From an uncultured bacterium (lineage in GTDB: Bacteria > Methylomirabilota > Methylomirabilia > Rokubacteriales > DASRDR01), in contig CAYQDR010000006.1 in assembly GCA_964416315.1 (NCBI GenBank), positions 6,540 to 70,539 of the forward strand: a stretch of DNA of 64,000 nt. The letters are read 5' to 3'. A program made the translations under genes and the position numbers. The notes beneath the pieces were generated by a model. That model was not told where the DNA came from and ran no database searches. It saw nothing but the letters and a program-made list of their open reading frames with translations. Shown here one piece after another: positions 1-64,000 of the stretch; the stretch's first letter is position 1, and each line of letters begins with the position of its first letter.

Positions 1-330
1 CGAGCCGCCGGCCTCCTCCTTGAGGACGAGGCTCCCCAGCCCCACCCCCATGAGGATCGAGACCTGCCGGACCGCCGTGACGTAGCTCACCTGGCTGAAG
101 GTGAACGCGTAGAGGATGAGGACGTAGGAGCCGTAGCGGAGGATGCCAGCGACGACGGCGATCGCCGGCGCTTCGCGCACGAGCCCGCCCAGCCGCGCGC
201 GGCGGGGCGGCAGCACCCAGAGCGTGAGGAGCCCGAGCTGGACCAGCTCCATCAGGTACATGTAGCGAAGCGGGTGGACATGCTGGACCCCGTACTTGTC
301 CACGACCGAGTAGAGCGAGATGCGCCCCCG
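1..330 (-). CDS. partial membrane protein with EamA/DMT-like hydrophobic segments; C-terminus continues beyond window start, start codon not resolved
   Basis: minus-strand frame with strong GC3 bias translating ...LGGLVREAPAIAVVAGILRYGSYVLILYAFTFSQVSYVTAVRQVSILMGVGLGSLVLKEE; truncated at window edge so absent from ORF track. Confidence 0.3.
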
Positions 331-350
331 CCGGCGGCGGCGCGGACACC

Positions 351-620
351 CTAGGAGGACCCGCGACCCCGGAGGTACCCCTCGACCGCCTGCTGCGCCC
401 GCGTCTGGTAGTCGAGGATCAGGCGGCTCACCTCCGCCCAGCGCTGCGAGAGCTCGCGCGCCGTCTTGCTGTAGGCCTCCAGCGCGTCGGCGAGGCGTCG
501 CGCGTCGCCGGCCGCCTGGGCGTCGCCGAGGGCCGCGGTGAGGGCCTGCAGCGCGTCCTCGCAGTCGGTGACGGAGACGCCGAAGATCTTGAGCAGCTTC
601 CGGGTGGAGTCCTCCGCCAT
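351..620 (-). CDS. hypothetical small protein (89 aa)
   Basis: ATG start at 620 preceded by GGAGGAG Shine-Dalgarno on minus strand; GC3-rich; no family recognised. Confidence 0.4.
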   Translation of the reverse strand: MAEDSTRKLLKIFGVSVTDCEDALQALTAALGDAQAAGDARRLADALEAYSKTARELSQRWAEVSRLILDYQTRAQQAVEGYLRGRGSS

Positions 621-621
621 C

Positions 622-1110
622 TCACTCCTCCGCGAGCTCGGGGACCGCCTGCCAGCGGGGCGGCCCTTCGGGCTTGAAGTTCTTCGTGTTCACGAAGTTC
701 ATCCCGTGGTGCAGGTTCATCTTGAACTTGCCGCCGCCGAACCGCTCCCGGAGGAACCCCTCGGGGTCCTCGAAGAACGGGCGCATCTCGTCGCCGCGGA
801 GGCGGAGCAGCCGCTTGAACCGGATCGTCCCCATCCAGGGCTCCTGGACCATCAGCGTGCACGAGAGGTCCGGCCAGAGGCGCGCCAGCTCCTCGAGGGT
901 CTGCCGCGGGCTCGGGTTCGCGAGCCCGCACGCCTCGAGGCGCCTGTCCACGTACGGCTCGAGGAGCACCCACGCCCACGCGGGGATCAATGGATGCTCT
1001 GTTTTGCCGCCCCTACCAGTCACTTCGTCGATGCGGCCACTGACAGTAGCCAGCGGGCCGCGCCTTAGTGTCCCGCCACAACACACTGGGGAAGCCTCAC
1101 AACCAGACAA
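622..1110 (-). CDS. hypothetical protein (162-aa ORF, true start uncertain)
   Basis: ORF track; stop abuts start of the 89-aa ORF; C-terminal half protein-like; no family recognised. Confidence 0.3.
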   Translation of the reverse strand: MSGCEASPVCCGGTLRRGPLATVSGRIDEVTGRGGKTEHPLIPAWAWVLLEPYVDRRLEACGLANPSPRQTLEELARLWPDLSCTLMVQEPWMGTIRFKRLLRLRGDEMRPFFEDPEGFLRERFGGGKFKMNLHHGMNFVNTKNFKPEGPPRWQAVPELAEE

Positions 1111-1495
1111 CTCTCACATTCTTCTCCACCGCCCTAAACTCGGGATCCCCGGTGTAAAGGTCGGCCCTGCGCTGGCTTGCCAGCGCAGCGGCAAAACAGT
1201 CGGCCAGCGACATTCTGGCCACAGCCTTGATCTCGCCCGCGGCTTCGGCCAGCAGTCGGTCGACCGGAACGACCTCTAAAGGAAGCCCCAGCAGCCTTTG
1301 ACGAACCTCAGTCCACCGCATGGTACTCGCTTTCCGGTCTACCATGTACCGCACCTCCGCCCAGTTCGGGGCGGCAATAAGAATCGGGAGATCTGCGTGG
1401 GCCGCCTTGTCGAAGAGATCGACGACCTTCTCGTGACCTTTCTCCGCAAAAAGGAAAGCCAGCAGCGCGTAGCTATCGAGCACGGAGGGCTTCAA
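1097..1495 (-). CDS. vapC: type II toxin VapC (PIN domain)
   Basis: 132-aa ORF with PIN-like sequence (LDSYALLAFL... DLPILI...LADCFAAALA); overlaps upstream antitoxin gene by 23 nt. Confidence 0.8.
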   Translation of the reverse strand: MKPSVLDSYALLAFLFAEKGHEKVVDLFDKAAHADLPILIAAPNWAEVRYMVDRKASTMRWTEVRQRLLGLPLEVVPVDRLLAEAAGEIKAVARMSLADCFAAALASQRRADLYTGDPEFRAVEKNVRVVWL

Positions 1496-1736
1496 GCTCG
1501 GCTTCCTCGCGCTCCTTGTCTCGGGCTCGCTCCTTCAGTAGTTCGCCCGTGGCGGAGACGTCGCTCTTGAGCATCCCGCAGACGCTTCGGATGTACTCCC
1601 GGGTCACGGGCTGAAAGAGGATTTCCCGGTCTCGCTCGATGAAGCAGATCTTCGTGCCAGGCCTGATCCCGTACTTCCTGCGCAGCCGAGACGGGATAAC
1701 CAATTGACCTTTGCTCGTCACGCGTGCAGTCTCCAT
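1473..1736 (-). CDS. vapB: type II antitoxin, AbrB/MazE/SpoVT-fold VapB
   Basis: 87 aa, METARVTSKGQLVIPSRLRRKYGI motif typical of AbrB-fold antitoxins; GGAGGAGG SD upstream; overlaps vapC. Confidence 0.8.
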   Translation of the reverse strand: METARVTSKGQLVIPSRLRRKYGIRPGTKICFIERDREILFQPVTREYIRSVCGMLKSDVSATGELLKERARDKEREEAELEALRAR

Positions 1737-1774
1737 CCGACGTCCTCCTCCTCCGCCGTGGCAATCGGCGTCTT

Positions 1775-1803
1775 ACCTTACGGCAAAAGTAAGGCACCGT
1801 CAA
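1775..1803 (-). promoter_or_regulatory. putative sigma70-type promoter (TTGACG-17-TAAGGT) with embedded inverted repeat CCTTAC-N8-GTAAGG, candidate VapB operator
   Basis: read directly on minus strand upstream of vapB start. Confidence 0.35.
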
Positions 1804-1831
1804 GGTCATCTTTCAACCCGGGTCGTGGCCT

Positions 1832-3568
1832 GTGCGGGTCTGTCGGTATGATGACGTCGTGCGGAATGTCGAGCTCGCCGAGCTGTTCGACGAGATCGCC
1901 GACCTCCTGGAGATCCGGGAGGAGAACGTCTTCCGGGTCCGCGCCTACCGCCGCGCGGCCCAGCAGCTCGAGAGCCTCGCCGAGGACGCCGCCGAGGCCC
2001 TCGAGGCCGGCAAGAAGATCCCGGGGATCGGCGCCGACCTGGCCGCGAAGATCCGGGAGTTCGCGGACACGGGGGCCGTCGCCTACCTCGAGGAGCTGCG
2101 CAAGACGCTTCCTGCGGGCGTGCGGGACCTCATGGCGATCCAGGGCGTGGGGCCGAAGACGGCGAAGCTCCTCGCCGAGCAGCTCGGCATCGACTCGGTC
2201 GAGCGCCTCGAGGAGGCGTGCCGGTCGGGGGCGATCCTGGAGGTGCCGGGCATCCGCGCGAAGACCCGCGACAACATGCTCCGCGGGATCGAGGCGTGGA
2301 AGGCCGGACAGGCGCGGATGCCGCTCGGCAAGGCGCTCGCCCTGGCGGATGCCGTCGTCCGCGCGCTCCGCGAGACCCCCGGCGTCCAGGCGATCGAGCC
2401 GGCCGGCTCCCTCCGGCGGCGCCTCGAGACCGTCGGCGACATCGACATCCTGGTCACCTCGACCCGCCCGGCCGCCGTCATCGAGCGGTTCGTCGGCTTG
2501 CCGCAGGTCGTGACGGTGCTCGCGCACGGCGAGACCAAGTCCTCCATCCGTCACCGCGAGGGGATCCAGGTGGACCTCCGGGTCGTCGAGCCCGAGGCCT
2601 TCGGCGCGGCCCTCCAGTACTTCACGGGCTCGAAGAACCACAACGTGAAACTCCGGGAGCTCGCGGTCCGGAAAAAGCTCAAGATCAGCGAGTACGGGGT
2701 CTTCGACGCGCGCGGCCGCCGGGCCGGCGGCCGGACCGAGGAGGAGGTCTACGCGGCGGTCGGGCTGCCCTGGATCCCGCCGGAGCTCCGCGAGGACACG
2801 GGCGAGATCGAGGCCGCGCTCGCCCGCAAGCTCCCGACGCTGGTCGAGGTGGAGCACATCCGCGGCGACCTCCACGCCCACACCGACTGGTCCGACGGCC
2901 ACCATCCCCTCGAGGCCCTCGTCACGGCCGCCGAGGCCCGGGGGTACGAGTACATCATCGTCTCCGACCACTCGCGCTCGGCCACGGTGGCCCGAGGCCT
3001 GACGCCGGACCAGCTCCGCGACCAGATCCGGAAGATCCGCGTCCTCCAGCGGAAGCACCGGGTCCGGATCCTCGCGGGCTCCGAGTGCGACATCCTGGCG
3101 GACGGGACGATGGACTTCCCGGACGACGTCCTCGCCGAGCTGGACGTGGTGCTCGCGGCCGTCCACTCGCGTTTCAAGCAGCCCCGCCCGGAAATGACCG
3201 CACGAATCTGCCGGGCGCTCGAGAACCCGCACGTCCGCATCCTGGCGCACCCGACGGGGCGGCTCCTCGGCTCCCGCGAGCCCTACGACGTGGACCTCGA
3301 GCAGGTGTTCGCGGCCGCGAAGCGCCACGGCAAGGCGATCGAGATCAACGGCTCGCCCTGGCGTCTCGATCTGAACGACGTCCACGCGCGCCGGGCGCGG
3401 GACCTCGGCCTCCTGGTCACCATCGACACGGACGCGCACTACCTCGACGAGCTCGAGAACATGGCGCTGGGCGTGGCGACGGCGCGGCGTGCCTGGATCG
3501 GCCCCGAGCGCGTCGTCAACGCCCTGCCGCTCGACCGGCTCCTCGGGTGGGCGCGGGCCGGGCGCTAG
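1832..3568 (+). CDS. polX: DNA polymerase X family protein with C-terminal PHP (histidinol-phosphatase-like) domain
   Basis: ELAELFDEIADLLE... helix-hairpin-helix regions, DIDILV, C-terminal HAHTDWSDG / VSDH PHP motifs; exact start (GTG 1832 vs 1858) uncertain. Confidence 0.85.
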   Translation: MRVCRYDDVVRNVELAELFDEIADLLEIREENVFRVRAYRRAAQQLESLAEDAAEALEAGKKIPGIGADLAAKIREFADTGAVAYLEELRKTLPAGVRDLMAIQGVGPKTAKLLAEQLGIDSVERLEEACRSGAILEVPGIRAKTRDNMLRGIEAWKAGQARMPLGKALALADAVVRALRETPGVQAIEPAGSLRRRLETVGDIDILVTSTRPAAVIERFVGLPQVVTVLAHGETKSSIRHREGIQVDLRVVEPEAFGAALQYFTGSKNHNVKLRELAVRKKLKISEYGVFDARGRRAGGRTEEEVYAAVGLPWIPPELREDTGEIEAALARKLPTLVEVEHIRGDLHAHTDWSDGHHPLEALVTAAEARGYEYIIVSDHSRSATVARGLTPDQLRDQIRKIRVLQRKHRVRILAGSECDILADGTMDFPDDVLAELDVVLAAVHSRFKQPRPEMTARICRALENPHVRILAHPTGRLLGSREPYDVDLEQVFAAAKRHGKAIEINGSPWRLDLNDVHARRARDLGLLVTIDTDAHYLDELENMALGVATARRAWIGPERVVNALPLDRLLGWARAGR

Positions 3569-3569
3569 G

Positions 3570-3613
3570 TCCTCGGAGGGGGCCTCGACGGCCCCCTCCG
3601 AACCCTCCCCCCG
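3570..3613. repeat. REP-like palindromic element family A, copy 1 (GGAGGGGGCC-TCGAC-GGCCCCCTCC hairpin), also serves as post-polX hairpin
   Basis: near-identical to 27037-27080 (opposite orientation) and variant at 25176-25218. Confidence 0.6.
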
Positions 3614-3814
3614 GAATACGTTGCGGCGGCGAAGCCGCCGCTCGGAGCGGACCACCATGGGCGCGTGGACGAGCGTCGCTTTGCGCCCGGTCAGTCCGAC
3701 TGCCACCCCGAGGCCGGCGACGGACATGACGGATGCGGGATGAAGGCCACGCGAGCGCCGGCGAACGAGGCCGGCGCATTTTGTCGTCCAGCCGGCGGGG
3801 TGTAGCATGAACGC

Positions 3815-4423
3815 ATGCGACAGACCCGCCGCTTCGTCGCCACGCTCGCCGCGGCCGGCGTGCTCGGGCTCCTCGCGCCTGGACCGGGCCGGACCCAGAC
3901 GCCGGAGCCGCCGAAGACGCCCGCCCCGGACGCGAGCGCTCAGCCCGCGCCCGACAAGGCCGCGGCGCCGGAGCTCACGCCCATCGGCGAAGACCAGGAG
4001 GTGCGGGCCGGCTCCGTCGTCCACCTCGAGTTCACCCTCCAGGACGACAAGGGCGAGACCCTCGACTCTAGCCGAGGCCGCGCGCCGCTCGTCTTCACCC
4101 AGGGCGCGGGACAGATCATCCCAGGGCTCGATCGCGCAGTGCTGGGGATGAAGGTGGGCGAGCAGAAGAAGATCACGGTGCCACCGGAGGACGCGTACGG
4201 GCCCGTCGATCCGGAAGCGATGACCGAGGTGCCGAAGAGCCGTGTCCCGGCGGACGTGGCGGTGGGCACGCTACTCGTCGGCCAGACGCGAAGCGGGCGC
4301 GAAGTTCCGGTGCGGGTCCGGGAGATCAAGGACGCGACCGTCGTCCTCGACCTCAATCACCCGCTCGCCGGCCAGGCCCTCGTCTTTGAGGTGACGATCA
4401 TCCTGGTCGAGCCGGCACCGTGA
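3815..4423 (+). CDS. FKBP-type peptidyl-prolyl cis-trans isomerase with N-terminal signal peptide
   Basis: signal-like N-terminus MRQTRRFVATLAAAGVLGLLAPG, FKBP motifs VHLEFTLQDDKGE..LVFTQGAGQIIPGLDRAVLGMKVGE. Confidence 0.8.
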   Translation: MRQTRRFVATLAAAGVLGLLAPGPGRTQTPEPPKTPAPDASAQPAPDKAAAPELTPIGEDQEVRAGSVVHLEFTLQDDKGETLDSSRGRAPLVFTQGAGQIIPGLDRAVLGMKVGEQKKITVPPEDAYGPVDPEAMTEVPKSRVPADVAVGTLLVGQTRSGREVPVRVREIKDATVVLDLNHPLAGQALVFEVTIILVEPAP

Positions 4424-4437
4424 CGAGCCGGGGGGAC

Positions 4438-4746
4438 TTACCCCCGGAAATCCCGGAGCTCGAACACCTGGCGCTCGACCTGCCCCTCGAAGGACGGGAA
4501 GCGCTTGACGTCCTCCTGCGACACCTTGCGCTCCGGTGACATGAGCGCGACCCGCAGGGTGTCGTGGGAGTCGAAGTAGATGTCGCAGACCTGGTAGATC
4601 TCCTGCCCGGCCTCCCCCCGGGCCAGCTCGATCCGGCGGACGCCCGGCCACCGCGCCACCGTCGGGAGGTGCTTCGACCAGTAGTAGTCGTCGAAGGCAG
4701 CCGGATCCGCCGGCCGCCCCCGGTAGATCACCGAGAGCTTCACCAT
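4438..4746 (-). CDS. EthD-family protein (ethyl tert-butyl ether degradation EthD-like)
   Basis: 102 aa MVKLSVIYRG...FDDYYWSKHLP pattern of EthD/TIGR02118; GGAGG SD. Confidence 0.55.
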   Translation of the reverse strand: MVKLSVIYRGRPADPAAFDDYYWSKHLPTVARWPGVRRIELARGEAGQEIYQVCDIYFDSHDTLRVALMSPERKVSQEDVKRFPSFEGQVERQVFELRDFRG

Positions 4747-4969
4747 GTCTGGCCTCCACGCGCGGCTCCGTTAGCCCGAAGTTCCCCTAGCGCGGGCAGG
4801 CCGCCGCGGATCGCGTCGATCAGCCGGATTTCGGTCACAGGCGGCGATGTTACCGGAAAACCGGACCCCGCGCCACGCGATTCGACGCGCCGCCGCCGCC
4901 GTCGGCCTGGGCTATACTGGGGTCGCCGCTCCCGGGGGCCATCCCGACTCCGACGACAGGAGACCCGCG

Positions 4970-6154
4970 ATGATCGACTTCAGTGTCCCGCCCGAGCTCG
5001 AGATGATCCGCAAGTCCGTGACCGACTTCATGGACCGCCACGTCTATCCGGCCGAGCAGGAGATGAGCGACGAGGGCGAAGGCCTGTCGCTCGACCGGCT
5101 CCGCTCGCTCCAGGCGAGGGCCAAGGCGCTCGGCCTCTGGGCCCCTCACATGCCCGAGGAGGTCGGCGGCATGGGGATCGGCGTGGTTGGTCTCGCCCTC
5201 CTGAACGAGATCATCGGGCGGAGCCCCATCGGCCCGATCATCTTCGGCTGCCAGGCCCCGGACGCCGGGAACTGCGAGATCCTCCACCTCTACGGCACGG
5301 AGGAGCAGAAGGAGAAGTACCTCCGGCCGAACGTGGGCGGCGAGGTCCGCTCCTGCTTCTCGATGACGGAGCCCGAGGTCTCGGGCGCCGACCCGACGAA
5401 CCTCCAGACGACGGCGGTGCTCGAGGGGGACACCTGGGTCATCAACGGCCACAAGTGGTTCACCTCGGGCGCGATCGGCGCCGCCTTCGCCATCGTGATG
5501 GCGAAGACAGACCCGCAGGCCCGATCCCACGAGCGCTTCAGCATGATCATCGTGCCGACCGATACGCCCGGGTTCAACATCATCCGGGCCGTGCCCGTGA
5601 TGGGGCACGCGCGGGCGCGCGGCGGCCACTGCGAGATCCGCTACGAGAACTGCCGGGTCCCCGCGAAGAACCTGCTCGGGCCGCGTGGTCAGGGCTTCCG
5701 CATCGCGCAGGCGCGGCTCGGCCCCGGACGGATCCAGCACTGCATGCGCTGGCTCGGCGTGGCCCAGCGGAGCCTCGAGCTCATGTGCCGATACGTCCTG
5801 CAGCGTGAAGCCTTCGGCGGGAAGCTCGCGGAGAAGCAGACGATCCAGAACTGGATCGCGGACTCCACGGCCGAGATCCAGGCCGCGCGCCTCATGACCC
5901 TCCACGCCGCCTGGAAGATGGACCAGAAGCTCGACGCGCGGGTGGACATCTCCCTCATCAAGTTCTTCGGGGCGAGGGTCCTGATCGACGTGATCGACCG
6001 GGCCATCCAGGCCCACGGCGCGGCGGGCATCTCGGGCGACCTCCCGCTCGAGATGTTCTACCGGGAGGCGCGCGCCGCGCGGATCTACGACGGCCCCGAC
6101 GAGGTCCACCGGATGGTGGTCGCCCGGCGGGTCCTCCGCCAGTTCCAGGGCTAG
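4970..6154 (+). CDS. acyl-CoA dehydrogenase
   Basis: ACAD motifs ([37 protein letters not shown]); ATG 4970 with AGGAG 8 nt upstream (in-frame upstream extension in ORF track rejected). Confidence 0.85.
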
Positions 6155-6161
6155 TCGACCC

Positions 6162-6187
6162 GGGGGGGCTCCGCCCCCCTTTATTTC
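6162..6187 (+). terminator. intrinsic terminator-like hairpin GGGGGGGCTCCGCCCCC followed by TTTTATTT
   Basis: directly after acyl-CoA dehydrogenase stop. Confidence 0.5.
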
Positions 6188-6255
6188 GGGGGGGCCAGAC
6201 CCTCCCCCGGGAGGGGTGGCGCCGGCAAAGCTGGCGCTCGGAGCGGAACACCAAG

Positions 6256-7347
6256 ATGGGGGCAGAGCCCGCCTCCGAAGGAGACACGGCGCCGGTCCGG
6301 CCCGACGAAGCGCTGGACTGGAACGCACTCGCGTGCTACCTGCGCGACCGGCTCCCCGGGGCAGAGGCGCCGCTCGCCGCCACCCAGTTCCCCGGCGGCC
6401 ACTCGAACCTGACCTACTGCCTCTGCTTCGGCGCGCAGGAGTACGTCTTGCGCCGTCCGCCGCTGGGCCCCGTCGCCCCCACGGCCCACGACATGACGCG
6501 CGAGCACCGTGTCCTCTCCGCCCTCTGGCGTGTCTTCCCGCCCGCTCCTCGCCCCTACCTCCTCTGCGAGGATCCCGCCGTCATCGGCGTCCCGTTCTAC
6601 GTGATGGAGCGGCGGCACGGGATCGTCGTCCGGACGGCCATCCCGCCGGAGATCGGCAGCGACCTCGCCCTCAGGCGCCGGGTCGGCGAGGCCGTGGTGG
6701 ACACGCTCGCGGCGCTCCACGCCGTGGACTGGGAGGGCGCGGGGCTCGCCGGGCTCGGGCGCCCGGCAGGGTTCGTCGAGCGGCAGGTCCGGGGCTGGGC
6801 CGAGCGCTACGAGCGGGCGAAGACCCGCGACATCGCGGCCATCCGCGATCTCGCCCGGTGGCTGGCGGAGCGGATCCCGCCGTCCCCACCGCCCGTGCTC
6901 GTCCACAACGACTACAAGCTCGACAACGTGATGCTGGATCGCGCCGATCCGGCCCGCATCGTGGCCGTGTTCGACTGGGAGATGGCGACCCTCGGCGACC
7001 CGCTGGTGGACCTCGGCCTCCTGCTCTGCTACTGGGCGGACCGGGCCGATCCGCCCGCGCGCCGGCAGCTCGTCAGCCAGGTCACCGCGGAGCCGGGGTT
7101 CCCGACACGCGCCGAGGTCCTGGCGCGCTACGCGGCGAGGACCGGCCGCGACGTCTCCCGAATCGCGTTCTACGAGACGTTCGCGCTCTACAAGGTCGCG
7201 GTGGTGGTGCAGCAGATCTACGTGCGCTACCACCGGGGGCAGACGCAGGACGCGCGCTTCGCCACGTTCGAGGACCGCGTGGTCGGCCTCGCCGAGGCGG
7301 CCCTCGAGGTCGCCGAGCGCTCGGGGCTCCAGGGCGGCGCGTCTTGA
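6256..7347 (+). CDS. phosphotransferase family protein (APH-like kinase, ACAD10/11 N-terminal-domain type)
   Basis: [14 protein letters not shown] and [15 protein letters not shown] kinase motifs; adjacent to acyl-CoA dehydrogenase. Confidence 0.8.
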
Positions 7348-7378
7348 CACCGCAATACGTTGGCCTTATGATCGTATT
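7344..7378 (+). promoter_or_regulatory. sigma70-like promoter TTGACA-17-TATGAT with inverted repeat AATACG-N12-CGTATT overlapping -10 (candidate VapB operator)
   Basis: read directly upstream of vapB2 start 7395. Confidence 0.45.
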
Positions 7379-7394
7379 ACACGTGGAGGCCGCG

Positions 7395-7586
7395 ATGGCG
7401 AAAGTGCAGATGTCCCTGCGACTCGACGCTCGGTTGATTCGCGAGGCGCAACGGATCCTGCGCGCCCGCAGCAAGACTGAGGTGGTCGAACGAGCTCTCA
7501 GCACGGTCGTGGAGCAGGAGAAACACCGCCAACTGATCCGGCGATTCAGCGGGACTGCCAAGCCGGAGGATTTCCGCGATAGCTGA
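7395..7586 (+). CDS. vapB: type II antitoxin VapB (63 aa)
   Basis: MAKVQMSLRLDARLIREAQRILRARSKTEVVERAL... typical VapB antitoxin; immediately upstream of PIN toxin. Confidence 0.7.
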   Translation: MAKVQMSLRLDARLIREAQRILRARSKTEVVERALSTVVEQEKHRQLIRRFSGTAKPEDFRDS

Positions 7587-7614
7587 GCTGGCCATCGTAG
7601 ATACATCGGTCTAT

Positions 7615-7986
7615 GTGGACAACCTACGCTCCGGCCGGTTCGAGTCCCAACTCCTCGGGCTACCGTTCCTCATCCGCGTCAGTGCGGTAGTCGTCGCCGA
7701 GCTGGCGCGGGGGGCCCGCTCGCATCGCGCCAGACGCTTCGTCGAGCAGCTCTCGCGGCGCGCGCCACTGGCGGTGCCACATGAGCGGGACTGGGTGCTC
7801 TCGGGTCGGCTTGTCCAGCGGCTCGCGGATCGGCACGGGTTCGAGATCACCAAGCTTCGGGAACTTCACTTCGACGTGCTCATCGCCCTCACTGCCCGTC
7901 GATCGGGAGCGCAGCTGATCACGTCGAACGCCCGGGATTTCCTGGCCATCAGGGAGATCATGGCTTTCAAGCTCACCGCGTGGTAA
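7615..7986 (+). CDS. vapC: type II toxin VapC (PIN domain); N-terminus probably extends upstream to a non-canonical start (in-frame ...ELAIVDTSVYV precedes GTG 7615)
   Basis: PIN-like IVDTSV...SAVVVAEL...DVLIALTA...ITSNARDF motifs; stop of vapB overlaps. Confidence 0.7.
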   Translation: MDNLRSGRFESQLLGLPFLIRVSAVVVAELARGARSHRARRFVEQLSRRAPLAVPHERDWVLSGRLVQRLADRHGFEITKLRELHFDVLIALTARRSGAQLITSNARDFLAIREIMAFKLTAW

Positions 7987-7999
7987 AGGCAAACACGCC

Positions 8000-9157
8000 G
8001 TGAAGATCACGAAGGTCGAGGGGATCCTCCTGAGCGTCCCCCTTCCCCCCGAGCACGTCGTCCGGTGGTCGGGAGGCGAGATGGCCATCGCGCACGCGGC
8101 GCTCGTCCAGGTCCACACGGACGACGGGCTCACGGGGCTCGGCGACACCTACGCCGGCGGCTGGTTCTACCCCCAGGCGGCCAAGGCCTTGCTCGAGCAC
8201 TTCGAGCCGTTGCTGGTCGGCGAGGACCCCTTCGACGTCGGGCGGATCGCCCACGGCCTCTGGGCGAAGAGCCTCTACTGGGGGCGCGTCGGCGCCGCGG
8301 TGAACGCGATCAGCGCGATCGAGAACGCCCTCTGGGACCTGGTCGGTAAGGCCCACGGCGTCCCCGTCTGGCAGCTCCTCGGCAGCCTCGCGCACCGGAC
8401 CCTCCCGCTCTACGCCTCGGGGGGCCTCGAGAAGCCGCGCGAGCAGACGGTGGCGGAGCTCCGGGGTTACGTGAGGGCCGGGTTCCGCGCGGTCAAGATC
8501 CGCGTGAGCACCGACCTCGAGCGCGCCGTCGAAAAAGTGCGGCTCTGCCGGGAAACCCTCGGCCGCAAGGTCCAGCTGATGGTGGACGCCGTCATGGGCT
8601 CGCACCCCGAACCCTGGTCGGCCAAGGACGCGATCCGGTTCGCCCGCGCGATCGAGCCCTACGACGTCGCCTGGCTCGAGGAGCCGTGCGCGGCGTGGGA
8701 CCTCGAGGGCCACGCCGCGGTCCGGCGCGCGACGACGATCCCGGTGGCCGCCGGCGAGACCTCCTACGGCCTCCAGGAGTACCGGCGGTTCTTCGACGCC
8801 GGCGCGCTCGACATCGTCCAGCCCGATGCGTGCACCTCGGGCGGGATGCTCGAGTGCACGAAGATCGCGGCGCTCGCCTCCGCGCACGCCGTCCGCGTCG
8901 CGCCCCACGCCTGGGGAAGCGCCGCAACCGTGATGGCGAACCTCCACTGGGCCTTCACCCGCCCCAGCGTCTTCATCCACGAGTATCCCACCTGGGGCTT
9001 CCCGCTGCGGGACGAGCTGCTCGTCGAGCCGCTGGTGATCCGCGACGGGATGGTCGCGCCGCCGACCGCCCCCGGGCTCGGCGTCCAGCTCATGCCGGAG
9101 ATCCGCGAGCGCTACCCCTGGCGGGGCGGCGTCGGCGCGACCATGCGACGAGGCTAG
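8000..9157 (+). CDS. mandelate racemase/muconate lactonizing enzyme family protein (enolase superfamily)
   Basis: KVDAVMG...WLEEP...DIVQPD metal-binding pattern of MR/MLE family. Confidence 0.85.
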   Translation: MKITKVEGILLSVPLPPEHVVRWSGGEMAIAHAALVQVHTDDGLTGLGDTYAGGWFYPQAAKALLEHFEPLLVGEDPFDVGRIAHGLWAKSLYWGRVGAAVNAISAIENALWDLVGKAHGVPVWQLLGSLAHRTLPLYASGGLEKPREQTVAELRGYVRAGFRAVKIRVSTDLERAVEKVRLCRETLGRKVQLMVDAVMGSHPEPWSAKDAIRFARAIEPYDVAWLEEPCAAWDLEGHAAVRRATTIPVAAGETSYGLQEYRRFFDAGALDIVQPDACTSGGMLECTKIAALASAHAVRVAPHAWGSAATVMANLHWAFTRPSVFIHEYPTWGFPLRDELLVEPLVIRDGMVAPPTAPGLGVQLMPEIRERYPWRGGVGATMRRG

Positions 9158-9173
9158 CGATGAGGGGAGACAG

Positions 9174-10631
9174 ATGAGCACGACGCAGGCGTTCGACCAG
9201 GTCTTCATCGGCGGCCAGTGGCGGCCCCCCGCCGCGGGCGAGACCTACGGGACGGTCAACCCGGCGACCGAGGAGGAGTCGGCCCGCGTCGCCAAGGGCG
9301 ACGAGCGCGACATCGACCTCGCGGTCCAGGCCGCGCGCCGCGCCTTCGACCAGGGCCCCTGGCCCCGCATGGCCGCGGCCGAGCGCGCCCGCGTCCTCTG
9401 GAAGCTCGCCGACCTCATCACGGCGAACCTCGACGAGATGGCGCGGCTCGAGAGCATCAACACGGGGAAGACGCTCTTCGACTCCGGCAAGGTCGAGCTG
9501 CCGTTCGCGGCCGAGGTCTTCCGCTACTACGCCGGCTGGACGACCAAGATCCACGGGGAGACGCTCGCCCTCCGGGACGGCGCGTTCACCTTCACGCTCC
9601 GCCAGCCCCTCGGTGTCGTCGCCGCCATCGTCCCCTGGAACTTCCCGTTCCTCCTCGCCTCGTGGAAGATCGCGCCCGCGCTCGCCGCGGGGAACACGGT
9701 CGTCCTCAAGCCCGCGTCGCTCACGCCGCTCACGGCGCTCAAGTTCGCCCAGCTCACGGCCGAGGCCGGGCTCCCCGAGGGCGTGTTCAACGTCGTGCCG
9801 GGTCCCGGCGGGAAGGTCGGCATGGCCCTCGTCCGCCACCCTGGCGTGGACAAGGTCGCCTTCACGGGCTCGACCGAGGTCGGCAAGGGGATCATGCGGG
9901 AGGCCGCGGGCACGCTCAAGCGCGTGTCGCTGGAGCTCGGCGGGAAGTCCCCGAACATCGTCTTCGCCGACGCCGACATGGAGGCGGCGGTGCGCGGCGC
10001 GCTGACCGGGATCTTCTACAACAAGGGCGAGGTCTGCGCCGCCGGCTCGCGCCTCTTGCTCGAGGAGCGGGTGCACGACGAGTTCCTGGCGAAGCTCACC
10101 GAGCGCGTGAAGGGCCTCAAGGTCGGCGACCCGCTCGACAAGGCCACGCGCATGGGCCCGGTGGTCTCGAAGCAGCAGCTCGACACGGTCATGGGCTACA
10201 TCGAGGCGGGCCGGAAGGAGGGCGCGCGGGTCGTGGCGGGCGGCGAGCGCGCGTCGGTCGGCAACGGCAAGGGCTACTTCGTCCAGCCGACGATCTTCGC
10301 CGGGGTGAAGAACTCGATGAAGATCGCCCGCGAGGAGATCTTCGGCCCGGTCCTCGCGGTCATCCCGTTCAAGGATGTGGACGAAGGGATCGCTCGGGGA
10401 AACGAGACGTTCTACGGCCTCGCCGCCGCCGTCTGGACGCGCGACGTCGCCAAGGCCCTCCGCGCCGCCCGGGCGATCCGCGCGGGCACGGTCTGGGTCA
10501 ACGCCTACAACCTCTACGACGCCGCCCTCCCCTTCGGCGGCTTCAAGGAGTCCGGCTTCGGTCGGGAGCTCGGCGCCGCCGGCATGGACCCCTACACCGA
10601 AGTCAAGAGCGTGTGGGTCGACCTGTCGTAG
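9174..10631 (+). CDS. NAD(P)-dependent aldehyde dehydrogenase
   Basis: ALDH motifs VLELGGKSP, GEVCAAGSR catalytic Cys, EEIFGPV; GAGGGGAG SD. Confidence 0.9.
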   Translation: MSTTQAFDQVFIGGQWRPPAAGETYGTVNPATEEESARVAKGDERDIDLAVQAARRAFDQGPWPRMAAAERARVLWKLADLITANLDEMARLESINTGKTLFDSGKVELPFAAEVFRYYAGWTTKIHGETLALRDGAFTFTLRQPLGVVAAIVPWNFPFLLASWKIAPALAAGNTVVLKPASLTPLTALKFAQLTAEAGLPEGVFNVVPGPGGKVGMALVRHPGVDKVAFTGSTEVGKGIMREAAGTLKRVSLELGGKSPNIVFADADMEAAVRGALTGIFYNKGEVCAAGSRLLLEERVHDEFLAKLTERVKGLKVGDPLDKATRMGPVVSKQQLDTVMGYIEAGRKEGARVVAGGERASVGNGKGYFVQPTIFAGVKNSMKIAREEIFGPVLAVIPFKDVDEGIARGNETFYGLAAAVWTRDVAKALRAARAIRAGTVWVNAYNLYDAALPFGGFKESGFGRELGAAGMDPYTEVKSVWVDLS

Positions 10632-10724
10632 ACCTGGATCTGATCCCGGACGCTCTCTGGCCCTGAGCCCTCCGCAGAATCGGAGCGGATCACGGCCGGC
10701 TCACCACTCGCCAGGAGGACACCC

Positions 10725-11540
10725 ATGTTCTCGCTCACGGGGAAGTCGTGCGTCGTCACGGGCGCGAGCCGTGGCCTCGGACGGGCGATCGCCCGCGCCT
10801 TCGCGCAGCAGGGCGCCGACGTCGTCCTCGCGGCGCGGGGCGCCGCCGACCTCGAGGCGCTCCGGCGCGAGGTCGAGGCGACGGGGCGGCGTGCCGTCGC
10901 CCGGCCGACCGACGTGACGGACGTCGCGCAGCTCCACGCCCTGGCCGAGGCCGCCCTCGAGGCCTTCGGGAAGCTCGACGTCTGGGTGAACAACGCGGGC
11001 GGGGACACGTCCATCGCCGGCGGCTGGAGCGAGCTCCTCGACATCACCGAGGAGGGCTGGGAGCGCATGGTCCGCCTGAACCTCAAGGCCCAGGTCTTCG
11101 GCGCCCAGGCGGCGGCGCGCGTCATGCGGCGCCAGGGCACGGGCGGCTCCATCATCTTCATGAGCTCGATCGACAGCCTCTACGCGGCGCCCGGGGGCGA
11201 GCTGATCTACGGCGCCTGCAAGGCCGCCGTCAACATGGTCACGCAGACCGCGGCCGTCGAGCTCGGCCAGCACGGGATCCGCGTCAATGCGATCGCGCCG
11301 GCGCTCGTCGAGACGCCGATGACCGCCCCCTGGCTCGCGACCGATGCCGACCGGCGGCTCCGCGCCGCCTTCTACCCGCTCCGCCGCGTCGGCCGGCCGC
11401 CCGACGTGGCGGCGGCCGCCGTCTACCTCGCTTCCGACGAGGCCGCGTGGGTCTCGGGGGCCGTCCTCCTGGTCTCGGGCGGCGCCGTGATGACGAGCGA
11501 CCCCTACCGCTACCTCATGCGCGTCAACGCGCAGCCGTAG
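10725..11540 (+). CDS. SDR family oxidoreductase
   Basis: TGASRGLGRAIA Rossmann motif, YGACKAAV catalytic YxxxK; AGGAGG SD. Confidence 0.85.
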   Translation: MFSLTGKSCVVTGASRGLGRAIARAFAQQGADVVLAARGAADLEALRREVEATGRRAVARPTDVTDVAQLHALAEAALEAFGKLDVWVNNAGGDTSIAGGWSELLDITEEGWERMVRLNLKAQVFGAQAAARVMRRQGTGGSIIFMSSIDSLYAAPGGELIYGACKAAVNMVTQTAAVELGQHGIRVNAIAPALVETPMTAPWLATDADRRLRAAFYPLRRVGRPPDVAAAAVYLASDEAAWVSGAVLLVSGGAVMTSDPYRYLMRVNAQP

Positions 11541-11643
11541 CGGCGCGCGCGCTGGCGGACGCGCGGCGGGTCCCGCTTCCGGCCACGGGGTCCCGAGCGG
11601 CCGCTTGACAAGCCCCCGGCGTGCGACTACTGTGTGGGGCACC

Positions 11644-11718
11644 ATGACGCGGTCCGAATCCCTCTGGTGGTGGCGGCGGTGGTGGTGCCCTGAGGGGGGG
11701 AGGACCGCGCCCGCGTAG
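11644..11718 (+). CDS. trpL: tryptophan operon leader peptide (24 aa, MTRSESLWWWRRWWCPEGGRTAPA, five Trp codons)
   Basis: short ORF 98 nt upstream of trpE with WWW-RR-WW run, followed by terminator hairpin. Confidence 0.6.
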   Translation: MTRSESLWWWRRWWCPEGGRTAPA

Positions 11719-11750
11719 AGTCGACGTAGCAAGCCCAACAGAGACAGGAA

Positions 11751-11791
11751 GCCGAGGGAAGTGGGCGGGGCCCGCACCCTCGGCTTTTTTT
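11751..11791 (+). terminator. attenuator/intrinsic terminator: GCCGAGGG...CCCTCGGC stem followed by TTTTTTT
   Basis: read directly; located between leader peptide and trpE start. Confidence 0.6.
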
Positions 11792-11815
11792 GTCGTCCGG
11801 ATGAGGAGGGCGGAG

Positions 11816-13306
11816 ATGTCCGCGATCGCGCTGGAGCCGACGCAGAGCGAGTTCCTGAGCCTCAAGGGGGACGCCAACGTCGTGCCGGTCTCCTGCGAGC
11901 TGCTGGCCGACCTGGAGACGCCCATCTCCGCCTACATGAAGCTGCGCGACCTGCCGTCGAGCTTCCTCCTCGAGAGCGTCGAGGGGAGCGCTCAGGTCTG
12001 CCGCTTCTCGGTGCTCGGCGGCAGCCCCCGCCTCGTCCTCGAGTGCGACGGCCGCATCGTCAGGGTCACCGCGCCGGACGGGCGCGTCCTGGGGGAGGGC
12101 GAGCCCCGCGCGACCGTGCGCGCGCACCTCGACCGGTACCGGGCCGTGCGCCGGCCCGAGCTGCCGCCCTTCGTGGGCGGCTACCTCGGCTACCTCGGCT
12201 ACGACGCCGTGCGGCTGTGGGAGCGCCTGCCCGGCCGGCCGCCCGACGATCTCGGCCTCCCCGTCTTCCGCCTGGCCCTCATGGACACCGTCGTCGTCTT
12301 CGACCACCGCCGCCACACGCTGCGGGTCGTCGCCAACGCGTTCCTCGACGACGGGGCCGAGGCGGCGTACCGGCAGGCGCGGGAGCGGATCGCCGCGACG
12401 GTCGCCCGCCTCGAGGGCCCGCGCCCCCCGCAGCCGCCCGCGCCCCGCCTCGACCTCGACACGCGGGCGAATGTCACGCCCGAGGCGTACTGTGCCGGCG
12501 TCGAGCGCGCCAAGGAGTACATCCGCGCGGGCGACATCTACCAGGTGATCGTCTCCCAGCGCTTCTCGACGTCTGTTCCGGGGCTCGATCCCCTCGCGAT
12601 CTACCGGGCGCTTCGGGTCCTGAACCCCTCCCCGTACATGTTCCTCCTGGACTCCGGCGCGGGGATGCTGGTCGGCTCCTCGCCCGAGCGCCTGGTGCGC
12701 CTCGAGGAGGGCCGGATCGACATGCGCCCGCTCGCGGGGACGCGACCCCGGGGGAGAACCGAGGCCGAGGATCGCGCGCTCGCCGAGGGGCTCCTCGCCG
12801 ATCCGAAGGAGCGCGCGGAGCACGTGATGCTCGTGGACCTCACCCGGAACGACGTGGGGCGCGTGTCGCGCTACGGGACGGTCCGGGTGACGGAGCTGAT
12901 GGCCGTCGAGCGCTACTCCCACGTCATGCACCTCGCCTCCCACGTCGAGGGGCAGCTCCTCCCGGGCCGGGGCGCCTGGGACGTCCTCGAGGCGGTCTTC
13001 CCCCACGGGACCGTGAGCGGGGCGCCCAAGGTGCGGGCGATGGAGATCATCGACGAGCTGGAGCCCGTGGCCCGTGGCCCGTACGCGGGCACGGTCGGCT
13101 ACATCGGCTTCGACGGGGCGCTGAACACGGCGATCACCATCCGCACGGTCCTCGTCCGGGACGGCGTCGCGTCGGTCCAGGCGGGCGCCGGGATCGTCGC
13201 CGACTCGGTCCCGGAGCGGGAGCACCAGGAGTGCGTCGCGAAGGCCCGGGGCGTGCTGCGGGCCATCGAGCGCGCGGGGGTGGAGCATGCTGCTGGTCCT
13301 CGATAA
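11816..13306 (+). CDS. trpE: anthranilate synthase component I
   Basis: chorismate-binding enzyme motifs ([30 protein letters not shown]); AGGAGG 6 nt upstream of ATG 11816. Confidence 0.9.
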
Positions 13307-13913
13307 CTACGACTCGTTCACCTACAACCTCGTCCAGTACCTCGGCGAACTCGGCGCCACCCTGGCCGTCCACCGGAACGACCGGATCTCGCTCGCCGAC
13401 GTCGAGCGGCTCGGACCGGACGGGATCGTCATCTCGCCGGGCCCCGGGGATCCCGACGACGCCGGGGTCTCGAACGCGGTGATCCGCGCCTTCGCCGGCC
13501 GGGTCCCGATCCTCGGCGTCTGTCTCGGCCACCAGTGCATCGGCGAGGTGTTCGGGGGCGTGGTGGCGCGGGCGTCCGAGCCGGTGCACGGGAAGACCTC
13601 CTGGATCCACCATGACGGCCGCGGGGTCTTCGCCGCCGTGCCCAGCCCGTTCGAGGCGACGCGCTACCACTCGCTCATCGTCCGGCGGGAGGGGCTGCCC
13701 GAGTGCCTCGAGGTCTCGGCCTGGACCGAGGAGGGGCTCATCATGGGCCTCCGCCACCGGACGGCGACCGTGGAGGGAGTCCAGTTCCACCCGGAGTCGA
13801 TCCTCACGAGCGTGGGGAAGGCCCTCCTCCGGAACTTCCTCGCGACCGGCGGGGCGTCCGCGCCATCCGCCGGGATCGATCTCACGGGCTCCGGGGCCGA
13901 AATTCCTTCTTGA
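13287..13913 (+). CDS. trpG: anthranilate synthase component II / glutamine amidotransferase
   Basis: [25 protein letters not shown] catalytic Cys, FHPES; overlaps trpE end. Confidence 0.85.
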
Positions 13914-13938
13914 CATTCCCGATGGACATAGGTACTTA
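13910..13938 (+). promoter_or_regulatory. near-consensus promoter TTGACA-17-TACTTA; -10 ends 7 nt before ATG 13945 (leaderless transcript predicted)
   Basis: AT-rich island in GC-rich DNA overlapping trpG stop. Confidence 0.4.
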
Positions 13939-13944
13939 TCCCCC

Positions 13945-14172
13945 ATGTCCCGTCCCCTTCCCGTCGCCCCCGGGGGCTCCCCGGCGACGCCCCCAGTCAC
14001 GCCGGCGCCCCGGCGCTGCCCCGTCTGCCGGACGAAGATCGTCGTCCCCGACCCCCAGGGGGTCGTGGTCAAGAACGCGATCCTGCGGGTGAGTCGGGAG
14101 ACCGGGCAGGCGACCGCGAAGTGTCCACGCTGCAAGGCGTGGATGGAGGTGCCGCTGCAGTACCGCGAGTAG
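13945..14172 (+). CDS. small zinc-ribbon protein (75 aa, two CPxC pairs; Mu Com-like arrangement)
   Basis: MSRPLPV...CPVCRTKIVV...CPRCKAWMEV; no SD, apparently leaderless; followed by terminator. Confidence 0.5.
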   Translation: MSRPLPVAPGGSPATPPVTPAPRRCPVCRTKIVVPDPQGVVVKNAILRVSRETGQATAKCPRCKAWMEVPLQYRE

Positions 14173-14214
14173 CCCAAGCCCCGCGCGAAGGCGAAAGTCG
14201 CAGGAAGACGGAAA

Positions 14215-14254
14215 GCCGAGCGGTGCGGGCCCCAAGCCCGCCCCTCGGCTTTTT
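14215..14254 (+). terminator. intrinsic terminator GCCGAGCGG...CCCCTCGGC + TTTTT
   Basis: hairpin plus T-run after zinc-ribbon ORF; resembles trp attenuator hairpin. Confidence 0.5.
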
Positions 14255-14282
14255 CGTTTCGGCTTCGACGAGGAGAGGCGAG

Positions 14283-15977
14283 ATGAGCGACCAGCCGAAG
14301 GAGACGAAGGCCCAGCGTGTCGAACGGTTGAAGCGCGAGCTGAACCCCTGGGAGCACTTCCAGGAGATCCTCCGCTTCGCCCGCGAGGGCTACGAGGCGA
14401 TCCCGCCCGAGTGGAACACGTATTTCCGGTGGTGGGGCGTCTACTCGCAAGGAGACGGCGTCGGCGCGATCGGCGGGAAGGGCGGCGAGGGGAAGGCCGT
14501 GCCCTACTTCATGGTCCGGATCCGGATCCCGAACGGCTTTCTCGTCTCCCACCAGCTCCGGACGATCGCCGACCTGGCCGAGCGGCACGCGCGCGGGATC
14601 GCCGACCTCACGGTCCGCCAGAACATCCAGCTCCACTGGGTGCGGATCGAGGACCTCCCGGCGATCTTCGAGGACCTCGGCCGCGCCGGGATCACCACCA
14701 TGGGCGCGTGCGGGGACGACACCCGCAACGTCACCGGCTGCCCGCTCGCCGGCGTGGACGCCGACGAGATCGTGGACGCTTCCCCCCTCGTCCACGCGGC
14801 CACGCGAATGCTCAACGGCAACCCCGAGTTCTACAACCTGCCGCGCAAGTACAAGATCTCGGTCACCGGGTGCCGCGTCTGGTGCTCCTACCCCGAGATC
14901 AACGACATCGGGATGACCGCCCTCCCCCACCCGCGGACGGGCGAGATCGGCTTCTCGGTCCGCGCCGGCGGAGGGCTGTCCACCGACCCGCATCTGGGGG
15001 TGCGGCTCGATGCCTTCGTCCGCTGGAACCAGGTGGTGCCGGTGATCCTCGGGATCAGCGAGATCTTCCGGGACAGCGACGTCCTCCGCCAGAACCGGGA
15101 GAAGGCCCGGCTCAAGTTCTTGTTTCTCGCCTACGGGTGGACGGCGGAAAGCTTCCAGGCGGAGCTCGAGCGCCGGCTCGGCTTCCCGCTGGACCGCGCC
15201 GTGTCCGAGGATCCGCCGGACGACGTCTACCGGGACCACGTCGGGATCCACCCGCAGAAGCAGGAGGGCTACCGCTACGCGGGGCTTGCGGTCCTCCGCG
15301 GCCGCATGACCCCGCCCGAGATGCGGGTCGTCGCCGACCTCGCCGACCGCTTCGGGACCGGGGAGCTCCGGACGACCAACATGCAGAACCTCGTCATCCC
15401 GAACGTGCGCCGGGAGCGGGCCGACGCGCTGGGGCGCGAGCTTGAGGCCGCGGGGCTCAGGCTCCATGCCTCGCCGTTCTGGCGCGGGACCATCGCCTGC
15501 ACGGGCACCGAGTTCTGCAAGCTCGCGCTGACCGAGACCAAGGGCTTCGCCCGCTGGCTGGTGGAGGATCTGGAGCGGCGGCTCCCGGGCTTCGATCAGC
15601 ACGTGAAGATCCACGTCACCGGCTGCCCGAACAGCTGCGGCCAGCACTGGATCGCCGACATCGGCATCGAGGGGAAGAAGCTGAAGGTGGACGGCAGGCT
15701 CGTGGACGCCTACTACTTCTGCGTGGGTGGGGCGGTGGGGAAGCACCAGGGTAAGGCCCGCCCGATCGGCTACCGCGTCCCGGCCACCGGAGTTCCCGAG
15801 GCCGTCGAGCGGCTGCTGACGGCGTACCTCGAGGAGCGCTGGGGCGGCGAGAACTTTCGCGAGTTCGCGGCCCGCCACTCCGATGACGAGCTCCGAAACT
15901 TCCTGGCCGGGGAGACCGTCGCAGCGGTCGCGCGCGACCCCTCACCCGGCCGAGCGCCGCACGGCGTCGACGGCTGA
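14283..15977 (+). CDS. ferredoxin-dependent sulfite/nitrite reductase hemoprotein (siroheme + 4Fe-4S)
   Basis: siroheme/Fe-S cysteine cluster CTGTEFCKLA...TGCPNSCGQH; GGAGAGG SD before ATG 14283. Confidence 0.85.
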   Translation: MSDQPKETKAQRVERLKRELNPWEHFQEILRFAREGYEAIPPEWNTYFRWWGVYSQGDGVGAIGGKGGEGKAVPYFMVRIRIPNGFLVSHQLRTIADLAERHARGIADLTVRQNIQLHWVRIEDLPAIFEDLGRAGITTMGACGDDTRNVTGCPLAGVDADEIVDASPLVHAATRMLNGNPEFYNLPRKYKISVTGCRVWCSYPEINDIGMTALPHPRTGEIGFSVRAGGGLSTDPHLGVRLDAFVRWNQVVPVILGISEIFRDSDVLRQNREKARLKFLFLAYGWTAESFQAELERRLGFPLDRAVSEDPPDDVYRDHVGIHPQKQEGYRYAGLAVLRGRMTPPEMRVVADLADRFGTGELRTTNMQNLVIPNVRRERADALGRELEAAGLRLHASPFWRGTIACTGTEFCKLALTETKGFARWLVEDLERRLPGFDQHVKIHVTGCPNSCGQHWIADIGIEGKKLKVDGRLVDAYYFCVGGAVGKHQGKARPIGYRVPATGVPEAVERLLTAYLEERWGGENFREFAARHSDDELRNFLAGETVAAVARDPSPGRAPHGVDG

Positions 15978-15979
15978 CG

Positions 15980-16615
15980 ATGGGGTATTACCCGATCGTC
16001 GTCGAGATGGCGGGCCGGCTCTGCCTCGTCGTCGGTGGCGGGGCCGTGGCCGAGCGCAAGGTAGAAGGCCTCCTGGACGTGGGCGCGAGCGTCACGGTCG
16101 TCGGCCCCCGCCTCACCGAGCGTCTTGCCTCCTGGGTGGAGGCAGGCACGGTTCGCCATGTGGCCCGCGCCTATCGCCCCGGCGACCTGGTCGGGTACGC
16201 GCTGGCGTTCGTCGCAACGGACGACCGCGCGGTCAACGCTCAGGTCTTCCGGGACGCGAAGGCGCGCGGCGTCTGGGTCAACGCCGCGGACGACCCCGCC
16301 CACTGCGATTTCATCCTCCCCTCGGTCCTTCGACGCGGCGAGCTCACGGTCGCGGTGGCCACGGGAGGCGCGAGTCCGGCTCTGTCGAGAGCCATCCGGG
16401 AGGAGCTCGAAGCCTACTTCACCGACGACTACGCGGCACTCGCCCACGTCGTCGCCGAGGTGAGGCGGGAGCTCAGGCGGCGCGCTCCCCTCCCCGACGC
16501 GACGGCGTGGCGCACGGCTCTCGACGCCGACCTTCGCCGGCTCGTCGCCGAGGGGAAGCGCGAGGAGGCCAAGGTCCACCTCCTCGGGCGGCTGGAGGCG
16601 GGGAGATGCGGCTAG
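15980..16615 (+). CDS. sirC: precorrin-2 dehydrogenase / sirohydrochlorin ferrochelatase (SirC/CysG N-domain-like)
   Basis: Rossmann LVVGGGAVAERK, family-typical VNAADDP motif. Confidence 0.75.
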   Translation: MGYYPIVVEMAGRLCLVVGGGAVAERKVEGLLDVGASVTVVGPRLTERLASWVEAGTVRHVARAYRPGDLVGYALAFVATDDRAVNAQVFRDAKARGVWVNAADDPAHCDFILPSVLRRGELTVAVATGGASPALSRAIREELEAYFTDDYAALAHVVAEVRRELRRRAPLPDATAWRTALDADLRRLVAEGKREEAKVHLLGRLEAGRCG

Positions 16616-17412
16616 GCACCGTGTACCTCGTGGGCGCGGGCCCGGGGGACCCGGGCCTCCTGACGATCCGGGGCCGGGACCTGCTGCGGACAGCGGACGT
16701 GGTCGTCTACGACCGCCTGGTCAACCCGAGGATTCTGGACGAGGCGCCGGCGCGGGCACTCCGCATCTTCGCCGGCAAGCTAACCGGAAGCCATCCCCTC
16801 CCCCAAGAGCAGATCAACGATCTCCTCGTCGCCCACGCCCGCCGTGGTCGCCGCGTGGTCCGGCTGAAGGGCGGCGACCCTTTCGTCTTCGGCCGGGGTG
16901 GCGAGGAGGCCGAGGTGCTGGCCGAGGCGGGGATCCCGTTCGAGGTGGTGCCGGGCGTCAGCTCGGTGGTGGCGGTCCCGGCCTACGCCGGCATCCCGCT
17001 CACCCACCGCAAGCTCTCCTCCTCGTTCGCCGTGATCACCGGCCACGAGGATGCCTGCAAGGGGGCGCCGGCCGTGGACTGGGGGCGCCTCGCGACCGCC
17101 GTGGACACCCTCGTCATCCTCATGGGCGTGCGGACCCTGCCGCAGACCGTGGCTACCCTCTTGGCCCACGGCCGCTCCCGGGCCACCCCGGTGGCGTTGA
17201 TCCGCTGGGGGACGACGTCGGCCCAGGAGACCGTGGTCGGCGTGCTCGCCGACATCGTCGCGAAGGCGCGCGCCGCCTCGCTGGAGCCGCCGGTGATCGC
17301 GGTCGTCGGCGACGTGGTGACGCTCCGGGAGCAGCTGCGGTGGTTCGAGGAGGGAGCGGCGGCGTGGCCCGACGAGAGGGCGGCGATCCTTTCCGCAACC
17401 CGAATGACGTGA
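16606..17412 (+). CDS. cobA: uroporphyrinogen-III C-methyltransferase
   Basis: VYLVGAGPGDPGLLT, VVRLKGGDPFVFGRGGEE SUMT motifs; overlaps sirC end. Confidence 0.85.
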   Translation: MRLGTVYLVGAGPGDPGLLTIRGRDLLRTADVVVYDRLVNPRILDEAPARALRIFAGKLTGSHPLPQEQINDLLVAHARRGRRVVRLKGGDPFVFGRGGEEAEVLAEAGIPFEVVPGVSSVVAVPAYAGIPLTHRKLSSSFAVITGHEDACKGAPAVDWGRLATAVDTLVILMGVRTLPQTVATLLAHGRSRATPVALIRWGTTSAQETVVGVLADIVAKARAASLEPPVIAVVGDVVTLREQLRWFEEGAAAWPDERAAILSATRMT

Positions 17413-17544
17413 GGAGGCAGCCATGAGCGTCACCGACGCGTGAAGACGGGGCGGCTCCGCGAGGTGGCGTGACCGGCACCCCCCGCTCTCTGCTAGAATC
17501 GGCGCCGTCGGCGGCCCCGGGCTGCCGCCGGGAGGCCAGATGCC

Positions 17545-18687
17545 ATGATCCGCCGGTTCTCGGTCCTTTACGTCGGCCAGATCGAGCTGGAGAACGTCGG
17601 GCGGGAGGGCACGCCCGCCGATGCGCGGCGTTACCCGAACGAGCGCGTCGTCGAGGCCTACCGCACCGTGGTCGACCTCGCCCGACTCATGGACGACCTC
17701 GGCTTCTACTGCCTCTGGACGGCCGAGCACCACTTCCAGCGGGAGGGGTACGAGGTCCTCCCGAACCTGATCCTGCTCGGGACCTACCTTGCCGCGGTCA
17801 CGAAGCGCCTCAAGTTCGGTTGCGCCTTCAACATCCTCCCCATGTGGCATCCGATCCGGCTCGCCGAGGACTACGCCGTCGCCGACATCCTCACGAACGG
17901 CCGCGTCATCATGGGGATCGGCCGCGGCTACCACTCGCGCGAGGTCGAGTCCTTCGGCGCCCCGGTCCTCGACCAGCCGGCGAACCGGGAGCTGTTCGAG
18001 GAAGGGTTCGAGCTGATGACGAAGGCCTGGAACGAGGAGGCGTTCAGCCACCGCGGCAAGCACTACACGGTCCCGCCGGCGATCAAGTACCGCGCGTACG
18101 AGCTCACCGAACTGACGCTCGTCCCCCGCCCGATCCGCCGGCCCGTGGAGATCTGGCAGCCGATCGCGAGCGGCAAGAGCATCGACTTCATGGCGCGCCA
18201 CGGGATCAAGGGCATGGTGACGCTGAACGGCGAGAGGGTCACCGACCAGGTCTTCCGCGCGTACCGCGACGCGTGCGCCGAGTACGGCCGCCAGCTCGAG
18301 CTGGGCCAGGACCTCATCCTCGGCCTGGGGTTCTACATGGCGGAGACCCGCGGGGCGGCGATCCGCGAGGTCGAGCCGGCCCACGACGAGCGCTACAAGT
18401 GGTTCGCCCCGTTCGGCTTCGTGCGCTACGCGGACCCCGAGGGGCGGCCGTGGGGGTCGCCGGGGGCCCCGGCACGCGCCCCGACGATCCACGAAGGGGT
18501 CGAGCAGAAGGCCTGGATGGTCGGCTCGCCCGCCGACTGCATCGCGCTCCTCCGGGAGTACGAGGCCAAGTACCCGGGCCTCGAACAGGTGATGCTCCAC
18601 TGGCCCGAGGGCGTCCCCCCGCGCGAGTTCATGGACCAGCTCCGCTGGTTCGCCCGCGACGTCATGCCGGCCTTCGCCCGGAGGTAA
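17545..18687 (+). CDS. LLM-class flavin-dependent oxidoreductase (luciferase-like monooxygenase family)
   Basis: TIM-barrel LLM pattern (LWTAEHHF, GIGRGY). Confidence 0.8.
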   Translation: MIRRFSVLYVGQIELENVGREGTPADARRYPNERVVEAYRTVVDLARLMDDLGFYCLWTAEHHFQREGYEVLPNLILLGTYLAAVTKRLKFGCAFNILPMWHPIRLAEDYAVADILTNGRVIMGIGRGYHSREVESFGAPVLDQPANRELFEEGFELMTKAWNEEAFSHRGKHYTVPPAIKYRAYELTELTLVPRPIRRPVEIWQPIASGKSIDFMARHGIKGMVTLNGERVTDQVFRAYRDACAEYGRQLELGQDLILGLGFYMAETRGAAIREVEPAHDERYKWFAPFGFVRYADPEGRPWGSPGAPARAPTIHEGVEQKAWMVGSPADCIALLREYEAKYPGLEQVMLHWPEGVPPREFMDQLRWFARDVMPAFARR

Positions 18688-18730
18688 CGCCGAGCCGACT
18701 CTTGACCCCTCCCGTGCGTGCCGGCTAGTC

Positions 18731-20616
18731 TTGGCCTGGCTCGCTGGAGGACCCGCCATGCAGTGTCCCCGGTGCCGCGCTCAGAACGAGGAAGGCGCCC
18801 GGTTCTGCGAAGACTGCGGAGCCCGCCTCGAACTCGCATGCCCGAGTTGCGGCGCGCCGGCCACAGCAGGCAAGAAGTTCTGTCGCTCCTGTGGCGCGTC
18901 ACTGGCCACTGAGCCTGCCGGCCGCTTCACCTCCCCGCAGGCCTACACCCCGAAGCACCTCGCCGAGAAAATCCTGACGTCCAAGGGTGCCCTCGAAGGC
19001 GAGCGCAAGCAGGTCACGGTCCTCTTCGCCGACCTCAAGGGCTCGATGGAGCTCCTCGCCGACCGCGACCCCGAGGAGGCCCGGAAGCTCCTCGACCCCG
19101 TGCTCGAGCGCATGATGGACGCCGTCCACCGTTACGAGGGCACCGTCAACCAGGTCATGGGCGACGGGATCATGGCGCTCTTCGGCGCGCCGGTCGCGCA
19201 CGAGGACCACGCTGTCAGGGCCTGCTATGCCGCGCTCAGGATGCAGGAGAGCGTGCGCCGGTACGGTGACGAAATCCGGCGGTCCGGCACAATTCCGGTA
19301 GAGATCCGAGTGGGGCTGAATTCGGGAGAGGTGGTGGTGCGGTCGATCGGCAGCGACCTCCACATGGACTACACGGCCGTCGGCCAGACGACGCACCTCG
19401 CCGCCCGGATGGAGCAGATTGCGACGGCAGGCTCCGTGCTCGTCACCGGCGAGACGCTGAGGCTCAGCGAAGGCTACGTCCAGGTGAAACCGCTCGGGGC
19501 GGTGCCGGTGAAAGGGCTCGACAGTTCGATCGAGGTGTACGAGTTGGTCGGCGCTGGGTCGGCGCGATCTCGTTTGCAGGCGGCCGCCGCTCGGGGCCTC
19601 ACCCGTTTCGTCGGGCGTGATCCGGAACTGGAAGTCCTTCATCAAGCCCTAGTGCCCAAGCCGTTGCCGACACGCTGGGGGATCTTGGCCTGGCTGTTTC
19701 GGCCCGTGTCTATCTCGGCGCGGCCTGCCTTGCCCTGGGTGACCATCGGCGGGCCGAGGAGTCTCTCCAGAAGGTGGCGCAGTCGCTCGAAGGCGATCGG
19801 AGTCGTGAGCGCTTCGGCCTACACGGGTTCCCCGCTGTCCTGGCTCGTTGCTATTTGGCGTGGACGCTGGCCGAAGGCGGACACTTCGACGAGGGAGTCG
19901 CCCACGGCCAGGAAGGCGTCCGGATCGCCGAGGCAGTTGATCATCCCTACAGTCTGGCCTATGCGTGCTGGATCCTCGGGTATGTCTACGCTCTCAAGGG
20001 GGACTTCGGCCACGCGATCCCTCTGTTTGAGCGTGGTCGCGCACTGTCCCGAGACTGGAACCTCACCGTCCTGTCGCCAGCCCTCACCCGGCTGTTGGGC
20101 TATGCGTACGTGCTCTCCGGGCGAGTGGTGGACGGCCTCCCGCTACTGCACGAAGGGATGAGGGCCTGGGAGTCCATGGGCACGCAGTTCTTCCGAGCGC
20201 TCTCCCTCGTGCAAATGGGCGAAGGGAGCCTGCTCGCGGGCCGACTCGGGGACGCGCGCGAATTCGCCGGGGAAGCGCTGGCGCTGGCCCGCGAGCACGC
20301 TGAGCGCGGCTACGAAGCATGCGCGCTCCGCGTCCTTGGCGACATCGCCTCCCATCCGGATCCTCCCGAGGTCGAGACGGCTGAAAGCTATTACCGTCAG
20401 GCGCTTGGCCTCGCCGAAGGGCTTGGGATGCGCCCCCTCATGGCCCACTGCCACCTCGGCCTCGGCCGGCTCCACCGCAAGATTGGCAGCCGCCCGAAAG
20501 CGAGCGAGCACCTCACCACGGCGACGACGATGTACCGCGACATGGACATGGGGTTCTGGTTGGCGAAGGCCGAAGCGGCGCTCGGGGAGGTAGGCTCTGG
20601 GAGGAGCGGGGCGTGA
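18731..20616 (+). pseudogene. adenylate/guanylate cyclase-domain protein with N-terminal double zinc ribbon (18731-~19650) followed in a different frame by the TPR C-terminal region (~19620-20616); AAA-ATPase middle domain apparently deleted and frame shifted
   Basis: CPRCRAQNEEGARFCEDCG...CPSCGAP zinc ribbons, VTVLFADLKGS / VMGDGIMALFG cyclase motifs ending ...FVGRDPELEVLHQAL then garbage; frame 1 from ~19620 reads TPR-like ...LGAACLALGDHRRAEESL... through 20616. Confidence 0.4.
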
Positions 20617-21413
20617 ACCGCCACGACGGCCCGCCAGAGGCGTCTGACAAGCCGGAGGTCCCCGAGCCGGGCTACGCCGAGCGCGTCCGGACACTCACCT
20701 ACCTCGCGCGCTGGGGCGCGCTCGCGACGGTCTCGCGGAAGCACCCGGGGCACCCGTTCGGTTCGGTCATGCCGTACGCGCTCGATGGCCAGGGCCGGCC
20801 GCTCTTCCTGATCAGCAGCCTCGCCACGCACACGCAGAACCTCAAGGCGGATCCTCGGGCGAGCCTCCTCGTGACCGAGGCTGGGGAGGGCGGCGATCCC
20901 CTCGCCGTCGGGCGTGCGACGCTGATGGGCGAGGCGACCCCGGTGCCGGCGACGGAGGCCGACGAGGTCCGCGCGGCGTACCTGGCCCGCCACCCGCAGG
21001 CGGCCTACTGGGTGGAGTTCAGCGACTTCGCGTTCTACCGGATGGACCTGCGGGACATCTACTACGTCGGGGGCTTCGCCCGGATGGACTGGGTGGAGTC
21101 GGCGGCGTACGCCGCGGCGCGCCCGGATCCCCTGGCCGATGCGGCCGCCGGCATCCTCGAGCACGTGAACCGCGACCACGCCGACGCGCTCGTGACGCTC
21201 GCACGCGCCCTGGCCCACGTCGAGGCGGACGCCGCGACGATGGTCGCGGTGGACCGCCTCGGCTTCAAGCTCCGCCTCCGGAGCGGGCCGCGTCTCTCGA
21301 GCGCCCGCCTCCCCTTCCCGCGCGAAGTGCGGAGCGCGGAGGAGTGCCGCGCCGCCCTAATCGAGATGCTCCGGGGCGCGCGAACCCGACTCTCACCCCG
21401 ACCCTCTCCCTAG
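20613..21413 (+). CDS. pyridoxamine 5'-phosphate oxidase-related / HugZ-like (DUF2470) protein
   Basis: PNPOx split-barrel-like N-terminal half and DUF2470-like C-terminus; GTG start overlapping previous stop. Confidence 0.6.
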   Translation: MNRHDGPPEASDKPEVPEPGYAERVRTLTYLARWGALATVSRKHPGHPFGSVMPYALDGQGRPLFLISSLATHTQNLKADPRASLLVTEAGEGGDPLAVGRATLMGEATPVPATEADEVRAAYLARHPQAAYWVEFSDFAFYRMDLRDIYYVGGFARMDWVESAAYAAARPDPLADAAAGILEHVNRDHADALVTLARALAHVEADAATMVAVDRLGFKLRLRSGPRLSSARLPFPREVRSAEECRAALIEMLRGARTRLSPRPSP

Positions 21414-21426
21414 AAGGGAGAGGGAG
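21392..21426. repeat. REP-like element family B copy (CTCACCCCGACCCTCTCCCT-AGAA-GGGAGAGGGAG hairpin) between convergent genes
   Basis: same unit recurs at 35118-35141 and 35167-35206. Confidence 0.55.
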
Positions 21427-22279
21427 ACCTGGTCAGCGCGCGCCAGCGCTCGAGCAGCCGCTCGCGCGTCGGAACCCCCGCGATCCCCTCGCCCTCCACC
21501 GTGAGCGCGCCCGCCACGGCCGCGAAGGCGGCCGCGTCCCAGGGGTCGCCGGTCGCGTTGTAGCGGATCAGGAAGGCCGCCGCGAAGACGTCGCCCGCCC
21601 CCGTCGGCTCCACCTCGACCGCCGGGGCCGGCGCGACCCGGTGGCGCTCGCCGTTGACGAAGAGCATCGCGCCCTTCTCGGCGAACGTGAGCGCGCCGAG
21701 GGGCACGTGCTGGTAGAGCTCGAGCGCCTCGCCCGCCCACCCGGCGACGTCGTCGCTCGACAGGAACAGGGCTTGGATCCGCCGGAGGACGGGCTCGGGG
21801 TCCGGCCAGGGCCGCATGGTCACCGTCCCCACCCGGTCCCACACGCGGCACCAGCCCTGGGCGCCGGCCCCGACGGCGGCGTCGGGGAAGGCCCCCGCGA
21901 GCTGCGGCGAGACCTCGTCGGCGACGGGCGCGAGATACGCGAGCCCCGCCTCGGCGAAGTGGGGCGGCAGGGCGGCCGGCCCGAGCGGCGTCGCGCGCGC
22001 CCGCAGCGTGAGCCGCCGCCCGCGTGGCGTGTAGTCGAGGGCGAAGCGCGTCGTCGCCTCCGCGGGCAGCGCGACGACCTCGATCCCGGGGGGAAGCACT
22101 TCCAGGGGGAAGTCGGGCCCGTGGCTCGTCAGGAGGCCGACCCGCAACCCCTGGCGGTGGGCCAGGAGCCCGGCGTAGAGAACCGAGCCCCCCGGGCGGA
22201 GGCCCCCCGCCAGCTCGTCCACGGTGAGGTGACCGACGGCGACGAAGTCCGGCGGCTCGCCCGACGCGCTCGGTGGCAC
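21410..22279 (-). CDS. PfkB-family sugar kinase (candidate 5-dehydro-2-deoxygluconokinase IolC-like)
   Basis: ribokinase-fold motifs incl. C-terminal GAGDVFAAAFL; in iol gene neighbourhood. Confidence 0.75.
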   Translation of the reverse strand: MPPSASGEPPDFVAVGHLTVDELAGGLRPGGSVLYAGLLAHRQGLRVGLLTSHGPDFPLEVLPPGIEVVALPAEATTRFALDYTPRGRRLTLRARATPLGPAALPPHFAEAGLAYLAPVADEVSPQLAGAFPDAAVGAGAQGWCRVWDRVGTVTMRPWPDPEPVLRRIQALFLSSDDVAGWAGEALELYQHVPLGALTFAEKGAMLFVNGERHRVAPAPAVEVEPTGAGDVFAAAFLIRYNATGDPWDAAAFAAVAGALTVEGEGIAGVPTRERLLERWRALTRSPSPF

Positions 22280-22280
22280 G

Positions 22281-23051
22281 TCAGGCGGCCTCGACGAGCC
22301 GGCGGAGGTACGTGAGGGCCCGGGGGATCCCCGTGGCCTCGGCCTCGGCCGCCTCGTACTCGAACGTGACCCAGCGGTCGTACCCCCGCGCTCGCAGCGA
22401 TGCCAGGAGCCTCGGGTAGTCCATCGTCGGCTCCGACCCGTCGGGCGCCACCTGCCAGAACTTCGCGTGGACGTGGACGGCGTGGGGGGCGGTCCGCTCG
22501 ACCGAGCGCCAGCCGTCGGGGTAGTTTCCGGTGTCGAGCAACGGCCGCAGTGCGGGCGAGCCGACCTCCTCGACGATGCGGAGGTGTTCGGCCGAGGACG
22601 GCGTGAACCCCGCCTCGTTCTCGAGGACCAGCGCGACCCCGGTCTCGGCGGCGTACGCGGCGGACTCCCGGAGCGCGGCGATCATCGCCGGCCAGCGCTC
22701 GCCGGGGGAGCCCTCGGGATGGCCGGCGAAGACGCGCACCTGCGGCGCGCCGACGTCGGCGGCGACCTCGATCCACTGCTTGACCTTCACCATCTCGCTC
22801 TGCCGCCAGGTGCTCTCGGCGCGGCCGAAGTCGTTGTGGACGCCGATGCCGATCAGCGCGAGGTTGAGATCCTGCGCCGTCCGCCGGAGGCGCTGGAGGT
22901 AGGCGGGCCGGGTCTCCCGGAAGTGGATGTCCTGGAGCTCCGCCCCCTTCACCTTCAAGTCGCGGGCGCAGTGCCGGAGGAACCGGAACTGATCCATCTG
23001 GCCCGCGTCGAACAGCCGGTTGAAGCAGCCGCAGATGCACCCGAGCTTCAT
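22281..23051 (-). CDS. sugar phosphate isomerase/epimerase, xylose-isomerase-like TIM barrel (IolI-like)
   Basis: ATG 23051 (MKLGCICG...) with GAAAGGA SD; TIM-barrel motifs; upstream in-frame extension rejected. Confidence 0.75.
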   Translation of the reverse strand: MKLGCICGCFNRLFDAGQMDQFRFLRHCARDLKVKGAELQDIHFRETRPAYLQRLRRTAQDLNLALIGIGVHNDFGRAESTWRQSEMVKVKQWIEVAADVGAPQVRVFAGHPEGSPGERWPAMIAALRESAAYAAETGVALVLENEAGFTPSSAEHLRIVEEVGSPALRPLLDTGNYPDGWRSVERTAPHAVHVHAKFWQVAPDGSEPTMDYPRLLASLRARGYDRWVTFEYEAAEAEATGIPRALTYLRRLVEAA

Positions 23052-23120
23052 CGAGCGAGTCCTTTCGGGGGCTCGAGGCCCCGGAGCGCGCCCAGCACCT
23101 CGGCGTGCAGGCACGGGTTG

Positions 23121-23146
23121 GCGCTGCACACCAGACTGTGCAGCGC
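23121..23146. promoter_or_regulatory. perfect 10-bp inverted repeat GCGCTGCACA-N6-TGTGCAGCGC in divergent iol promoter region (candidate repressor operator)
   Basis: read directly; sits just upstream of the iolD -35. Confidence 0.4.
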
Positions 23147-23147
23147 A

Positions 23148-23176
23148 TTGAGCTTCGCGACATCGCGCACTATAGT
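23148..23176 (+). promoter_or_regulatory. putative promoter TTGAGC-17-TATAGT for iolD
   Basis: read directly; GGAGG SD and ATG 23221 downstream. Confidence 0.45.
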
Positions 23177-23220
23177 ATCCGCACACGCGCGGTCGCGCAC
23201 CCACCCGGGGGAGGTCCGAG

Positions 23221-25062
23221 ATGGCAACGGTCCGGCGCACCACGGCCCAGGCCCTCGTCAGGTACCTTTGCGCCCAGCGGAGCGAGGTGGACGGCGTCGA
23301 AGTGCCGCTCTTCGCGGGCGTGTGGGCGATCTTCGGCCACGGGAACGTCGCCGGGCTCGGGGAGGCCCTCTACCAGGCGCGCGCCGAGCTCCCGACCCTG
23401 CGGGCCCACAACGAGCAGGCCATGGCCCATGCCGCCATCGCGTTCGCGAAGGCATCGGGCCGCCGCCGCGTCATGGCGTGCACGACCTCGATCGGCCCCG
23501 GCGCGACGAACATGGTCACGGCGGCGGCGGTCGCGCACGTCAACCGCCTGCCGGTCCTGCTCCTGCCTGGCGACGTCTTCGCCACCCGGGGTCCGGACCC
23601 GGTCCTCCAGCAGATCGAGGACTCCGGCGACCCGACGATCACGGCGAACGACTGCTTCCGGCCGGTCTCCCGCTACTGGGACCGGATCACCCGACCGGAG
23701 CAGCTCCTCGCGTCGCTCCCGGCCGCGGTGGACGTCCTCATGGACCCGGTCCGCTGCGGGCCCGTGGCGCTCGCGCTGCCGCAGGACGTCCAGGCCGAGG
23801 CGTGGGACTACCCCGAGACCTTCTTCCGGCCGCGGGTCCACCGGCTCCGGCGCCCCGGGCCCGACCCGGCCCAACTCCAGGCGGCGGCCGAGCGGCTCGG
23901 GCGGGCCCAGAAGCCGCTCGTCGTCGTGGGCGGTGGCGTCCACTACTCGCTCGCGTGGGAGGCGCTCCGCGACTTCGCCGAGCGCCACGCCCTCCCCGTC
24001 GCCGAGACGCAGGCCGGCAAGGGCGCGCTGCCCTGGAACCATCCCTCCAACGTCGGGTCGATCGGGGTCACCGGCTCCAGCGCGGCCAACGCGCTCGCCG
24101 CCGAGGCCGACGTCGTCCTCGCCGTGGGGACGCGGCTCGGCGACTTCACGACCGGCTCGCGCGCGCTCTTCCAGCGCCCCGACCTCACGCTGATCGGGCT
24201 GAACGTCGGCCCGCATGACGCCGGTAAGCACGGCGGGCTCCCGCTGGTCGCCGACGCCCGCCGCGGGCTCGCCGACCTCTCCGCGGCGCTCGGCACCTGG
24301 CGCACGCCCGAGGCGTGGGGAGCGAAGGCGCGCGGGCTCATGGCCGAATGGACCCGGGCGGTGGACGCGGCGACGGCGCCCGGCCACGCGATCCCGCCCA
24401 CCGAAGGCCAGGTCATCGGCGCCGTGAACCGCGCGGCCGGCCCGCGCGACGTCGTCGTCTGCGCGGCCGGGGGCTTGCCCGGCGAGCTCCACAAGCTCTG
24501 GCGGACGACGGACCCGCGGGGCTACCACCTCGAGTACGGCTACTCCTGCATGGGCTACGAAATCGCGGGGGGCCTCGGGGTGAAGCTGGCGCTCCCGGAC
24601 CGCGAGGTCTTCGTCATGGCCGGGGACGGCAGCTACCTCATGCTCAACTCCGAGATCGCGACTTCGGTGGCGATGGGAAAGAAGCTCGTGATCGTCGTCC
24701 TCGACAACCACGGCTTCGGCTGCATCAACCGCCTCCAGCAGGCGTGTGGTGGGGCGCCGTTCAACAACCTCCTCGGGGAGGGTGGCCCCCCGCCGGTCAT
24801 CGACTTCGCGGCCCACGCGCGGAGCCTCGGCGCCCTGGCCGAGCAGGTCAAGTCGATCGCCGACCTCGAGGGGGCGCTCGTCCGCGCCAAGGCGGCCGAC
24901 CGCACCGCGGTGGTCGTCATCGAGACCGACCCGACGGCCACGACCGTGGCGGGCGGCGCCTGGTGGGACGTCCCGGTACCGGAGGTCTCGCCGCGCGCCG
25001 AGGTGCGGAGCGCCCACGAGCGCTACGTCGCCGCCCGACGGCGGCAGCGCTTCCGGGGCTGA
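23221..25062 (+). CDS. iolD: 3D-(3,5/4)-trihydroxycyclohexane-1,2-dione acylhydrolase (TPP-dependent)
   Basis: TPP enzyme motifs (GPGATN, GDGSYLM...LDN) and overall IolD-like sequence. Confidence 0.85.
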   Translation: MATVRRTTAQALVRYLCAQRSEVDGVEVPLFAGVWAIFGHGNVAGLGEALYQARAELPTLRAHNEQAMAHAAIAFAKASGRRRVMACTTSIGPGATNMVTAAAVAHVNRLPVLLLPGDVFATRGPDPVLQQIEDSGDPTITANDCFRPVSRYWDRITRPEQLLASLPAAVDVLMDPVRCGPVALALPQDVQAEAWDYPETFFRPRVHRLRRPGPDPAQLQAAAERLGRAQKPLVVVGGGVHYSLAWEALRDFAERHALPVAETQAGKGALPWNHPSNVGSIGVTGSSAANALAAEADVVLAVGTRLGDFTTGSRALFQRPDLTLIGLNVGPHDAGKHGGLPLVADARRGLADLSAALGTWRTPEAWGAKARGLMAEWTRAVDAATAPGHAIPPTEGQVIGAVNRAAGPRDVVVCAAGGLPGELHKLWRTTDPRGYHLEYGYSCMGYEIAGGLGVKLALPDREVFVMAGDGSYLMLNSEIATSVAMGKKLVIVVLDNHGFGCINRLQQACGGAPFNNLLGEGGPPPVIDFAAHARSLGALAEQVKSIADLEGALVRAKAADRTAVVVIETDPTATTVAGGAWWDVPVPEVSPRAEVRSAHERYVAARRRQRFRG

Positions 25063-25063
25063 G
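25024..25063. repeat. 40-bp direct repeat copy 1 (3' end of iolD incl. stop), repeated at 25221-25260
   Basis: TACGTCGCSGCSCGACGGCGGCAGCGCTTCCGGGGCTGAG, 38/40 identical. Confidence 0.7.
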
Positions 25064-25175
25064 GCTGATGGCGACGGCACCGCGGCCCGTTCGACCTGAG
25101 TCCACGCCGCAACCCTTTCGCCCGTCCGCGCGCTCCTGGCCGAAGCGCTCCGAGCGCGGGCTTCGCCCGCGCGAC

Positions 25176-25218
25176 TCTGGGGGGAGGCTTCGGAGGGGGG
25201 CGATGCCCCCCTCCGATG
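25176..25218. repeat. REP-like element family A, variant copy (GGAGGGGGGC-GAT-GCCCCCCTCC) inside the 157-bp insert between the 40-bp direct repeats
   Basis: shares flanks TCTGGGGGGAGGC..CGGAGGGGG / CCCCCTCCGATG with 27037-27080. Confidence 0.55.
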
Positions 25219-25220
25219 GT

Positions 25221-25260
25221 TACGTCGCGGCGCGACGGCGGCAGCGCTTCCGGGGCTGAG
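25221..25260. repeat. 40-bp direct repeat copy 2
   Basis: see 25024-25063. Confidence 0.7.
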
Positions 25261-25263
25261 CCG

Positions 25264-26151
25264 GTGGCCGTCCGCCTCGGGGTCAATCCGATCGGCTGGA
25301 CGAACGACGACCTGCCGGAGCTCGGCGACGAGACGTCGCTCGAGGTCTGCCTCGCCGAGGCGCGGGAAGCCGGCTACGGCGGGATCGAGCTCGGCCGGAA
25401 GTTCCCCCGGCGCGCCGCCGAGCTCCGTCCGATCCTGGCCCGTCACGGCCTCGTCCTGGTCTCCGGCTGGTACGGCGCCGAGCTCCGGACCCGGGCCGTG
25501 AAGGAAGAGCTCCGGGCCGTCGAAGACCACTTCGCGCTCCTCGTCGAGATGGGCTGCCGCGTGATGGTGTTCGCCGAGGTGTCGGGCGCCGTCCACGGCC
25601 GACGGGACACGCCGCTCTCCCGACGCCCGCGCCTCGCCGAGGGCGAGTGGGAGCGCTTCGGAGAGGCCCTGACCGAGGTAGCCGAGCACCTCCAGGGACG
25701 CGGGCTGCGGATGGCCTACCACCACCACATGGGCACGGTGATCGAGACCGAGGCGGAGATCGACCGGCTGATGGCGGTCACGGGGGAGGGGGTCGGGCTC
25801 CTCCTCGACACGGGCCACCTGACGCATGCGGGCGGGGACGTGCTCGGCCTCGCCCGACGCCACGGCCGCCGCCTGGTCCACGTCCACTGCAAGGACGTGC
25901 GGCCGGCCGTCTTGGCCGAGGCGCGGCGGCGCGACCGGAGCTTCCTCGACGCCGTCGTCGCCGGCGTCTTCACCGTGCCGGGGGACGGCTGCGTGGACTA
26001 CGGGTCGCTGACGCGGGCCCTCAGGGAGGTCGGGTACTCGGGGTGGCTCGTGGTCGAGGCCGAGCAGGACCCGGCCGTCGCCCACCCCCTGACCTACGCG
26101 AGGCTCGGCTTCGCCAACCTCTCGCGCGCCGTCGCCGCCGCCGGCCTCTGA
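25264..26151 (+). CDS. iolE: myo-inosose-2 dehydratase
   Basis: GVNPIGWTNDD N-terminus and xylose-isomerase-like TIM barrel typical of IolE; GTG start chosen by homology-style reasoning. Confidence 0.8.
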   Translation: MAVRLGVNPIGWTNDDLPELGDETSLEVCLAEAREAGYGGIELGRKFPRRAAELRPILARHGLVLVSGWYGAELRTRAVKEELRAVEDHFALLVEMGCRVMVFAEVSGAVHGRRDTPLSRRPRLAEGEWERFGEALTEVAEHLQGRGLRMAYHHHMGTVIETEAEIDRLMAVTGEGVGLLLDTGHLTHAGGDVLGLARRHGRRLVHVHCKDVRPAVLAEARRRDRSFLDAVVAGVFTVPGDGCVDYGSLTRALREVGYSGWLVVEAEQDPAVAHPLTYARLGFANLSRAVAAAGL

Positions 26152-26336
26152 TCCGCCGCCGGGCGCCTCGTCCCGCCCCGGGTCACTACATCTCCGCCAG
26201 GGTCGGGGGCGCGGTCCAGCCCGAAGATGGTGAGGCGCGATCGAGCCGGCCGGCAGTGCCGGACGAACGCCTCACCGAGCGAGTGCCGCGCCACCCCGGT
26301 CAGGAGCACCAAGAGGTTGCGCTCCTACGCCGCAGG

Positions 26337-26609
26337 TCAGTCGAGTCCAGGTCGCCCCTTCCGGTAGACGTCGCGCCGGTGGCCGATGCGAAGGACGAGA
26401 TATCCCTCGTCCGTCCGCACGTAGATGACCCGATAGTCCCCAACGCGAAGGCGGTACAACCCCGCGAACTCTCCCGCAAGGGCCTGCCCTTGATGGCCCT
26501 CGGCGGCAAGCGCGTTCTCCACCCCCTGGAGAACGCGCAACGCAGTGGCTCTGCCGAGCCTTCGAAGGTCCTTCGCGACGGAGGCCTTGTACTCAATCCT
26601 CGCGGCCAA
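26337..26609 (-). CDS. type II toxin, RelE/ParE family
   Basis: YRLRVGDYRVIY...IGHRRDVY C-terminal signature; TTG start overlapping antitoxin gene. Confidence 0.75.
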   Translation of the reverse strand: MAARIEYKASVAKDLRRLGRATALRVLQGVENALAAEGHQGQALAGEFAGLYRLRVGDYRVIYVRTDEGYLVLRIGHRRDVYRKGRPGLD

Positions 26610-26817
26610 GTCGCTTCCGCAGCTCCGCCGCCGAGATCACGGGGTCGTCCTTGTCCTTCAGCCGGTCCAGGGCTACCTGGTAGTCCGCAGCCTCAGCCAA
26701 ATAGGCCTCCAACGCCTTGACGATGAGATACGTCTTCGACCGCTCGGTCGTGCGCGCCAGTTCCTCAAGCGCCCTGGCAGTCGCGTCCGGCAGGCGCACG
26801 GAGACTGAGGTGGGCAT
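26593..26817 (-). CDS. type II antitoxin, ribbon-helix-helix (CopG/ParD-like)
   Basis: 74 aa with N-terminal RHH-like MPTSVSVRLPDATARALEELA; GAGGAGG SD. Confidence 0.7.
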   Translation of the reverse strand: MPTSVSVRLPDATARALEELARTTERSKTYLIVKALEAYLAEAADYQVALDRLKDKDDPVISAAELRKRLGRED

Positions 26818-26836
26818 ACACCGGCACCTCCTCTTA

Positions 26837-26885
26837 CTTGTAATACAAGCAACACGAGTATAGCCGGCCGGCGGCTCCGAATCAA
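26837..26885 (-). promoter_or_regulatory. promoter TTGATT-17-TATACT followed by 13-bp palindrome CTTGTAaTACAAG (candidate antitoxin operator)
   Basis: read directly on minus strand upstream of antitoxin ATG 26817. Confidence 0.45.
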
Positions 26886-27036
26886 CCTCAGATGCAGCAC
26901 CACGGCTCAGAGTCCGTGAGAAATGGCGGGCGGGGCCGAAACCCGACTCTCCCCGCCTGGGCTTCTCGCCACGCTCCCGTCATCCGCCTCGCGGCCGTGG
27001 CGTTCCGCTCCGAGCCGCGGCTTTGCCGCGGCAACC

Positions 27037-27080
27037 TCTGGGGGAGGCCCGGGAGGGGGCCGTCGAGGCCCCCTCCCGAT
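27037..27080. repeat. REP-like element family A copy (GGGAGGGGGCC-GTCGA-GGCCCCCTCCC)
   Basis: reverse-complement-identical core to 3579-3603. Confidence 0.6.
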
Positions 27081-27085
27081 GAACT

Positions 27086-27851
27086 TCAGATCATCGTGAG
27101 GCCGCCGGAGACGGACAGCGTCTGGCCCGTGATGTACGCGGCCTCGTCGGAGGCGAGGAAGACGACGGCTCCGGCGACGTCCTCGGGGGTCCCGAGCCGA
27201 CCCCACGGAATCGCCTTCTTCAAGGCCTCCGCGAGCCCCGGCTTCCCGGCCGCGACCTCGGTCTGGAAGAGCGGCGTGTCCGACGGGCCCGGGCATACGC
27301 AGTTCACGTTGATCCGGTGGCGGGCCATCTCCCGGGCGAGCGTCTTCGTGAACGCGATGACGCCGCCTTTCGCCGCCGAGTACACGGCCTCCCCGGTCGA
27401 GCCCACGCGGCCGGCGTCGGACGCGATCGCGATGACCTTGCCCAACCCCTGGCGGATCATGTGGGGGAGCACGACCTGGGCCAGGTGGAAGTAGGCCTTG
27501 AGGTTCAGCGCGAGGATCCGGTCCCAGAAGGCCTCGTCCGTCTCGAGGAACGGCATCGGGCGGTCCCAGCCGGCGTTGTTGACGAGGATGTGGACGGCGC
27601 CGTAACGGCGGAGGACCTCGGCGACGGCCGCCTCGACCTCGGCCCGTGCGGTCACGTCCGTCCGGATCGCGCACCCCTCCCCGCCCGCGCGCCGGATCGC
27701 GTCAGCCGCCTCCCGCGCCCCGGCCTCGTTCAGGTCGAGGATCGCGACCCGTGCCCCCTCGGCCGCGAGGGCCAGCGCGATCCCGCGCCCCAGGCCGCTC
27801 GCCCCGCCGGTCACGATCGCCGGGCGATCCCGGAGCCTCACGCGCCCGTCG
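27086..27851 (-). CDS. SDR family oxidoreductase
   Basis: TGGASGLGRGIA Rossmann motif, YSAAKGGV catalytic YxxxK; GTG start overlapping upstream ATPase stop. Confidence 0.85.
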
Positions 27852-28917
27852 CCTCTGCGGGCAGGAGGTAGAGGCCGTGATCGAGGAAGACGAGGCCGAC
27901 CGGGCTCCCTTCGGGCAGGAGGTCCCCCTTCGGGTCCGGCTGCACGATCGTGACGAGGCCCGCGTCCGTCTCGATGCCGTACTCGGCGCCCGCGCCGACG
28001 TAGAACGCGGTCGCGACGCGGCCCCGGAGCCCGCTCCCGTCCCGCTCGAGCCGGACCGCCTCCGGCCGCGCCATCAGCGTCACCGCCCCCGTGGCGACGC
28101 CTTCCTGGCTGAACGCGAAGGCGTACCCGCCGAGTCGCACACGCCCGGTCTCGTAGACCGCGGGCAGGAGGTTCGCCTCGCCGACGAAGTCCGCCACGAA
28201 CCGGGTCGCGGGCCGCCGGTAGAGCTCGACGGGCGGCCCCACCTGCTCGACGCGCCCCTGGTTCATGACCACGACGGTATCGGACATCGCGAGGGCCTCC
28301 GCCTGGTCGTGGGTGACGTACAGGCTCGTGATCCCGAGCCGGCGCTGGAGGTGGCGGAGCTCCCCGCGGACGCGCTTCCGGAGCTTCGCGTCGAGGTTCG
28401 AGAGCGGCTCGTCGAAGAGGATCACCTCGGGCTCCATGACGATGGCGCGCGCCAGCGCCACACGCTGCTGCTGGCCGCCCGAGAGCTGCCCCGGCTGCCG
28501 CCCCTCGAAGCCCGGGAGCCCGACGAGCGCGAGCGCCCCCTCGACGCGCCGCCGGATCTCGGCCGCGGGGCGCCGCGAGACGCGGAGCCCGTACGCCACG
28601 TTCTCGAAGACGGAGAGGTGGGGAAACAGCGCGTACGACTGGAACATCATCGTCACGTTGCGACCGCTCGGCGGGAGCCCCGTGACCTCGCGCTCGCCGA
28701 TCCAGATCCGGCCGCTGGTCGGCTGCTCGAGGCCGGCGACGATGCGGAGGGTCGTCGTCTTCCCGCACCCCGACGGCCCGAGCAGGGTGACGAGCGAGCC
28801 CGGCGGGACGGTGAGGGTCACCTCCTCGAGCGCCGCGATCCCCCCGAAGCGCTTGGCGACGCGCTCCAGGCGGACCGGCACCCCCGCGTGGCTCGTGCCG
28901 ATGGCCGCCTCGCTCAC
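27838..28917 (-). CDS. ABC transporter ATP-binding protein (FbpC/PotA-like, with C-terminal TOBE-like domain)
   Basis: Walker A GPSGCGKTT, signature LSGGQQQRV, Walker B ILFDEP. Confidence 0.85.
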   Translation of the reverse strand: MSEAAIGTSHAGVPVRLERVAKRFGGIAALEEVTLTVPPGSLVTLLGPSGCGKTTTLRIVAGLEQPTSGRIWIGEREVTGLPPSGRNVTMMFQSYALFPHLSVFENVAYGLRVSRRPAAEIRRRVEGALALVGLPGFEGRQPGQLSGGQQQRVALARAIVMEPEVILFDEPLSNLDAKLRKRVRGELRHLQRRLGITSLYVTHDQAEALAMSDTVVVMNQGRVEQVGPPVELYRRPATRFVADFVGEANLLPAVYETGRVRLGGYAFAFSQEGVATGAVTLMARPEAVRLERDGSGLRGRVATAFYVGAGAEYGIETDAGLVTIVQPDPKGDLLPEGSPVGLVFLDHGLYLLPAEATGA

Positions 28918-31148
28918 GCTGCCCCGACCTCCTGCTCCGGCTCCAGCCGAGCCGTGAACAGGTAGAGCGCCGCGATCACCAGGACCAGCGTGACGACTAG
29001 CACCGCCGACAGCGCGGCGCCGCGGCCGATCGTCCCGTACTCGACCCAGGAGAGGATCAGCGCGGTGACGAGGTTGTGGGCCGGGCTCACGAGGAAGATG
29101 ACCTGGCTCACCGCCGTCATGGCGCGGACGAAGGCGAAGACGAGACCCGAGAGGAGCGCCAGGCGCGCCAGCGGTACGACGACCCGACGGAGCGTCGTCC
29201 AGGCGCCGGCGCGCAGCGTGATCGAGGCCTCCTCGAGGGCCACGTCGATCTGGTGCACGGCGGCGATCCCGCTCCGGATCCCCACCGGCATGTTCCGAAA
29301 GACGAACGCGAGGATCAGGATCGTCTCCGTCCCCGTCAGAAACAGCGGCCCCTCGTTGAAGGCGAGGATGTACCCGATCCCCATCACCGTCCCCGGCACG
29401 GCGAAGGAGAGCATGGAGGCGAACTCGAGGGCATCGCGCCCGGGGAACCGCACGCGCGTGACCAGGTACCCGATCAGGAAGCCGAGCGCCGCGGAAGGGA
29501 CGGCGGCGATCGCGGCGAGCAGGACGGTGCCGCGGAAGACCTGCCAGCCGGTCGGCGAGAGGTCGCGGTAGTTCTGCAACGTGACCGTGTTGTCGAACCC
29601 CCAGAGCTTCACGAGGCTCCCGACGAGGATCGAGCCGTAGAGGGCGAGGATCACCGCCGCCCAGAGGCAGAAGACGCCCGCCGCGGCGTAGTCGAACGCG
29701 GCCGGCAGCGGCCGCTGCGAGGCGGCCGTCGGCTTCCCCGTCACCGTCACGTAGGAGCGCCGCCCGACCCAGTACCGCTGCGCCAGGAACACCGAGAACG
29801 TCATCGCGAGGAGGACCACCCCGTAGACGGCGGCCTCGTGCGCGTTGAACCGGCCGATCACGGCGTAGAAGACCTCGGTCGCGAGGAACGGGACGCCGCC
29901 CCCCAAGATGAGCGGGTTGCCGAAGTCGGCCAGGCTCTCGATGACGACGAGGAGCCAGGCGTTCGCGATCCCGGGCCGCGCCAGGGGCCAGATGACCGTG
30001 CGCAGGACGTGCCACCGCGAGGCCCCCAGGACCTCGGCCGCCTCTTCGAGCGTGACGTTGAGCGCGCGAACCACGCCGGTCAGCACGAGGTAGGCGATCG
30101 GGGTGAAGGCCAGAATCTGGGCGGCGGCGACGCCGACCGGGCCGAACACGATGTTCACCGAGAGCCCCAGCAGGTCGTAGGTCACGAAGCCACGGCGCCC
30201 GAAGAGGTAGATCATCGCCAGGCCGAGGATGAACGGCGGCGTGATGATCGGGAGCAGCGTGAGCGGCCGCGCCCACCGGCGGACCGGCAGCCGGCTCCTC
30301 TCCCCGAGGAGGGCGAACGCGAATCCGAACGCGGTCGACAGCGTGCCGACGACGAGCGCCAGGAGCACGCTGTTCCGGAGGGCGCCGATCCCGACGCCCA
30401 GCACGTTGAGGACGAACGCGAGGACGGTCACGCCGGCGGTCCATCCGAGGCGCGCCGGCCAGCTCCCGGCCCAGCCGACGCGTGCCCCGAGGCCGCTCCC
30501 GAAGACGGCGGCCGCCGCGACGAGAGCGGCGAGCGTTCGCCAGGCCACCAACCGCCACTCGCGCTCGGGGGTCGCGGGATTGTCGATCAGGAGGAAGCCG
30601 GGCGAGGCGAAGGTCTGACGGAAGGGGTCGAGCGTGAGCCGCCCCTCGACCACAACGGCCGCCTGGAGCACGGTCGCGAGCGGATAGAGGATGAAGGCGC
30701 AGACGAACGCTGCGAGCCAGAGGATCGCGGTGGCGAGGAAGGCGTCCGTCTGGAGCACGCCGGCCCGGGAGAGCCCGACCCCGAGCACGGCGAGGCAGGC
30801 GAGAATCGCCAGCACCGCGCCCAGGCCGAACGGGTGCCCGCGGGCGATGAGCACCCACAGGGCCACGACGCTCCCGGCCACGCCGAGGCCGACCCAGGCG
30901 AAACCGGCGCGCCGCGCCGGCCACCGGAGGGCGGCGACGATGACGGCGGCGGCTCCCGCAAGGGCGACGATGGCGAGGGATCGGGCACCGCCGGGCGCCG
31001 CCACGAGCCGCCAGCCGGCCGCCTCCCAGGGCCACACGAGGATCTCCCGCCCCGGCCGGCTCCACGGCCCCAAGAGCGCGGCCCCCGCCGCCAGGGCGCC
31101 CCACGCGCCGACGGCCCACTCGACCCGCTGGAGCGTGGCGGAGCTCAT
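28914..31148 (-). CDS. ABC transporter permease, fused two-domain type (FbpB-like, 744 aa)
   Basis: long polytopic membrane protein with two permease-like halves; GTGA overlap with ATPase gene. Confidence 0.8.
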   Translation of the reverse strand: MSSATLQRVEWAVGAWGALAAGAALLGPWSRPGREILVWPWEAAGWRLVAAPGGARSLAIVALAGAAAVIVAALRWPARRAGFAWVGLGVAGSVVALWVLIARGHPFGLGAVLAILACLAVLGVGLSRAGVLQTDAFLATAILWLAAFVCAFILYPLATVLQAAVVVEGRLTLDPFRQTFASPGFLLIDNPATPEREWRLVAWRTLAALVAAAAVFGSGLGARVGWAGSWPARLGWTAGVTVLAFVLNVLGVGIGALRNSVLLALVVGTLSTAFGFAFALLGERSRLPVRRWARPLTLLPIITPPFILGLAMIYLFGRRGFVTYDLLGLSVNIVFGPVGVAAAQILAFTPIAYLVLTGVVRALNVTLEEAAEVLGASRWHVLRTVIWPLARPGIANAWLLVVIESLADFGNPLILGGGVPFLATEVFYAVIGRFNAHEAAVYGVVLLAMTFSVFLAQRYWVGRRSYVTVTGKPTAASQRPLPAAFDYAAAGVFCLWAAVILALYGSILVGSLVKLWGFDNTVTLQNYRDLSPTGWQVFRGTVLLAAIAAVPSAALGFLIGYLVTRVRFPGRDALEFASMLSFAVPGTVMGIGYILAFNEGPLFLTGTETILILAFVFRNMPVGIRSGIAAVHQIDVALEEASITLRAGAWTTLRRVVVPLARLALLSGLVFAFVRAMTAVSQVIFLVSPAHNLVTALILSWVEYGTIGRGAALSAVLVVTLVLVIAALYLFTARLEPEQEVGAA

Positions 31149-31200
31149 CGTCGACGCCCGCCCCCCGCTCCCCCGACGAGGGAGCGGGGGGCGCGCACGC

Positions 31201-32223
31201 CTACTTGGGCTGCGGGAAGACTTCCGTCGTCCACTTCTTCACGACCCCGTCGCGCACCGCTTTGGACCCGTACTTGGCGAAGTCGTAGTTGATCACCTTG
31301 TAGTCCTCGAACCGCGGGGCCTGCTTGGGCACCGGCGTCTTCGCGTTCGAGGGGACCTGGTAGGACTGCCCGCGCTCCGCGGCCAGCCGCTGCGCCTCCG
31401 GTGCCAGCGCCCAGTCGATGAACCGCGTCGCCGCGTCGCGGTTCGGGCTCGCCTTGACGAGCGACAGCCCGCCGATCTCGTAGCCCATCCCGTCCTCCGC
31501 GCCGCCGTACGTGATCGGGAACCCCTTGATGACCTGGTCCACGGCGTCGTGCATGAACGTGATGCCGAGCGCGACTTCACCGCGGCCCGCGAGCAGCCCG
31601 GGATCGGCACCGCTCCGCGTGTATTGCGCCATGTTCTTGTGGATCTGCTTCACCAGCGCCCAGCCCCTGTCGTCGCCGTAGACCTGCAGCACGGTCGCCA
31701 GCGTCGTGTACCCGGTGCCCGACGTGTTCGGGTTCGGCATGGCGAGCAGGCCCTTGTACTTCGCATCCGCCAGATCGGTCCACCTCTTCGGGAGCGCCAG
31801 CCCCTTCTCCTTGAAGAGCTTGTCGTTGATCGCCCACCCGAGCACCCCGGCATAGAGCGGGATGTACTTGCCGCCGACGGCCTCGCGGAGCTGGGCACGG
31901 AGGTCGTCCCACGCTTTGGGTTTGTAGAACTCCGTCAGCCCCTCTTCGAACGCGACGACGTGAGGATCCCCCGTACCCCCGAACCAGACGTCGAACGAGG
32001 GCCTCCCCTTCTCCGCCCGGAGCCGTGCCAGGGCCTCGCCCGACGACAGGCGGATGAAGTCGAGCTGGGTCCCGGTCCCCTTCGGGAACTCGGCCTTGAT
32101 GGCATCGCACCACGCGGGGTTCGGGCTACAGAGGACCGTCACCTTCTGCTGGGCCGACGCGGAGCCGGCGATCCCGAGCAGGCTGACGGCAGCGACGATC
32201 AGGAGCGCGAGTGCCTGTCCCAT
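31201..32223 (-). CDS. ABC transporter periplasmic substrate-binding protein (Fe3+/family-1 solute-binding)
   Basis: signal peptide MGQALALLIVAAVSLLGIAGSASA; GGAGG SD; solute-binding-like sequence. Confidence 0.8.
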   Translation of the reverse strand: MGQALALLIVAAVSLLGIAGSASAQQKVTVLCSPNPAWCDAIKAEFPKGTGTQLDFIRLSSGEALARLRAEKGRPSFDVWFGGTGDPHVVAFEEGLTEFYKPKAWDDLRAQLREAVGGKYIPLYAGVLGWAINDKLFKEKGLALPKRWTDLADAKYKGLLAMPNPNTSGTGYTTLATVLQVYGDDRGWALVKQIHKNMAQYTRSGADPGLLAGRGEVALGITFMHDAVDQVIKGFPITYGGAEDGMGYEIGGLSLVKASPNRDAATRFIDWALAPEAQRLAAERGQSYQVPSNAKTPVPKQAPRFEDYKVINYDFAKYGSKAVRDGVVKKWTTEVFPQPK

Positions 32224-32249
32224 GCGGAGCCTCCTCTGTCCAGCGTGTG

Positions 32250-33287
32250 TCATGCGGCGTAGACCTGCAGCTTGGCGGTCGGGACGCGAACGGTGATCGG
32301 GCCCGGCTCGAGGGCCTCCGAAGCGTCGACCATCACCGCCTCCCCCTCGACGCGCACGTAGTGCCGGTAGATCGCACCGAGAAACAGCCGCTCCTCCAGG
32401 GTACCGCGGAGGACGGCCTCCCCGGAACCCGGTGACGCGTTCCCGGGGGCGAGCACGGCGTCGGTCGCCTTGAACACGACCGTCGCAGAACCCCGGACCG
32501 CCCCAGGATAGGGCAGCCGCTGTTCGCCGATGGCCAGGATCCCCGCCGCCGCCGTCGCCCGGAGCTGGTTCGAGACCCCGAGGAACTCCGCCGCGAACGC
32601 GCTCTCGGGGCGGTGGTAGATCGCCTGCGGCGTCCCCACCTGCACGACGCAGCCGGCGTTCATGAGGACCACGGTGTCGGCGATGGCGAGCGCCTCCTCC
32701 TGGTCGTGGGTCACGTAGATCGCGGTGATCCCGACCGCCTTCTGGAGGCGCCGCACCTCCACCCGGAGGCGCTGGCGCACCTTGGCGTCCAGGTTCGACA
32801 GCGGCTCGTCCAGGAGCAGCACCCGCGGCTCCACCACGAGGGCGCGCGCGACGGCGACCCGCTGCTGCTGGCCGCCCGACAGCTCGGCCGGCTTCCGCCG
32901 CATGACGCCCTCGATGTGCCCGATCTCCACCAGATTCAGGACCTTCTCCACCCGCGCGCGCACCTCGGGCTCCGGGGTCCGCCGGAGGCGGAGCCCGTAC
33001 GCCACGTTGTCGAAGACGGTCATGTGGGGCCAGAGGGCGTAGCTCTGGAAGACCATCGCGGTCCCCCGGGCCTGCGGCGAGAGCCGGGTGACGTCGTCCC
33101 CGCCGAAGAGGATGCGGCCCCCGTCCACCGCGACGAACCCGGCGACGCTCCGGAGCAAAGTCGTCTTCCCGCACCCGCTGGGCCCGAGGATGGCGGTGAG
33201 CCCGCCGCTCGGAAAGGCGATACCGACCCGGTCGAGCGCCGCGACGCGCCCGTACCGCTTGGTCAGCTCCTCGACCCGGACGTCCAT
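32250..33287 (-). CDS. ABC transporter ATP-binding protein (PotA-like)
   Basis: GPSGCGKTT, LSGGQQQRV, LLLDEP motifs. Confidence 0.85.
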   Translation of the reverse strand: MDVRVEELTKRYGRVAALDRVGIAFPSGGLTAILGPSGCGKTTLLRSVAGFVAVDGGRILFGGDDVTRLSPQARGTAMVFQSYALWPHMTVFDNVAYGLRLRRTPEPEVRARVEKVLNLVEIGHIEGVMRRKPAELSGGQQQRVAVARALVVEPRVLLLDEPLSNLDAKVRQRLRVEVRRLQKAVGITAIYVTHDQEEALAIADTVVLMNAGCVVQVGTPQAIYHRPESAFAAEFLGVSNQLRATAAAGILAIGEQRLPYPGAVRGSATVVFKATDAVLAPGNASPGSGEAVLRGTLEERLFLGAIYRHYVRVEGEAVMVDASEALEPGPITVRVPTAKLQVYAA

Positions 33288-33290
33288 GGA

Positions 33291-34115
33291 TCAGAGACGG
33301 CCGAACATGGAGAGGTACTCGGCCTTCATGAAGCGCTCGAGGGCCACCAGCAGCAGGATCCCCGGCAGCATGAGGATCAGCGCCGCGATCGAGGCGACCT
33401 GCAGCTCGTAGCCGACCGACGTGCGGTACATGTACACGGGCAGCGTCAGCACGAACGGGCTCCCGACCAGCAGCGTGCCCGTGAACTCGTCCAGGGAGTA
33501 GAGGAAGACCAGCAGGGTGCTGGCGATGATCCCGGGCGTCGCGAGGGGGAGCGCCACGGTGAAGAAGGTCCGCACCCGTGAGGCGCCCAGGTTCATCGCG
33601 GCCTCCTCCAGGCTCTCCGGGATCGACTTGAACACGGCGGTCATCGTCCACACCGCGTAGACCAGCGCCCCGACCAGGTGGATCAGGACGACGCCGCTCA
33701 CGGTGGCGGCGAGGTTCACCCGGTACAGCAGCGTTGTCGCGTTCACGAAGACGGGAAGCTGCGGGAAGGCGTGCGGCAGGAGGAAGACCATCAGGATGAC
33801 CGCCTTGAGCGGGACCGGGTAGCGCGCGAGGAGGTACGCCAGCGGCACCGTCAGGACCAGCGTCAGGGCGGTGACGATCACCGCTATGAGGAAGCCCGAG
33901 TGGAGCGCCCGGAAGAGGTCGCCCTCCAGCACCTTCCGCCAGTAGAAGAACCCCATCTCCTGCGGGAAGGGGTGCGGCCAGAACCACTTGTGGGTGAACG
34001 ACCAGATGACCAGGCTCGAGAGCGGGGCGAAGATGATGAACGCGACCACCACGCCCCCGCACAGCCGGAGGCTCGCGCGCCGGAGGTCGCGCGTGGCGAC
34101 CGGCTCCACCCTCAC
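33291..34115 (-). CDS. ABC transporter permease (PotC-like)
   Basis: 6-TM permease with EAA-like loop region. Confidence 0.8.
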   Translation of the reverse strand: MRVEPVATRDLRRASLRLCGGVVVAFIIFAPLSSLVIWSFTHKWFWPHPFPQEMGFFYWRKVLEGDLFRALHSGFLIAVIVTALTLVLTVPLAYLLARYPVPLKAVILMVFLLPHAFPQLPVFVNATTLLYRVNLAATVSGVVLIHLVGALVYAVWTMTAVFKSIPESLEEAAMNLGASRVRTFFTVALPLATPGIIASTLLVFLYSLDEFTGTLLVGSPFVLTLPVYMYRTSVGYELQVASIAALILMLPGILLLVALERFMKAEYLSMFGRL

Positions 34116-34208
34116 CCGCGTACCCTCCGTAGAAACTCGCCTGGCAGCAACGGCATCGGAACCGGGCCGAGACCCGAGCAGATCAAGGACGCAGGCCCGA
34201 GGGGCGCC

Positions 34209-34234
34209 GAGGCGTATGCCGCATACGTTGAGGC
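34209..34234. repeat. 26-bp palindromic motif GAGGCGTATGCCGCATACGTTGAGGC (second copy at 54599-54624)
   Basis: exact duplicate in two minus-strand intergenic regions. Confidence 0.6.
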
Positions 34235-34287
34235 GCTCCGAGGGCCGAGGACGCCGAGATGCGACGGGGATCGGGCCGGGCCTCTCA

Positions 34288-35112
34288 TCAGGAGTCCTTC
34301 CCCGTGATCGTCCGGAGGTAGTAGCCGGCCACCCCCATCGCCAGGAGGTACGAAACCATGCCGAGGGCGTTGGCCGTCCCCAGGTCGTCCTGGTAGTTGA
34401 TCCGGTAGTAGACGTCCACCATGAGCATCTGCGGCGCCTCCCCGCTGCCGATCATCAGGGGGATCGAGAACGACGCCAGCATGGACGTGAACATGAAGGC
34501 CGAGGCGACGACGACGGAGGGGGCGGCCATGGGGAGGAGGATGTCCTTGATCTGGCGGAAGGTGGAGGCGCCGACGTTCCGCGCCGCCTCCAGGTACGCC
34601 TCGTCCACGGCGCGGTAGGCCCCGAGTACCAGCAGGACCGCGAGGGCGAGGTTCTTCCAGACGAGGGAGACCACGATCCCGGCCCAGGTGAAGGCGATGG
34701 AGGGGGGATCGGCCAGGTTGATCAGCCCGACCTGGGCGAGCGCGGAGTTCAGGGTGCCCCGCGGGGCCAGGAGCACGCGCATCCCGTGCCCGACGACGAC
34801 GAACGGCACGAAGAGCGGGATCTTGAAGAGGAACTCCACCGGTCGGTGCCCCACGATCCGGAGAAACCCGCAGAGCAGCACGGCGATGCCGATGACGAGG
34901 ACCAGGCTGACGAGCGAGATCCCGAGGGTGTAGAGGACGTCGAACTTGTAGAGCCGCCAGACGAGGTAGTAGTTGCGGAGGGACCACTGACCCTCGCGGA
35001 GGAACGAGAGGTGCGCCGAGGAGAGGAACGGGATGAAGAACAGCCACACGACGATGCCGAGGGGCGGCGCCGCGATCGCCAGGCTGGCGAGCCGGAGGGA
35101 CGGTCGCATCAA
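34288..35112 (-). CDS. ABC transporter permease (PotB-like)
   Basis: 6-TM permease. Confidence 0.8.
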   Translation of the reverse strand: MMRPSLRLASLAIAAPPLGIVVWLFFIPFLSSAHLSFLREGQWSLRNYYLVWRLYKFDVLYTLGISLVSLVLVIGIAVLLCGFLRIVGHRPVEFLFKIPLFVPFVVVGHGMRVLLAPRGTLNSALAQVGLINLADPPSIAFTWAGIVVSLVWKNLALAVLLVLGAYRAVDEAYLEAARNVGASTFRQIKDILLPMAAPSVVVASAFMFTSMLASFSIPLMIGSGEAPQMLMVDVYYRINYQDDLGTANALGMVSYLLAMGVAGYYLRTITGKDS

Positions 35113-35210
35113 GAATTCCCTCTCCCCCGAGGGGGAGAGGGCCAGGGTGAGGGGGACGTCCGGACCCTCACCCCGACCCTCTCCCTGTCAGGGAGAGGGA
35201 GGGGGGTCGG
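35113..35210. repeat. cluster of three REP-like hairpins (family B: CCCTCTCCC-N-GGGAGAGGG twice, plus GGGTGAGGG-N11-CCCTCACCC) between binding-protein gene and permease gene
   Basis: read directly; third unit near-identical to 21392-21426. Confidence 0.6.
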
Positions 35211-35216
35211 CGGCGC

Positions 35217-36362
35217 TCAGTTTTCCTCGTAGGCCGTCAACAGGTCCTTGAAGTACGGGCTCAGCGGGAACGACAGTCCGTGCTTCCCGAGGGCGTCCGG
35301 CGGCACGTCCTGGAATAGCAGCGCCTTGGCCTTCTCCGAGACGTGCGGCAGGACGTGCTGCCCGTCGATCCCCGGGTACCAGCCGTTCCGCTCCACGATC
35401 ACCTTCGCCTGGATCTCCGGGGAGGTGATGAACTCGACGTACTTCTTGGCGACGTCGTAGTTGGCCGCCTTGGAGGGCACGATCAGGTACATCGGCTGGC
35501 CGGGGAAGCCCGGGGAGATCAGCTTCATCCGGATCTTGGGGTCCATCCGGCCCTGGTTCTTCAGGTCGATGAGCATGTCCACCCACACCGGGCCCATCGC
35601 GATCTCGCCCCGGTTGAGGCGGTCCAGGGTGTCGTTGTTCCCGGTCGTCAGCGTGACCGGCAAGCTCTTGAGCTCCTTGATCGCGGCGGCCCAGCCGGCC
35701 TGCGCGGCCTTGTCGTACGGGCCCTTCGCGTACCGGTCGTACTGGCCGGTCTTCCAGTAGACCCAGCCCGTCGTGAAGGCGACGCCGCTCATCCCGCCCT
35801 TGATCCCGTTGTAGCCGAACTTCTTCGGGTTGGCCTTGATCCACGCCACCAGCTCCTCGAAGGTGCCGGGCGGGCTCTTGACCATCTCGGGGTTGTACGC
35901 GATGACGACCTGGCTGTGGAACATCGGCATCACGTACCCCTCGACGTTGAAGCCGAGGGCGTTCTTGCCGTCCGCCGCCGTCATGAGCTTGAAGGTCCCG
36001 ATCTCCGGGCCGTACCTGGCCACGAGGCCCTGCTGGACCAGCTCGGGCATCACGATCTGGTGGACGATGGCCACGTCCACGTCCCACTTCGCGACGTTCG
36101 CGTCCTTCTGGCTCTTGAGCTTGTTCACGATCACGCGGCTTCCTGGCTCGCCCGGGCCGCTCCCCACGGCGTTCACCTTGACGCCCGGGTTCCGTTTCTC
36201 GAACTCCGGCCCGAAGATGGTCCGCTGGAGGTCGTGCATGTTGGTGTCCCCGGCCGTCACCACGTTCAGGGTGACCTGCTGGCCGGCGCCTGGCCCCGCC
36301 CAGGCGAGCAGCATCACCACCAGGAGCCCGACCATCGTCCACGCGGAGAAATGCGTCCTCAT
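35217..36362 (-). CDS. ABC transporter substrate-binding protein (PotD/PotF-like polyamine type)
   Basis: signal peptide MRTHFSAWTMVGLLVVMLLAWA; AGGAGG SD; ATG 36362. Confidence 0.8.
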   Translation of the reverse strand: MRTHFSAWTMVGLLVVMLLAWAGPGAGQQVTLNVVTAGDTNMHDLQRTIFGPEFEKRNPGVKVNAVGSGPGEPGSRVIVNKLKSQKDANVAKWDVDVAIVHQIVMPELVQQGLVARYGPEIGTFKLMTAADGKNALGFNVEGYVMPMFHSQVVIAYNPEMVKSPPGTFEELVAWIKANPKKFGYNGIKGGMSGVAFTTGWVYWKTGQYDRYAKGPYDKAAQAGWAAAIKELKSLPVTLTTGNNDTLDRLNRGEIAMGPVWVDMLIDLKNQGRMDPKIRMKLISPGFPGQPMYLIVPSKAANYDVAKKYVEFITSPEIQAKVIVERNGWYPGIDGQHVLPHVSEKAKALLFQDVPPDALGKHGLSFPLSPYFKDLLTAYEEN

Positions 36363-36418
36363 GGGGTCCTCCTTGAAGTCAGCGGGAGTGGCCACGACTC
36401 GACATTCGGGCGCCCCAC

Positions 36419-36447
36419 ACTCTATGACACCCGGCGGGGGTAATCAA
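36419..36447 (-). promoter_or_regulatory. putative promoter TTGATT-17-TAGAGT for the pot-like operon
   Basis: read on minus strand ~50 nt upstream of binding-protein gene; overlaps 3' end of HAD gene. Confidence 0.4.
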
Positions 36448-37280
36448 GCGGACCCCAGCACGAAGCGCTCGATGACCTCCCGGAAGCCCTCCTCCTCGCT
36501 CGTCCCGCAGACGTGGTCGGCGCGGGCCCGCACGCCCTCGGGCGCGTGCCCCATCGCCACGCCGAGGCCCGCGGCCTCCAGCATCTCCACGTCGTTCCAG
36601 CCGTCGCCGACCGCGATCACCTCGGCGGGCGGGATCCCGAGGGCGTCCAGCATGGCGAGGAGCGCGGTGCCCTTCGTGGTGCCGTGGGGCAGGATCTCGA
36701 GATACGTCGGCTCGGACTGGACGGCGTGGACGGGGACGGCGGCCTCGCGGACCGCGCGGCCGAGGGCCTGCACGCGCTCGGGCGCGCCGATGACGAGCAT
36801 CTTGTGGGGGTCCTCCCGCAAGAGCGCGTCGAAGGCCGGGACGATCTGGTAGCTCAGCCCGTCGTCCGCCGCGTACCTCTCCGTGAGCGGGTGGGCGCGC
36901 TCCACGTAGACCCGGTCGTTCAGGAAGAGGTGGATCTGGACCGCCGGGTCCTGCCGGAGCAGTGCCAGCGCGCGCCGGGCCGCCTCCCCCGGCAATCGGC
37001 GGTCGAGCAGGATCCGGCGTGTCGCGAAGTCGAAGACGCGCCCGCCGTTGTAGAGGATGACCGGCGGGTCCGCGCCGAGCGCCCGGACCCAGCGTTCGGC
37101 GGACGGCCACATCCGCCCGGTGGCCACGCAGACGCGAACGCCGTGCGCTCGGGCCTCGGCGACCGCGCGCCGCACGCCCTCGGTGATCCCCAGGGTACGC
37201 GAGCGCACGGTCCCGTCGAGGTCGGCGACGACCAGGCGATATGGCACGAAAGACGTCCCGCCGGGCGGGACTGCGGGCAC
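36444..37280 (-). CDS. Cof-type HAD-IIB family hydrolase (sugar/inositol phosphatase-like)
   Basis: LVVADLDGT motif I, Cof-like cap, GDGWNDVEML motif IV. Confidence 0.8.
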   Translation of the reverse strand: MPAVPPGGTSFVPYRLVVADLDGTVRSRTLGITEGVRRAVAEARAHGVRVCVATGRMWPSAERWVRALGADPPVILYNGGRVFDFATRRILLDRRLPGEAARRALALLRQDPAVQIHLFLNDRVYVERAHPLTERYAADDGLSYQIVPAFDALLREDPHKMLVIGAPERVQALGRAVREAAVPVHAVQSEPTYLEILPHGTTKGTALLAMLDALGIPPAEVIAVGDGWNDVEMLEAAGLGVAMGHAPEGVRARADHVCGTSEEEGFREVIERFVLGSA

Positions 37281-37296
37281 CGGCGCCCCGCGGGGC

Positions 37297-38778
37297 TCAG
37301 GCCGTGACGCCGGCGCCCGGGAGCGGCTCCGTCGGCCCGGCCGGCGCCTTCCGCTTCCGCATGAACCGGTAGAACTCGACGGTCTCCCGCAGGCGCCGCC
37401 GCATGACCGCGGGGTCGCGGAGCATGCCGCCCACCATCGCGACGATCTTCCGCGGCCGGAGGTAGAAGCGGCGGTAGAACTCCTCGACGGAGCCGAAGAT
37501 CGTCGTGTGGGAGAGGCCGGGGTAGCTCAGCGCCGCCACCTGGACCCCGTGGCTGTCCACCAGCTCCCCGCTCCGGACCGCGAGCCACCCCGCGCTCTGC
37601 GCCTGGCGGTGGAGCTCGGTCCCGGGGTACGGCGCCGCGAGCGAGACCTGGATCGTGTCCGGCTCGATCTCGCAGGCGAAGCGGATGGTCTCCCGGATCG
37701 TCTCCGGAGTCTCGCCGGGGAGGCCGAGGATGAACGTCCCATGGATCGTGATCCCGAGCGCCTTCGCGTGCTTCGTGAACTCGCGGGCGACGTCGAGCCG
37801 CATGCCCTTCTTGATGTTGTTGAGGATCGTCTGGTTCCCGGACTCGTACCCGACCAGGAGGAGGCGGAGACCGTTGTCCCGCAGGACCTCGAGCGTCTTT
37901 CGGGGGACGTTCGCCTTGGCGTTGCACGACCACGTGAGCCCGAGTCGCCCGAGCCGCCGCGCGATCGCCTCCGCCCGCGGGAGGTCGTCCGTGAAGGTGT
38001 CGTCGTCGAAGAAGAACTCCCTCGCCTGGGGGAAGTAGGCCCTGGCCCGGGCCATCTCCGCCTCCACGCTCTCGGGACTGCGCACGCGGTACCGGTGCCC
38101 GCCGATCGTCTGGGGCCAGAGGCAGAAGGTGCACTTCGACCGGCAGCCCCGCCCGGTATAGAGCGAGACGTAGGGGTGGAGGAGGTACCCGATGAAGTAG
38201 TTCTCGATCGTGAGGTCGCGCTTGTAGACGTCCACCACGAACGGGAGCGCGTCCATGTCCTCGATCGGCGGGCGCGGGGGCGTGAAGCGGATCCGGCCGT
38301 TGTCCCGGTAGGCGAGCCCGGGCACCTCACGGAGCGGCGTCCCCGCCGCGACCTCGGCGCACGCGTAGTCGAACTCGCCGACCGCGACCCAGTCCACGGC
38401 CGGCGCCGCGGCCAGCGACTCGCGCGGCAGGACGCCGACGTGGGCGCCGACCAGCCCGATCTGGAGCCGCGGGTTCTCCGCCTTCAGGCGCTCGGCCACG
38501 CGCGCGTCGTTCGCGAACGACGGCGTGCTCGTGTGGAGCACGGCCAGGTCGTACTCCCGGGCCAGGGGCGCCACCCCGGCGACGCCGAGGCCCTCGGGCG
38601 GCGCGTCCACGAGCCGGCTCCCCGGCACGAGAGCGGCCGGCTGGGCCAGCCACGTCGGGTACCAGAACGAGCGGATCTCGCGACGCGCCTGGTAGCGCGA
38701 GCCCGCGCCGCCGTCGAACCCCTCGAACGACGGCGGGTGCAGGAACAGCGTCCGCAGCGCGGCCGTGTCGGGGTTCAC
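37297..38778 (-). CDS. B12-binding radical SAM protein, HpnJ-like
   Basis: N-terminal LFLHPPSFEGFDGGAGSRYQARREIRSFWYPTWLAQPAAL signature, radical SAM CxxxCxxC (GRGCRSKCTFC); GTG start in GTGA overlap. Confidence 0.7.
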   Translation of the reverse strand: MNPDTAALRTLFLHPPSFEGFDGGAGSRYQARREIRSFWYPTWLAQPAALVPGSRLVDAPPEGLGVAGVAPLAREYDLAVLHTSTPSFANDARVAERLKAENPRLQIGLVGAHVGVLPRESLAAAPAVDWVAVGEFDYACAEVAAGTPLREVPGLAYRDNGRIRFTPPRPPIEDMDALPFVVDVYKRDLTIENYFIGYLLHPYVSLYTGRGCRSKCTFCLWPQTIGGHRYRVRSPESVEAEMARARAYFPQAREFFFDDDTFTDDLPRAEAIARRLGRLGLTWSCNAKANVPRKTLEVLRDNGLRLLLVGYESGNQTILNNIKKGMRLDVAREFTKHAKALGITIHGTFILGLPGETPETIRETIRFACEIEPDTIQVSLAAPYPGTELHRQAQSAGWLAVRSGELVDSHGVQVAALSYPGLSHTTIFGSVEEFYRRFYLRPRKIVAMVGGMLRDPAVMRRRLRETVEFYRFMRKRKAPAGPTEPLPGAGVTA

Positions 38779-39791
38779 CGGCGCCACTCCGCGGGGGGCG
38801 CGACGGCGGCGTGGAGCGCCGGTCCCCGGCGAGCCGAGAGGCACCCGAGCGCCACCATCCCGAGCCCCGCGTAGGTGAGCTCGCGGATGCGACGGACCAC
38901 CCCGACCGTGAGCCCGCGCGCCGGGTTGAGCCCGAGGGCAGCGAAGAGGACGACCTTCCCGCCCTCCTGCGTCCCGAGCTTGGCGGGGACGAAGAAGAGC
39001 ACCCCGTCGATGAAGGCGGAGCCCGTCTCCACGGCCAGGGCCGTCTGCCAGTCCACCGGCCCCCCGAGCCACGTCAGGATCAGGTAGATCTCGGCCGCGC
39101 CCACGGTCCAGCCCCCGAGGAAGCACGCGAGCGACCCGGTGAGGCGCCACCCGCCGAGCCGGCCGAGAGCGGCGTCGAGATCCTGGCCCGGCCCCGCCCA
39201 CGATCCCGGCAGCCAGTGCCGGAGGCCGATCCCGCGCACGACGGTCGTGAACGTCCGCCAGATGCCCCGGCTCAAGAGCCACGCGAACGCGACCGACACG
39301 CCCGTCGCGACGCTGCCGGCCAGGACCCACGTGACCCACGGCGCGGTGTGGGTCAGCCGGGGGAGCACGAGCGCGAGCCCCAGGAGGACGAAGACCGCCT
39401 GGGCCACCGTCTGGCCGATCTTCGCGACACTCACCGACGCCCAACGGACGCCGAGCGGCATCCCGCCGCCGAGGAGGCGGATGCGGAGGAGCTCGCCGCC
39501 CACCGACCCCGAGGGCGTCAGATAGTTCACGCCGTCGCCGGCGAGACGGACGGCGAACAGCCGCCCCGGTCGGATCGTCCGCTCGCCCGCCGGGAAGGCC
39601 AGCAGCCAGCCCGACGTGTTGCAGGTGACCGCGAGGCTCTCCACCGTGAGGATCAGCAGAAGCCCCCAGCCCAGGACCCCAAGATCCCGCACCAGGGTCT
39701 CGACGCCCACGTGCCAGACGATGCCCGTGAGGAGCCCGAGCCCCAGGCCCAGGCACGCCAGCTCGATCCAGCGCGCCCTGACCCAGCTCAC
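38775..39791 (-). CDS. lysylphosphatidylglycerol-synthase-like (UPF0104) membrane protein, HpnL-like
   Basis: polytopic membrane protein family-like; GTGA overlap with upstream gene. Confidence 0.6.
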   Translation of the reverse strand: MSWVRARWIELACLGLGLGLLTGIVWHVGVETLVRDLGVLGWGLLLILTVESLAVTCNTSGWLLAFPAGERTIRPGRLFAVRLAGDGVNYLTPSGSVGGELLRIRLLGGGMPLGVRWASVSVAKIGQTVAQAVFVLLGLALVLPRLTHTAPWVTWVLAGSVATGVSVAFAWLLSRGIWRTFTTVVRGIGLRHWLPGSWAGPGQDLDAALGRLGGWRLTGSLACFLGGWTVGAAEIYLILTWLGGPVDWQTALAVETGSAFIDGVLFFVPAKLGTQEGGKVVLFAALGLNPARGLTVGVVRRIRELTYAGLGMVALGCLSARRGPALHAAVAPPAEWRR

Positions 39792-40963
39792 GGCGAGACC
39801 ATCGACCCGCGCGGCGCCACGCGCCGGTATCCCCGGTAGACGAGCAGCCCGGCGACGAAAGCCCACGAGCCGACGGCCGCCGCATAGAGGAACCACTCGA
39901 GGTGACCCAAGAGCGCGAGGACGAGGAGGAGGTAGGTGTAGTCGCGGCTCGCGACTTTCTCGACGACGACGGCGGCGGGCGCCCCGCGGAGGCTCTCCGC
40001 ATCACCGCTCCAGTGGAGGTCCCCGCCCCGCTGGAGCGCCGGGCGGACGAAGAGCGCGTGCATCGTCGCCATGGCCGTCGCCACGCCGAGGACGAGCCCG
40101 ACGACCGCCCAGACCCCCACCGCGGGGAGTCCCTCCCGTGTGAGCCCGATCCCGAGACCGGCGAACGTCGCCGTGTGGACGACGTAGTCGCCGATCACGT
40201 CGAGGCGGGCGCCCGCCGGGCTTTCCTCGAACCGGGCGCGCGCGACCTCCCCGTCCACGCAGTCGAGGACGATCGAGCCGACGAGCGCGAGGAGCCCGGC
40301 CACGCGCAACGGGTAGGACACCGTGGCGAGCCCCGCCGCCCCGAGGAGCCCGACGAGGACGCTCGCGAGCGTGATCTGGCTCGGCGTGACGGGCCGGGCG
40401 AGAAGGAGCCGCGTCAGGGGGCGCGCCAGCCGGCGGTCGATCAGGGTCGCGAAGAAGCTGTCGGTGCCCGCCGTCCGGCGAGCCAGGTGGTCGAGGAGCC
40501 CGCGCTCGAGGGCCCCTCGCGGGTGGGCCACGTCGAGGGGCACGAAGAGGCCGTCGCCGCGCGACGGCTCGGTCGCCCCCGCGCTCCGCAACGCCTCGGC
40601 GAGCCCCACGCCGGCGTCGAGGTCTGCGAGGAGCCGCGGTAATGCGCTCCCGGGGCATCGCGGGGCGCGGGCCGCGCCCTCGGCATCGACGAGGACGTCG
40701 CCCGCGATCACGAGCACGAGGTCGAGGCCGACCAGCCCGGCGGTGTCGCCCGGGCCCGTGAGCCAGCGGAGGCCGCGGGCATCCCGCCGCCGCTCGAGCG
40801 CCGCGCGGAGTCGCGACACGTGGGCCCCGGCCAGGACCGTCACCTCCGCGACGCCCGCGGCCCGAAGCGCCAGGATCCCGCGGACGGCGAGCGGCACCCC
40901 GCCGACCACCTCGAGCGCTCCCGGCATCGTGGCGACGACGAGGGCTCCCCTGGCCAATGCCAT
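39788..40963 (-). CDS. bifunctional nucleotidyltransferase / CDP-alcohol phosphatidyltransferase (IPCT/DIPPS-like architecture)
   Basis: N-terminal NTP-transferase-like GALVVATMPG..., C-terminal membrane domain with CDP-OH-P-transferase motif DCVDGEVAR. Confidence 0.65.
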   Translation of the reverse strand: MALARGALVVATMPGALEVVGGVPLAVRGILALRAAGVAEVTVLAGAHVSRLRAALERRRDARGLRWLTGPGDTAGLVGLDLVLVIAGDVLVDAEGAARAPRCPGSALPRLLADLDAGVGLAEALRSAGATEPSRGDGLFVPLDVAHPRGALERGLLDHLARRTAGTDSFFATLIDRRLARPLTRLLLARPVTPSQITLASVLVGLLGAAGLATVSYPLRVAGLLALVGSIVLDCVDGEVARARFEESPAGARLDVIGDYVVHTATFAGLGIGLTREGLPAVGVWAVVGLVLGVATAMATMHALFVRPALQRGGDLHWSGDAESLRGAPAAVVVEKVASRDYTYLLLVLALLGHLEWFLYAAAVGSWAFVAGLLVYRGYRRVAPRGSMVSP

Positions 40964-41515
40964 GAATCAGTCCTTTCCCGACGGCCGGTTACGGCCAGCC
41001 GCCCGAAACATGCAGGCAGGGTACCAGACCCGAGGGGCTCTGTCACGCCGCGCGAGAGGGGGACCGTCCGGCGCAGACCCAGCCGGTCGAGTGCGCTATC
41101 TCGTGCCGGTCACCTCCCGCGTTGGGTTGCGCGAGCGTCCCTGGCGGGCACCACGAAGCCCCGAACGCCGTGGGGAAAGGCTGGGGAAAAAGCGGGCTCT
41201 CCGGAAATCGTGTGGGTTCGACGAGCTGGACTGGCCGACGCTCCACTCGCTGCAGCCCCCGGAGGCCCGAAGGAGGCCGGCGCGGTCCGCTCAGGGCCCC
41301 CGGCCGCATTTTTCGCTTGACAGGATTTTGCATGGGGGGTGTGACCGCGGTCGCGGTGTCGACTGCCAGGCCCGGCCAGCGGCGCGCCTCGGTCCGGTGC
41401 GCCGTGCGTGGCCCGCGCCGACCCGAAAACGATTCCCGCCCTCCCGATCTCCCGTCCTGGGGCCTCCCCGGGCGCCCGAGACTCGCATGGTAGAGTCCGC
41501 GCAAGGAGGTCGCGC

Positions 41516-42874
41516 ATGCACCAGACCACGACTCCCCCGCCATCCCCCGCCCCGGCGGACCTCGACCGGCTCGGCGACGAGATCGCCGCGCTCGCGGCCC
41601 ACCTCGACGCCGCCACCGCGCGGCTGCTGACCCTGCTCCGCGAGTTTGACGCCCGGGGCGGCTGGGCCCAACAGGGCTGCCGCTCCTGCGCCGAGTGGCT
41701 CAGCTGGCGGGCCGGGCTCGACCCCGGGGCGGCGCGGGAGCGGGTGCGGGTGGCCCGGGCGCTGGGCGCCCTGCCGGAGCTCGCCGGGGCCCTGGCCCGG
41801 GGGGAGCTGTCCTACTCGAAGGTCCGCGCCCTGACGCGGGTGGCCACCCCGGAGACGGAAGCGCGCCTCCTGGCCGTGGGGCGGGCGGCGACGGCGGCGC
41901 ACGTGGAGCGCATCGTGCGGGCGTGGCGGCGGGTGGACCGGCTGGCGGAGGCGCAAGAGGCCCAGGCGCGCCACGCGCGGCGGTCGCTCCAGGTGTATCC
42001 AGACGCAGACGGGATGGTGGTCGTGCGGGGACGGCTGGAGCCCGAGGTCGGGGCACTGCTCGTGCGCGCGCTCGAGGCGGGGCGCGAGGCCCTGTACCAG
42101 CAGCGGCGAGCCACGGCGGTACCGGACCAGCCCGAGGCGGACCCGCCGACCCCCGGCCAGCAGCAGGCCGACGCCCTCGCGCTGGTGGCGCAGACGGCGC
42201 TTCAGCACGGCCTCGACCCCGGCCCGGGGTGCGAGCGGTACCAGGTGGTCGTCCACGTAGACGCCGCGGCGCTGGCCGACCCGGCCCAGCCGGGCCCGGC
42301 CGCGCTCGAGGACGGCGTCGGCGTTTCCCCGGAAACGGTCCGCCGCCTGGCCTGTGACGCGACCCGGGTCGTCCTGCGCCACGCGGGAGACGGGGAGGTC
42401 CTCGACGTCGGGCGGCGGACGCGGGCGATCCCGCCGGCGCTCCGCCGGGCCCTCCAGGCCCGGGACCGAGGGTGCCGCTTCCCGGGCTGTGGGGTCCGCC
42501 ACGCGCAGGGCCACCACATCCATCACTGGGCCAACGGCGGCCCGACCCGGCTCGAGAACCTCGCACTCCTCTGCCGGCGCCATCACCGGGCGGTCCACGA
42601 GGAGGGCTACCAGGTCGAACGCGGCGCTGACGGCACCCTCCGCTTCAGCCGGCCGGACGGGCGGCCGATTCCCGAGGTGCCGCGGGCGCCGGCGGTGCCG
42701 CGCGACCCGACCGGCGCGCTGGTCGCGGCCCATCGGGCGCACGGCCTGGTGATCGACGCGCGGACGGGGTGCCCGAGCTGGCTCGGCGAGCGCCTCGACC
42801 TGGACTGGGCGATCGGGGTCCTGCATCCCGCCGCCCAAGCGATCGCGTTCCGACCCGCCGGCCGCTCGCCCTGA
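41516..42874 (+). CDS. HNH endonuclease, DUF222 (13E12-repeat) family
   Basis: DUF222 N-terminal region and C-terminal HNH motif CRFPGCGVRHAQGHHIHHWANGGPTRLENLALLCRRHHRAVH; TAGAGT -10 and GGAGG SD upstream. Confidence 0.8.
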   Translation: MHQTTTPPPSPAPADLDRLGDEIAALAAHLDAATARLLTLLREFDARGGWAQQGCRSCAEWLSWRAGLDPGAARERVRVARALGALPELAGALARGELSYSKVRALTRVATPETEARLLAVGRAATAAHVERIVRAWRRVDRLAEAQEAQARHARRSLQVYPDADGMVVVRGRLEPEVGALLVRALEAGREALYQQRRATAVPDQPEADPPTPGQQQADALALVAQTALQHGLDPGPGCERYQVVVHVDAAALADPAQPGPAALEDGVGVSPETVRRLACDATRVVLRHAGDGEVLDVGRRTRAIPPALRRALQARDRGCRFPGCGVRHAQGHHIHHWANGGPTRLENLALLCRRHHRAVHEEGYQVERGADGTLRFSRPDGRPIPEVPRAPAVPRDPTGALVAAHRAHGLVIDARTGCPSWLGERLDLDWAIGVLHPAAQAIAFRPAGRSP

Positions 42875-43028
42875 GCACCCCGTCTCGGGGACCGCGTCGA
42901 GGGGTTCTCCCCGGCGATGGCCCCTGCCCTGGATGGCGCGTCAGCCGAACGCTTGTCCGGGAGCGCTCGAGGTTCCACCCAGCTCCGACCCTCGCCTCGG
43001 CGGGTCGGAGCAGAACTCGAGTTGCTGC

Positions 43029-43328
43029 TTATCCCACACGATTCCCAGAAGGGCGAAAAAGCGAGGAGACCGATCCACTCCCAGCATCAGGCCCCCTCTG
43101 ATCATAGATCGTTCCAGACCTCATGTTCCAGAAGTCCAGCGAGGGCTCGGAGAGGTTGCGCCGTCCCCGGCCCCCCAGGATGAACCCCTCCAGCTCGTCC
43201 TCATGGAGCCGCGCCACGACCGCGAACGGCTTCCCGCGCTTGGTCAACACGACCCGCTCGCCCCGCCCGACGGCCTCCAGAACCTCGCCGGTCCGGTTCC
43301 TCAGCTCGCGGACCCCGACGAACTTCAT
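43029..43328 (-). CDS. Phd/YefM-family antitoxin-like protein, apparently orphan (no toxin ORF downstream)
   Basis: MKFVGVRELRNRTGEVLEAVGRGERVVLTKRGKPFAVVARLHEDELEGF N-terminus typical of Phd/YefM. Confidence 0.55.
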   Translation of the reverse strand: MKFVGVRELRNRTGEVLEAVGRGERVVLTKRGKPFAVVARLHEDELEGFILGGRGRRNLSEPSLDFWNMRSGTIYDQRGPDAGSGSVSSLFRPSGNRVG

Positions 43329-43336
43329 CGCGTGCC

Positions 43337-43370
43337 CCCCATGTGGCTCCGATTGTATGCGCACATGGGG
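43337..43370 (-). promoter_or_regulatory. inverted repeat CCCCATGTG-N16-CACATGGGG enclosing a TACAAT -10 box upstream of the Phd-like gene (candidate autoregulatory operator/promoter)
   Basis: read directly. Confidence 0.4.
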
Positions 43371-43629
43371 CGCGCAGCCAGCTCCCGGCGGCCCGTCGGA
43401 GCCCGGCTGCCACCGGTCAGCCCGGCGTTCGGGAACCAGAGCCCCTCCACGACGCGATGACGAGTGCCCCTTCACTGCCCTCGTGCGTCTCCTTGCTCGG
43501 CCTAGGCCCCGGTCGGGGTCACGGGGAGACAGACTTCCGGAGGTCGCCGGAAGGGACCGGTGGCTGACCAACGCGGATTGCACTAAGTTGACCACGGCTT
43601 CCCGCGATTCGGGTAGAATTCTCGACAAG

Positions 43630-46629
43630 ATGAGCCACCTCCACCAGGTTCTCGCGGGTAAGGTGGACCAGTGGCGCAAGGGCGGTTACGCGTCCGACTA
43701 CCCCGCCATCGCGGAGATTTTCGAGTGGGCGAGTGACCCGGAGACGGGCGAGCTCAGATTCCTCAGGAGGCCACAGCTCAAGGCCCTGGAGACCTACTGG
43801 TACCTGAGACTCGTCGAGGGCACGCCGCACGTCTTTTCGCTCTACCAGAGGCTCTTTCCAAGCCCCCCGGAACTGCTCGACGCCCTGGGGCTCGGCACCG
43901 CGCAGATCCATCGGCTTGTGGCCGGCCAGCCGCTCGATTCCCTGTGGAAACGCATCAAGACCGACGACCGGTTCGTGCGGGACTTCAGGTTGGAGAGCGT
44001 CCGTGAGACGCTGACGCTGGACTACCCAAGCTACATCCTGGCCCTTGCCATGGGTGCAGGGAAGACCATCCTCATCGGGGCGATCTATGCGGCCGAGTTC
44101 GCGATGGCGCTGGAGTACCCGGACGGGCCCTTCGTCCAGAACGCCCTCGTGTTCGCTCCGGGCAAGACGATCATCGAGTCCCTGCGAGAGTTGGCTGCGA
44201 TCCCCTACGACCGGATCCTGCCTCCACGCCTTTACAAGCCGTTCGCGGCGTCCGTCAAGCTGACCTTTACCCGTGACGGGGAGAAGGACATTCCGGTAGT
44301 CCGGGGCAGCTTGTTCAACGTCGTGGTGACCAACACCGAGAAGATCCGAATCCAGAAGGAGACGATACGGCGGCGCGATCTGGGGGGGCTGCTGGGCGCC
44401 GGCCGCGAGGACGAGGCGCGGGCCGAGGTGGCGAACCTTCGCCTTCAGGCCATCGCGTCGTTGCCACACCTGGCCGTGTTCTCCGACGAGGCGCACCACA
44501 CCTACGGCCAGTCGCTAGAGACCGAGCTGAAGAAGGTCCGGAAGACCGTGGACTACCTGGCGGCCAACACGAAGGTCATCTGCGTCGTCAACACCACGGG
44601 CACGCCCTACTACCGCCGCCAGCCGCTGAAGGACGTCGTGATCTGGTACGGGCTCTCCGAGGGGATCCGGGACAACATCCTCAAGGACGTCTCCGGCAAC
44701 ATCCACGCCTTCGAGTTCGAGGGAAAGACCGACGCCTACGTGAGCCACGTCATCGAGGACTTCTTCCGGGACTACGGTGACGTCCGGCTCCCGAATGGTG
44801 CCCCGGGAAAGCTGGCGATCTATTTCCCGCAGACCGACGACCTGGAAGAGCTGCGTCCGGCCATCGACGCGGCGCTGGTGAGGGTCGGCCAGGCTCCCAC
44901 CGTCTCTCTGCGAAACACCACGGACTCCCCGAAGGAAGAGGTCGAGGCGTTCAACCGCCTGAACGATCCGGCGGTGCCGCACCGCGTGATCCTCCTCGTG
45001 AACAAGGGCACCGAGGGCTGGAACTGCCCGAGCCTCTTCGCGTGCGCGCTGGCCCGGCGACTCCGGAGCAGTAACAACTTCGTCCTCCAGGCCGCGACGC
45101 GATGTCTCCGCCAGGTTCCGGGCAACAAGATGAAGGCCCGCATCTACCTGTCCCGGGAGAACCGTGCGATCCTCGACCGCCAGCTCCAGGAGACGTACGG
45201 GGAAACGATTGCGGATCTCGACCGTACGACCCGGGAGATCGGGTCTGCTCGGCTGGTCCTCCGCAAGCTCGCCCCCCCGCCCATCCGGCTCACGCGTTCG
45301 GTTCGGTCGGTCGTTCCCGCTGCTGCAGGCGCGAGAATGCTGCGCCTGGAGCGACCCGGGACCGATGCGGCCGCGACGGCTCTCACCAAGGCAGTGTTCG
45401 ACATCGCTGCCAGGTCCGGCGTCAGGCGCCTGCTCCAGCAGGTCGGCGAGACGATCCAGATCGACACCGCGCCGGAGATCGTGGATCGCCATGAGGCCGC
45501 CGTCAGTCTGGCCGCGGCATTCCGCCTCGACGTGTGGGCCGTGTATGACGAGCTGGGGAGGCTGTACGCGGCGGCCGACGGAATCCCTGCCGCTCACCTC
45601 GAGGAGCTGGCACGCCAGCTGGCGGAGCAGACCCGACACTACGAGGTCCGCGAGGAGAGCGCCGAGTGGGTGCTGGCCCTCGTCAAACCCCACGGCTTCG
45701 TCAGAGCCACCGACGCCGAGGGACGCGAGGTTTACGCCGCGGACATCACCTATCCGAAAGACCGGGAACGGCTAATGCTCCACGCCAGGACGATCCGGGA
45801 GAACCCGGCCCGCTTCGGGTTCCACTACGACCCGTACAACTTCGACTCCGGGCTGGAGCTGGACTTCTTCCAGCAGGTGCTCGCGGAGCTGAACATCCGC
45901 CCGGCCGAGGTGGAGGACATCTATTTCACCGGCGGTCTCACCGACCCCGCCAAGACCGACCTGTTCGTGGAGTACCTGGGCGAGGACGGGCGCTCGCACC
46001 GCTACACCCCGGACTTCGTGATCCGCAAGCGCCCTCGCCAGGGCGGTCCGCCCGGATCAGGGCGCGTGCTGGTCGTGGAACTGAAGGACGATCGGTTCGA
46101 GGCTCAGACCTGCGAGGACGAGGGCCGGTTCGAGCGAGGGGAGCCGCCGTTGACCAACGAGGGCCGGAAGGCGATTGCCCTGAGAGGGCTCGAGCGCCTG
46201 AATCCCGACCGGCTGCGCTACGAGCTGATCTTTGCGAAGAGCGGGGTAACCTACGACCAGCTGGACGAGGTGCGGCGGTTCGTCCGAGAGCCCGAGGGCA
46301 TCTACGCGCACGACCTGGACGTCGCCCGAAAGCTCAAGGACTTGGTCCTTCGGGTTGACGGGAAGCGCATCCGGAAGATCATCCTGTTCGGCTCCCGGGC
46401 CCGCGGTGACGCGCGCCCCGACAGTGACTATGACCTGCTCGTCGTATTGCGCGACATCCCGCCGGACGAAAAGCGATCGTATCGACTGGCTCTCTACGAC
46501 GCGCTTCAGGGCACAGGCGCGGAGCCCTGGGTCATGGGCGAAGAGGAGTTCGAGGAGACCAAGAGCGTCATCGGTGGCCTGGCTCACCCAGCCTGGACCG
46601 AAGGGGTGCTTCTCTACGAGGACTCCTGA
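43630..46629 (+). CDS. Type III restriction Res-like protein: SF2 DEAH helicase + PD-(D/E)xK nuclease with C-terminal minimal nucleotidyltransferase (MNT) domain
   Basis: motif I LALAMGAGKT, motif II FSDEAHH, motif III TGTP, nuclease YTPDFVI...VLVVELKDD, MNT ILFGSRARGDARPDSDYDLLVV. Confidence 0.8.
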   Translation: MSHLHQVLAGKVDQWRKGGYASDYPAIAEIFEWASDPETGELRFLRRPQLKALETYWYLRLVEGTPHVFSLYQRLFPSPPELLDALGLGTAQIHRLVAGQPLDSLWKRIKTDDRFVRDFRLESVRETLTLDYPSYILALAMGAGKTILIGAIYAAEFAMALEYPDGPFVQNALVFAPGKTIIESLRELAAIPYDRILPPRLYKPFAASVKLTFTRDGEKDIPVVRGSLFNVVVTNTEKIRIQKETIRRRDLGGLLGAGREDEARAEVANLRLQAIASLPHLAVFSDEAHHTYGQSLETELKKVRKTVDYLAANTKVICVVNTTGTPYYRRQPLKDVVIWYGLSEGIRDNILKDVSGNIHAFEFEGKTDAYVSHVIEDFFRDYGDVRLPNGAPGKLAIYFPQTDDLEELRPAIDAALVRVGQAPTVSLRNTTDSPKEEVEAFNRLNDPAVPHRVILLVNKGTEGWNCPSLFACALARRLRSSNNFVLQAATRCLRQVPGNKMKARIYLSRENRAILDRQLQETYGETIADLDRTTREIGSARLVLRKLAPPPIRLTRSVRSVVPAAAGARMLRLERPGTDAAATALTKAVFDIAARSGVRRLLQQVGETIQIDTAPEIVDRHEAAVSLAAAFRLDVWAVYDELGRLYAAADGIPAAHLEELARQLAEQTRHYEVREESAEWVLALVKPHGFVRATDAEGREVYAADITYPKDRERLMLHARTIRENPARFGFHYDPYNFDSGLELDFFQQVLAELNIRPAEVEDIYFTGGLTDPAKTDLFVEYLGEDGRSHRYTPDFVIRKRPRQGGPPGSGRVLVVELKDDRFEAQTCEDEGRFERGEPPLTNEGRKAIALRGLERLNPDRLRYELIFAKSGVTYDQLDEVRRFVREPEGIYAHDLDVARKLKDLVLRVDGKRIRKIILFGSRARGDARPDSDYDLLVVLRDIPPDEKRSYRLALYDALQGTGAEPWVMGEEEFEETKSVIGGLAHPAWTEGVLLYEDS

Positions 46630-46639
46630 GCAGGTCCGA

Positions 46640-47044
46640 TGGGACTGGGTCAAGCTGTGGCTCGCCAAGGCGCGAGAGGATCTGTTTGCAGGCGAGGTGA
46701 TCCTCAACGCATCCATGCCCTCATATGATCTGGTCGGTTTTCATGCCCAGCAGGCGGCGGAGAAAGCATTGAAGGCGCTTCTCATCAGACACCAGGTGAA
46801 GTTCGGAAAGACTCACAATATGACAGAGCTCCTTCAACTCGCCGAGCCGATCGCTCCGGGCATCCGTCAGCAGTTGACCGATGCCACGGCACTCACCCCC
46901 TTCGCCGTGGATGTCCGATATCCCGGCGAGCCGCCCTTGGGCCAGGGCGAGGCGGCCCGCCACCTCGCGGCCGCCCGAAAAGCGCTGGACCATACTGGCG
47001 TGCTCCTGAAACCGTACCTCGACGCGGGCCGGCCCGGCGGGTAG
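46640..47044 (+). CDS. HEPN-domain protein (start unresolved: nearest ATG 46639 is 1 nt out of frame; alternative in-frame GTG 46574)
   Basis: WDWVKLWLAKAREDLFAGEVIL...FHAQQAAEKALKALL...VRYPGEP HEPN-like helices; partner of MNT domain. Confidence 0.55.
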   Translation, partial: WDWVKLWLAKAREDLFAGEVILNASMPSYDLVGFHAQQAAEKALKALLIRHQVKFGKTHNMTELLQLAEPIAPGIRQQLTDATALTPFAVDVRYPGEPPLGQGEAARHLAAARKALDHTGVLLKPYLDAGRPGG

Positions 47045-47058
47045 GATGAGGGTCGAGG

Positions 47059-48999
47059 ATGGCCAAGAGCCGCACTAAGAAAGCGCTGCCGAAGCGGCAG
47101 AAGCCTGTCGCTCGGAAACCGGCACTCACGCCGAGCTTCGCGAAAAAGCAGGAGGTCGCCATCACGGCGGCCAAGGGCCGGCCGATGCTCACGTGGGTCG
47201 GCAAGCGGCCTCTGCGAAATGTCGTCGCCTTCCCCGCCCAGCATGTCGAGACCTACGACCCCTCCGGCGACGCCGCCAAGCGTGGTGGCGACGTTTGGAA
47301 GGACTGGCCGGAAGCCTACCCGCGGGGCGGGCTCCTCTTCCACGGCGACAACAAGGAGGTGCTGGCGCATCTCCTGGCGAACGGCTTCCGAGGCAAGGTC
47401 AACCTGATCTATATCGACCCACCCTTCGACTCCGGTGCCGACTACGTGCGGAAAGTGAGCCTGCGCGGACCGAGGGGGACTGCCAAGCTCGACGGCGAAG
47501 GTTACACGCTCGGGGAACAGCTCCAGTACACCGACATCTGGGCCAACGACAACTACCTCCAGTTCATGTACGAGCGGCTTCTGCTACTGAAAGAGCTCCT
47601 GGCTGATGGTGGCTCCATTTTCCTCCACTGTGACAGTACTAAGGGCCATCATCTCCGCTGTCTAATGGACGAAGTCTTTGGAGCCGAAAAGTTCCTCAAT
47701 GAGATCGTTTGGAGCTATCGGCGGTGGCCGGCGGACACCGACTCATTTCAGTCGATGCACGACACAATTCTCTACTACGTCGTGGAAATCTCCAAGAAGC
47801 GTACCTTCCATCGCATGTATGAAGAAGCATCCGAAAGCTATCTCAGGCGATTCGGCGGCAAGACTCAGAAGCTCGACGAAGAGACCGGGACGCGAAAGAT
47901 CACCCTCGATCAGGAAACGAAAGGCATGCCTTTGCGCGACGTATGGGAGATATCCATAGTCGCCGGCTTCAAAGGGGAGCGGACCCAGTACCCAACCCAA
48001 AAGCCAGAGGAACTTGCCGCAAGAATCATAGAGGCCTGCTCTAACCCTGGGGATGTCGTTCTAGACTCTTTCGTCGGGTCTGGTACCACTGCGGCGGCTG
48101 CGCAGAGGCTAGGGCGCCGCTGGATTGCTTGCGACATCAACAAAGGCGCGATCCAGACCACGAGCAAGCGCCTCCAGACGATCATCGAGGAGCAGATCAA
48201 GCACGCGGCGAAAGGCCGGCAGGGTGCGTTAGCCGACGTCCCGGAGGGAAAAGAAGAGCAGGTCGAGTCCGCGCAACTTACTTTCTCAGTCTACCGGGTC
48301 AACGACTACGACCTGGCGATCCAGCACCAGGAGGCCGTCAACCTCGCCTGCGAGCACATCGGCGTGACGCGGATGCGGACCGACCGCTACTTCGATGGAA
48401 CCCTCGGCAAGAAGCTCGTCAAGGTTGTCCCGTTCTCGCACCCGCTGACGCTGCTGGACCTCGAGGAGCTCAAGCGCGAGCTGGACGCGCGGCCGGGCGA
48501 AGAGCGCGACGTCGTGCTCGTGTGCCTCGGCAAGGAGCCCGCCGCCGACGCCTGGATCGAGGACTGGGACCGCTTCCGAAGAGGCAAGACCGCGGTGAAC
48601 CGGATCGAGGTCATCGAGCTCCGGACAGATCCGAAATATGGCAAGTTCTTCCAGCACCAGCCGGCCAGAGCCAGGGTCAAGGCGGTCCGAAAGAACGACA
48701 CGCTAATGGTCCACATCGAGGACTTCATCTCGCCGAGCATCATTGAGCGTCTCCACAAGCAGGCCGGACTCCTCAAGCCGAAGATCGACGACTGGCGGGC
48801 GATGGTGGACTGCGTGATGCTCGACCTCGACTACGACGGCAAGGTCTTCCGGATCGGCCTCTCCGACGTGCCGGAACGGAAGACCGACCTGGTCGCCGGT
48901 CGCTACGAGATCCCGGCGGTCCGGAACGGCGCGACCGTGGCGGTCAAGATCATCGACATGCTCGGGGAGGAAGTCCTCGTTACCCTTCCCGCGAGTTGA
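47059..48999 (+). CDS. site-specific DNA methyltransferase, beta-class N6A/N4C (Type III Mod-like) with ~250-aa C-terminal extension
   Basis: motif IV IYIDPPFDSG before motif I FVGSGTT; ATG with SD-like GAGGGTCGAGG. Confidence 0.85.
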   Translation: MAKSRTKKALPKRQKPVARKPALTPSFAKKQEVAITAAKGRPMLTWVGKRPLRNVVAFPAQHVETYDPSGDAAKRGGDVWKDWPEAYPRGGLLFHGDNKEVLAHLLANGFRGKVNLIYIDPPFDSGADYVRKVSLRGPRGTAKLDGEGYTLGEQLQYTDIWANDNYLQFMYERLLLLKELLADGGSIFLHCDSTKGHHLRCLMDEVFGAEKFLNEIVWSYRRWPADTDSFQSMHDTILYYVVEISKKRTFHRMYEEASESYLRRFGGKTQKLDEETGTRKITLDQETKGMPLRDVWEISIVAGFKGERTQYPTQKPEELAARIIEACSNPGDVVLDSFVGSGTTAAAAQRLGRRWIACDINKGAIQTTSKRLQTIIEEQIKHAAKGRQGALADVPEGKEEQVESAQLTFSVYRVNDYDLAIQHQEAVNLACEHIGVTRMRTDRYFDGTLGKKLVKVVPFSHPLTLLDLEELKRELDARPGEERDVVLVCLGKEPAADAWIEDWDRFRRGKTAVNRIEVIELRTDPKYGKFFQHQPARARVKAVRKNDTLMVHIEDFISPSIIERLHKQAGLLKPKIDDWRAMVDCVMLDLDYDGKVFRIGLSDVPERKTDLVAGRYEIPAVRNGATVAVKIIDMLGEEVLVTLPAS

Positions 49000-49031
49000 G
49001 CCCGCCCTCGCGGCGGATCGGGCGGCGCCAA

Positions 49032-49307
49032 CTACAAGTCGCCCTTGAGCCAGGCCCGGTAGGCGTCGAACCACTCTGCGCCGACCGGCGGCCGATCCGC
49101 CCATTCGAGGGCGGTGACGCCGACCCGGTAAGTCCGTCCCTTGCGCCGGCAGATGGCCCTGAACGGGCAGGCGACGCGATCCTCAAGCATCACCAGGAAT
49201 GCGCCGTGCTGCCGGTCCGCTCCATAAGCGTCGACGAGGACCTCCCCGATCAGTTGACGGAGGCGGGCTCTGCCCGTCCTGCCTTTCCGGCTCAACTCAG
49301 CGGACAC
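49032..49307 (-). CDS. hypothetical protein (91 aa)
   Basis: ORF overlapping end of upstream 538-aa gene by 16 nt; no family recognised. Confidence 0.45.
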   Translation of the reverse strand: MSAELSRKGRTGRARLRQLIGEVLVDAYGADRQHGAFLVMLEDRVACPFRAICRRKGRTYRVGVTALEWADRPPVGAEWFDAYRAWLKGDL

Positions 49308-50908
49308 CCTTCCGCCTCGAGCTTCCTCCAGATGAGCCGCTTCCTCCCGTGGCGCTGCCGGAGGTGCCGCAGGAGATCCGCCCAGAACCGTGGCTCACCG
49401 ACCAGCCGGGACAGCTCGGCGACGATGGCGCAGTAGTGGGCGGCCGGCGCCGCGCGTGACGGCCTGCCGGAGTCGAGATGCAGATCCACGAGTCGCTGGT
49501 ACATGGCGGCGGCGAGGCGCGCGTACTCGGCGCGGCTAGCGGTCCCGGGTCGCTCGAGGATGAGGCGAAGCCAGTCGTACGGTTCCTCCCGGTCGCGTCC
49601 CAGCCGGCGTTGAAGCTCCCTAAGCTTCGGGAACGCGGTGAGGTCCGCTCCGTCCGAGGCTTTGGCAACGGCGTACTTGGCCACGAGTTTCAGCTCGTCG
49701 AAGCCCATCCGACCCTGCCGGCCGGCGATCCCGTCGAAGACCTCGCGCTCCCGGCCCTCGGCCAGGAGAATGCGTGTCTTGAGCCCCGTCACGTGCCACG
49801 CCCCTTCTCCGGGCCGAGTCGCCGTCCGCAGCAGCCGCGCCAATACCGCGTCCCAGTTGGAGAGGGCCTCCGACTGCCGCCTCAGCGCCGCGAAGGCTGC
49901 GGCGTCGGGCTCCCTGAGAAACTGTGCGACCCGGGCCTCCTGGGCCGCCGACCGGTCCCCGAGGGCCTCCCGGGCCCGGATGAGGGCCGTGGCGAACTTC
50001 CCGTGGTGGCCGAACGTCCTGACCCCCACCTCAGCCAGCCTGGCCACCCCGGCCCAGTCCATCTTCCGCTCGTACTGGGAGAGCACCTCCTCCAGGTACA
50101 CGGCGTTCCGGGGCGCGAAGCGCTCCTTTAGGGCCAGGACCTCGGCCCGGTTGCGTCCGACCGTGGCCAGGGCGATGAGGCCGTCCACCTCGGTGGGACA
50201 GTCCGGCCGATCGGTCCTCAGGGCGCCCTCCGCTGCTGCGGTCAGCCGCATCTTGAGCCGCTCGCGGCCGTCCGCGTCCAAAGCCCTGGCCAATCCGGTG
50301 AAGCCCCCCCGGTATCCGAACTTCTTCGCGAGCGGCAGGATCTCGGTAATGACCCCCTCCACACCTCCGCGGCACGCCACCAGGCTCCGGGTGTAGCCCT
50401 CGACCACCCGGGCGAAGTCCAGGGCGATGGCGTCCTCCGGGGCTCCGTGATTGCCGAGAATGTCCGTCGTCTCCCCGGCCTCGGCCAGAAGCCCCAGTAG
50501 CAGGGCATAGGCTCTGACCGCTGCTGCGTGTTGCCCTGATCGGGTGAGCTCCAGCGCCCGGCTCATGAAGTCGGTGAAGAGCTCGACCCACTCTCCGAAC
50601 GCCTCCGACTCGTCCCCCTCGTCGCCCGGGTCAGACCACTCATCCTCAGGGATCCAGGAGACGAAGGCGCCCGAACGGGATTGCGCGCAAAAGTCTTCGA
50701 TTTCCTCGAGGAGCGCCCCCGGCCGGGAGCGTGAAGTCGAGCCCTTCGACCCGCGCGGCAGGTGCTCGCGGACCCACCGCGTCTGTCGGTGGGACGGCAG
50801 ATTGGCGATCTGCTCGGCCAGCAGCTCGGCGAGCTTCGCTTCGCCGAGGCGCGCCAGGTCGGCCTTCCGAACCGCCGCTCGACCGGGGCCGACCCTCCTT
50901 CGTGGCAT
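49292..50908 (-). CDS. hypothetical alpha-helical protein (538 aa), unknown function
   Basis: GAGAGGG SD before ATG 50908; GC3-rich; acidic stretch WSDPGDEGDESE; no family recognised. Confidence 0.55.
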   Translation of the reverse strand: MPRRRVGPGRAAVRKADLARLGEAKLAELLAEQIANLPSHRQTRWVREHLPRGSKGSTSRSRPGALLEEIEDFCAQSRSGAFVSWIPEDEWSDPGDEGDESEAFGEWVELFTDFMSRALELTRSGQHAAAVRAYALLLGLLAEAGETTDILGNHGAPEDAIALDFARVVEGYTRSLVACRGGVEGVITEILPLAKKFGYRGGFTGLARALDADGRERLKMRLTAAAEGALRTDRPDCPTEVDGLIALATVGRNRAEVLALKERFAPRNAVYLEEVLSQYERKMDWAGVARLAEVGVRTFGHHGKFATALIRAREALGDRSAAQEARVAQFLREPDAAAFAALRRQSEALSNWDAVLARLLRTATRPGEGAWHVTGLKTRILLAEGREREVFDGIAGRQGRMGFDELKLVAKYAVAKASDGADLTAFPKLRELQRRLGRDREEPYDWLRLILERPGTASRAEYARLAAAMYQRLVDLHLDSGRPSRAAPAAHYCAIVAELSRLVGEPRFWADLLRHLRQRHGRKRLIWRKLEAEGCPLS

Positions 50909-50922
50909 CCCGGCCCTCTCGC

Positions 50923-51602
<680 letters not shown>

Positions 51603-51606
<4 letters not shown>

Positions 51607-53090
51607 CGGCGCGCGAACACGGCGGCCCCGGTCCCGGCGAGCTGGCCGAACGTGGCCCCCGCCATGAGCCCGGCGCCTCCGGGGTAGTTGTAGTAGAACA
51701 GGCCGCCGACCAGCTCCCCGGCGGCATAGAGACCGGGGACGGGGCGATCCTCCGTGTCCAGGACGGCGGCGTCCGCGTTCACCCGGAGGCCCCCGAACGT
51801 GAACGTGATCCCGCACGTGACACCGTAGGCGACGTAGGGCGGGCTGTCGAGCCGCTGGGCCCAGTTCGACTTGGGCGGCGTGATCCCCCGGGTGCCCTTG
51901 CCGTCCAGGACCGACGGATCGAAGGGCTTGTCCTCGACGGCGAGGTTGAACTCCCGGACCGTCCGGACGAGACCGGCCACGTCGACCTCGCAGCGTCGCG
52001 CCAGCTCCTCGATCGTGCCGGCCTCGACCTTCGTGACCCGGCGGATCCGGTACTCTTCGCGCAGGAGCGGGACGACCTTCTGGTCGAAGATCTGCCAGCC
52101 CGCGCGGCCCGGCTGCTTGAGGACCTCGCGGCCGTATCTCGCGTACGTGTAGTTCCGGTAGTCGGCGCCCTCGTCCACGAAGCGCTCCCCGCGGAGGTTC
52201 ACCACGATCCCGAGGGGGTAGGAGTGCTTCTGGAAGAGGTCGAGCACCGTCCGATCGCCGAACTCCGGCGCGTTGAGGTCCCACTGGACGGCGTGGCACG
52301 ACGACCAGTGCCCGTAGGGCTGGGCGCCGATCTCCAGCGCCATGCGGATCCCGTCCCCGGTGTTGTGTCGCGTCCCGCGGACGCGGGCCAGCTCCCAGTC
52401 GGGCCCGAGGTAGCGGGTGCGCCACTCCGGGTTCGCCTCGAACCCGCCGCAGGCGAGGACGACCGCCCGCGCGGCGATCTCCTCGAACTCCTCGGGCCCG
52501 CGGGCGACGACACCCGTCACGGCGCCGCGCCGATCCACGAGCAGCCGGCGCGCGCCGGTCCCGTAGCGCACTTCGACGCCGACGCGGGCCGCGCGGTCGT
52601 AGAGGGCCTGGACGAGCCCGGCCCCACCCCCCACTGCCTCGACCGCCAGCCCACCCCAGAACCGGTGGCGCTCGCCGACTCTGAACGACTGGCGGCTCAG
52701 CATCAGGATCCAGCGCACCCCCTGACTCCGCATCCAGACCACCGTCGCCCGCGAGCGTCGGACCAGGAGGTCGGCGAGGTCCGGGTTGGCGCAGGCGTCG
52801 GTGAGCCGCATCAGGTCGTCGTAGAACGCCTCCTCGGGGTACGGCGGCACCTCGGCGGCCAGCGCTTCGGCTTCGGTGAGGTCGGGCAGGACGTCACGGC
52901 GGAGGTCCTCGAGCCCCCGGTGGGCGAACCGGAAGGCTCCCGCGGTGAACAGCGAGTTCCCCCCGCGCTCGACCTCGGCCGCCTTCTCGAGGACGAGGAC
53001 GCGCGCTCCCTGCTCGCGCGCCGCGAGCGCCGCGCACAGCGCCGCATTCCCACCCCCCACGACAATGACGTCGTACGCGCGATCCGTCAT
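51603..53090 (-). CDS. FAD-binding oxidoreductase (fumarate reductase/succinate dehydrogenase flavoprotein-like, TcuA-like)
   Basis: YDVIVVGGGNAALCAALAA dinucleotide fold, C-terminal LYAAGE motif. Confidence 0.8.
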
Positions 53091-53168
53091 GGCACGCTAA
53101 GTCGCGGCCGCCACGGGTGGCGCCGGGTGAGCCGCAGAGCGCCGCGCGGAGTGGGACCCCTTTAGCTT

Positions 53169-53196
53169 CCTCCCGCGATTCGGCGAATCGCGGGAG
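53169..53196. repeat. perfect 14-bp-arm palindrome CCTCCCGCGATTCG-G-CGAATCGCGGGAGG
   Basis: read directly in intergenic gap between permease and FAD oxidoreductase genes. Confidence 0.5.
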
Positions 53197-53268
53197 GAGG
53201 TAAACGGGTGACGGAGCGCGGCGCGGCTGTCGGCGAGCCCGGCGACAGGACCCGTGGCGGCCATGGCT

Positions 53269-54462
53269 CTACGCGCCGCGGCGGATCGCCTCGGCCGGCG
53301 GCAGCCGGAGGATCCGCGTCGTCGCGTAGGTCCCCGCGATCACGCCCAGCGCCGCCGCGAAGGCCACGGCGAAGGCGAGGAGGCGCCCGGTGAAGAGGAA
53401 GAGCTGCTGCCCCGCCTGGGCCGCCCGTGCGTCCACGGCCACCCCGGCGCCGAGCGCGAGGAGCGTGCCGAGGACACCCCCCGACAGGCTCACGACGAGG
53501 CTCTCGCGCAGGACCTCCCCGAGGAGCTGGACGTCCGTCGCGCCGAGGGCCTGCTTGATCCCGAAGTCGCGGAGCCGCTCGAACATGGACGCCGCCATCG
53601 TGTTGGAGAGCGACAACCCGCCCACCAGGAGCCCGATGCCCCCGACGCCGGCGAGGAGCCAGGTGAAGAAGACAGTGGAGGCGGCGAGCCGGCGCGCGAC
53701 CTCGCCGGGCGGGGCCACGTTCACCCCCGGCACCTCGCGCCGGATCCGCGCGGCGAGGGCGTCCGCGTCCACGCCGGGCGCCCACCCCACCGCGGCGCCC
53801 GTGTTCAGGTCCTCGCGCGCCACCGGACCGCCCGGCGCGAAGAGGAACCGGACAGTCGGGTCCAGGGCGAGCCAGAGGTCGCGCGCGTCCTCGAGGGGGA
53901 CGATCGCGAAGCGATCCGGGGCCGTGAGCAGGCGCTCGAGGATGCCCACGACCTCGAGCTCCCGATCGCCGACGCGGAGCCGGTCGCCGGGGCGGAGGCC
54001 GCGGGCCGCAGCGAAGTCCGCGCCCACGACGGCGCGGCCCCGATCGGCCGGGGCCAGGAACCGGCCGCGGGCGACCGGCAGCGTCGGGTAGTTCCGGTTC
54101 GGCGTCGGCACCGTCAGATCCACCCCCAGCACGAGCTCCTGGTTGATGCTGAACAGCTCGGAGGTCGCGGGATCGACCGGCACCATGACCTGCGCCTGGA
54201 CGACGCGAACGCCGGGGACCGCCCGGATCGCCTCGAGGGTGCGCCGGGGGAGGAGCCCGCCCGCGGTGAAGCCGGCGCCGCTCCCGATCCCCGCGCCCGC
54301 GACCGAGATCTGGCCAAGCACGAACCGGTGGCCGCCCTCGATGAAGCGGCTGATCCGCTCGGCGAGCGCCCCGAGCGCGACGAGACCGGCCATCCCGACG
54401 GCGATGCCCGTGATGGCGAACAGGTAGCCACGGGGCCACAGGCGTCGGGGAAGAGCCGGCAT
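53269..54462 (-). CDS. ABC transporter permease, FtsX/MacB-like
   Basis: N-terminal TM, large periplasmic domain, C-terminal 3-TM FtsX-like region; start ATG 54462 (SD too close) vs 54540 uncertain. Confidence 0.7.
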   Translation of the reverse strand: MPALPRRLWPRGYLFAITGIAVGMAGLVALGALAERISRFIEGGHRFVLGQISVAGAGIGSGAGFTAGGLLPRRTLEAIRAVPGVRVVQAQVMVPVDPATSELFSINQELVLGVDLTVPTPNRNYPTLPVARGRFLAPADRGRAVVGADFAAARGLRPGDRLRVGDRELEVVGILERLLTAPDRFAIVPLEDARDLWLALDPTVRFLFAPGGPVAREDLNTGAAVGWAPGVDADALAARIRREVPGVNVAPPGEVARRLAASTVFFTWLLAGVGGIGLLVGGLSLSNTMAASMFERLRDFGIKQALGATDVQLLGEVLRESLVVSLSGGVLGTLLALGAGVAVDARAAQAGQQLFLFTGRLLAFAVAFAAALGVIAGTYATTRILRLPPAEAIRRGA

Positions 54463-54598
54463 CCCTCCGGTGCTACGCGTCGGCGCGTCGGGCCGTCGGC
54501 ATCGGCCCCCGACCGCCTCCCACGTCCGGCGGGAATCCATCCCTGGTCCCGGCGGGGTGAGGCACGAGCGCGGCTAGGACGCAGGGAGGAGGAGGGCC

Positions 54599-54624
54599 GA
54601 GGCGTATGCCGCATACGTTGAGGC
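54599..54624. repeat. second copy of 26-bp palindromic motif GAGGCGTATGCCGCATACGTTGAGGC
   Basis: identical to 34209-34234. Confidence 0.6.
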
Positions 54625-54678
54625 CCGCCGACGACCGAGGACGACGCCGGGCGACGCGCATCGCCCCGCCGGAGCGGT

Positions 54679-55962
54679 TCACCACGTCAGGCGGGATTCC
54701 ACCGGCAGGCCGCGCCGCCGCCGGGCGCGCCGGGTGATCCGGGTGACCAGGAACACCAGCGCGAGGCGCGCCCGGAGCCAGAGCGGCCGGCGCAGGAACG
54801 CGGCGCCCGCGAGGACCGCCACCACGGCGTCCCGGAGGACCCGGGGCGGGCTCGGGGAGAGGAACACCTCGAGGAACGACGGGTCGTAGTAGCGGTCGAT
54901 GAAGTCGAAGAACAGCCGCGCCCCACCGGCAATCCGCCGCCGGTACCGGTCGAAGCGGGCGGCGCGGAAGTCGCCGCGGCGGAACCCCTCGACGACGACC
55001 CGCGAGGCCAGCTCGGCGGACTGCATCGCGATGTAGACGCCGGTCGAGAAGATCGGATCCACGAACGTCACCGCGTCCCCGATCGCCACGAAGCGGTCGC
55101 CGATCGCGGGCACGGTTCGGTACGAGAAGTTCGCCGCCGTCCACACCCCCGTCGTCCGGGTCGCCCGCGCGAGCCCCGCCCGGACGCTCGGACAGGCCGC
55201 GATCATCTCGTCGAAGAGGCGCTCGACGGGGACCTGGCGGGCCTTGACGACGCGCTGGTGCAGGACGCAGCCGATGCTGGCGAGGTCCCCCGCGAAGGGG
55301 ATCCACCAGAACCAGCCGTGCTCGAACAGGTAAATCCGGATGTGCCCCTCGAGCCGCCCCTCCCAGCGCTCCGCCCCGCGAAAATGGGCGAACAGGGCGA
55401 CCTTCCCCAGGCTCGGCATCGGCTCGCGCCGCCCGAGCCGGGTGGCGGTGAGGGCGTCCCGGCCGCTCGCGTCCACGAGGAACGCCGCCTCGACCCGGTA
55501 GGAGCCGGCATCGTCGGTCCGGACGTCGAGCCGCACGCGATCGGCTTCAACGGCGACCTCGGCCACCTCCGCCCCCTCGAAGACCGCCGCCCCCTGCTTC
55601 ATCGCGTGATCGAGGAGCAGCCGGTCGAAGTCGGCGCGCGGCACGTTGTAGGAGTGGTCGGCCATGGCCACGCGCGCCTGGAAGTTGAAGACCACCTGCC
55701 GGCCCTCGATCTCGTCGATGAACGCGGCGCCGTGCTTGCGGATGAAGCCTGCCGCCTCGAGGGCCGGCAGGAGGCCGAGGCGCTCGAAGAGGGGGACGTT
55801 GGCGGGCAGGAGCGACTCGCCGATGTGGAAGCGCGGGAAGCGCTCCCGCTCGAAGCACGCGACGTCGAGCCCGGCCCGCGCGAGGAGGGTCGCCGCCGTC
55901 GCGCCGGCCGGTCCGCCCCCGACCACGGCGACGTCGTACCGGCTCCGGATGCGGTCGGCCAT
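54679..55962 (-). CDS. FAD-dependent oxidoreductase, flavin halogenase / geranylgeranyl-reductase-like
   Basis: YDVAVVGGGPAGATAA, later GDAVTFVDPIFSTG FAD-binding motifs. Confidence 0.8.
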   Translation of the reverse strand: MADRIRSRYDVAVVGGGPAGATAATLLARAGLDVACFERERFPRFHIGESLLPANVPLFERLGLLPALEAAGFIRKHGAAFIDEIEGRQVVFNFQARVAMADHSYNVPRADFDRLLLDHAMKQGAAVFEGAEVAEVAVEADRVRLDVRTDDAGSYRVEAAFLVDASGRDALTATRLGRREPMPSLGKVALFAHFRGAERWEGRLEGHIRIYLFEHGWFWWIPFAGDLASIGCVLHQRVVKARQVPVERLFDEMIAACPSVRAGLARATRTTGVWTAANFSYRTVPAIGDRFVAIGDAVTFVDPIFSTGVYIAMQSAELASRVVVEGFRRGDFRAARFDRYRRRIAGGARLFFDFIDRYYDPSFLEVFLSPSPPRVLRDAVVAVLAGAAFLRRPLWLRARLALVFLVTRITRRARRRRGLPVESRLTW

Positions 55963-55973
55963 CCCGTCCCCCC

Positions 55974-56720
55974 CTACGACTCGCCGGCCGCGGCCGGGAC
56001 CCGACGGCGGCCGAGCCCATCCGCCGCGAGCCGGTGGCCGGCCTCGCGCCACAGCTCCCGGGCGAGATACCAGGCGATGCGGCCGCCGTCGGCCAGCGCG
56101 CGGAACCGGCTCGCCCGCTCCAGCGGGTAGATCCGGCGGATCGGCACCGAGACGAGCCCGAATCCCGCCCGGACGCCGCGCACCAGCGCCTCGGTCTCGA
56201 GCACGAACCCTTCCTCGCGGAGGGAGACGGCCCGCAGGAGCGCCGCCGGGTAGATGCGAAAGCCGCACTGCGTGTCGCGAACGTCGGCGCGGACGAGCCG
56301 CGTCACGAGCCAGTCGGCGGCGCGGATCGCCCCTCGGCGGAGCGAGGGCACGCGGTCGCCGTCCCCCGAAGCCAGCCGATCGCCGACCACGAGGGCCTCC
56401 GGGGCCGCCCGGGCCGCGGCGAGGAGGCCGGGCAGATCCGTCGGGTCGTGCTGGCCGTCGCCGTCGAGGGTCGCGACCGCGGTCGCGTTCCGCCGGAGCG
56501 CCTCGGCAAAGCCCCGGCGGAGGGCGGCGCCCTTGCCGGCGCGGCGCGGGCTGCGGAGCACGCAGGCCGCCCCGGCCGCCGCGGCGCGGACATCGCTCCC
56601 GTCGGTCGAGGCGTCGTCCACGACGATCACCGGGCAGACCTCGCGGAGCCGGCGGACGACGGCGCCCACGGTGGCCGCCTCGTTGAAGACCGGCACGACC
56701 GCGACCAGGCTGCTCATCAT
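55974..56720 (-). CDS. glycosyltransferase family 2
   Basis: VVPVFNE...VVDDASTDGS...DGDGQHDP GT-A motifs; ATGA overlap with upstream gene. Confidence 0.8.
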   Translation of the reverse strand: MMSSLVAVVPVFNEAATVGAVVRRLREVCPVIVVDDASTDGSDVRAAAAGAACVLRSPRRAGKGAALRRGFAEALRRNATAVATLDGDGQHDPTDLPGLLAAARAAPEALVVGDRLASGDGDRVPSLRRGAIRAADWLVTRLVRADVRDTQCGFRIYPAALLRAVSLREEGFVLETEALVRGVRAGFGLVSVPIRRIYPLERASRFRALADGGRIAWYLARELWREAGHRLAADGLGRRRVPAAAGES

Positions 56721-57979
56721 GCCGCGGCGCGCTCGCGCCGCGCCGCGCCGGCGCGCTCGAGGAGCAGGGCGACGTGACCGCCGCCCCGCGCGAGGCCGTG
56801 GACGAGCACGGTCTGGGCGGAGCGTGACCCGGCCCCGCCGTTCGTCGCGAAGGCGAAGCCCCCCCGCACCGGCGTCCGGAGGTCGGGGAGCGGTGGGAGC
56901 CGCCCGCCGCCGAGCGTCGCGACCGCCGCACCCGCCACGGCGAGCACCCCGAGGCCGGCGTGGTCGCCGGCGAGCGGCGTCAGCGCGGTGAGCCGGGGCC
57001 CGGACGCACCCGGCGTCCCGAAGACCACCCCGATCAGGTCCAGCTCGCACACGTCTTGGGTCGGGTCCCCGCTCCCCGTGAGGTAGACGGCGTCCACCTC
57101 CGCCGGCTCGCGGCCGGCTCCCGCGAGGGCGCGGCGGATCACGGCCGGCGCGCGGCGGCGCCGCGTCGGGAACCCGTGGGCCGGCGCCGGCAGGTTGCCC
57201 CAGGCCACGCCCGTGAGGTCCGCGTAGACGCGCGCGCCGCGCGCCCGCGCGCTGTCCTCGGTCTCGAGCAGCACGGTCGTGGCGCCCTCGCCGAGCACCG
57301 TGCCGTTGGCGCGTCGGTCGAACGGCCAGCACCCCTCGGGCCCCGCCCCGCGCGGCGACGTCGTCCCGAGCCGCGTCAGCTCGCGGAAGACGATCGGGCA
57401 CAGCTCGTCCACGCCGCCGGCGAGGACCGCCGGGGCCCGCCCCGCCGCGACGAGGCCGGCCGCGCGAGCCACGGCCAGCTCGCCCGCGATCCCCGCCTGG
57501 TTCACCGTCAGCATGGGCCCGCGCGCCCCCAGGTTGATCGCCGCGAGCGCGGCCATCGCGTTCATGACCGTGTTCGGGAAGATCATCGGCGAGAGCCCCA
57601 GCGGGCCGCGGGCGAGGTAGCCCCGCGCGAACTCCTCCGACGACCGGAAGTCGCCCCACTGGGAGCCCAGGACGAGCCCGAGCCCCGGCAGCGCGCCGGC
57701 CTCGACGCCCGCGTCGGCCATCGCCAGTCGGCACGCGACCACGGCGAGCTGGCACACCCGGGAGAGCCGCCGCACCTCCTCCGGGGTCAGGTAGGGCGTG
57801 AGATCCCCGACCTCGGCGCCCAGGTGGCTCCGGAGGCCCGCAGTCGGGAAGGCCCGGATCGGCCCGATGGCGGGCGTCCGCGCCAGGGCCTCCACCACGT
57901 CGGCGCCAACGCCGACGCCGAGCGCGCTGACGGTGCCGACACCGGTCACGAACACCCGATGCCTCGGCTCAGGCGGCAC
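56717..57979 (-). CDS. beta-ketoacyl synthase-like protein lacking the active-site Cys (chain-length-factor-like)
   Basis: KAS fold (RVFVTGVGTVS...) but active-site region reads TVNQAGIAGE instead of ACSSG. Confidence 0.65.
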   Translation of the reverse strand: MPPEPRHRVFVTGVGTVSALGVGVGADVVEALARTPAIGPIRAFPTAGLRSHLGAEVGDLTPYLTPEEVRRLSRVCQLAVVACRLAMADAGVEAGALPGLGLVLGSQWGDFRSSEEFARGYLARGPLGLSPMIFPNTVMNAMAALAAINLGARGPMLTVNQAGIAGELAVARAAGLVAAGRAPAVLAGGVDELCPIVFRELTRLGTTSPRGAGPEGCWPFDRRANGTVLGEGATTVLLETEDSARARGARVYADLTGVAWGNLPAPAHGFPTRRRRAPAVIRRALAGAGREPAEVDAVYLTGSGDPTQDVCELDLIGVVFGTPGASGPRLTALTPLAGDHAGLGVLAVAGAAVATLGGGRLPPLPDLRTPVRGGFAFATNGGAGSRSAQTVLVHGLARGGGHVALLLERAGAARRERAAA

Positions 57980-59192
57980 CGGTCCCCCGACGGTCCGGGA
58001 TCCGGCGGAAGAGCAGGCTGAGGTTCTGCCCGCCGAACCCGAGCGAGTTGGACATGGCGTACTCGAGGCGGACTCGCCTGGCCGCGCCCGCGACGCACTC
58101 GAACGGGATCTCGGGGTCCGGCTCGCGGAGGTTCGCGGTCGGGGGGACCACGCCGTGGACGAGCGTCAGGACCGTCGAGACCGCCTCGAGCGCGCCCGCG
58201 GCCGCCATGGTGTGGCCGATGAGCGACTTGTTCGCGGTGAGGAGGACCGACTCCGGCCCGAAGACCTTCCGGATCGCGAGCGCCTCGGCCTGGTCGTTCT
58301 GCACCGTGCCCGTCCCGTGGGCGTTGACGTGACCGACGGCGGCGGCTGGGACGCCGGCCCGCTCGAGCGCCTCCACCATCGCCCGGGCGCTCCCCTCGCC
58401 GTCGGGGTGGGGCGCGGTCATGTGATGGGCGTCGGTCGTCAGGCCGTAGCCGGCGAGCTCGACGTAGGGGCGCGCCCCGCGCGCAGCCGCGCGCGCCGCG
58501 TCCTCGAGGACGACGAACCCCGCGCCCTCGCCGAGCGACATCCCGCGGCGGTCGCGCGAGAACGGGCGGCACGGCTCCGGGTCGAGAAGCTTCAGGGCGT
58601 TGAAGCCCATGAAGCAGATCCGCGTGAGCGCATCCACGCCGCCGGCCAGCGCGATCGGGGTCACCCCGGTCTCGATGAGGTCGGCGGCGAGCCCGATCGC
58701 AGCGCTCCCCGAGCTGCACGCGAGGACCACCGTCTCCTTGGGACCGGTCGTCTGGTATCGCCGCGCCAGAAGCTCGGCGTGCGCCGTGGGCAGCACGGTG
58801 CGCAGCGCCGTCCGGCGCGCCGGGTCGTCCACGCCCTCGCGCTGGAGTCGCCAGTACCAGGTCTCGACCTCCAGCATGCCCCCGCCGATGCCGCCGACGA
58901 CGATCCCCGCCGGGGCGAGCTCGGCGCGCGTGAGGCCGGCGTCGGTGATGGCCTCGTCCGCCGCCGCGATGGCCAGCCGGTCCCCGCGCGGGCGGCGCCG
59001 GGAGGCCCGGCGGATCGCCACGTCCGGCGGCACCTCGGCGGCGATGCGCGAGCGGAACCCGTCGGTCTCGAAGAGCGTCACGGGCCCGATCACGCATCGG
59101 CCGGCGACGAGACCAGCCCAGAACGCCTCCTGCCCCAGCCCGTACGGGCTCGTGACCCCGACCCCGGTGACGACGACGCGCGGTCGAGTCAT
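57969..59192 (-). CDS. beta-ketoacyl-ACP synthase II-like (active)
   Basis: RVVVTGVGVTSP, active Cys VLACSSGSAAIG, HGTGT and SLIGHT motifs. Confidence 0.85.
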   Translation of the reverse strand: MTRPRVVVTGVGVTSPYGLGQEAFWAGLVAGRCVIGPVTLFETDGFRSRIAAEVPPDVAIRRASRRRPRGDRLAIAAADEAITDAGLTRAELAPAGIVVGGIGGGMLEVETWYWRLQREGVDDPARRTALRTVLPTAHAELLARRYQTTGPKETVVLACSSGSAAIGLAADLIETGVTPIALAGGVDALTRICFMGFNALKLLDPEPCRPFSRDRRGMSLGEGAGFVVLEDAARAAARGARPYVELAGYGLTTDAHHMTAPHPDGEGSARAMVEALERAGVPAAAVGHVNAHGTGTVQNDQAEALAIRKVFGPESVLLTANKSLIGHTMAAAGALEAVSTVLTLVHGVVPPTANLREPDPEIPFECVAGAARRVRLEYAMSNSLGFGGQNLSLLFRRIPDRRGTGAA

Positions 59193-59243
59193 TCGAGACC
59201 CCCCGCACCCCCGTCCCCTCCCACCCTTCGGGGGGAGGGGGGG
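59188..59243. repeat. G-rich 5'-UTR element copy 1 (GTCATTCGAGACCCCCCGCACCCCCGYCCCCTCCCACCCTTCGGGGGGAGGGG); contains the KAS start codon context
   Basis: tandem copy at 59277-59330, third partial at 59388-59406. Confidence 0.65.
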
Positions 59244-59276
59244 ACGCGCGGCCCTCGGCCCGCTCGCCCCCGGTGG

Positions 59277-59330
59277 GTCATTCGAGACCCCCCGCACCCC
59301 CGCCCCCTCCCACCCTTCGGGGGGAGGGGA
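59277..59330. repeat. G-rich 5'-UTR element copy 2
   Basis: see 59188-59243. Confidence 0.65.
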
Positions 59331-59421
59331 GCCCGGCGCTGCAGGCGCTCCTCGAGACGCCCAGGCGTGACGCCGCCTCCCTCATGCGGGTCCCCCGCAC
59401 CCCCGGTTGACACCGGGTGTC

Positions 59422-59709
59422 TCACAGGGCCTCTCCCCGACCCTGCTCCCGCACGAAGCGGGCGAGCGCCCCCAGCGTGGCGAAGTGCGCCTGGACATGG
59501 ACATCCTCACCCTCCTCCACCACGACCCCGAAGCGCTCCTCCAGCGCGATGGCCAGCTCGATGAAGTCGAGCGAGTCCAGGCCGAGCGATCCCTCGACCC
59601 CCTTGGGCAACGGCGTCTCCGGGGAAATCGCCGCGACCGTCTTCGGGTCGAACCGAAGCCGCTTGACGACGATGTCTCGAAGCTCGTCGAGGATCGCCCG
59701 CTCGTCCAT
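59422..59709 (-). CDS. acyl carrier protein
   Basis: 95 aa with LGLDSLDFIELA phosphopantetheine-attachment motif; GAGGAGG SD. Confidence 0.85.
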   Translation of the reverse strand: MDERAILDELRDIVVKRLRFDPKTVAAISPETPLPKGVEGSLGLDSLDFIELAIALEERFGVVVEEGEDVHVQAHFATLGALARFVREQGRGEAL

Positions 59710-59730
59710 CCGTCCTCCTCGGATTCCCGG

Positions 59731-60705
59731 TTACAAGGGCCAGAGCATCGCCGCGTAGTCCTGGCGCCACGCCGCCGTCGCGAGGCACGGGCCTTCGAGG
59801 CCCGACGCCCGCGCCCGGGCGAGGCCGATCAGGGGTCCGGACGCGAACGCCTCGCCGAGGTCGCCCACTCCCACGCGCGTCGCCGCCACGCCGCGCGCGG
59901 CGAGCGCCGCGGCCTCGAAGCGCCCGGGTCCGCGCCCCGGGACGCACCCGGCCAGCGTCCGCGGCCGACGATCCCGGAGGACCGCCTCGAGCACGGCGGC
60001 GACGGACCCGGACGCCTCCCGTCCCGACGCGGCGGCAGACGCCCAGGCGAGCGGCTCGCCCCCGCCGGGCTCGACCAGGAGGCACGCGGCGCTCTCGATC
60101 AGAGGCCCGGCGTAGAGGCGCCGCGCGCGGGTGAAGAGGTCCCACACCTCGTGCACGGCCTCGACGGCCAGGACGAGGACGCGGTCCGCCACGCCGTCCG
60201 CGAGCCAGCGCGCGGCGACCCAGAGCCCCTGGAGGGCGGTCGGACCGCCCCCCATGAGGTTCACGTACGGCCCGCGGATCCCGTACTCGATCGTGACCTC
60301 CGCGGGCACGGCGCTCGGCGCCGTGTACGGGAAGTGGAGCGTCGTCGAGCCCTCGTCCTCGAGGAATGCCCGGTTCGCCGACGCGTACGCGGTCGCGCTC
60401 GCGTACAGCACCCCCGTGCGGGGGCCCGCCAGCGCCGCCGTGTCGAGCCCCGCGTCCCGGGCCGCCGCCCGGACGGCCGCGACGCCGAGGAGGCACTCGC
60501 GGGTCGCGCGCCGGAAGCGCTCCCCGGCGAACGCGGGCGTGGGCACGGCAACCAGGCCGCGCGCCCCCTCGGGACCCGCGGCGTCGGGCGCCGCCAGGCC
60601 CTCGCCCCAGCCCGTGAGGATGCCGGCGCCGCGGATCACCGGGGCCGGCGCCTGGGCGACCGGCACCGCGTGACGGACCTCGCGCTCGACGGTCGCCGGC
60701 GTCAT
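59731..60705 (-). CDS. beta-ketoacyl synthase-like protein lacking active-site Cys (CLF-like partner)
   Basis: KAS-fold similarity; active-site position reads LYASATAYASA; ATGA overlap with upstream KAS. Confidence 0.55.
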   Translation of the reverse strand: MTPATVEREVRHAVPVAQAPAPVIRGAGILTGWGEGLAAPDAAGPEGARGLVAVPTPAFAGERFRRATRECLLGVAAVRAAARDAGLDTAALAGPRTGVLYASATAYASANRAFLEDEGSTTLHFPYTAPSAVPAEVTIEYGIRGPYVNLMGGGPTALQGLWVAARWLADGVADRVLVLAVEAVHEVWDLFTRARRLYAGPLIESAACLLVEPGGGEPLAWASAAASGREASGSVAAVLEAVLRDRRPRTLAGCVPGRGPGRFEAAALAARGVAATRVGVGDLGEAFASGPLIGLARARASGLEGPCLATAAWRQDYAAMLWPL

Positions 60706-61919
60706 GCCGCCGCCAGGACCAGGGCGGCGTTGCAGCCGCCGAAGCCGAGGGAGGTGGACAGGCTGACGCGGGGCCGGTGGCGCCGCGCCTGGTTCGGGAC
60801 GCAGTCGAGGTCGCAGCCCGGGTCGGCTTCGCCGTAGTTGAGGGTCGGCGGCACCTGGCCGTGACGGCCCGCGAGGAGGCACATGATCGCCTCCAGCGTG
60901 GCCGCCGCCCCCATCGTGTGGCCCAGGTGCGCCTTGATCGAATTCACCGGGATCGCATACGCGTGCCGCCCGAGGACGCGCTTGAGCACGTCGGTTTCGA
61001 CCCGGTCACTGACGGGCGTCCCCGTCCCGTGCGCGCTGACGAGGTCGACCGCCTCGGGGCCCAGCCCCGCCTCGCTGAGCGCCTGGCGAACCGCCAGCTC
61101 GAGGCCGCGCCCCTCGGGGTCCGGCGCCGTGATGTGGGCGCCATCGGCGGTGCTCGCGTGGCCGAGCAGGAGCCCGAGCGGCGCCCCGTGGCCGCGCCCC
61201 CGGGCCGCCGCGGGCCGCTCCATGACGACGACCCCTGCCCCCTCGCCCAGGAGGATGCCGCTGCGCCGCCGGTCGAAGGGCCGCACCTCGTCGCGCGTGA
61301 GCGAGCGCAGCACGTTGAAGCCCCGCTGGACGAAGCGGCAGAGGACGTCCACGCCGCCCGCGAGCGCCCAGTCGGCGCGGCCGGCCCGGAGGAGGTCGGC
61401 TGCGACGCCGAGGCTGGTCGCCCCCGACGCGCAGGCCGTCGAAACCGTGAGGACCGGACCCGCCGCGCCGAGGGCGTGCGCGAGGTTCCAGGTGGGCCCG
61501 TCGTAGAGCGACCCGAGCAGGGCTCGGACGCCGCCGTGACCGCGCAGCGCGCGTCCCGCGTCATCGATCCCGCCGAGCGCGGTGCCGATCACGACGGCCA
61601 CGCGCGCCGGATCCGGGAACCCACCAGCGAATCCGGCGCTCGTCAGCGCCTCCTCCGCTGCGCGCCGGAGGAAGCGGGAGGCACGGCAGGCGGGCGGCCG
61701 GCGTCCGTCGCGGGCGAGCGGCCCGAGGCCGCGCCCCTCGCGCGCGGCCAGCTTCTTCACCTCCCCAGCGCGCCCCACGCGCAGGTCGGCGACCGGGAAG
61801 CGCTCGATCTGCGAGATCCCGGAGACACCCGTGATGAGGCCCGCCCAGAACGCGTCGAGGTCATGCCCGATCGGGCTGACGACACCGGCGCCGGTGATGG
61901 CGATCGGCTCAGCCGCCAT
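60702..61919 (-). CDS. beta-ketoacyl-ACP synthase (active)
   Basis: IAITGAGVVSP, active Cys VSTACASGATS, SAHGTGT, KAHLGHT. Confidence 0.85.
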   Translation of the reverse strand: MAAEPIAITGAGVVSPIGHDLDAFWAGLITGVSGISQIERFPVADLRVGRAGEVKKLAAREGRGLGPLARDGRRPPACRASRFLRRAAEEALTSAGFAGGFPDPARVAVVIGTALGGIDDAGRALRGHGGVRALLGSLYDGPTWNLAHALGAAGPVLTVSTACASGATSLGVAADLLRAGRADWALAGGVDVLCRFVQRGFNVLRSLTRDEVRPFDRRRSGILLGEGAGVVVMERPAAARGRGHGAPLGLLLGHASTADGAHITAPDPEGRGLELAVRQALSEAGLGPEAVDLVSAHGTGTPVSDRVETDVLKRVLGRHAYAIPVNSIKAHLGHTMGAAATLEAIMCLLAGRHGQVPPTLNYGEADPGCDLDCVPNQARRHRPRVSLSTSLGFGGCNAALVLAAA

Positions 61920-62006
61920 GATCGTCAGACAGGGGGGAGCCCCCTCCGGGGGACCCCCTCCCTGACCCCTCCACCTGGGGGTCGCACGCTCGTGCGTTGC
62001 CCTCGC

Positions 62007-62933
62007 TCACGGCCGCTCCGAACTCCACACGTCGAAGAAGTTGAACCACTGCTCCCAGTACCCCGTGACGTAGCGCTCGAGCACGGTGACCGCGCGCGCC
62101 AGGCCCCGCTCCTCCTCGCCCCGCCTCACGTCGAACGCGGCCTCGACACACAGCCGGTACCGCCCTCCCTCGTCGAGGACACAAAACGCGGGCACGACCG
62201 GCACGCCCGCCGCTCCGGCCATGACGAACGGCCCGAGGGGGAACGCCGCCGCCGCGCCGAAGAAGGGGACGCGCCGGTCACCGCGGTCGCCCATCGCCCG
62301 GTCCATCTGGAAGGCGACGAACTCGCCCCGCCTGAGCGCGGCGACGAGCTCCACCGAGACGAGGGGGCTCGTCCGACGGACGGCGCGCAGCCCGCTATCC
62401 GGGTCGCCGTCCAGGATGGCCGCGACCCCCGGCTCTTGCTCCGGGGCCATGACGAGGTGCACGCGCCGACCGAAGGTGGCCAGCAGCCGGCCCGCGAGCT
62501 GCCAGTTGCCGAGGTGCGCCGTGACGAACACGCTGCCGCGCTCCCGCGTGAGCAACTCCCGGGCCGGCTGGTCGCACTCCACTCTGGCCACGTGTTGCCA
62601 AAGCTTCGCCGCGGGCTCGCGGTTCAGCGACAGGAGGTCGGCGAAGCACACGGCGAAACGCTGGAAGACCCGACGCACGGCCGCGTCCAGCCAGGCCCCG
62701 TCGCGCCCCGGGTGCACGCGCGCGAGGTTTCGGCCGACCGCGGCCCGCTCCACCGCGAGGCACGGGGCGAGGACGCGCGCCGCTCCCGCGGCAAGCCACC
62801 GCCGAGCCCGGCGCGGCAAGCGCGGGGCGGTCGCGAGCGCCAGCCGGTAGTAGCTTGGGCGATTGTAGGAGTGGGCATACCAGCGCGCCGGCGACGGAGT
62901 CGGCGGGGCGGCGGGCGGCGCGGCTACGCTCAT
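62007..62933 (-). CDS. lysophospholipid/lipid A-type acyltransferase (LpxL/HtrB family)
   Basis: family-like sequence incl. VFVTAHLGNWQL acyltransferase HX4D-region analogue. Confidence 0.65.
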   Translation of the reverse strand: MSVAAPPAAPPTPSPARWYAHSYNRPSYYRLALATAPRLPRRARRWLAAGAARVLAPCLAVERAAVGRNLARVHPGRDGAWLDAAVRRVFQRFAVCFADLLSLNREPAAKLWQHVARVECDQPARELLTRERGSVFVTAHLGNWQLAGRLLATFGRRVHLVMAPEQEPGVAAILDGDPDSGLRAVRRTSPLVSVELVAALRRGEFVAFQMDRAMGDRGDRRVPFFGAAAAFPLGPFVMAGAAGVPVVPAFCVLDEGGRYRLCVEAAFDVRRGEEERGLARAVTVLERYVTGYWEQWFNFFDVWSSERP

Positions 62934-63193
62934 CCGCGTACCTTCCGCCGAGACACGTCTGGCAATAGATCCCGCACGCTAGACGGCTTGTCTGCTCAGA
63001 GTCTGGACGAACCTGTCGGATTTCGGGACCCACTCGAGCCGTGGCCGAGGACCGAGCAGCTCGAGGACGCAAGCCCGAGCCGACCGGAGGCGTACGACCC
63101 AGCCTGCCCCGTTGGGGCGGGACCGGGTACCCCGCAAAGGTAGGACCGGCGAGGGCCGAGGACGAAGAGCTGCGACGGTCATCGGCCGCGGCA

Positions 63194-64000
63194 CTAGAGC
63201 AAGGGCGAGGCGAAGAGCCGGAATACGCGGATGCGGCCCGGCGGGCTGTACGGCAGCCCGGCGACCCAGAAGGCCCGCGTCGCGGGGTCGTAGCGGAACT
63301 CGAGGGGGGTGTCGGGATCGTTCGGATCGTACGCGAGAAACGCGACGCCCCCGAACCGCGGCCGGTAGTCGTAGACCAGGACCGCGTGGTTCAAGAGGTC
63401 GGGCTCGGGGAAGTTCGTGATCATCAAAGGCGCAGGCTGCCCGGCGTCCAACTCCGCCACGAGCTCCGCCGCGACACGGCTCTGGTGGCCGGCCCCCAGC
63501 GGCAGGGCGACGCGCCAGGTCCGCCAGTGGATCATGCTCAGCAGGTTCGAGTCGAACGCGGTCTTGATCGCCTCCTCCTGGGCGCGCGAGAGCGTGTAGA
63601 GATCCGGATAGCCCGGGATGACGATCCGCTCCCCGTCGCGTCGCGGCGCCTCCCAGGGCCTCTGGGCCATGACCTCTCGGCCGAGCCGCGTATACTCCCC
63701 GGGCGCCAGCGGCGGCTCCCCGGGAGCGAAGCGGGCGAAGCGGTAGAACTGGCTCGCCGCGCGCGCCATTACGATGCAGTAGTTGGCGAAGTCCACCGCC
63801 CTCTCCGGGTGCTCCCCGCGGACGAGGTTCGCGAAGGCGAACGTGTCCTGTCCCAGCTCGAACCGAGCGGCAGGCGCGGGCGTCCGGCCGCGCCCCGGCC
63901 GCGGGAGCACGGACTCGGGCCCGGCCGTAGCGCACCCCGTCAGCGCGATCCCGAAGAGGACAAGCGCCAGCCAGCGCGAGGGTCGGAACCGGCAGAGCCC
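63194..64000 (-). CDS. partial lipoprotein of unknown function (N-terminus incl. lipobox LTGC lies at window end and beyond)
   Basis: ORF 63194-63910 continues in frame to window edge; translated N-term ...LALVLFGIALTGCATAG. Confidence 0.45.
   Translation of the reverse strand, partial: GLCRFRPSRWLALVLFGIALTGCATAGPESVLPRPGRGRTPAPAARFELGQDTFAFANLVRGEHPERAVDFANYCIVMARAASQFYRFARFAPGEPPLAPGEYTRLGREVMAQRPWEAPRRDGERIVIPGYPDLYTLSRAQEEAIKTAFDSNLLSMIHWRTWRVALPLGAGHQSRVAAELVAELDAGQPAPLMITNFPEPDLLNHAVLVYDYRPRFGGVAFLAYDPNDPDTPLEFRYDPATRAFWVAGLPYSPPGRIRVFRLFASPLL

Follow-up and report, generated by a model that had tools for sequence, protein, structure and literature searches.

The window (the whole 64,000-nt stretch of DNA that we analyzed) contains a restriction-modification (R-M) operon that resembles Type III systems. 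Three genes follow one another on the + strand: res, whose product ends in a minimal nucleotidyltransferase (MNT) domain; a gene for a HEPN protein; and mod (Table 1). The first two genes overlap by 14 nt, and the gap between the HEPN gene and mod is within 14 nt. We compared this locus with the other loci of its family and searched it with PADLOC, Pfam, and NCBIfam profiles; metagenome assemblies were the source of data throughout. The 23 kb surrounding res are identical, base for base, in two more public assemblies. Scans for promoters and terminators gave hits at chance level only. An initial annotation had described a Type III-like locus with a HEPN partner between res and mod, and this description holds: the motifs and the ORFs are where it placed them, and profile matches confirm Mod and the HEPN gene (Pfam HEPN, E = 8.6e-21). 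It also considered the order of res and then mod to be unusual, but every family locus in which Mod was found has this order.

Table 1. Features of the R-M cassette and its flank (positions in the window)
Feature	Position	Strand	Basis or remark
phd/yefM-type antitoxin gene, cassette neighbor	43029..43328	-	99 aa, versus 78 aa in homologues
Inverted repeat, 12-nt arms, 16-nt spacer	43334-43345 / 43362-43373	.	92% complementary; just upstream of phd start
Variable stretch, 7.6 kb	43357..50990	.	G+C drop; comparison with a relative
res-MNT fusion gene, 999 aa	43630..46629	+	Start fits homologue consensus MxHLHQVLA
Regions of the Res-MNT protein			SF2 helicase/translocase, ~aa 1-560; middle region; PD-(D/E)xK nuclease, ~aa 730-870; MNT, aa 886-999
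Walker A / helicase motif I, AMGAGKT, aa 140-146	44047..44067	+	M141, G142, G144, K145, T146 invariant in 55 sequences
Helicase motif II, SDEAHH, aa 285-290	44482..44499	+	Invariant in 55 sequences
PD-(D/E)xK core, YTPDF (aa 792-796) to VELK (aa 816-819)	46003..46086	+	Y792, P794, D795, F796, E817, K819 invariant
MNT domain (antitoxin-type)	46285..46626	+	No linker to normal Res C terminus; Pfam E = 3e-9
MNT catalytic motif GSRARGDARPDSDYD, G921, S922 ... D933-x-D935	46390..46434	+	Conservation in fused homologues
GTG, sole canonical start in the HEPN frame close to the domain	46574..46576	+	Used by two gene callers; unconserved
Shine-Dalgarno-like GAAGGGG	46600..46606	+	9 nt 5' of codon 46616; also Glu-Gly codons of MNT C terminus
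HEPN gene, PF05168 type, 142 codons + TAG	46616..47044	+	Start position by comparison with free-standing relatives
mod, beta-class N6/N4 DNA methyltransferase	47059..48999	+	DPPF before FVGSGTT; variable central target-recognition region

The cassette is set apart from its surroundings: G+C falls to 58-66% across it, and a relative whose flanks are ~96% identical has just ~0.8 kb in place of the variable stretch, with only relics of res, MNT, and HEPN. In a near-identical relative (L179), the MNT ORF is kept, and the Res core, HEPN, and Mod are gone. The neighboring phd gene matches Pfam PhdYeFM (E = 2e-8) and TIGR01552 (E = 5e-10), and the N-terminal domain of its product matches Phd/YefM. 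Its homologues are uniformly 78 aa, and the window's copy is frameshifted by a 10-bp deletion. We found no adjacent cognate toxin gene: in the window, no toxin ORF follows phd, and the downstream sequence has no room for one; none was recognizable in L179, L180, or L181. The report of an orphan Phd with an upstream inverted repeat was borne out, but its place in the cassette was not: as judged from the compared loci, phd is a conserved genomic flank that is absent from the other cassettes. The inverted repeat is a possible operator, and homology with the cassette-free relative stops between its arms, at 43357.

Mod matches N6_N4_Mtase (E = 5e-50), and among the PADLOC models it fits MTase_III best (E = 4e-57). 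As expected for a Type III Mod, motif IV comes before motif I, with a central target-recognition region: homologous Mods align in two blocks around a nonaligning region (approximately aa 220-300), which varies between loci. Res has the Type III architecture as well, with an SF2 helicase-like ATPase followed by a PD-(D/E)xK nuclease. Across 55 Res sequences, helicase motifs I, II, III, V, and VI and the PD...ExK residues are invariant, as is TGTP (aa 323-326); all of the Res motifs in the initial annotation (AMGAGKT, SDEAHH, TGTP, and PD-(D/E)xK) are at the places it gave. The Type III systems EcoP1I and EcoP15I likewise have two genes, with a beta-class adenine/cytosine-N methyltransferase with a central variable recognition region as Mod, and a Res of ~880-1000 aa with SF2 helicase motifs and then a C-terminal PD-(D/E)xK nuclease. 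Our locus differs in having res before mod, an extra MNT domain, and a third gene between res and mod.

None of PADLOC's Type III Res models matched Res, and NCBIfam gave no Type III call, only the BPTD_3080 family at 42 bits (cutoff of 800). Pfam ResIII scored 20.5 bits, just below its cutoff of 22.5 bits. Alignment to EcoP1I Res with hhalign gave a probability of 4% and covered only helicase motifs V-VI, and sequence and profile searches of the PDB found no match for the Res core. A fold search with the predicted structure of the N-terminal part matched SF2 helicases and translocases, including HsdR, and some Res relatives have a precomputed match to Pfam Tn7_TnsA-like_N. The full-length model was mediocre (pLDDT 69), so we left domain contacts uninterpreted. 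By sequence, this Res falls outside any curated Type III Res family; it belongs to a widespread but uncurated family whose restriction activity is predicted.

The last ~114 aa of Res are a complete MNT with an intact GSx10DxD site. Unfused Res relatives (~880 aa) stop near aa 885 and lack this region. Pfam NTP_transf_2 and Polbeta match aa 910-997 above their curated cutoffs, and NCBIfam MntA_antitoxin matches weakly (32.6 bits; cutoff of 60). The tail shares 54% identity over 107 aa with a free-standing MNT of 110 aa, and the predicted structure of the C-terminal ~100 aa matches the MntA antitoxins 7bxo, 8xeo, and 7ae9. Seven residues (F920, G921, S922, R925, D931, D933, and D935) are invariant across 29 fused homologues. 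The covalent fusion that was first proposed from the ORF is upheld by Pfam, structural matches, motif conservation, and recurrence, and profiles back both the MNT and the HEPN assignments. An artifact can be rejected: fused Res-MNT proteins form ~70 protein clusters, and 21 nonredundant loci have Res-MNT, HEPN, and Mod.

The three-gene set recurs in independent genomes, and the Res-MNT arrangement recurs in many soil and groundwater bacteria. We examined 148 nonredundant loci of the family: besides the 21 with Res-MNT and a PF05168 HEPN, 22 encode Res-MntA and HepT (class B). The class B HepT proteins belong to PF01934, with the motif RNRIVHEY and matches to Pfam HepT-like at E = 1e-23 to 1e-27. 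Every fused locus with readable downstream sequence has an adjoining HEPN or HepT gene. The initial annotation had named, as a finding that would speak against it, Res proteins that routinely have this C-terminal region with no HEPN gene beside them; the comparison goes the other way. Fusions occur in at least 4 clades of the Res tree, which is a rough neighbor-joining tree with untrustworthy deep branches. No fused relatives were found on plasmids, and viral contigs yielded only 3 relatives, all unfused. In the literature that we searched, there was no earlier account of a Res-MNT fusion.

The gap between res and mod is a cargo slot that can hold Fic/DOC, ImmA/IrrE, ORF6N, or NYN genes, or free MNT+HepT pairs; these pairs lie directly 3' of res, and the MNT start overlaps the res stop. 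Outside of R-M loci, the closest relatives of our HEPN are in free MNT (110 aa)-HEPN (149 aa) pairs. The same antitoxin-first bicistron is found in these pairs, and the 14-nt overlap is identical in the free-standing modules L174, L176, and L178. The comparisons show that an MNT-HEPN module of the type VII kind entered the cargo slot, that the res stop codon was then lost, which made the whole antitoxin the C-terminal domain of Res, and that the toxin gene has kept its ancestral overlap with the 3' end of the antitoxin.

In type VII systems, a nucleotidyltransferase antitoxin neutralizes the HEPN toxin by AMPylating it (PMC7641770, PMC13000451). We think it moderately likely that the HEPN protein is neutralized only while full-length Res-MNT is made, which would result in addiction to the cassette, a backup abortive response, or both. 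HEPN would be kept harmless only as long as full-length Res-MNT is made and supplied with ATP. Loss or truncation of res, or loss of the cassette, would free HEPN and arrest or kill the cell, and a phage anti-restriction factor that inactivates or degrades Res would have the same effect. In this way, the restriction gene would be guarded at the protein level, or the cell would gain a second line of defense, an abortive one, or both. The restriction/toxin-antitoxin (TA) "switch" that was suggested by the initial annotation is plausible.

Several points count against this reading. Res reaches no curated Type III model, the HEPN has no Rx4-6H motif and resembles classical HEPN proteins more than HepT toxins (see below), and metagenome assemblies supply all of the data. 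Selfish TA modules also insert beside R-M genes without a functional link. The fusion might be such a hitchhiker: a selfish module in a permissive intergenic slot, joined to res by a neutral in-frame fusion, with no tie to restriction. The slot does house many unrelated cargo genes, TA pairs flank unfused Res relatives too, and a one-base change where the res stop overlaps the MNT start suffices to fuse the genes. However, two different MNT/HEPN families have been fused, in several clades; 43 of the 148 sampled loci are fused, versus ~6 with unfused MNT+HepT in the slot; and the ORFs are intact and the catalytic residues invariant despite divergence that is saturated with substitutions. We consider hitchhiking to be unlikely.

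The properties of the HEPN protein bear on another alternative. It is a stand-alone single domain of 142 aa, unlike PrrC and RloC, with their N-terminal ABC ATPase fusions. Its AlphaFold model (pLDDT 94.5, with helix 1 from residue 4) matches classical HEPN structures, and the best matches are classical PF05168 proteins, not HepT toxins. The canonical Rx4-6H is absent (RYPGEPP, with no His at +5), and there is an invariant His at position 67 instead; the RX4HXY motif of type VII toxins is also absent, but class B relatives have it. W15, H67, R101, Y102, and P103 are invariant and are shared with the free-standing toxins. The ORF is intact in all 22 of the class A junctions that we examined. 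Its dN/dS is ~0.27, which is similar to that of MNT and Res, although dS is saturated and the values are rough. The toxicity of this HEPN is putative.

MNT and a nontoxic HEPN might instead be a domesticated, two-part enzyme, similar to kanamycin nucleotidyltransferase, that is tethered to Res. It would regulate restriction by nucleotidylating Res, Mod, DNA ends, or a phage factor, with HEPN as the substrate-binding subunit. A classical PF05168 protein without Rx4-6H would suit this role, the loss of the ATG (see below) is tolerated, HEPN was first proposed as a substrate-binding partner of MNT, and fused MNT-HEPN proteins are often RNase-dead (PMC3710099). But the parallel class B fusions have bona fide HepT with RX4HXY, and TA-rich islands are home to the closest free-standing relatives, whose genes overlap with the antitoxin first, as is typical of TA pairs. 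Also, an alternative active site and an AMPylation tyrosine were described for this HEPN family (PMC3710099), and the invariant H67 and R101-Y102 are consistent with them. We give the enzyme reading little credence.

The HEPN gene does lack a canonical start at the expected position, and ATG 46639 is indeed out of its frame, as was initially noticed. Free-standing relatives start with ATG-AGA-ACG-CCT-GAG-CAG (MRTPEQV), ~13-14 nt before the end of the MNT gene, and have the N terminus MRTPEQV(K/R)WDFV; in the window, the codon at the position of the ancestral ATG (46616) is ACG. The anti-Shine-Dalgarno duplex energy of GAAGGGG is -8.6 kcal/mol (-6.4 to -9.5 across the window's clade, A1), and in nearly all A1 loci no other candidate start has a stronger one. 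Two relatives (L019 and L093) have no canonical HEPN start at all. To judge from these junctions, the ATG has turned into ACG or ATC in the window's clade, and therefore translation, by near-cognate initiation or by coupling to termination of res, is probably very weak: in E. coli, initiation at ACG is roughly 0.1-1% of that at AUG (bioRxiv 10.1101/063800). HEPN may be barely expressed, which also counts against its being a toxin that Res-MNT restrains. On the other hand, weak translation would be appropriate if the antitoxin that counters HEPN is tied to low-abundance Res.

Two other ways to start the HEPN protein had been suggested from the window alone, and neither fits the comparisons. The overlapping GTG at 46574 is unlikely to be the true start: this position is GTG in only 8 of 22 loci, its Shine-Dalgarno match is weak, and several relatives have no open frame upstream of it. 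A one-base shift after ATG 46639 is rejected, as the comparative junctions show no indel at 46635-46645. The N terminus that the shift would produce (M-WDWVKL) is not typical of the homologues, and ATG 46639 is merely the A-TG of CGA TGG, because the W of RWDWV is conserved.

If ribosomes were programmed to shift by +1 at the res stop (UCC UGA G), the product would be a Res-MNT-HEPN polyprotein, and the missing start would be explained. Of the 22 loci examined, 20 have HEPN in the +1 frame with respect to res, and res mostly ends with an NCC codon before its UGA, which resembles the known +1 shift sites of antizyme and RF2. The lack of a start in L019 and L093 would also fit, and single-chain MNT-HEPN proteins exist (PMC13000451). 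However, the same codons and frame are present in clades and free-standing modules in which HEPN has a normal ATG, so they are inherited, not specialized. Furthermore, re-pairing in the +1 frame is impossible for GCC and CGG, we found no stimulatory RNA structure (z = -0.9), and the best 120 homologues include no triple-fusion ORF. A programmed shift is very unlikely. Finally, the missing start and gene callers' disagreement about HEPN length (110-157 aa) might come from a frameshift error of assembly or sequencing at 46635-46645, or HEPN might be the dead pseudogene of a toxin, but this is scarcely credible: the three identical assemblies rule out an assembly error, the frame relation and the W codon are conserved, and the intact ORF retains its invariant residues.

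We return to our preferred reading, in which full-length Res-MNT holds HEPN in check. A more far-reaching version, which we hold tentatively and consider doubtful, is that the fusion is a built-in safeguard and alarm, so that HEPN would be unleashed whenever Res is truncated, lost, or destroyed through phage action. The antitoxin domain comes last in Res, so it would be made only by ribosomes that reach the end of the 3-kb res message. HEPN monomers would be tethered to separate Res-Mod complexes, and formation of the RNase dimer could need two of them to meet on unmodified DNA. In the window's clade, the toxin would also be among the few bacterial genes that are routinely started at ACG or ATC, or it would be reached by a +1 shift from res.

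Parts of this arrangement have precedents. Type VII HepT/MntA systems (Shewanella SO_3166/3165 and Aphanizomenon HEPN/MNT) likewise have a GSx10DxD MNT first and a HEPN gene overlapping its 3' end, and our MNT fold matches MntA crystal structures; our class B relatives even share their true HepT. In the window, the antitoxin is instead the C-terminal domain of a 999-aa restriction subunit, and the HEPN is of the classical PF05168 type with an ACG start. HEPN genes embedded in R-M loci, with PrrC as the model, and the clustering of PF05168 HEPN genes with R-M operons were already noted (Anantharaman et al. 2013, PMC3710099). In PrrC-EcoprrI, the HEPN also lies inside an R-M operon, and the proposal is that the R-M proteins restrain the RNase until restriction is defeated; but PrrC, an ABC-ATPase-HEPN fusion, is masked by a Type I enzyme and has no antitoxin that is an enzyme, whereas in our locus Res itself includes a dedicated antitoxin enzyme by covalent fusion. 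Makarova et al. 2013 (PMC3632139) stated that antitoxins seem to be absent from immunity loci. CreTA safeguards CRISPR-Cas (Li et al. 2021, as cited in PMC13000451): toxin neutralization again depends on an immune component, so loss of the immune gene is penalized, but CreTA is RNA-based. MntA is also fused to a CRISPR subunit in Cmr1-MntA (PDB 9z7q). Single-chain FhepTA has a covalent MNT tether and a fixed stoichiometry too, and its HEPN is regulated by oligoAMPylation and control of dimerization (PMC13000451). In FhepTA, toxin and antitoxin are fused together; in our locus, a third protein carries the antitoxin, and the toxin remains a protein of its own.

R-M systems easily lose the restriction gene, and the arrangement would be a testable way to tie DNA restriction to a suicide or addiction toxin. 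Views on how immunity is coupled to dormancy or suicide have come mostly from gene neighborhoods; in these loci, the restriction subunit physically contains the antitoxin. The fusion arose repeatedly, with two MNT/HEPN families, in a Res family that is present in hundreds of species-level genomes and that, along with its cargo slot, is missed by current defense-finder models. The family also offers a natural series of toxin genes that selection maintains although they have no canonical start codon. Overall, these loci would provide a simple genetic system for asking whether a toxin polices the retention or integrity of the restriction gene, or fires once restriction is disabled.

Within the window, where G+C content is 71 to 79% overall, a stretch of lower G+C (58 to 66%, at roughly 43000 to 49000) holds three tightly packed genes. 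The initial annotation proposed that the restriction subunit (Res) encoded by the first of them ends in a minimal nucleotidyltransferase (MNT) domain of antitoxin type. This was borne out: NTP_transf_2 and Polbeta from Pfam match amino acids 910 to 997 of Res (E = 3e-9), the catalytic residues G921, S922, D933, and D935 are invariant across 29 fused homologues, and the last ~100 residues of the predicted structure match crystal structures of the MntA antitoxin. The proposed HEPN partner gene after res was also found (Pfam HEPN, E = 8.6e-21).

Features of the cassette and its surroundings (window coordinates)
Feature	Position	Strand	Remarks
DUF222 + HNH endonuclease gene	41408-42874		directly left of phd
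Hairpin	42982-43011		perfect 10-bp stem, 10-nt loop, 3' of phd
phd	43029-43328	-	native flank, common to the window and L179
res-MNT	43630-46629	+	first of the three packed genes
HEPN ORF	ends 47044	+	+1 frame; second of the three packed genes
mod	47059-48999	+	starts 14 nt past the HEPN end
91-aa ORF	49032-49307	-	overlaps the 538-aa ORF
538-aa ORF	49292-50908	-	

The Res-MNT fusion is real and recurrent. Among the best 120 database clusters, about 70 are ~1,000 amino acids long and contain the MNT domain; the next group of Res proteins (~880 amino acids, ~65% identical) stops where MNT begins. The same three genes appear in unrelated neighborhoods in Methylomirabilia, Rokubacteria, Acidobacteria, and other assemblies. 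We then classified 148 non-redundant loci, a sample that is enriched for the window's nearest relatives. In 21 of these (class A, including the window), Res-MNT is accompanied by a PF05168 HEPN. Another 22 (class B) have Res fused to a different MNT and followed by a HepT/DUF86 toxin, which has the RX4HXY motif and matches Pfam HepT-like families (E = 1e-23 to 1e-27). About 6 loci have a free MNT and HepT pair between res and the methyltransferase gene (mod), about 25 have other cargo in that gap, and 62 have mod directly after res; the remaining loci were not scored because the contig ends before mod. On a rough neighbor-joining tree of the Res core, the fusions are spread over at least four clades.

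The locus had been described as Type III-like, which holds for its architecture. The AMGAGKT, SDEAHH, and TGTP motifs, helicase motifs V and VI, and the nuclease motif PDF...ELK are invariant across 55 homologues, and the N-terminal part of the predicted Res structure (pLDDT of 69) matches SF2 helicases and translocases. Mod matches N6_N4_Mtase (Pfam, E = 5e-50), and its best PADLOC model is MTase_III (E = 4e-57). As for curated families, Res scored under the Pfam cut-off for ResIII and matched none of PADLOC's Type III Res models, and in a profile comparison with Res from phage P1, helicase motifs V-VI alone aligned (probability of 4%). NCBI names its relatives "DEAD/DEAH box helicase family protein" or "TnsA endonuclease N-terminal domain-containing protein." Res is most aptly described as a distinct, uncurated Type III-like family, by architecture and not by curated sequence families. 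Its relatives are encoded in at least 523 species-representative genomes.

The order res-HEPN-mod, which had seemed unusual, is not an anomaly. Since res precedes mod in every locus where Mod was found, and the contents of the gap vary across the family (Fic/DOC, HTH with an ImmA/IrrE peptidase, ORF6N, NYN, YhcG/DUF1016 nuclease, DUF5131, DUF6978 with DUF1828, or MNT with HepT), HEPN is one filling of a general slot. This slot is a hotspot for cargo; examples among the relative loci are L006, L009, L024, L034, L037, L044, L062, L084, and L100, besides others.

Several relatives differ in other ways. At the fused locus L004 (13553-17389), a 1,015-aa SNF2-family helicase, overlapping Mod by 1 nt, and a SAM-dependent methyltransferase come after Mod; they may be extra components. 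Two loci look like decayed cassettes: in L017 (8984-9685), the HEPN ORF is extended to 234 amino acids and Mod is absent downstream, and in L086 (8991-9469), just the last ~60 amino acids of Mod remain after the Res-MNT gene. On a plasmid of Ideonella dechloratans (L182; NZ_CP088082, 4265-12402), an unfused Res (50% identical) has a Phd/YefM and RelE/ParE pair upstream, and Mod, an AAA ATPase with DUF4276, and Mrr downstream; this is a defense island with a different toxin-antitoxin system beside the same restriction-modification family.

The window's HEPN belongs to the classical PF05168 type. Among solved sequences, TT1696 is the nearest (1ufb, E = 1.5e-6), and structural comparison ranks ST0689, 4nqf, and the HEPN of sacsin highest, with HepT toxins lower in the list. 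R101-Y102-P103 and H67 are invariant, and there is no histidine five residues past the arginine. Anantharaman et al. report just such a configuration in the PF05168 family; an alternative histidine has been proposed, with the tyrosine as the target of nucleotidylation, and even HEPNs that lack the motif scored as toxins in a genome-wide screen (PMC3710099). Given these precedents, toxicity of the window's HEPN is plausible but unproven.

Relatives of this HEPN (~50% identical) also occur outside restriction-modification loci, in islands rich in toxin-antitoxin genes, where they lie 3' of a free MNT of 110 amino acids. The free MNT, which ends in GGLAYPAHKYGVVLYENA followed by the stop codon, is 54% identical to the tail of Res over 107 residues. 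The MNT-HEPN of the cassette descends from such an overlapping module. Because unfused Res proteins stop at about residue 885, the fusion unites a complete Res and a complete MNT without a linker. Where a free MNT follows res, its predicted start overlaps the res stop codon, so fusion can result from a very slight change.

The same comparison bears on how HEPN is translated. In the free-standing modules, HEPN starts at an ATG located 13 nt ahead of the final base of the MNT stop, and the gene begins ATG AGA ACG CCT GAG CAG ..., encoding MRTPEQ(V/A)KWDFV. The window has, at 46616, ACG AGG ACT CCT GAG CAG GTC CGA TGG GAC TGG GTC, or (T)RTPEQVRWDWV, so the canonical start is indeed missing from the expected position. 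In the MNT frame, the ancestral ATG comes from a tyrosine codon, TAT, followed by G; the window has TAC instead. Among class A loci, clade A2 and L014 have ATG as the -13 codon, 11 loci have ACG, and 3 have ATC. In L012 and L013 the junction is spaced differently and this position cannot be aligned; L012 has a TTG that overlaps the stop of res. In L019 and L093, the open frame lacks ATG, GTG, and TTG through codon 22. About 20 of the 22 class B loci keep a canonical ATG or TTG despite a G+C content of 64 to 70%, so the loss of the start in class A is not due to base composition alone.

Of the explanations offered earlier for the missing start, an assembly frameshift can be dismissed, as three assemblies agree base for base. 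A one-base shift after the ATG at 46639 also fails: that out-of-frame ATG is part of CGA-TGG (Arg-Trp) in the HEPN reading frame. A GTG start at 46574 fares little better, as it is found in just 8 of the 22 loci examined. We read codon 46616 as the homologous start that is now near-cognate. Shine-Dalgarno complementarity peaks 9 nt ahead of the -13 codon in nearly every locus of the window's clade, regardless of which codon stands there. Near-cognate codons initiate at ~0.1 to 2% of the rate of AUG in E. coli (bioRxiv 10.1101/063800). Coupling to termination of res may help HEPN initiation; we saw nothing notable in RNA structure at the res-HEPN junction.

The HEPN ORF is still maintained. It is unbroken in all 22 class A junctions examined, its invariant residues are shared with free-standing homologues, and dN/dS is ~0.27 (with dS saturated). 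In the structure model (pLDDT of 94.5), the first helix runs from residue 4, so the residues encoded directly past the res stop are part of the HEPN fold. Gene callers give this protein lengths from 110 to 157 amino acids.

A relative with nearly the same flanks (L179, from a Candidatus Rokubacteria assembly; ~96% identical) lacks a 7.6-kb stretch of the window; given these flanks, the window very likely derives from the lineage of L179. The 538-aa and 91-aa ORFs both lie within this stretch and thus could be additional cargo of the island. Pfam, NCBIfam, PADLOC, and PDB gave no match for either, apart from a sub-threshold CcbP-like one for the 91-aa ORF. The DUF222 and HNH endonuclease gene is conserved in L179 and is therefore native flank; L179 also has the hairpin unchanged, which makes it native too and not an island boundary.

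At the same site, L179 contains a relic (~2960-3744, reverse complement) with the 5' end of res, an MNT ORF (107 amino acids, TTG start), and ~10 HEPN codons. The Res core, the toxin, and Mod are gone, a pattern that fits toxin-antitoxin logic. Because the MNT of the relic is just 76% identical to the window's, as against ~96% for the flanks, a different allele of the cassette must have decayed there.

The upstream minus-strand ORF does match PhdYeFM (Pfam) and, as claimed, no toxin gene follows it, whether in the window or in those relatives that were checked. Ahead of its start there is indeed an inverted repeat, described as a palindromic operator, and homology between the window and L179 stops between its two arms. 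However, phd lies in the conserved flank, and we did not find it beside other cassettes. Its homologues are uniformly 78 amino acids, whereas a 10-bp deletion relative to L179 (at ~43123, near the 3' end) gives the window's phd 99 amino acids, suggesting that this orphan antitoxin is decaying.

What the domains are, that they are fused, that the fusion recurs, that it descends from an overlapping MNT-HEPN module, and that the MNT catalytic residues are retained is established, and a mechanism can be proposed by analogy. As in type VII systems (PMC7641770, PMC13000451), Res-MNT would AMPylate HEPN and hold it inactive. Since Res ends in the antitoxin, neutralization would depend on a complete Res, that is, on its full translation and persistence. 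One consequence would be that the cell is addicted to keeping the res gene or the cassette intact, a logic that has been shown for CreTA and CRISPR-Cas (Li et al. 2021, cited in PMC13000451). Another would be a second-line abortive response once Res is disabled, as with PrrC and EcoprrI. The two could coexist.

HEPN genes within restriction-modification operons, HEPN fusions to nucleases and helicases, and the clustering of PF05168 HEPNs with restriction-modification genes are known (PMC3710099), and immunity loci have been held to be without antitoxins (PMC3632139). Our literature search turned up no account of an MNT antitoxin joined to a restriction subunit. The PDB includes a solved chain (9z7q) whose name, "Cmr1-MntA," denotes a type III CRISPR subunit with an MntA-like domain attached by fusion; we found no paper on it in the literature searched, and the entry name suggests the same trick in a CRISPR system. 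Overall, the Res-MNT/HEPN arrangement is genuine, conserved, and previously uncurated; it joins two known kinds of system and is directly testable.

Follow-up and report, generated by a model that had tools for sequence, protein, structure and literature searches.

An overlapping gene pair encoding a putative SWIM-less DUF6880-type solenoid and a predicted CcbP-fold protein in a Rokubacteriales bacterium

Two overlapping genes were studied in a 64,000-nt stretch of DNA from an uncultured bacterium of the order Rokubacteriales (hereafter, the window). In our opinion, which is tentative, the cassette they form belongs to the mobilome, travels between mobile and defence islands, and serves as a scaffold-adaptor module without catalytic activity, partly decayed in this genome. 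The larger gene is predicted to encode a soluble non-enzymatic alpha-solenoid, homologous to the helical body of SWIM-DUF6880 proteins. The two proteins would be produced at a constant ratio and assemble into a scaffold-adaptor complex without catalysis of its own, which may recruit or regulate a nucleic-acid-processing partner in host conflicts with mobile elements; a role in such conflicts is read solely from the neighbourhood of the cassette. In the window, the cassette appears to have been acquired long ago and partly ameliorated since; it occupies the 3' end of an ABC/lipid operon and borders an insertion hot spot. Its adjacency to the exporter and to a Type III restriction-modification (R-M) island is probably positional, not functional, and the result for the window is mostly deflationary, the pair being neither an exporter accessory nor an R-M component. 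Of greater use is the broader picture, in which a rare helical family missed by all HMM libraries searched is tied to the DUF6880/SWIM proteins.

Layout of the gene pair

Both open reading frames (Table 1) were also predicted by independent gene callers on the same contig, and these calls, the clusters of homologs and the dN/dS values given below indicate that they are more than chance products of 70% GC DNA. The junction of the two genes has the predicted geometry of translational coupling. With the alternative TTG start at 49295, the small gene yields an 87-aa product and the overlap shrinks to TTGA; a GGAAGGG Shine-Dalgarno-like motif is located ~11 nt 5' of this TTG, which is used in one public gene call (L003), and small-gene orthologs at loci L005-8 and L043 repeat the 4-nt overlap with the large gene. 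The spacer between the ABC ATPase gene and the large gene leaves no room for a promoter, and the large gene is therefore probably co-transcribed with the upstream operon. Scans for promoters and terminators around the cassette, which are uninformative at such GC content, found none. The preliminary description of this region had reported two overlapping, translationally coupled frames, co-directional with an ATPase gene and beginning 14 nt after it, the larger product being mostly alpha-helical with an acidic patch. These points were borne out by the ORF listing, the overlap geometry here and in orthologs, and the structural model described below.

Table 1. Positions of the cassette and of its context in the window
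Feature	Positions	Strand	Basis or remark
Large gene, 538-aa product	49292..50908	-	ATG start; ORF listing, homologs, AF2 model
Small gene, 91-aa product	49032..49307	-	GTG start; ORF listing
Overlap of large-gene stop and small-gene start	49292..49307	-	16 nt with GTG start
Alternative overlap, TTGA	49292-49295	-	4 nt with TTG start of small gene
Spacer, ABC ATPase stop to large-gene ATG	50909..50922	-	14 nt; sequence; GAGAGG Shine-Dalgarno-like motif
Deletion junction in small gene	49155..49160	-	Codons R50-A51, agGGCc; DNA and protein alignments
ABC_tran ATPase gene, 227 aa (context)	50923..51606	-	Pfam PF00005; stop at 50923
Type III Mod methyltransferase gene (context)	47059..48999	+	Pfam N6_N4_Mtase

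Families of the large and small proteins

The AF2 model of the 538-aa protein (pLDDT 84) is an all-alpha, TPR-like solenoid of ~28 helices, in which the acidic WSDPGDEGDESE, residues 91-102, lies within a low-confidence loop. The protein has a pI of 9.2, no TM segment (maximal 19-residue Kyte-Doolittle hydropathy 1.27) and no signal peptide. Its homologs form 35 clusters with 43-68% identity across the full length, and dN/dS of the gene is 0.27-0.31 versus 0.14-0.19 in the flanking genes. No match was found in Pfam and PADLOC at E <= 1, or in NCBIfam and PHROGs; the protein thus falls below the PF21810 gathering score (27.3 bits), and a sequence search of the PDB gave noise only. Since Foldseek with the model (PDB, BFVD) returned only generic TPR solenoids at TM 0.1-0.25, the matches to IFIT5, OGT and IFT-A were dropped.

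By profile-profile comparison in hhalign, the large protein proved homologous to the DUF6880 helical body over its full length. The large-protein family alignment (A2) matched alignment A5 at 100% (E 3e-41), and A5 matched the DUF6880 alignment (A6) at 99.6% (E 1.4e-23). The direct A2-A6 match of 92.6% (E 4.6e-7; 417 columns, A2 24-547 against A6 112-572) is a moderate link, and the assignment relies partly on transitivity through A5. With the single sequence P0234, hhalign of A2 gave 1.5% only, a match being obtained just with the DUF6880 alignment. The profile search with A2 retrieved full-length relatives at E 1e-22 to 1e-4, some with SWIM-like N-terminal fusions. The search with A5 retrieved P0234 at E 1e-22, a protein scoring 23.4 bits for SWIM and 58.3 bits for DUF6880 in Pfam; one distant relative within A5 also matches the DUF6880 Pfam HMM, and this word-indexed search with A5 contributed little else. 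Judged from these alignments, the 538-aa protein belongs, over its full length, to the DUF6880 (PF21810) superfamily, as a remote member without SWIM.

DUF6880 proteins are usually annotated as 'DUF6880 family protein' or 'SWIM zinc finger family protein' (e.g., Burkholderia WP_335340498.1, Streptomyces WP_104860758.1). They have a size similar to that of the large protein once the SWIM domain is discounted, and a C-terminal motif (Y..LV...L..G..SRA..AA.Y..IV.E.S.L ... LR..HGRKR) is common to both; members are encoded on plasmids and also close to transposases and integrases, and one adjoins a CcbP gene. Unlike them, the large-protein subfamily is devoid of the N-terminal SWIM domain, leaves the Pfam HMM silent even at E <= 1 and contains a highly conserved ETTDILGNHGAPED loop along with the acidic disordered loop. 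The plasmid and metagenome DUF6880 proteins of A6 carry a SWIM zinc finger (CxC...CxH) that is absent from the 538-aa protein: the invariant C78, C80, C89 and H91 of A6 have no counterparts in it, its cysteines are at positions 74, 179, 237, 493 and 535, and the A2-A6 alignment begins past the SWIM region.

From modelling, the small protein is predicted to belong to a divergent, basic CcbP-fold family (PF11535-like). Its homologs form 51 clusters, and the length typical of the family is 100-120 aa. The 91-aa protein scores 19.7 bits against PF11535, below the gathering score of 21.5, and the match covers just 40 N-terminal positions of the profile; for orthologs, the scores are 17.7 and 21.6 bits, and the partner at locus L009 is a bona fide CcbP (137.9 bits; E 1e-24 to Alr1010). 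The model of the full-length ortholog P0038 (pLDDT 87) has the CcbP fold, with 3urg (TM 0.71) and 2p0p (TM 0.64) as the best PDB matches. The fold of the family combines a helical hairpin with a four-stranded, SH3/Tudor-like barrel and a helix at the C-terminus. The initial statement that neither protein matches a known family no longer holds, as the remote homology searches proposed with it, run by Foldseek and hhalign, assign the solenoid to DUF6880 and the small family to the CcbP fold, with a borderline PF11535 match.

An in-frame deletion of 69 nt, which the preliminary description does not mention, was found in the window copy of the small gene by DNA alignment with four orthologs and by protein alignments. 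It removes the equivalent of 'LVVGEEVEVRGFDWDGTPQGIVA', a segment that in the ortholog model forms all of strand b2 and the greater part of b1 and b3 of the barrel. The 23 missing residues are retained by every homolog inspected, GGC microhomology flanks the segment at both ends in intact relatives, and the sequence carrying the deletion is identical across three assemblies (L001-L003). Through this microhomology-flanked deletion the small gene would have lost its barrel core. Given this loss, and given that sister genomes have no small gene, the pair as a unit probably no longer works in this genome. A copy with a broken small member has little promise as a new, functioning defence system.

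CcbP (Alr1010) of Anabaena sp. PCC 7120 (PF11535; PDB 3URG, 2P0P, 2K2V) shares with the small family the fold of the full-length ortholog and the N-terminal 'VDAY.E.E' motif region, and a bona fide PF11535 protein fills the partner position at some loci. Anabaena CcbP is very acidic (34 D+E / 124 residues; pI 4.25), whereas pI values in the small family are 6.1-10.1, and the strongly acidic character of a Ca2+-binding CcbP was not found in the 91-aa protein (pI 10.0). Moreover, the small protein scores at or below the Pfam cut-off, its window copy is devoid of the 23 barrel residues, and it is neither cyanobacterial nor linked to heterocyst development. No membrane segment was found in it (maximal 19-residue hydropathy 1.07).

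Neighbourhood and distribution of the cassette

The ABC_tran gene upstream is the last conserved gene of a ketoacyl-synthase/GT2/FAD/FtsX lipid-export cluster. The linkage of the large gene with the ABC ATPase gene is limited to one Rokubacteria-type lineage with four syntenic loci (window, L010/L011, L015, L026), all of which keep the gene order FtsX, FAD enzyme, ABC_tran, large gene. No ABC exporter of the MacB/LolCDE type was found beside the large family at L004, L009, L012, L016, L017, L043, L044 and L045; at L005, unrelated ABC ATPases of the oligopeptide type occur ~7 kb from the cassette.

On the other side, a spacer of 32 nt separates the small gene from the convergent Type III Mod gene, the opening gene of a low-GC island (43.1-49.0 kb; GC 0.60-0.68 versus 0.72-0.77 elsewhere) lying between the cassette and a CDP-alcohol phosphatidyltransferase gene. 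In L010 the same spot is occupied by BrnTA together with a Res-like fragment, and in L015 it is empty. By its composition and by these comparisons, the R-M island was inserted later, at a hot spot.

Co-occurrence with MacB and with Type III R-M loci had been suggested as a check of the original proposal. The first proved to be confined to the Rokubacteria-type lineage mentioned above, and the second to the window lineage (window, L031). The preliminary description had also regarded absence of the pair from relatives with both flanks as evidence against its proposal; this applies in part, since in L010 and L015, which retain both flanks, the small gene is lost and the large gene is kept. Its overall interpretation stands as far as a real coupled pair in defence and mobilome islands is concerned, but not in the absence of a known family or in the links to export and R-M.

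The cassette is rare (5/185,579 species genomes), and its distribution is patchy and HGT-like. A CcbP-fold gene directly 3' of the large gene was found in the window and at L004/L013, L005-8, L009, L012, L014/L043, L018, L019, L029/L032, L033, L034-36 and L041-42. About one third of the informative large-family loci are without such a partner (L010, L015, L016, L020, L024, L031, L044, L045), UPF0158 being in its place at L016. The small gene is absent and the large gene kept at L010, L015 and L031; the reverse case, a decaying large gene with a surviving small one, is represented by L034-36 and L041-42. Two other ORFs 3' of the large gene were rejected as partners, namely a 117-aa ORF in L010, which is just the end of a longer ORF that gives PD-(D/E)xK-like matches, and a 120-aa gene in L045, which is not CcbP-like. 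A scan of viral contigs and a tblastn search of plasmids with the large protein were both empty.

Across loci, the neighbours of the cassette include R-M, HEPN/MNT, BrnTA, PIN/RHH, MazE/PIN, HicAB, Mrr and Fic genes, as well as MmeI-like methyltransferases, DUF4143 ATPases, NERD-UvrD, integrases, transposases and SF2 helicase-nucleases. Location in defence islands or variable regions is thus recurrent, in unrelated contexts.

The SWIM domain was reportedly first described by Makarova, Aravind and Koonin in 2002. XPB-Bax1 (DUF790) is a helicase-nuclease pair of archaea and some bacteria, whose accepted role is DNA repair. SWIM-domain proteins associate with SWI2/SNF2 helicases in prokaryotic mobile elements (PMC5512222). 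Relatives of the large protein bear SWIM, CcbP genes adjoin a SWIM-SNF2 helicase gene, the large family adjoins PLD-SNF2 and DEAD/SNF2 genes, and mobile or conflict contexts are found throughout. The window proteins, however, contain neither SWIM nor a helicase domain, and the conserved core of the cassette includes no helicase gene.

The pairing seems to be old, since in a very remote bacterial relative at L052/L053 a PF11535 gene converges on a SWIM-DUF6880 gene at a distance of 9 nt, and SWIM operons of haloarchaea likewise adjoin CcbP genes, in many cases beside XPB-Bax1. In Haloarcula, the operon order is SWIM, a PRiA4-like protein and CcbP; the 259-aa protein in the middle, considered as a DUF6880-like candidate, is PRiA4_ORF3-like instead. 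SWIM-SNF2 is followed by CcbP on a Cupriavidus plasmid, and CcbP is followed by an XPB-like helicase in H. volcanii and Natrinema, with DUF790 next in H. volcanii. The cassette itself is followed by convergent DUF790 plus XPB genes at L012, L043 and L033, and the large gene by PLD-SNF2 at L024. The XPB/DUF790 proteins near the cassette and those near CcbP genes on haloarchaeal plasmids are orthologous (30-37% identity); XPB-Bax1 is, however, a neighbour and not a homolog of the cassette, and is absent from the window.

It is possible, though rather doubtful, that (SWIM-)DUF6880 solenoids and CcbP-fold proteins constitute an unrecognised ancient bacterial and archaeal partnership serving SF2 helicase-nuclease machines (XPB-Bax1, SWIM-SNF2, PLD-SNF2) in host-mobile-element conflicts. 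Were this so, the main role of the CcbP family would be that of an adaptor in nucleic-acid conflicts and not of a Ca2+ buffer, and the window would carry a SWIM-less, partly decayed example. The scaffold-adaptor reading itself has points against it: many plasmid DUF6880 genes have no CcbP neighbour, the haloarchaeal CcbP cases are not independent of one another, and the helicase-nuclease association may be background, because helicases and nucleases abound in defence islands in any case. If confirmed statistically and biochemically, the association of CcbP-family genes with SWIM proteins and helicase-nucleases would give the first functional handle on two uncharacterised families and, if true, would suggest new accessory factors for XPB-Bax1-type machines. 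Literature searches found nothing on the function of DUF6880, no described link of XPB-Bax1 to CcbP or DUF6880, and nothing relevant on PF11535, on UPF0158, on SWIM plus defence or on protection from phages and plasmids by the cassette.

Alternative functions considered

An autonomous two-gene anti-phage or anti-plasmid system, in which the solenoid senses the invader and the small protein is the effector or trigger, seems unlikely. The tight coupling of the pair, its faster evolution compared with flanking genes, the defence-island-type surroundings in many unrelated contexts and the patchy, HGT-like spread agree with it. However, no effector, enzymatic or catalytic domain was found in either protein (no nuclease, NADase, protease, pore or nucleotide cyclase is recognisable), and PADLOC-DB gave 0 families at E <= 1 for either, so the pair is no recognisable stand-alone defence system. 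The separate loss or decay of either gene described above, with the small one lost or crippled in the window lineage, is also unexpected for a strictly two-component system. The idea of a candidate new defence pair is therefore supported by the islands across lineages, but not by any effector domain or PADLOC match. The toxin-antitoxin reading was rejected as well, there being no toxin-like domain and the gene sizes and order being unsuitable.

It is quite unlikely that an old insertion left both genes behind as functionless remnants. The fold-breaking deletion, the missing small gene of sister genomes, the intermediate GC3 of the cassette and a frameshift-like break near residue 509 of the large gene in L015 point in this direction, but this break could equally be an assembly error. 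The large ORF of the window is complete, can be aligned over its whole length to orthologs of 63-68% identity, and has a dN/dS of ~0.3, not ~1.

Our preferred scaffold-adaptor reading of the cassette leaves the persistence of the large gene to be considered. In four related genomes, it is kept under purifying selection without an intact partner, always right after the ABC ATPase gene, which is compatible with a partner-independent, possibly domesticated role. It is, nevertheless, very unlikely that the large protein is a cytoplasmic accessory, or domesticated scaffold, of the MacB/LolD-type exporter and lipid cluster, with the small gene dispensable. The conserved gene order, the tiny junctions (a 14-nt gap here, a 4-nt overlap with the ABC ATPase gene in L010) and the intact large gene even where the small one is gone would fit such a role. 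Against it, GC3 of the cassette is 0.83-0.86 versus 0.92-0.96 in the flanks, and identity of the large protein with its counterparts in L010, L015 and L026 is no more than 63-65%, versus 78-80% for the ABC_tran protein and 78-85% for the operon proteins overall. The other lineages examined have no such exporter beside the family, homology leads to SWIM/DUF6880 mobilome proteins, and the last operon gene beside an insertion hot spot is the expected look of a hitch-hiking insertion. The soluble all-helical model, with no membrane anchor, signal peptide or periplasmic adaptor domain, further weakens the earlier suggestion of an export-accessory pair.

Anabaena CcbP has two Ca2+ sites, and its Asp38 is required for function (PMC10574481). 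A Ca2+-responsive signalling module with the small protein as CcbP-like regulator is very improbable, for although the CcbP fold, the borderline PF11535 match within the N-terminal helical hairpin, the NCBI label 'calcium-binding protein' of the orthologs and an acidic residue at the position of Asp38 (alignment by eye; PMC10574481) favour it, the pI values given above, the loss of most of the barrel in the window copy and a neighbourhood of mobile elements and nucleic-acid enzymes instead of genes for ion homeostasis oppose it, and the 'calcium-binding' name was carried over from the Pfam family. Outside cyanobacteria, this label on CcbP-family genes looks doubtful; in bacteria and haloarchaea, these genes occur in mobile elements, beside SWIM proteins and helicase-nucleases.

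The gene pair and its protein families

The preliminary description had reported two translationally coupled genes directly downstream of an ABC ATPase gene, and the pair has proved real and coupled: the ORFs of the large (538 aa) and the small (91 aa) gene, their 16-nt overlap and the 14 nt between the stop of the ABC_tran ATPase gene and the large-gene start were all confirmed. Long ORFs occur by chance on every strand of the window (70% GC). Both ORFs are real genes, because gene calls in the JGI, ENA and Logan assemblies include both on this contig, homolog clusters exist for the large protein (35, full-length, 43–68% identity) and the small one (51, some named 'calcium-binding protein' by NCBI), dN/dS of the large gene against its orthologs is 0.27–0.31, and the AlphaFold model of the large protein is confident (pLDDT 84, pTM 0.70, helices throughout). 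An alternative small-gene start, TTG at 49295, gives an 87-aa product and a TTGA 4-nt overlap with the large gene; the GGAAGGG ribosome-binding motif is better spaced for it, one public gene call (L003, the same locus in another assembly) adopted it, and overlaps of this type also occur in orthologs of the pair.

Coordinates of the features (loci marked L carry homologs, relatives or CcbP genes; L001 is the window's own locus in another assembly)
Feature	Location	Strand	Source
Large gene, 538 aa	49292..50908	-	ORF listing
Small gene, 91 aa	49032..49307	-	ORF listing
Insertion hot spot, cassette to CDP-alcohol phosphatidyltransferase / LPG-synthase genes	window ~41500-49000; L010:9600-10700; L015:7594-7892 (empty)
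~124-aa ORF	L009:9695-10069; L029:856-1293; L032:769-1206; L040:648-1019
UPF0158 (PF03682) genes flanking large gene	L016:5061-5558; L009:7497-7979 (upstream in L009)
Four-gene block	L012:5974-10557; L043:8001-11869; L033:3-3418
Haloarcula plasmid operon	L055:3580-5932
Break in large-gene ortholog	L015:7509-7514
Type III restriction subunit with MNT domain, and HEPN gene	window 43630-47044	+
Extended ABC ATPase ORF	window 50923-52425	-
Upstream ketoacyl-synthase/FtsX/ABC cluster	window 51603-64000; L001:1-9986	- (window)

The large protein gave no match in Pfam, NCBIfam, PADLOC, PHROGs or a PDB sequence search, Foldseek with its model returned only generic TPR solenoids (TM 0.1–0.25), and neither a membrane segment nor a recognisable catalytic domain was found. 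Its acidic stretch WSDPGDEGDESE (residues 91–102) lies within a disordered loop. The family is rare, occurring in 5 of 185,579 species genomes (Tectomicrobia, Methylomirabilia, Rokubacteria, Hakubella and one unclassified MAG) and in 25 metagenome loci, with none on viral contigs or plasmids. Searching 1.84 billion representatives with a profile yielded 144 relatives, which include full-length proteins (515–590 aa, E 1e-22 to 1e-4), proteins of the N-terminal domain only (~220 aa) and two of 700–730 aa bearing an N-terminal CxC...CxH SWIM-like motif. A profile from 41 distant relatives (A5) retrieves P0234, scored by Pfam as SWIM + DUF6880. In profile-profile comparisons, the large-protein family (A2) aligned with A5 at a probability of 100% (E 3e-41), A5 with an alignment of seven plasmid and metagenome SWIM-DUF6880 proteins (A6) at 99.6% (E 1.4e-23), and A2 with A6 at 92.6% (E 4.6e-7), the last alignment covering the entire helical body (A2 24–547, A6 112–572), with a C-terminal motif common to both. 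These alignments identify the large protein as a remote member of the DUF6880 superfamily; the A6 proteins carry SWIM, whereas the window's protein lacks it and shares the homologous helical body.

The small protein scores 19.7 bits against PF11535 (Calci_bind_CcbP), slightly below the 21.5-bit cut-off. The AlphaFold model of a 117-aa, full-length ortholog (pLDDT 87) comprises a helical hairpin, a four-stranded SH3-like barrel and a C-terminal helix, and its top PDB matches are both Anabaena CcbP structures (3urg, TM 0.71; 2p0p, TM 0.64); Tudor and SH3 domains come next. The earlier statement that neither protein matches a recognised family had to be abandoned, one being assignable to the DUF6880 superfamily and the other to the CcbP fold. 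The pI of Anabaena CcbP is 4.25, whereas the small-protein family is neutral to basic (10.0 in the window), which makes a Ca2+-buffer role doubtful. The window's protein alone lacks 23 residues, 'LVVGEEVEVRGFDWDGTPQGIVA', present in all homologs inspected. In the gene, the loss appears as a clean in-frame 69-nt deletion with GGC microhomologies at its ends, taking out strand b2 together with most of b1 and b3 of the ortholog model. It is not an assembly artefact, because three assemblies have the identical sequence, and the window's small gene appears to be broken.

Partners and neighbourhoods of the pair

In most informative loci a CcbP-fold gene lies directly 3' of the large gene, with a 4-nt overlap in L005–L008 and L043. 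In L009, L029 and L032 the large gene is followed by a conserved 124-aa ORF and then by a bona fide PF11535 gene, and in L040 by this ORF and the contig end. The ORF ('VIEFHKVWVAQCEAAREIRAR...'), directly 3' of the large gene in all four loci, has no Pfam match. A bona fide CcbP gene comes next wherever the sequence extends far enough (three loci), and the ORF may represent an additional, third member of this cassette variant. In Hakubella (L016) a UPF0158 gene occupies the partner position instead of a CcbP-fold gene, and its recurrence beside the large gene in L009 suggests that UPF0158 is part of the same neighbourhood network; no publications on this family were found in the literature search. 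The partner is absent in about a third of large-gene loci, and in L034–L036 and L041–L042 the small gene is intact and the large one truncated.

The surroundings of the large gene vary by locus yet are consistently variable islands, and the pair does tend to lie in defence islands. The neighbours are, context by context, an ISL3 transposase with PIN/RHH; DUF3800, DUF4143 and NERD-UvrD; Fic, Mrr and DUF790 + XPB; a serine recombinase, reverse transcriptase and MazE-PIN; MmeI-like methyltransferases; an integron-type integrase, again with DUF790 + XPB; and a PLD-SNF2 helicase. A block of the large gene, the small gene and convergent DUF790 and XPB-type helicase genes is kept in different genomic settings, with 76–78% (DUF790) and 81–82% (XPB) identity between loci, and appears to move as one unit.

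A convergent PF11535 gene was found 9 nt from the stop of P0234. On a Haloarcula plasmid, CcbP is the last gene in an operon of an MZB fragment, SWIM, PRiA4_ORF3-like and CcbP; on a Cupriavidus plasmid, a bona fide CcbP gene is downstream of a SWIM-SNF2 helicase; on Haloferax and Natrinema plasmids, it is immediately upstream of an XPB-like helicase, followed in Haloferax by DUF790. The helicases, like the DUF790 of Haloferax, have orthologs in the bacterial genes adjoining the cassette. Other plasmid CcbP genes adjoin transposases, integrases, HNH or PD-(D/E)xK nucleases. The arrangements around P0234 and on plasmids argue that the pairing of SWIM/DUF6880-type and CcbP-fold genes, often near an SF2 helicase-nuclease, recurs across large distances, with the qualification that such islands are helicase-rich in any case, the haloarchaeal cases are related to each other, and several DUF6880 genes on plasmids lack a CcbP neighbour. 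One publication mentions only that SNF2 ATPases associated with SWIM are common in mobile systems (PMC5512222). No description of the SWIM/DUF6880-CcbP-helicase association was found in the searchable literature and, in our opinion, this cross-domain association is the part worth pursuing, the interest of the window locus being modest.

The Haloarcula operon (H. sinaiiensis pHsi204) consists of overlapping genes, beginning with the MrfA-type Zn-binding (MZB) fragment; its PRiA4_ORF3 likeness is weak, ISH3/IS5 transposases border it, and a DUF790 gene is ~2 kb off.

History in the window lineage and probable role

The gene order FtsX, FAD enzyme, ABC ATPase, large gene is common to the window, L010/L011, L015 and L026. 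Between these four related loci the flanking proteins are 78–85% identical versus only 63–65% for the large protein; the large gene has a dN/dS of 0.31 versus 0.14–0.19 in the flanks, and GC3 reaches 0.86 in the large and 0.83 in the small gene versus 0.92–0.96 in the flanks. Downstream of the large gene, L015 has a CDP-alcohol phosphatidyltransferase gene straight away, L010 has BrnT/BrnA and a PD-(D/E)xK-like Res fragment, and the window, past the crippled small gene, has a low-GC island with Type III Mod, HEPN, a Res-MNT fusion, a Phd-type antitoxin and HNH (DUF222); in L031 the large gene abuts a Mod fragment and MNT. Gene order, divergence, GC3 and the downstream differences thus argue for the cassette as an old resident at the operon end, adjoining a hot spot for insertions. 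The R-M island was a later arrival, and the small gene has been repeatedly lost or damaged in this lineage, the large one being retained.

It may be concluded with moderate confidence that the pair comprises a non-catalytic DUF6880-like solenoid scaffold and a small CcbP-fold adaptor, which would be co-translated and would probably form a complex. The cassette belongs to the gene pool of the mobilome and defence islands, with a likely role in assisting or regulating nucleic-acid-processing enzymes, for which SF2 helicase-nucleases are the best candidates; our confidence in this mechanism is low. In the window genome the pair appears partly decayed. Both families are catalogued already yet uncharacterised, and the window pair is a new variant of them.

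Other explanations are less well supported. An exporter accessory is the sole rival with lineage-specific support, namely that the junction with the ABC gene is conserved and the large gene retained, and the links to the exporter and to the R-M island were judged positional. An autonomous defence system would agree with the island neighbours and is disfavoured by the lack of a PADLOC match for either protein. A Ca2+ signalling module would draw on the CcbP fold and is disfavoured by the pI values. That both genes are dead relics accords with the broken small gene and poorly with the retained large one. Of the earlier proposal of a new defence or export-accessory pair, the reality and coupling of the genes and their defence-island tendency stand; the family-less proteins and the exporter and R-M links do not, and one of the two genes is broken.

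Additional features of the locus

The large-gene ortholog of L015 (Rokubacteria MAG CAVPSB010000034.1) is broken into two tblastn segments around residue 509, by either a frameshift in a pseudogene or an assembly error. GC falls to 0.60–0.68 across 43–49 kb of the window. The Type III restriction subunit (ResIII helicase region, 999-aa product) bears a C-terminal MNT-type nucleotidyltransferase domain (~910–997), and the HEPN gene that comes next, sitting between res and mod, overlaps it; the Type III R-M operon in effect contains a fused HEPN/MNT toxin-antitoxin pair. The same MNT end adjoins the Mod fragment in L031.

Public gene calls assign the ABC ATPase 227 aa, with its start at ~51606. 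The 500-aa version in the mechanical ORF listing begins at a GTG further upstream and runs into the FAD-enzyme gene, an artefact of the scarcity of stops in GC-rich sequence. The upstream cluster, kept in L010 and L015, contains four ketoacyl-synthase-like genes, ACP, a GT2 glycosyltransferase, a halogenase-like FAD enzyme, a MacB-type FtsX permease, a second FAD enzyme and the ABC ATPase, and is probably a locus of lipid or polyketide-like biosynthesis and export.

Follow-up and report, generated by a model that had tools for sequence, protein, structure and literature searches.

A conserved Rokubacteria/Methylomirabilota operon combining two ketosynthase/Cys-less partner pairs with a putative ApeJ-style glycolipid assembly module

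The core genes of aryl-polyene clusters, as given by Grammbitter et al., encode ketosynthases (KS; apeO/R), acyl carrier proteins (ACP; apeE/F), a chain length factor (CLF; apeC), dehydratases (apeI/P), a ketoreductase (apeQ) and a transporter (apeM). ApeJ has been proposed to transfer GalNAc onto a phosphatidyl intermediate and then to acylate that sugar, using the chain bound to ApeE (bioRxiv 10.1101/2020.12.19.423268). In anammox bacteria, the amxFabF2/amxFabFmut heterodimer initiates synthesis by decarboxylation of malonyl-ACP (bioRxiv 10.64898/2026.05.19.726425). Here we describe, from a 64,000-nucleotide stretch of DNA (the window), a real and uncharacterised operon which has the same gene order across Rokubacteria/Methylomirabilota. 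It does not belong to ordinary fatty-acid synthesis and is not a true aryl-polyene pigment cluster either. What it has in common with aryl-polyene clusters is the anchoring module alone, namely a family 2 glycosyltransferase (GT2) resembling the N-terminal half of ApeJ, an acyltransferase resembling its C-terminal half and an ACP resembling ApeE. Most likely, the operon makes a special fatty or polyketide chain that is joined to a sugar-lipid and then exported, and the best reading is ApeJ-style acyl-glycolipid assembly and export with KS/CLF pairs derived from FabF. More specifically, we lean towards a vertically inherited operon by which a specialised acylated cell-envelope glycolipid would be made, anchored and exported.

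The genes present, the state of their active sites, their homologies and their conservation were read directly from the sequences. A third-position GC frame plot and Pfam and NCBIfam domain scans bore out the gene set of the initial annotation and placed all operon genes on the minus strand. The unit is larger than first flagged, running from a lipoprotein gene cut by the window edge to a MacB-type permease and a LolD-like ATPase, that is, from about 50923 to beyond 64000. The MacB/LolD-like exporter belongs to the unit as proposed, but lies downstream by direction of transcription and not upstream. Translational coupling is indicated where the KS1 stop and CLF1 start overlap as ATGA, as do the CLF2 stop and GT2 start. 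KS2 is either coupled to CLF2 or directly followed by it, with an overlap of 11 nt or a gap of 13 nt depending on the choice of CLF2 start. A FabZ-like dehydratase, a ketoreductase and a LolA-like gene had been envisaged past 64000; identical metagenome contigs instead carry the remaining lipoprotein sequence, a CsgG-family gene, a transposase and a caspase-like peptidase.

The gene order is common to 80 species-level loci, nearly all titled Rokubacteria/Methylomirabilota. This is an uncultured soil lineage, and no carrier of the cluster has been cultured. Gene frequencies were counted in the 46 loci that span the full operon, 45 of which are colinear. The lipoprotein, both KS/CLF pairs, the ACP, GT2 and the ABC transporter are near-universal in these loci (GT2 and permease in 45/46 each, ATPase in all 46), and in 42 of the 46 the unit begins with the lipoprotein, which does belong to it, as suspected. 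The acyltransferase (28/46) and the halogenase (33/46) are accessory. Since the acyltransferase is missing from 18 full-span loci, acyl transfer there would be encoded elsewhere or achieved differently; in two loci (L083 and L085) the enzyme is indeed encoded elsewhere. In the distant subclade the operon is flanked by housekeeping genes such as DHODH, TsaE, YjeF and RadC, a core-genome setting.

The putative anchoring module comprises the ACP (59422..59709; PP-binding domain), GT2 (55974..56720; PF00535, 77 bits) and an LpxL-family acyltransferase (62007..62933; PF03279, 80 bits). The serine motif of the ACP, GLDSLDFIEL, is conserved in 77 sequences. This protein matched ApeE at 45 bits and E. 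coli AcpP at 29 bits; its top NCBIfam model, PRK09184, scored 43.6 bits against a cut-off of 70, and the provisional ACP families scored 18 bits or less. GT2 showed 32% identity across 222 aa with residues 6-224 of ApeJ. Its top NCBIfam models were PpgS, a polyprenyl-P-GalNAc synthase (94 bits), and AglJ (88 bits), both under cut-off, and its PDB matches were DPMS and ArnC. By sequence, GT2 is of the lipid-phosphate sugar synthase type and equivalent to the N-terminal half of ApeJ. An ArnT/PMT-like GT-C directly follows the ATPase in about 21 distant loci; together with the likeness of GT2 to polyprenyl-phosphate sugar synthases, this speaks against the reading favoured here and would instead fit a carrier-lipid route with a periplasmic acceptor. 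By blastp, the acyltransferase matched residues 362-550 of ApeJ (30% identity, 65 bits) and gave no match to ApeD. An HMM of its family gave 87.5 bits for ApeJ and 61.8 for E. coli LpxL. The top NCBIfam model was the PIM acyltransferase (64 bits, under cut-off), lipid A lauroyl acyltransferase models gave 40-47 bits, and PatA chains were the only PDB matches. PatA acylates the mannose of a glycophospholipid. The enzyme is an LpxL-superfamily member equivalent to the C-terminal half of ApeJ.

The same module could be taken for remodelling of lipid A or an LPS-like glycolipid, by analogy with the rhizobial AcpXL/FabF1XL/FabF2XL/LpxXL pathway, where a dedicated ACP and FabF paralogues would build a very long or unusual fatty acid that an LpxL-type enzyme transfers to lipid A. 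The dedicated ACP, the FabF-like KSs, the PF03279 acyltransferase with its lauroyl-model scores, the resemblance of GT2 to ArnC-type carrier-lipid sugar synthases and the ArnT-like GT-C would all suit such a role. Hopanoid genes also lie near the operon, and Bradyrhizobium is known to conjugate hopanoids with lipid A on very long chain fatty acids. However, the acyltransferase family resembles the C-terminal half of ApeJ more closely than it does E. coli LpxL and is absent from the 18 clusters mentioned, ApeE is a closer match to the ACP than the other ACP models of NCBIfam, neither a FabZXL-like dehydratase nor an alcohol dehydrogenase accompanies the operon, and the rhizobial system has no place for a halogenase or a MacB-type exporter. 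We therefore rate lipid A remodelling as unlikely.

Active-site columns of the KS/CLF pairs were read from alignments to E. coli FabF. KS1 (60702..61919; both KS domains, motif STACASGA) keeps Cys-His-Lys-His in 68/68 sequences and the Phe in 66 of them, and KS2 (57969..59192; motif VLACSSGS) keeps Cys-His-Lys-His-Phe in all 80. CLF1 (59731..60705), a short protein of 324 aa, matches the N-terminal ketoacyl-synt domain alone (36 bits); its C-terminal half is reduced, and Gly or Ala stands at the Cys column. Full-length CLF2 (56717..57979; alternative start 57955) has Gly at this column in the window and Thr, Asp or Gly in orthologues, and lacks both His, those columns holding Ser/Thr and Asp/Glu/Gln/Arg. 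Both KSs have thus retained their catalytic residues and both partners have lost them, which, along with the junctions, upholds the original description of two active KSs each followed by a Cys-less partner. CLF2 was considered as a conserved KS-Q and rejected, as the Gln that lies 2 residues before the Cys column in the window is not conserved. There are 901 CLF2 homologues, and those that are named are Methylomirabilota/Rokubacteria.

The NCBIfam fabF model scored KS2 at 352 bits and KS1 at 308 bits, against an equivalog cut-off of 493.75; in a 1.84-billion-protein library, their nearest single-domain relatives also fell below it. The top PDB match of KS1 was 9s5h_B (249 bits), with FabFs next and the Ape KS structures at 137-149 bits. 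KS2 matched Thermus FabF at 300 bits, 9s5h_B, its fourth-best solved relative, at 280, Iga11 at 241, act KS at 202 and ApeR at 163. Chain C of 9s5h was also matched by KS1 and CLF2. This entry is probably the anammox amxFabF2/amxFabFmut heterodimer, an identification that is ours, since the preprint text does not say so. An AF2 model of CLF1 (pLDDT 83, pTM 0.86) had as its top Foldseek matches the chain length factors Iga12 (6kxe_B, E 3.7e-15, TM 0.76) and AntE (6smo).

These folds, the KS/CLF/ACP architecture, matches to AmcF (cispentacin) models at 252-257 bits and the halogenase in the operon would fit a minimal type II PKS, aromatic or highly reducing, making a diffusible secondary metabolite; the ABC transporter would then serve export or self-resistance, and GT2 would tailor the product. 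Such a reading is quite unlikely. Both KSs scored 240-300 bits against FabFs but 194-202 against act KS and 175 against AntD; no cyclase, aromatase, ketoreductase, thioesterase or amide-forming release enzyme goes with the operon; and the cluster is not patchy but vertically conserved in one lineage amid housekeeping genes. The anchoring module and the lipoprotein point, moreover, to a membrane-bound product.

An aryl-polyene/xanthomonadin-type identity, as the initial annotation had suggested, was checked using all 18 Ape proteins of E. coli CFT073 as tblastn queries against the window and the 80 related loci. ApeB, C, D, G, H, I, K, L, M, N and P were not found, and an ApeQ/FabG-like reductase was present in only 8 of the 80 loci. 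Dehydratases, aryl-acid ligase, thioesterase, LolA-like and MMPL genes were absent from the window, from the sequence past its edge and from the relatives, and FabF is closer to both KSs than ApeO/ApeR are. The operon therefore does not qualify as a member of the aryl-polyene family. An aryl-polyene, xanthomonadin or flexirubin-type pigment, for which an aromatic starter would be elongated into a polyene, in some cases halogenated, and then fixed in the outer membrane, would nevertheless account for the ApeJ-like and ApeE-like proteins, the KS/CLF pairs and a lipoprotein gene in first position, which in E. coli is occupied by apeA. It would also suit the flavin-dependent halogenase-like enzyme (54679..55962; Trp_halogenase, 105 bits). 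Motifs GGGPxG, GFxxKxGAxF, GWFWWIP and GDAxxFVDPIFSxGV are conserved among 54 such sequences, the C-terminal tail is hydrophobic and basic, and the best PDB relatives (ChlB4 222 bits, PltA 214, 5buk 212, CmlS 197, 3e1t 174) act on carrier-protein-bound substrates, the class using aromatic or pyrrole ones. Xanthomonadins are themselves halogenated (PMC8253772). Set against the missing dehydratases, ApeC-type CLF, ApeM and ApeH, K, L and N, the rarity of a ketoreductase-like gene and the FabF-like KSs, a pigment cluster is very unlikely.

Housekeeping fatty-acid synthesis, with FabF paralogues and an AcpP-like carrier merely lying beside unrelated envelope genes, is hardly tenable: FabF is the top-scoring family for both KSs and their catalytic apparatus is complete, but they and their nearest relatives fall far under the equivalog cut-off, their partners are catalytically inactive and translationally coupled to them, 45/46 loci keep one fixed order with GT2 and the ABC transporter, and the window and the flanks of relatives hold no fabH, fabD, fabZ or fabI, two FabG-like genes lying about 27 and 44 kb off the operon. 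The initial annotation had contrasted its proposal with housekeeping KSs amid ordinary fab genes; the KSs did prove FabF-like, but the neighbourhood is not one of fab genes, and its proposal of a dedicated, non-housekeeping KS/CLF lipid pathway of glycolipid flavour stands.

From these data we infer that the KSs and CLFs form heterodimers, what chemistry takes place at each step of acyl-glycolipid assembly and what kind of product results, as follows. A housekeeping transacylase would load malonate onto the dedicated ACP, on which heterodimers of KS1 with CLF1 and of KS2 with CLF2 would start and extend a chain of acyl or polyketide type, its length being set by the inactive partners. Primary fatty-acid synthesis may supply reduction and dehydration, or these steps may be mostly omitted; as the operon encodes no ketoreductase, dehydratase or enoyl reductase, apart from the FabG-like gene of 8 loci, the oxidation state of the chain is not predictable. 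The halogenase, in loci that have one, may modify the ACP-bound chain. GT2 would place a sugar, probably HexNAc, on a lipid phosphate to give a lipid-P-sugar, and the LpxL/PatA-like acyltransferase would move the chain from the ACP to that sugar; for ApeJ, both activities have been proposed in the assembly of aryl-polyene lipids. The product would then be carried out of the inner membrane towards the outer membrane by the MacB-type ABC transporter together with the lipoprotein in the periplasm.

The permease (53269..54462) has the MacB periplasmic domain (PF12704, 62 bits) and FtsX (PF02687, 58 bits). The ATPase (50923..51606; PF00005, 106 bits) is of LolD/MacB/DevA type, with NCBIfam scores of 205, 203 and 167 bits, respectively, each under cut-off; no membrane-fusion or outer-membrane partner of a MacB-type pump was seen. 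The lipoprotein (DUF8321/DUF8322; 63194..64000, truncated by the window edge) is 286 aa in full length on an identical contig (L001) and has the lipobox LTGC. Cys93, His223 and Asp243/Asp246 are invariant in an alignment of 32 sequences, and its AF2 model (pLDDT 79) gave weak papain-fold matches and no significant PDB match. Between permease and ATPase lies a TcuA-family FAD flavoprotein gene (51603..53090; NCBIfam PRK08274, 603 bits, cut-off 369), whose stop overlaps the ATPase start as GTGA, again coupling translation. It occurs only in the closest relatives (L004, L005, L008, L009, L010 and L012) and is a clade-specific passenger or accessory.

The GC content of the window is about 72%, due to which long spurious ORFs are common. 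The coding frame of each stretch was picked by a third-position GC frame plot, and families were assigned with Pfam and NCBIfam. From position 64000 downwards, every real gene was found on the minus strand. In the direction of transcription, these encode a lipoprotein (63194-64000; the 3' part, cut by the window edge) with a lipobox and DUF8321/DUF8322, an LpxL-family acyltransferase (62007-62933; PF03279), an active ketosynthase, KS1 (60702-61919; motif STACASGA), its Cys-less partner CLF1 (59731-60705; 324 aa, with the N-terminal KS domain alone detectable), an acyl carrier protein, ACP (59422-59709; PP-binding), a second active ketosynthase, KS2 (57969-59192; motif VLACSSGS), its partner CLF2 (56717-57979; a full-length KS fold with no Cys), a family-2 glycosyltransferase, GT2 (55974-56720; PF00535), a halogenase-like flavoenzyme (54679-55962; Trp_halogenase), a MacB-type permease (53269-54462; MacB_PCD and FtsX), a TcuA-family flavoprotein (51603-53090) and a LolD/MacB-like ATPase (50923-51606; ABC_tran). 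ATGA overlaps are present at the KS1/CLF1 and CLF2/GT2 junctions, and a GTGA overlap at the TcuA/ATPase junction. The gene set described in the initial annotation was thus correct, and the genes lie as it had flagged them at 54679-62933, but the real unit is longer at both ends. The exporter, which had been placed upstream, actually lies downstream in the direction of transcription. The suggestion that the lipoprotein at the window edge belongs to the unit was confirmed, since it comes first in the conserved gene order and is present in 42 of the 46 related loci that cover the whole operon. A promoter and terminator scan was uninformative in the 72-78% GC region of the operon.

Three metagenome contigs encode an acyltransferase identical to that of the window. 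Past the window edge, upstream of the lipoprotein, these contain genes for a CsgG-family protein, a DDE transposase and a caspase-like peptidase. On one contig of identical sequence (L001), the full-length lipoprotein of 286 aa is encoded at 5287-6147, and the stretch 1-5000, which lies beyond window position 64000, contains the CsgG-family gene (249 aa, PF03783, 156 bits), the DDE transposase and a Peptidase_C14. No counterpart of the CsgG gene was found in the best 80 of 124 related loci, and a 538-aa protein with no family match, encoded next to the ATPase (49292-50908), has a homologue in locus L008 alone. Both were therefore excluded as members of the unit.

The distribution of the operon was determined by scanning a single genome per species, which gave 124 relatives, of which the best 80 loci were analysed; taxonomy was assigned from the locus titles and from those homologues that carry a name. 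For CLF2, 901 homologues were detectable, and those with a name belong to Methylomirabilota/Candidatus Rokubacteria. Of the best 80 of the 124 loci, nearly all carry the title Rokubacteria, Rokuibacteriota or Methylomirabilota, apart from three Binatia, one 'Deltaproteobacteria', one 'Nitrosotalea' bin and several titled only 'uncultured bacterium'. Mis-binning or occasional transfer is the simplest explanation for the operon in the bins named Nitrosotalea (an archaeon), Binatia and Deltaproteobacteria (L031, L032, L046, L069 and L035). Comparison by tblastn with the window proteins revealed an invariant gene order of lipoprotein, (acyltransferase), KS1, CLF1, ACP, KS2, CLF2, GT2, (halogenase), permease, (TcuA) and ATPase, where brackets denote the optional genes, and 45 of the 46 full-span loci were colinear. 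KS1, KS2, CLF2 and the ATPase are present in all 46 of these loci, CLF1, ACP, GT2 and the permease in 45 each, the halogenase in 33, the acyltransferase in 28 and the TcuA gene in one. When the flanking ORFs of a distant subclade were clustered de novo, housekeeping neighbours (DHODH, TsaE, YjeF and RadC) were found. Such neighbours, together with the colinearity, fit an operon passed on vertically with the core genome better than one carried on a mobile secondary-metabolite island.

Rokubacteria are uncultured inhabitants of soil, where they are abundant, and have large genomes. Surveys have reported that they possess KS domains in moderate numbers (PMC7298704). The literature searched did not describe this operon anywhere. 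If this nearly universal, vertically inherited operon serves lipid synthesis, a part of the KS count would be explained; the operon would then belong to envelope biology and not to antibiotic chemistry, and a glycolipid, possibly halogenated, would be expected as a diagnostic biomarker of the lineage.

The operon carries two pairs in which an active KS is directly followed by a KS-fold protein without the catalytic Cys. The four KS-fold proteins and their orthologues were aligned to E. coli FabF. The Cys-His-His triad (Cys164, His304 and His341), Lys336 and the gating Phe401 are retained in 68 sequences of KS1 (two differ at Phe401) and in 80 sequences of KS2. CLF2 has Gly in the Cys column, where its orthologues have Thr, Asp or Gly, and has lost both His residues, while CLF1 has Gly or Ala in this column and a much reduced C-terminal half. 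CLF2 was also considered as a KS-Q type protein, with the Gln of TVNQAG replacing Cys, and this was rejected since the Gln precedes the Cys column by two residues and lacks conservation. CLF1 was modelled with AlphaFold from 31 homologues (pLDDT 83, pTM 0.86), and the top Foldseek matches of the model were Iga12 (E 3.7e-15, TM 0.76) and AntE, followed by FabFs. Among solved structures, CLF2 matched FabF by sequence with 136 bits and the act CLF with 80 bits.

Both ketosynthases are FabF-like but score below the equivalog cut-off of the NCBIfam FabF model (TIGR03150, 493.75 bits), with 308 bits for KS1 and 352 bits for KS2. Chain B of PDB entry 9s5h is the best solved relative of KS1 (249 bits) and is within the top four for KS2 (280 bits). 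The best bacterial FabF structures were those of B. subtilis for KS1 (239 bits) and Thermus for KS2 (300 bits), followed by Iga11 (199 and 241 bits for KS1 and KS2, respectively) and the act KS (194 and 202 bits). The Ape KS structures (7f27, 7f28 and 6qsp) gave 137-149 bits for KS1 and 163 bits for KS2, as compared to about 239-300 bits for the FabFs. A search of KS2 against 1.84 billion representatives was dominated by multi-KS megasynthases, so that only single-domain matches were useful. The KS2 family itself formed one cluster in this search, and the next single-domain relatives in the 50% representative library, at 43-51% identity, scored 316-444 bits on the FabF model, all below the cut-off. 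KS1, KS2 and CLF2 were each monophyletic in a neighbour-joining tree without support values, and none of them joined ApeO/ApeR of the aryl-polyene cluster. Two proteins of about 820 aa among the best KS2 matches (P0242 and P0245) are fusions of two FabF-like halves, and their C-terminal halves fall near CLF2 in this tree, which suggests that KS-CLF fusions of such a type exist elsewhere.

Since the initial annotation had proposed an aryl-polyene/xanthomonadin-type or other specialised glycolipid pathway, all proteins were compared by blastp and tblastn with the ape cluster of E. coli CFT073 and with E. coli FabF/AcpP. KS1 and KS2 matched E. coli FabF with 171 and 212 bits, respectively, as compared to 150-170 bits for ApeO/ApeR. 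The chain length factor ApeC scored 225 bits on PF13723, CLF2 scored 22.8 bits (cut-off 25) and CLF1 did not match; neither CLF1 nor CLF2 of the window matched ApeC in blastp. Homologues of ApeB, C, D, G, H, I, K, L, M, N and P were not found in the window or in the best 80 of the 124 loci, and this included ApeH, the acyl-ACP synthetase that activates the aryl starter, and the thioesterase ApeK by both tblastn and blastp. In place of ApeM (MMPL), ApeL (LolA-like) and ApeN (DUF3261), none of which had homologues, the operon encodes the MacB-type permease, the ATPase and an unrelated lipoprotein. No homologue of the dehydratase pair ApeI/ApeP or of the ketoreductase ApeQ was found in or adjoining the operon or on the contigs past the window edge, and the only two ApeQ/FabG-like SDR genes of the window are remote from it, at distances of about 27 and 44 kb. 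The initial annotation had suggested a look for a FabZ-like dehydratase, a ketoreductase and a LolA-like gene beyond position 64000, but the identical contigs carry no dehydratase, reductase or LolA-like gene there, so this prediction of the aryl-polyene reading was not borne out. The sole reductive enzyme seen beside the cluster is a FabG-like SDR, encoded immediately upstream of the lipoprotein in 8 of the best 80 of the 124 loci; these 8 lack the acyltransferase at that place, and examples are L028 (2978-3844), L024, L025, L029, L032 and L043.

The GT2 aligned with the N-terminal half of ApeJ (residues 6-224) with 32% identity over 222 aa (100 bits), and the acyltransferase with ApeJ residues 362-550 with 30% identity over 189 aa (65 bits), while ApeD was not matched. 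A profile of 41 acyltransferase orthologues scored 87.5 bits on ApeJ residues 267-550 as compared to 61.8 bits on E. coli LpxL. The ACP is also closer to ApeE (45 bits) than to AcpP (29 bits). Thus, an ApeJ-type module and an ApeE-type ACP are present, with the ApeJ equivalent split into two genes. The best named model for the GT2 was polyprenyl-phospho-GalNAc synthase, and the best named relative of the acyltransferase was PatA. PatA acylates a mannose of a glycophospholipid. In Xenorhabdus, the aryl-polyene lipid has a diacyl-glycerol-phosphate-GalNAc backbone, the sugar of which is esterified with the polyene, and ApeJ was proposed to place GalNAc onto a phosphatidyl intermediate and then to acylate it with the ApeE-bound chain (bioRxiv 10.1101/2020.12.19.423268; PMC8253772). 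The sugar-then-acyl step of ApeJ type would occur as two separate genes outside aryl-polyene clusters; its partners in the operon are FabF-derived KS/CLF pairs, comparable to those recently reported from anammox bacteria, and a different export system.

The operon resembles the aryl-polyene clusters of E. coli CFT073 and Xenorhabdus doucetiae (apeA-R) in its KS/CLF pairs with a dedicated ACP closest to ApeE, a lipoprotein as the first gene, dedicated export machinery, and a GT2 and an acyltransferase homologous to the ApeJ halves. It differs from them in having FabF-like KS proteins, one ACP instead of two and an ABC exporter of MacB type instead of an MMPL protein with LolA/LolB-like proteins, and in belonging to a different phylum, where it appears to be inherited vertically. 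The initial reading is partly supported: the operon is best seen as a specialised glycolipid-type pathway, and this part was retained, while the aryl-polyene part was dropped, as the KS proteins are FabF-like and the Ape dehydratase, CLF, starter and export genes are absent.

The product of 54679-55962 has the motifs of a flavin-dependent halogenase, which is its predicted activity. The GGGPxG motif (GGGPAG), the Lys motif GFxxKxGAxF, GWFWWIP and the second FAD motif are kept in 54 orthologues. Its best structure matches were ChlB4, PltA, the 5buk halogenase, CmlS and 3e1t, with 197-222 bits for ChlB4, PltA and CmlS; these enzymes we take to act on carrier-protein-bound substrates. The protein scored 105 bits on PF04820 and 230 bits on the CmlS equivalog model, far under its cut-off of 900.

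The exporter has the parts of a MacB-type (type VII) ABC transporter. In the permease, both PF12704 and PF02687 were found, corresponding to the MacB periplasmic core and FtsX. The ATPase scored 205 bits on the LolD and 203 bits on the MacB model, both below the equivalog cut-offs. Scores on the DevA (167 bits) and DevC (20 bits) models were likewise below their cut-offs. No MacA, TolC or DevB partner was noticed among the genes of the operon or among the recurrent flank families. Cys93, Asn222, His223, Asp243 and Asp246 of the lipoprotein are invariant in 32 homologues. Foldseek gave no significant match of its fold in the PDB (best E 0.026), and the weak matches were to papain-fold proteins alone. 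Based on these weak matches and the invariant Cys, His and Asp residues, the lipoprotein may act in the periplasm as a Cys-His-Asp transferase or hydrolase and not as a passive carrier. The TcuA-family flavoprotein, encoded between the permease and the ATPase, was considered as a desaturase of the pathway and rejected. It scored 603 bits, over the TcuA equivalog cut-off, and is confined to the closest relatives (L004, L005, L008, L009, L010 and L012), and was therefore treated as a clade-specific insertion; no gene for a TcuB partner was seen with it.

As the two activities of ApeJ are encoded separately beside an ApeE-like ACP, and given the likeness of the GT2 to polyprenyl-phospho-GalNAc synthase and that of the acyltransferase to PatA, we propose a pathway of five steps, every chemical step of which we infer. 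Two FabF-derived KS/CLF heterodimers would assemble a chain on the ACP, the ACP-bound chain would optionally be halogenated, a lipid-phospho-sugar would be formed, the chain would be moved from the ACP to the sugar, and the MacB-type transporter would extract the product with the help of the lipoprotein. Most clusters encode no KR, DH or ER, and the chain length and oxidation state are not fixed by gene content. A weak point of the glycolipid model is the acyltransferase, which is absent from 18 of the 46 full-span clusters. Another possible role of the GT2 is to supply an ArnT/PMT-like GT-C glycosyltransferase, the gene for which follows that of the ATPase in about 21 distant loci.

The presence of an LpxL-type enzyme, a private ACP and FabF paralogues in one locus is also reminiscent of the rhizobial system for very-long-chain fatty acids and lipid A, which comprises AcpXL, FabF1XL, FabF2XL, FabZXL and LpxXL. 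Compared by gene content, the operon differs in having no FabZXL or Adh, in an acyltransferase that is optional and closer to the C-terminal half of ApeJ, and in its additional GT2, halogenase, lipoprotein and MacB-type exporter. The KS/CLF pairs of highly reducing type II PKS systems (ishigamide Iga11/Iga12) and AntD/AntE are related through the CLF1 model, which is structurally closest to Iga12 and AntE, at only 14-20% identity to those CLFs; the operon has no dedicated KR, DH, release or amide-forming enzymes. A type II polyketide in soluble form is a less likely product, given that cyclases and release enzymes are missing and the accessory genes are membrane-directed. Housekeeping fatty-acid synthesis, to which the FabF-like KS proteins might point, is very unlikely, and no fab operon context (fabH, fabD, fabG, acpP, fabZ or fabI) adjoins the operon.

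For the KS pairs of the proposed glycolipid-type pathway, the closest functional precedent, by analogy, is the amxFabF2/amxFabFmut heterodimer of the anammox ladderane cluster, which decarboxylates malonyl-ACP and thereby starts synthesis (bioRxiv 10.64898/2026.05.19.726425). In both, an active FabF-derived KS is paired with a FabF-derived partner with a dead triad, in a lipid cluster with its own ACP. In contrast to the anammox cluster, the operon has two pairs, with one partner strongly shortened, lacks radical SAM enzymes and a dedicated FabZ, and adds the GT2, acyltransferase, halogenase and exporter. PDB entries 9s5h/9s5i are probably the amxFabF2/amxFabFmut complex; a literature search with the code 9S5H found nothing relevant. 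The heterocyst glycolipid pathway, in which the synthase is a type I PKS and export is by DevBCA, is similar in combining a polyketide/fatty-type chain, a glycosyltransferase and an ABC exporter of MacB/DevCA type to deliver a glycolipid to the envelope. The synthase of the operon is not a type I PKS, and no DevB-like membrane fusion protein was seen. What is new here is that FabF-derived KS/CLF pairs are joined to an ApeJ-type anchoring module in two genes and to an exporter of MacB type, in an operon that an uncultured lineage has conserved.

Downstream of the operon, on the minus strand, a trio of genes encodes a CDP-alcohol phosphotransferase (39788-40966), an HpnL-like LPG_synthase_TM membrane protein (38775-40001) and a radical SAM protein of the HpnJ equivalog family (37345-38757; 751 bits as compared to the cut-off of 578). 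Neither hpnI nor hpnK was seen beside the trio. Of the best 80 of the 124 loci, 38 have an HpnJ orthologue downstream in the same orientation, and the share is 11 of 16 when only loci with 6 kb or more of sequence past the operon are counted. In four loci (L013, L017, L018 and L027), the trio comes directly after the ATPase on the same strand. The proximity of operon and trio may be plain conserved synteny, or the sugar-lipid anchor may be related to hopanoid or cyclitol chemistry. It is a long shot, in our estimate, that the operon makes a lineage-defining outer-membrane lipid in which a halogenated acyl chain is esterified to a sugar, with an anchor that may be a hopanoid/cyclitol-type lipid from the trio and not a phospholipid.

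In the window, operon and trio are separated only by an apparent insertion of mobile DNA (41345-50908), which carries the gene for the 538-aa protein, a pair of type III-like restriction-modification genes on the plus strand (43123-46629 and 47059-48999; labelled from a reading of the translations and not by a tool) and a DUF222/HNH endonuclease gene (41345-42874). The GC content of the restriction-modification stretch is 0.62-0.67 as compared to about 0.72-0.78 nearby. About 21 loci of the more distant subclade have a different arrangement, with two genes that the window lacks: next to the ATPase comes a small secreted protein of 149 aa without a known family and then the GT-C, an ArnT/PMT_2-like protein of 707 aa. 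Examples of these genes lie at 15716-17836 of L060 and 14425-14871 of L041.
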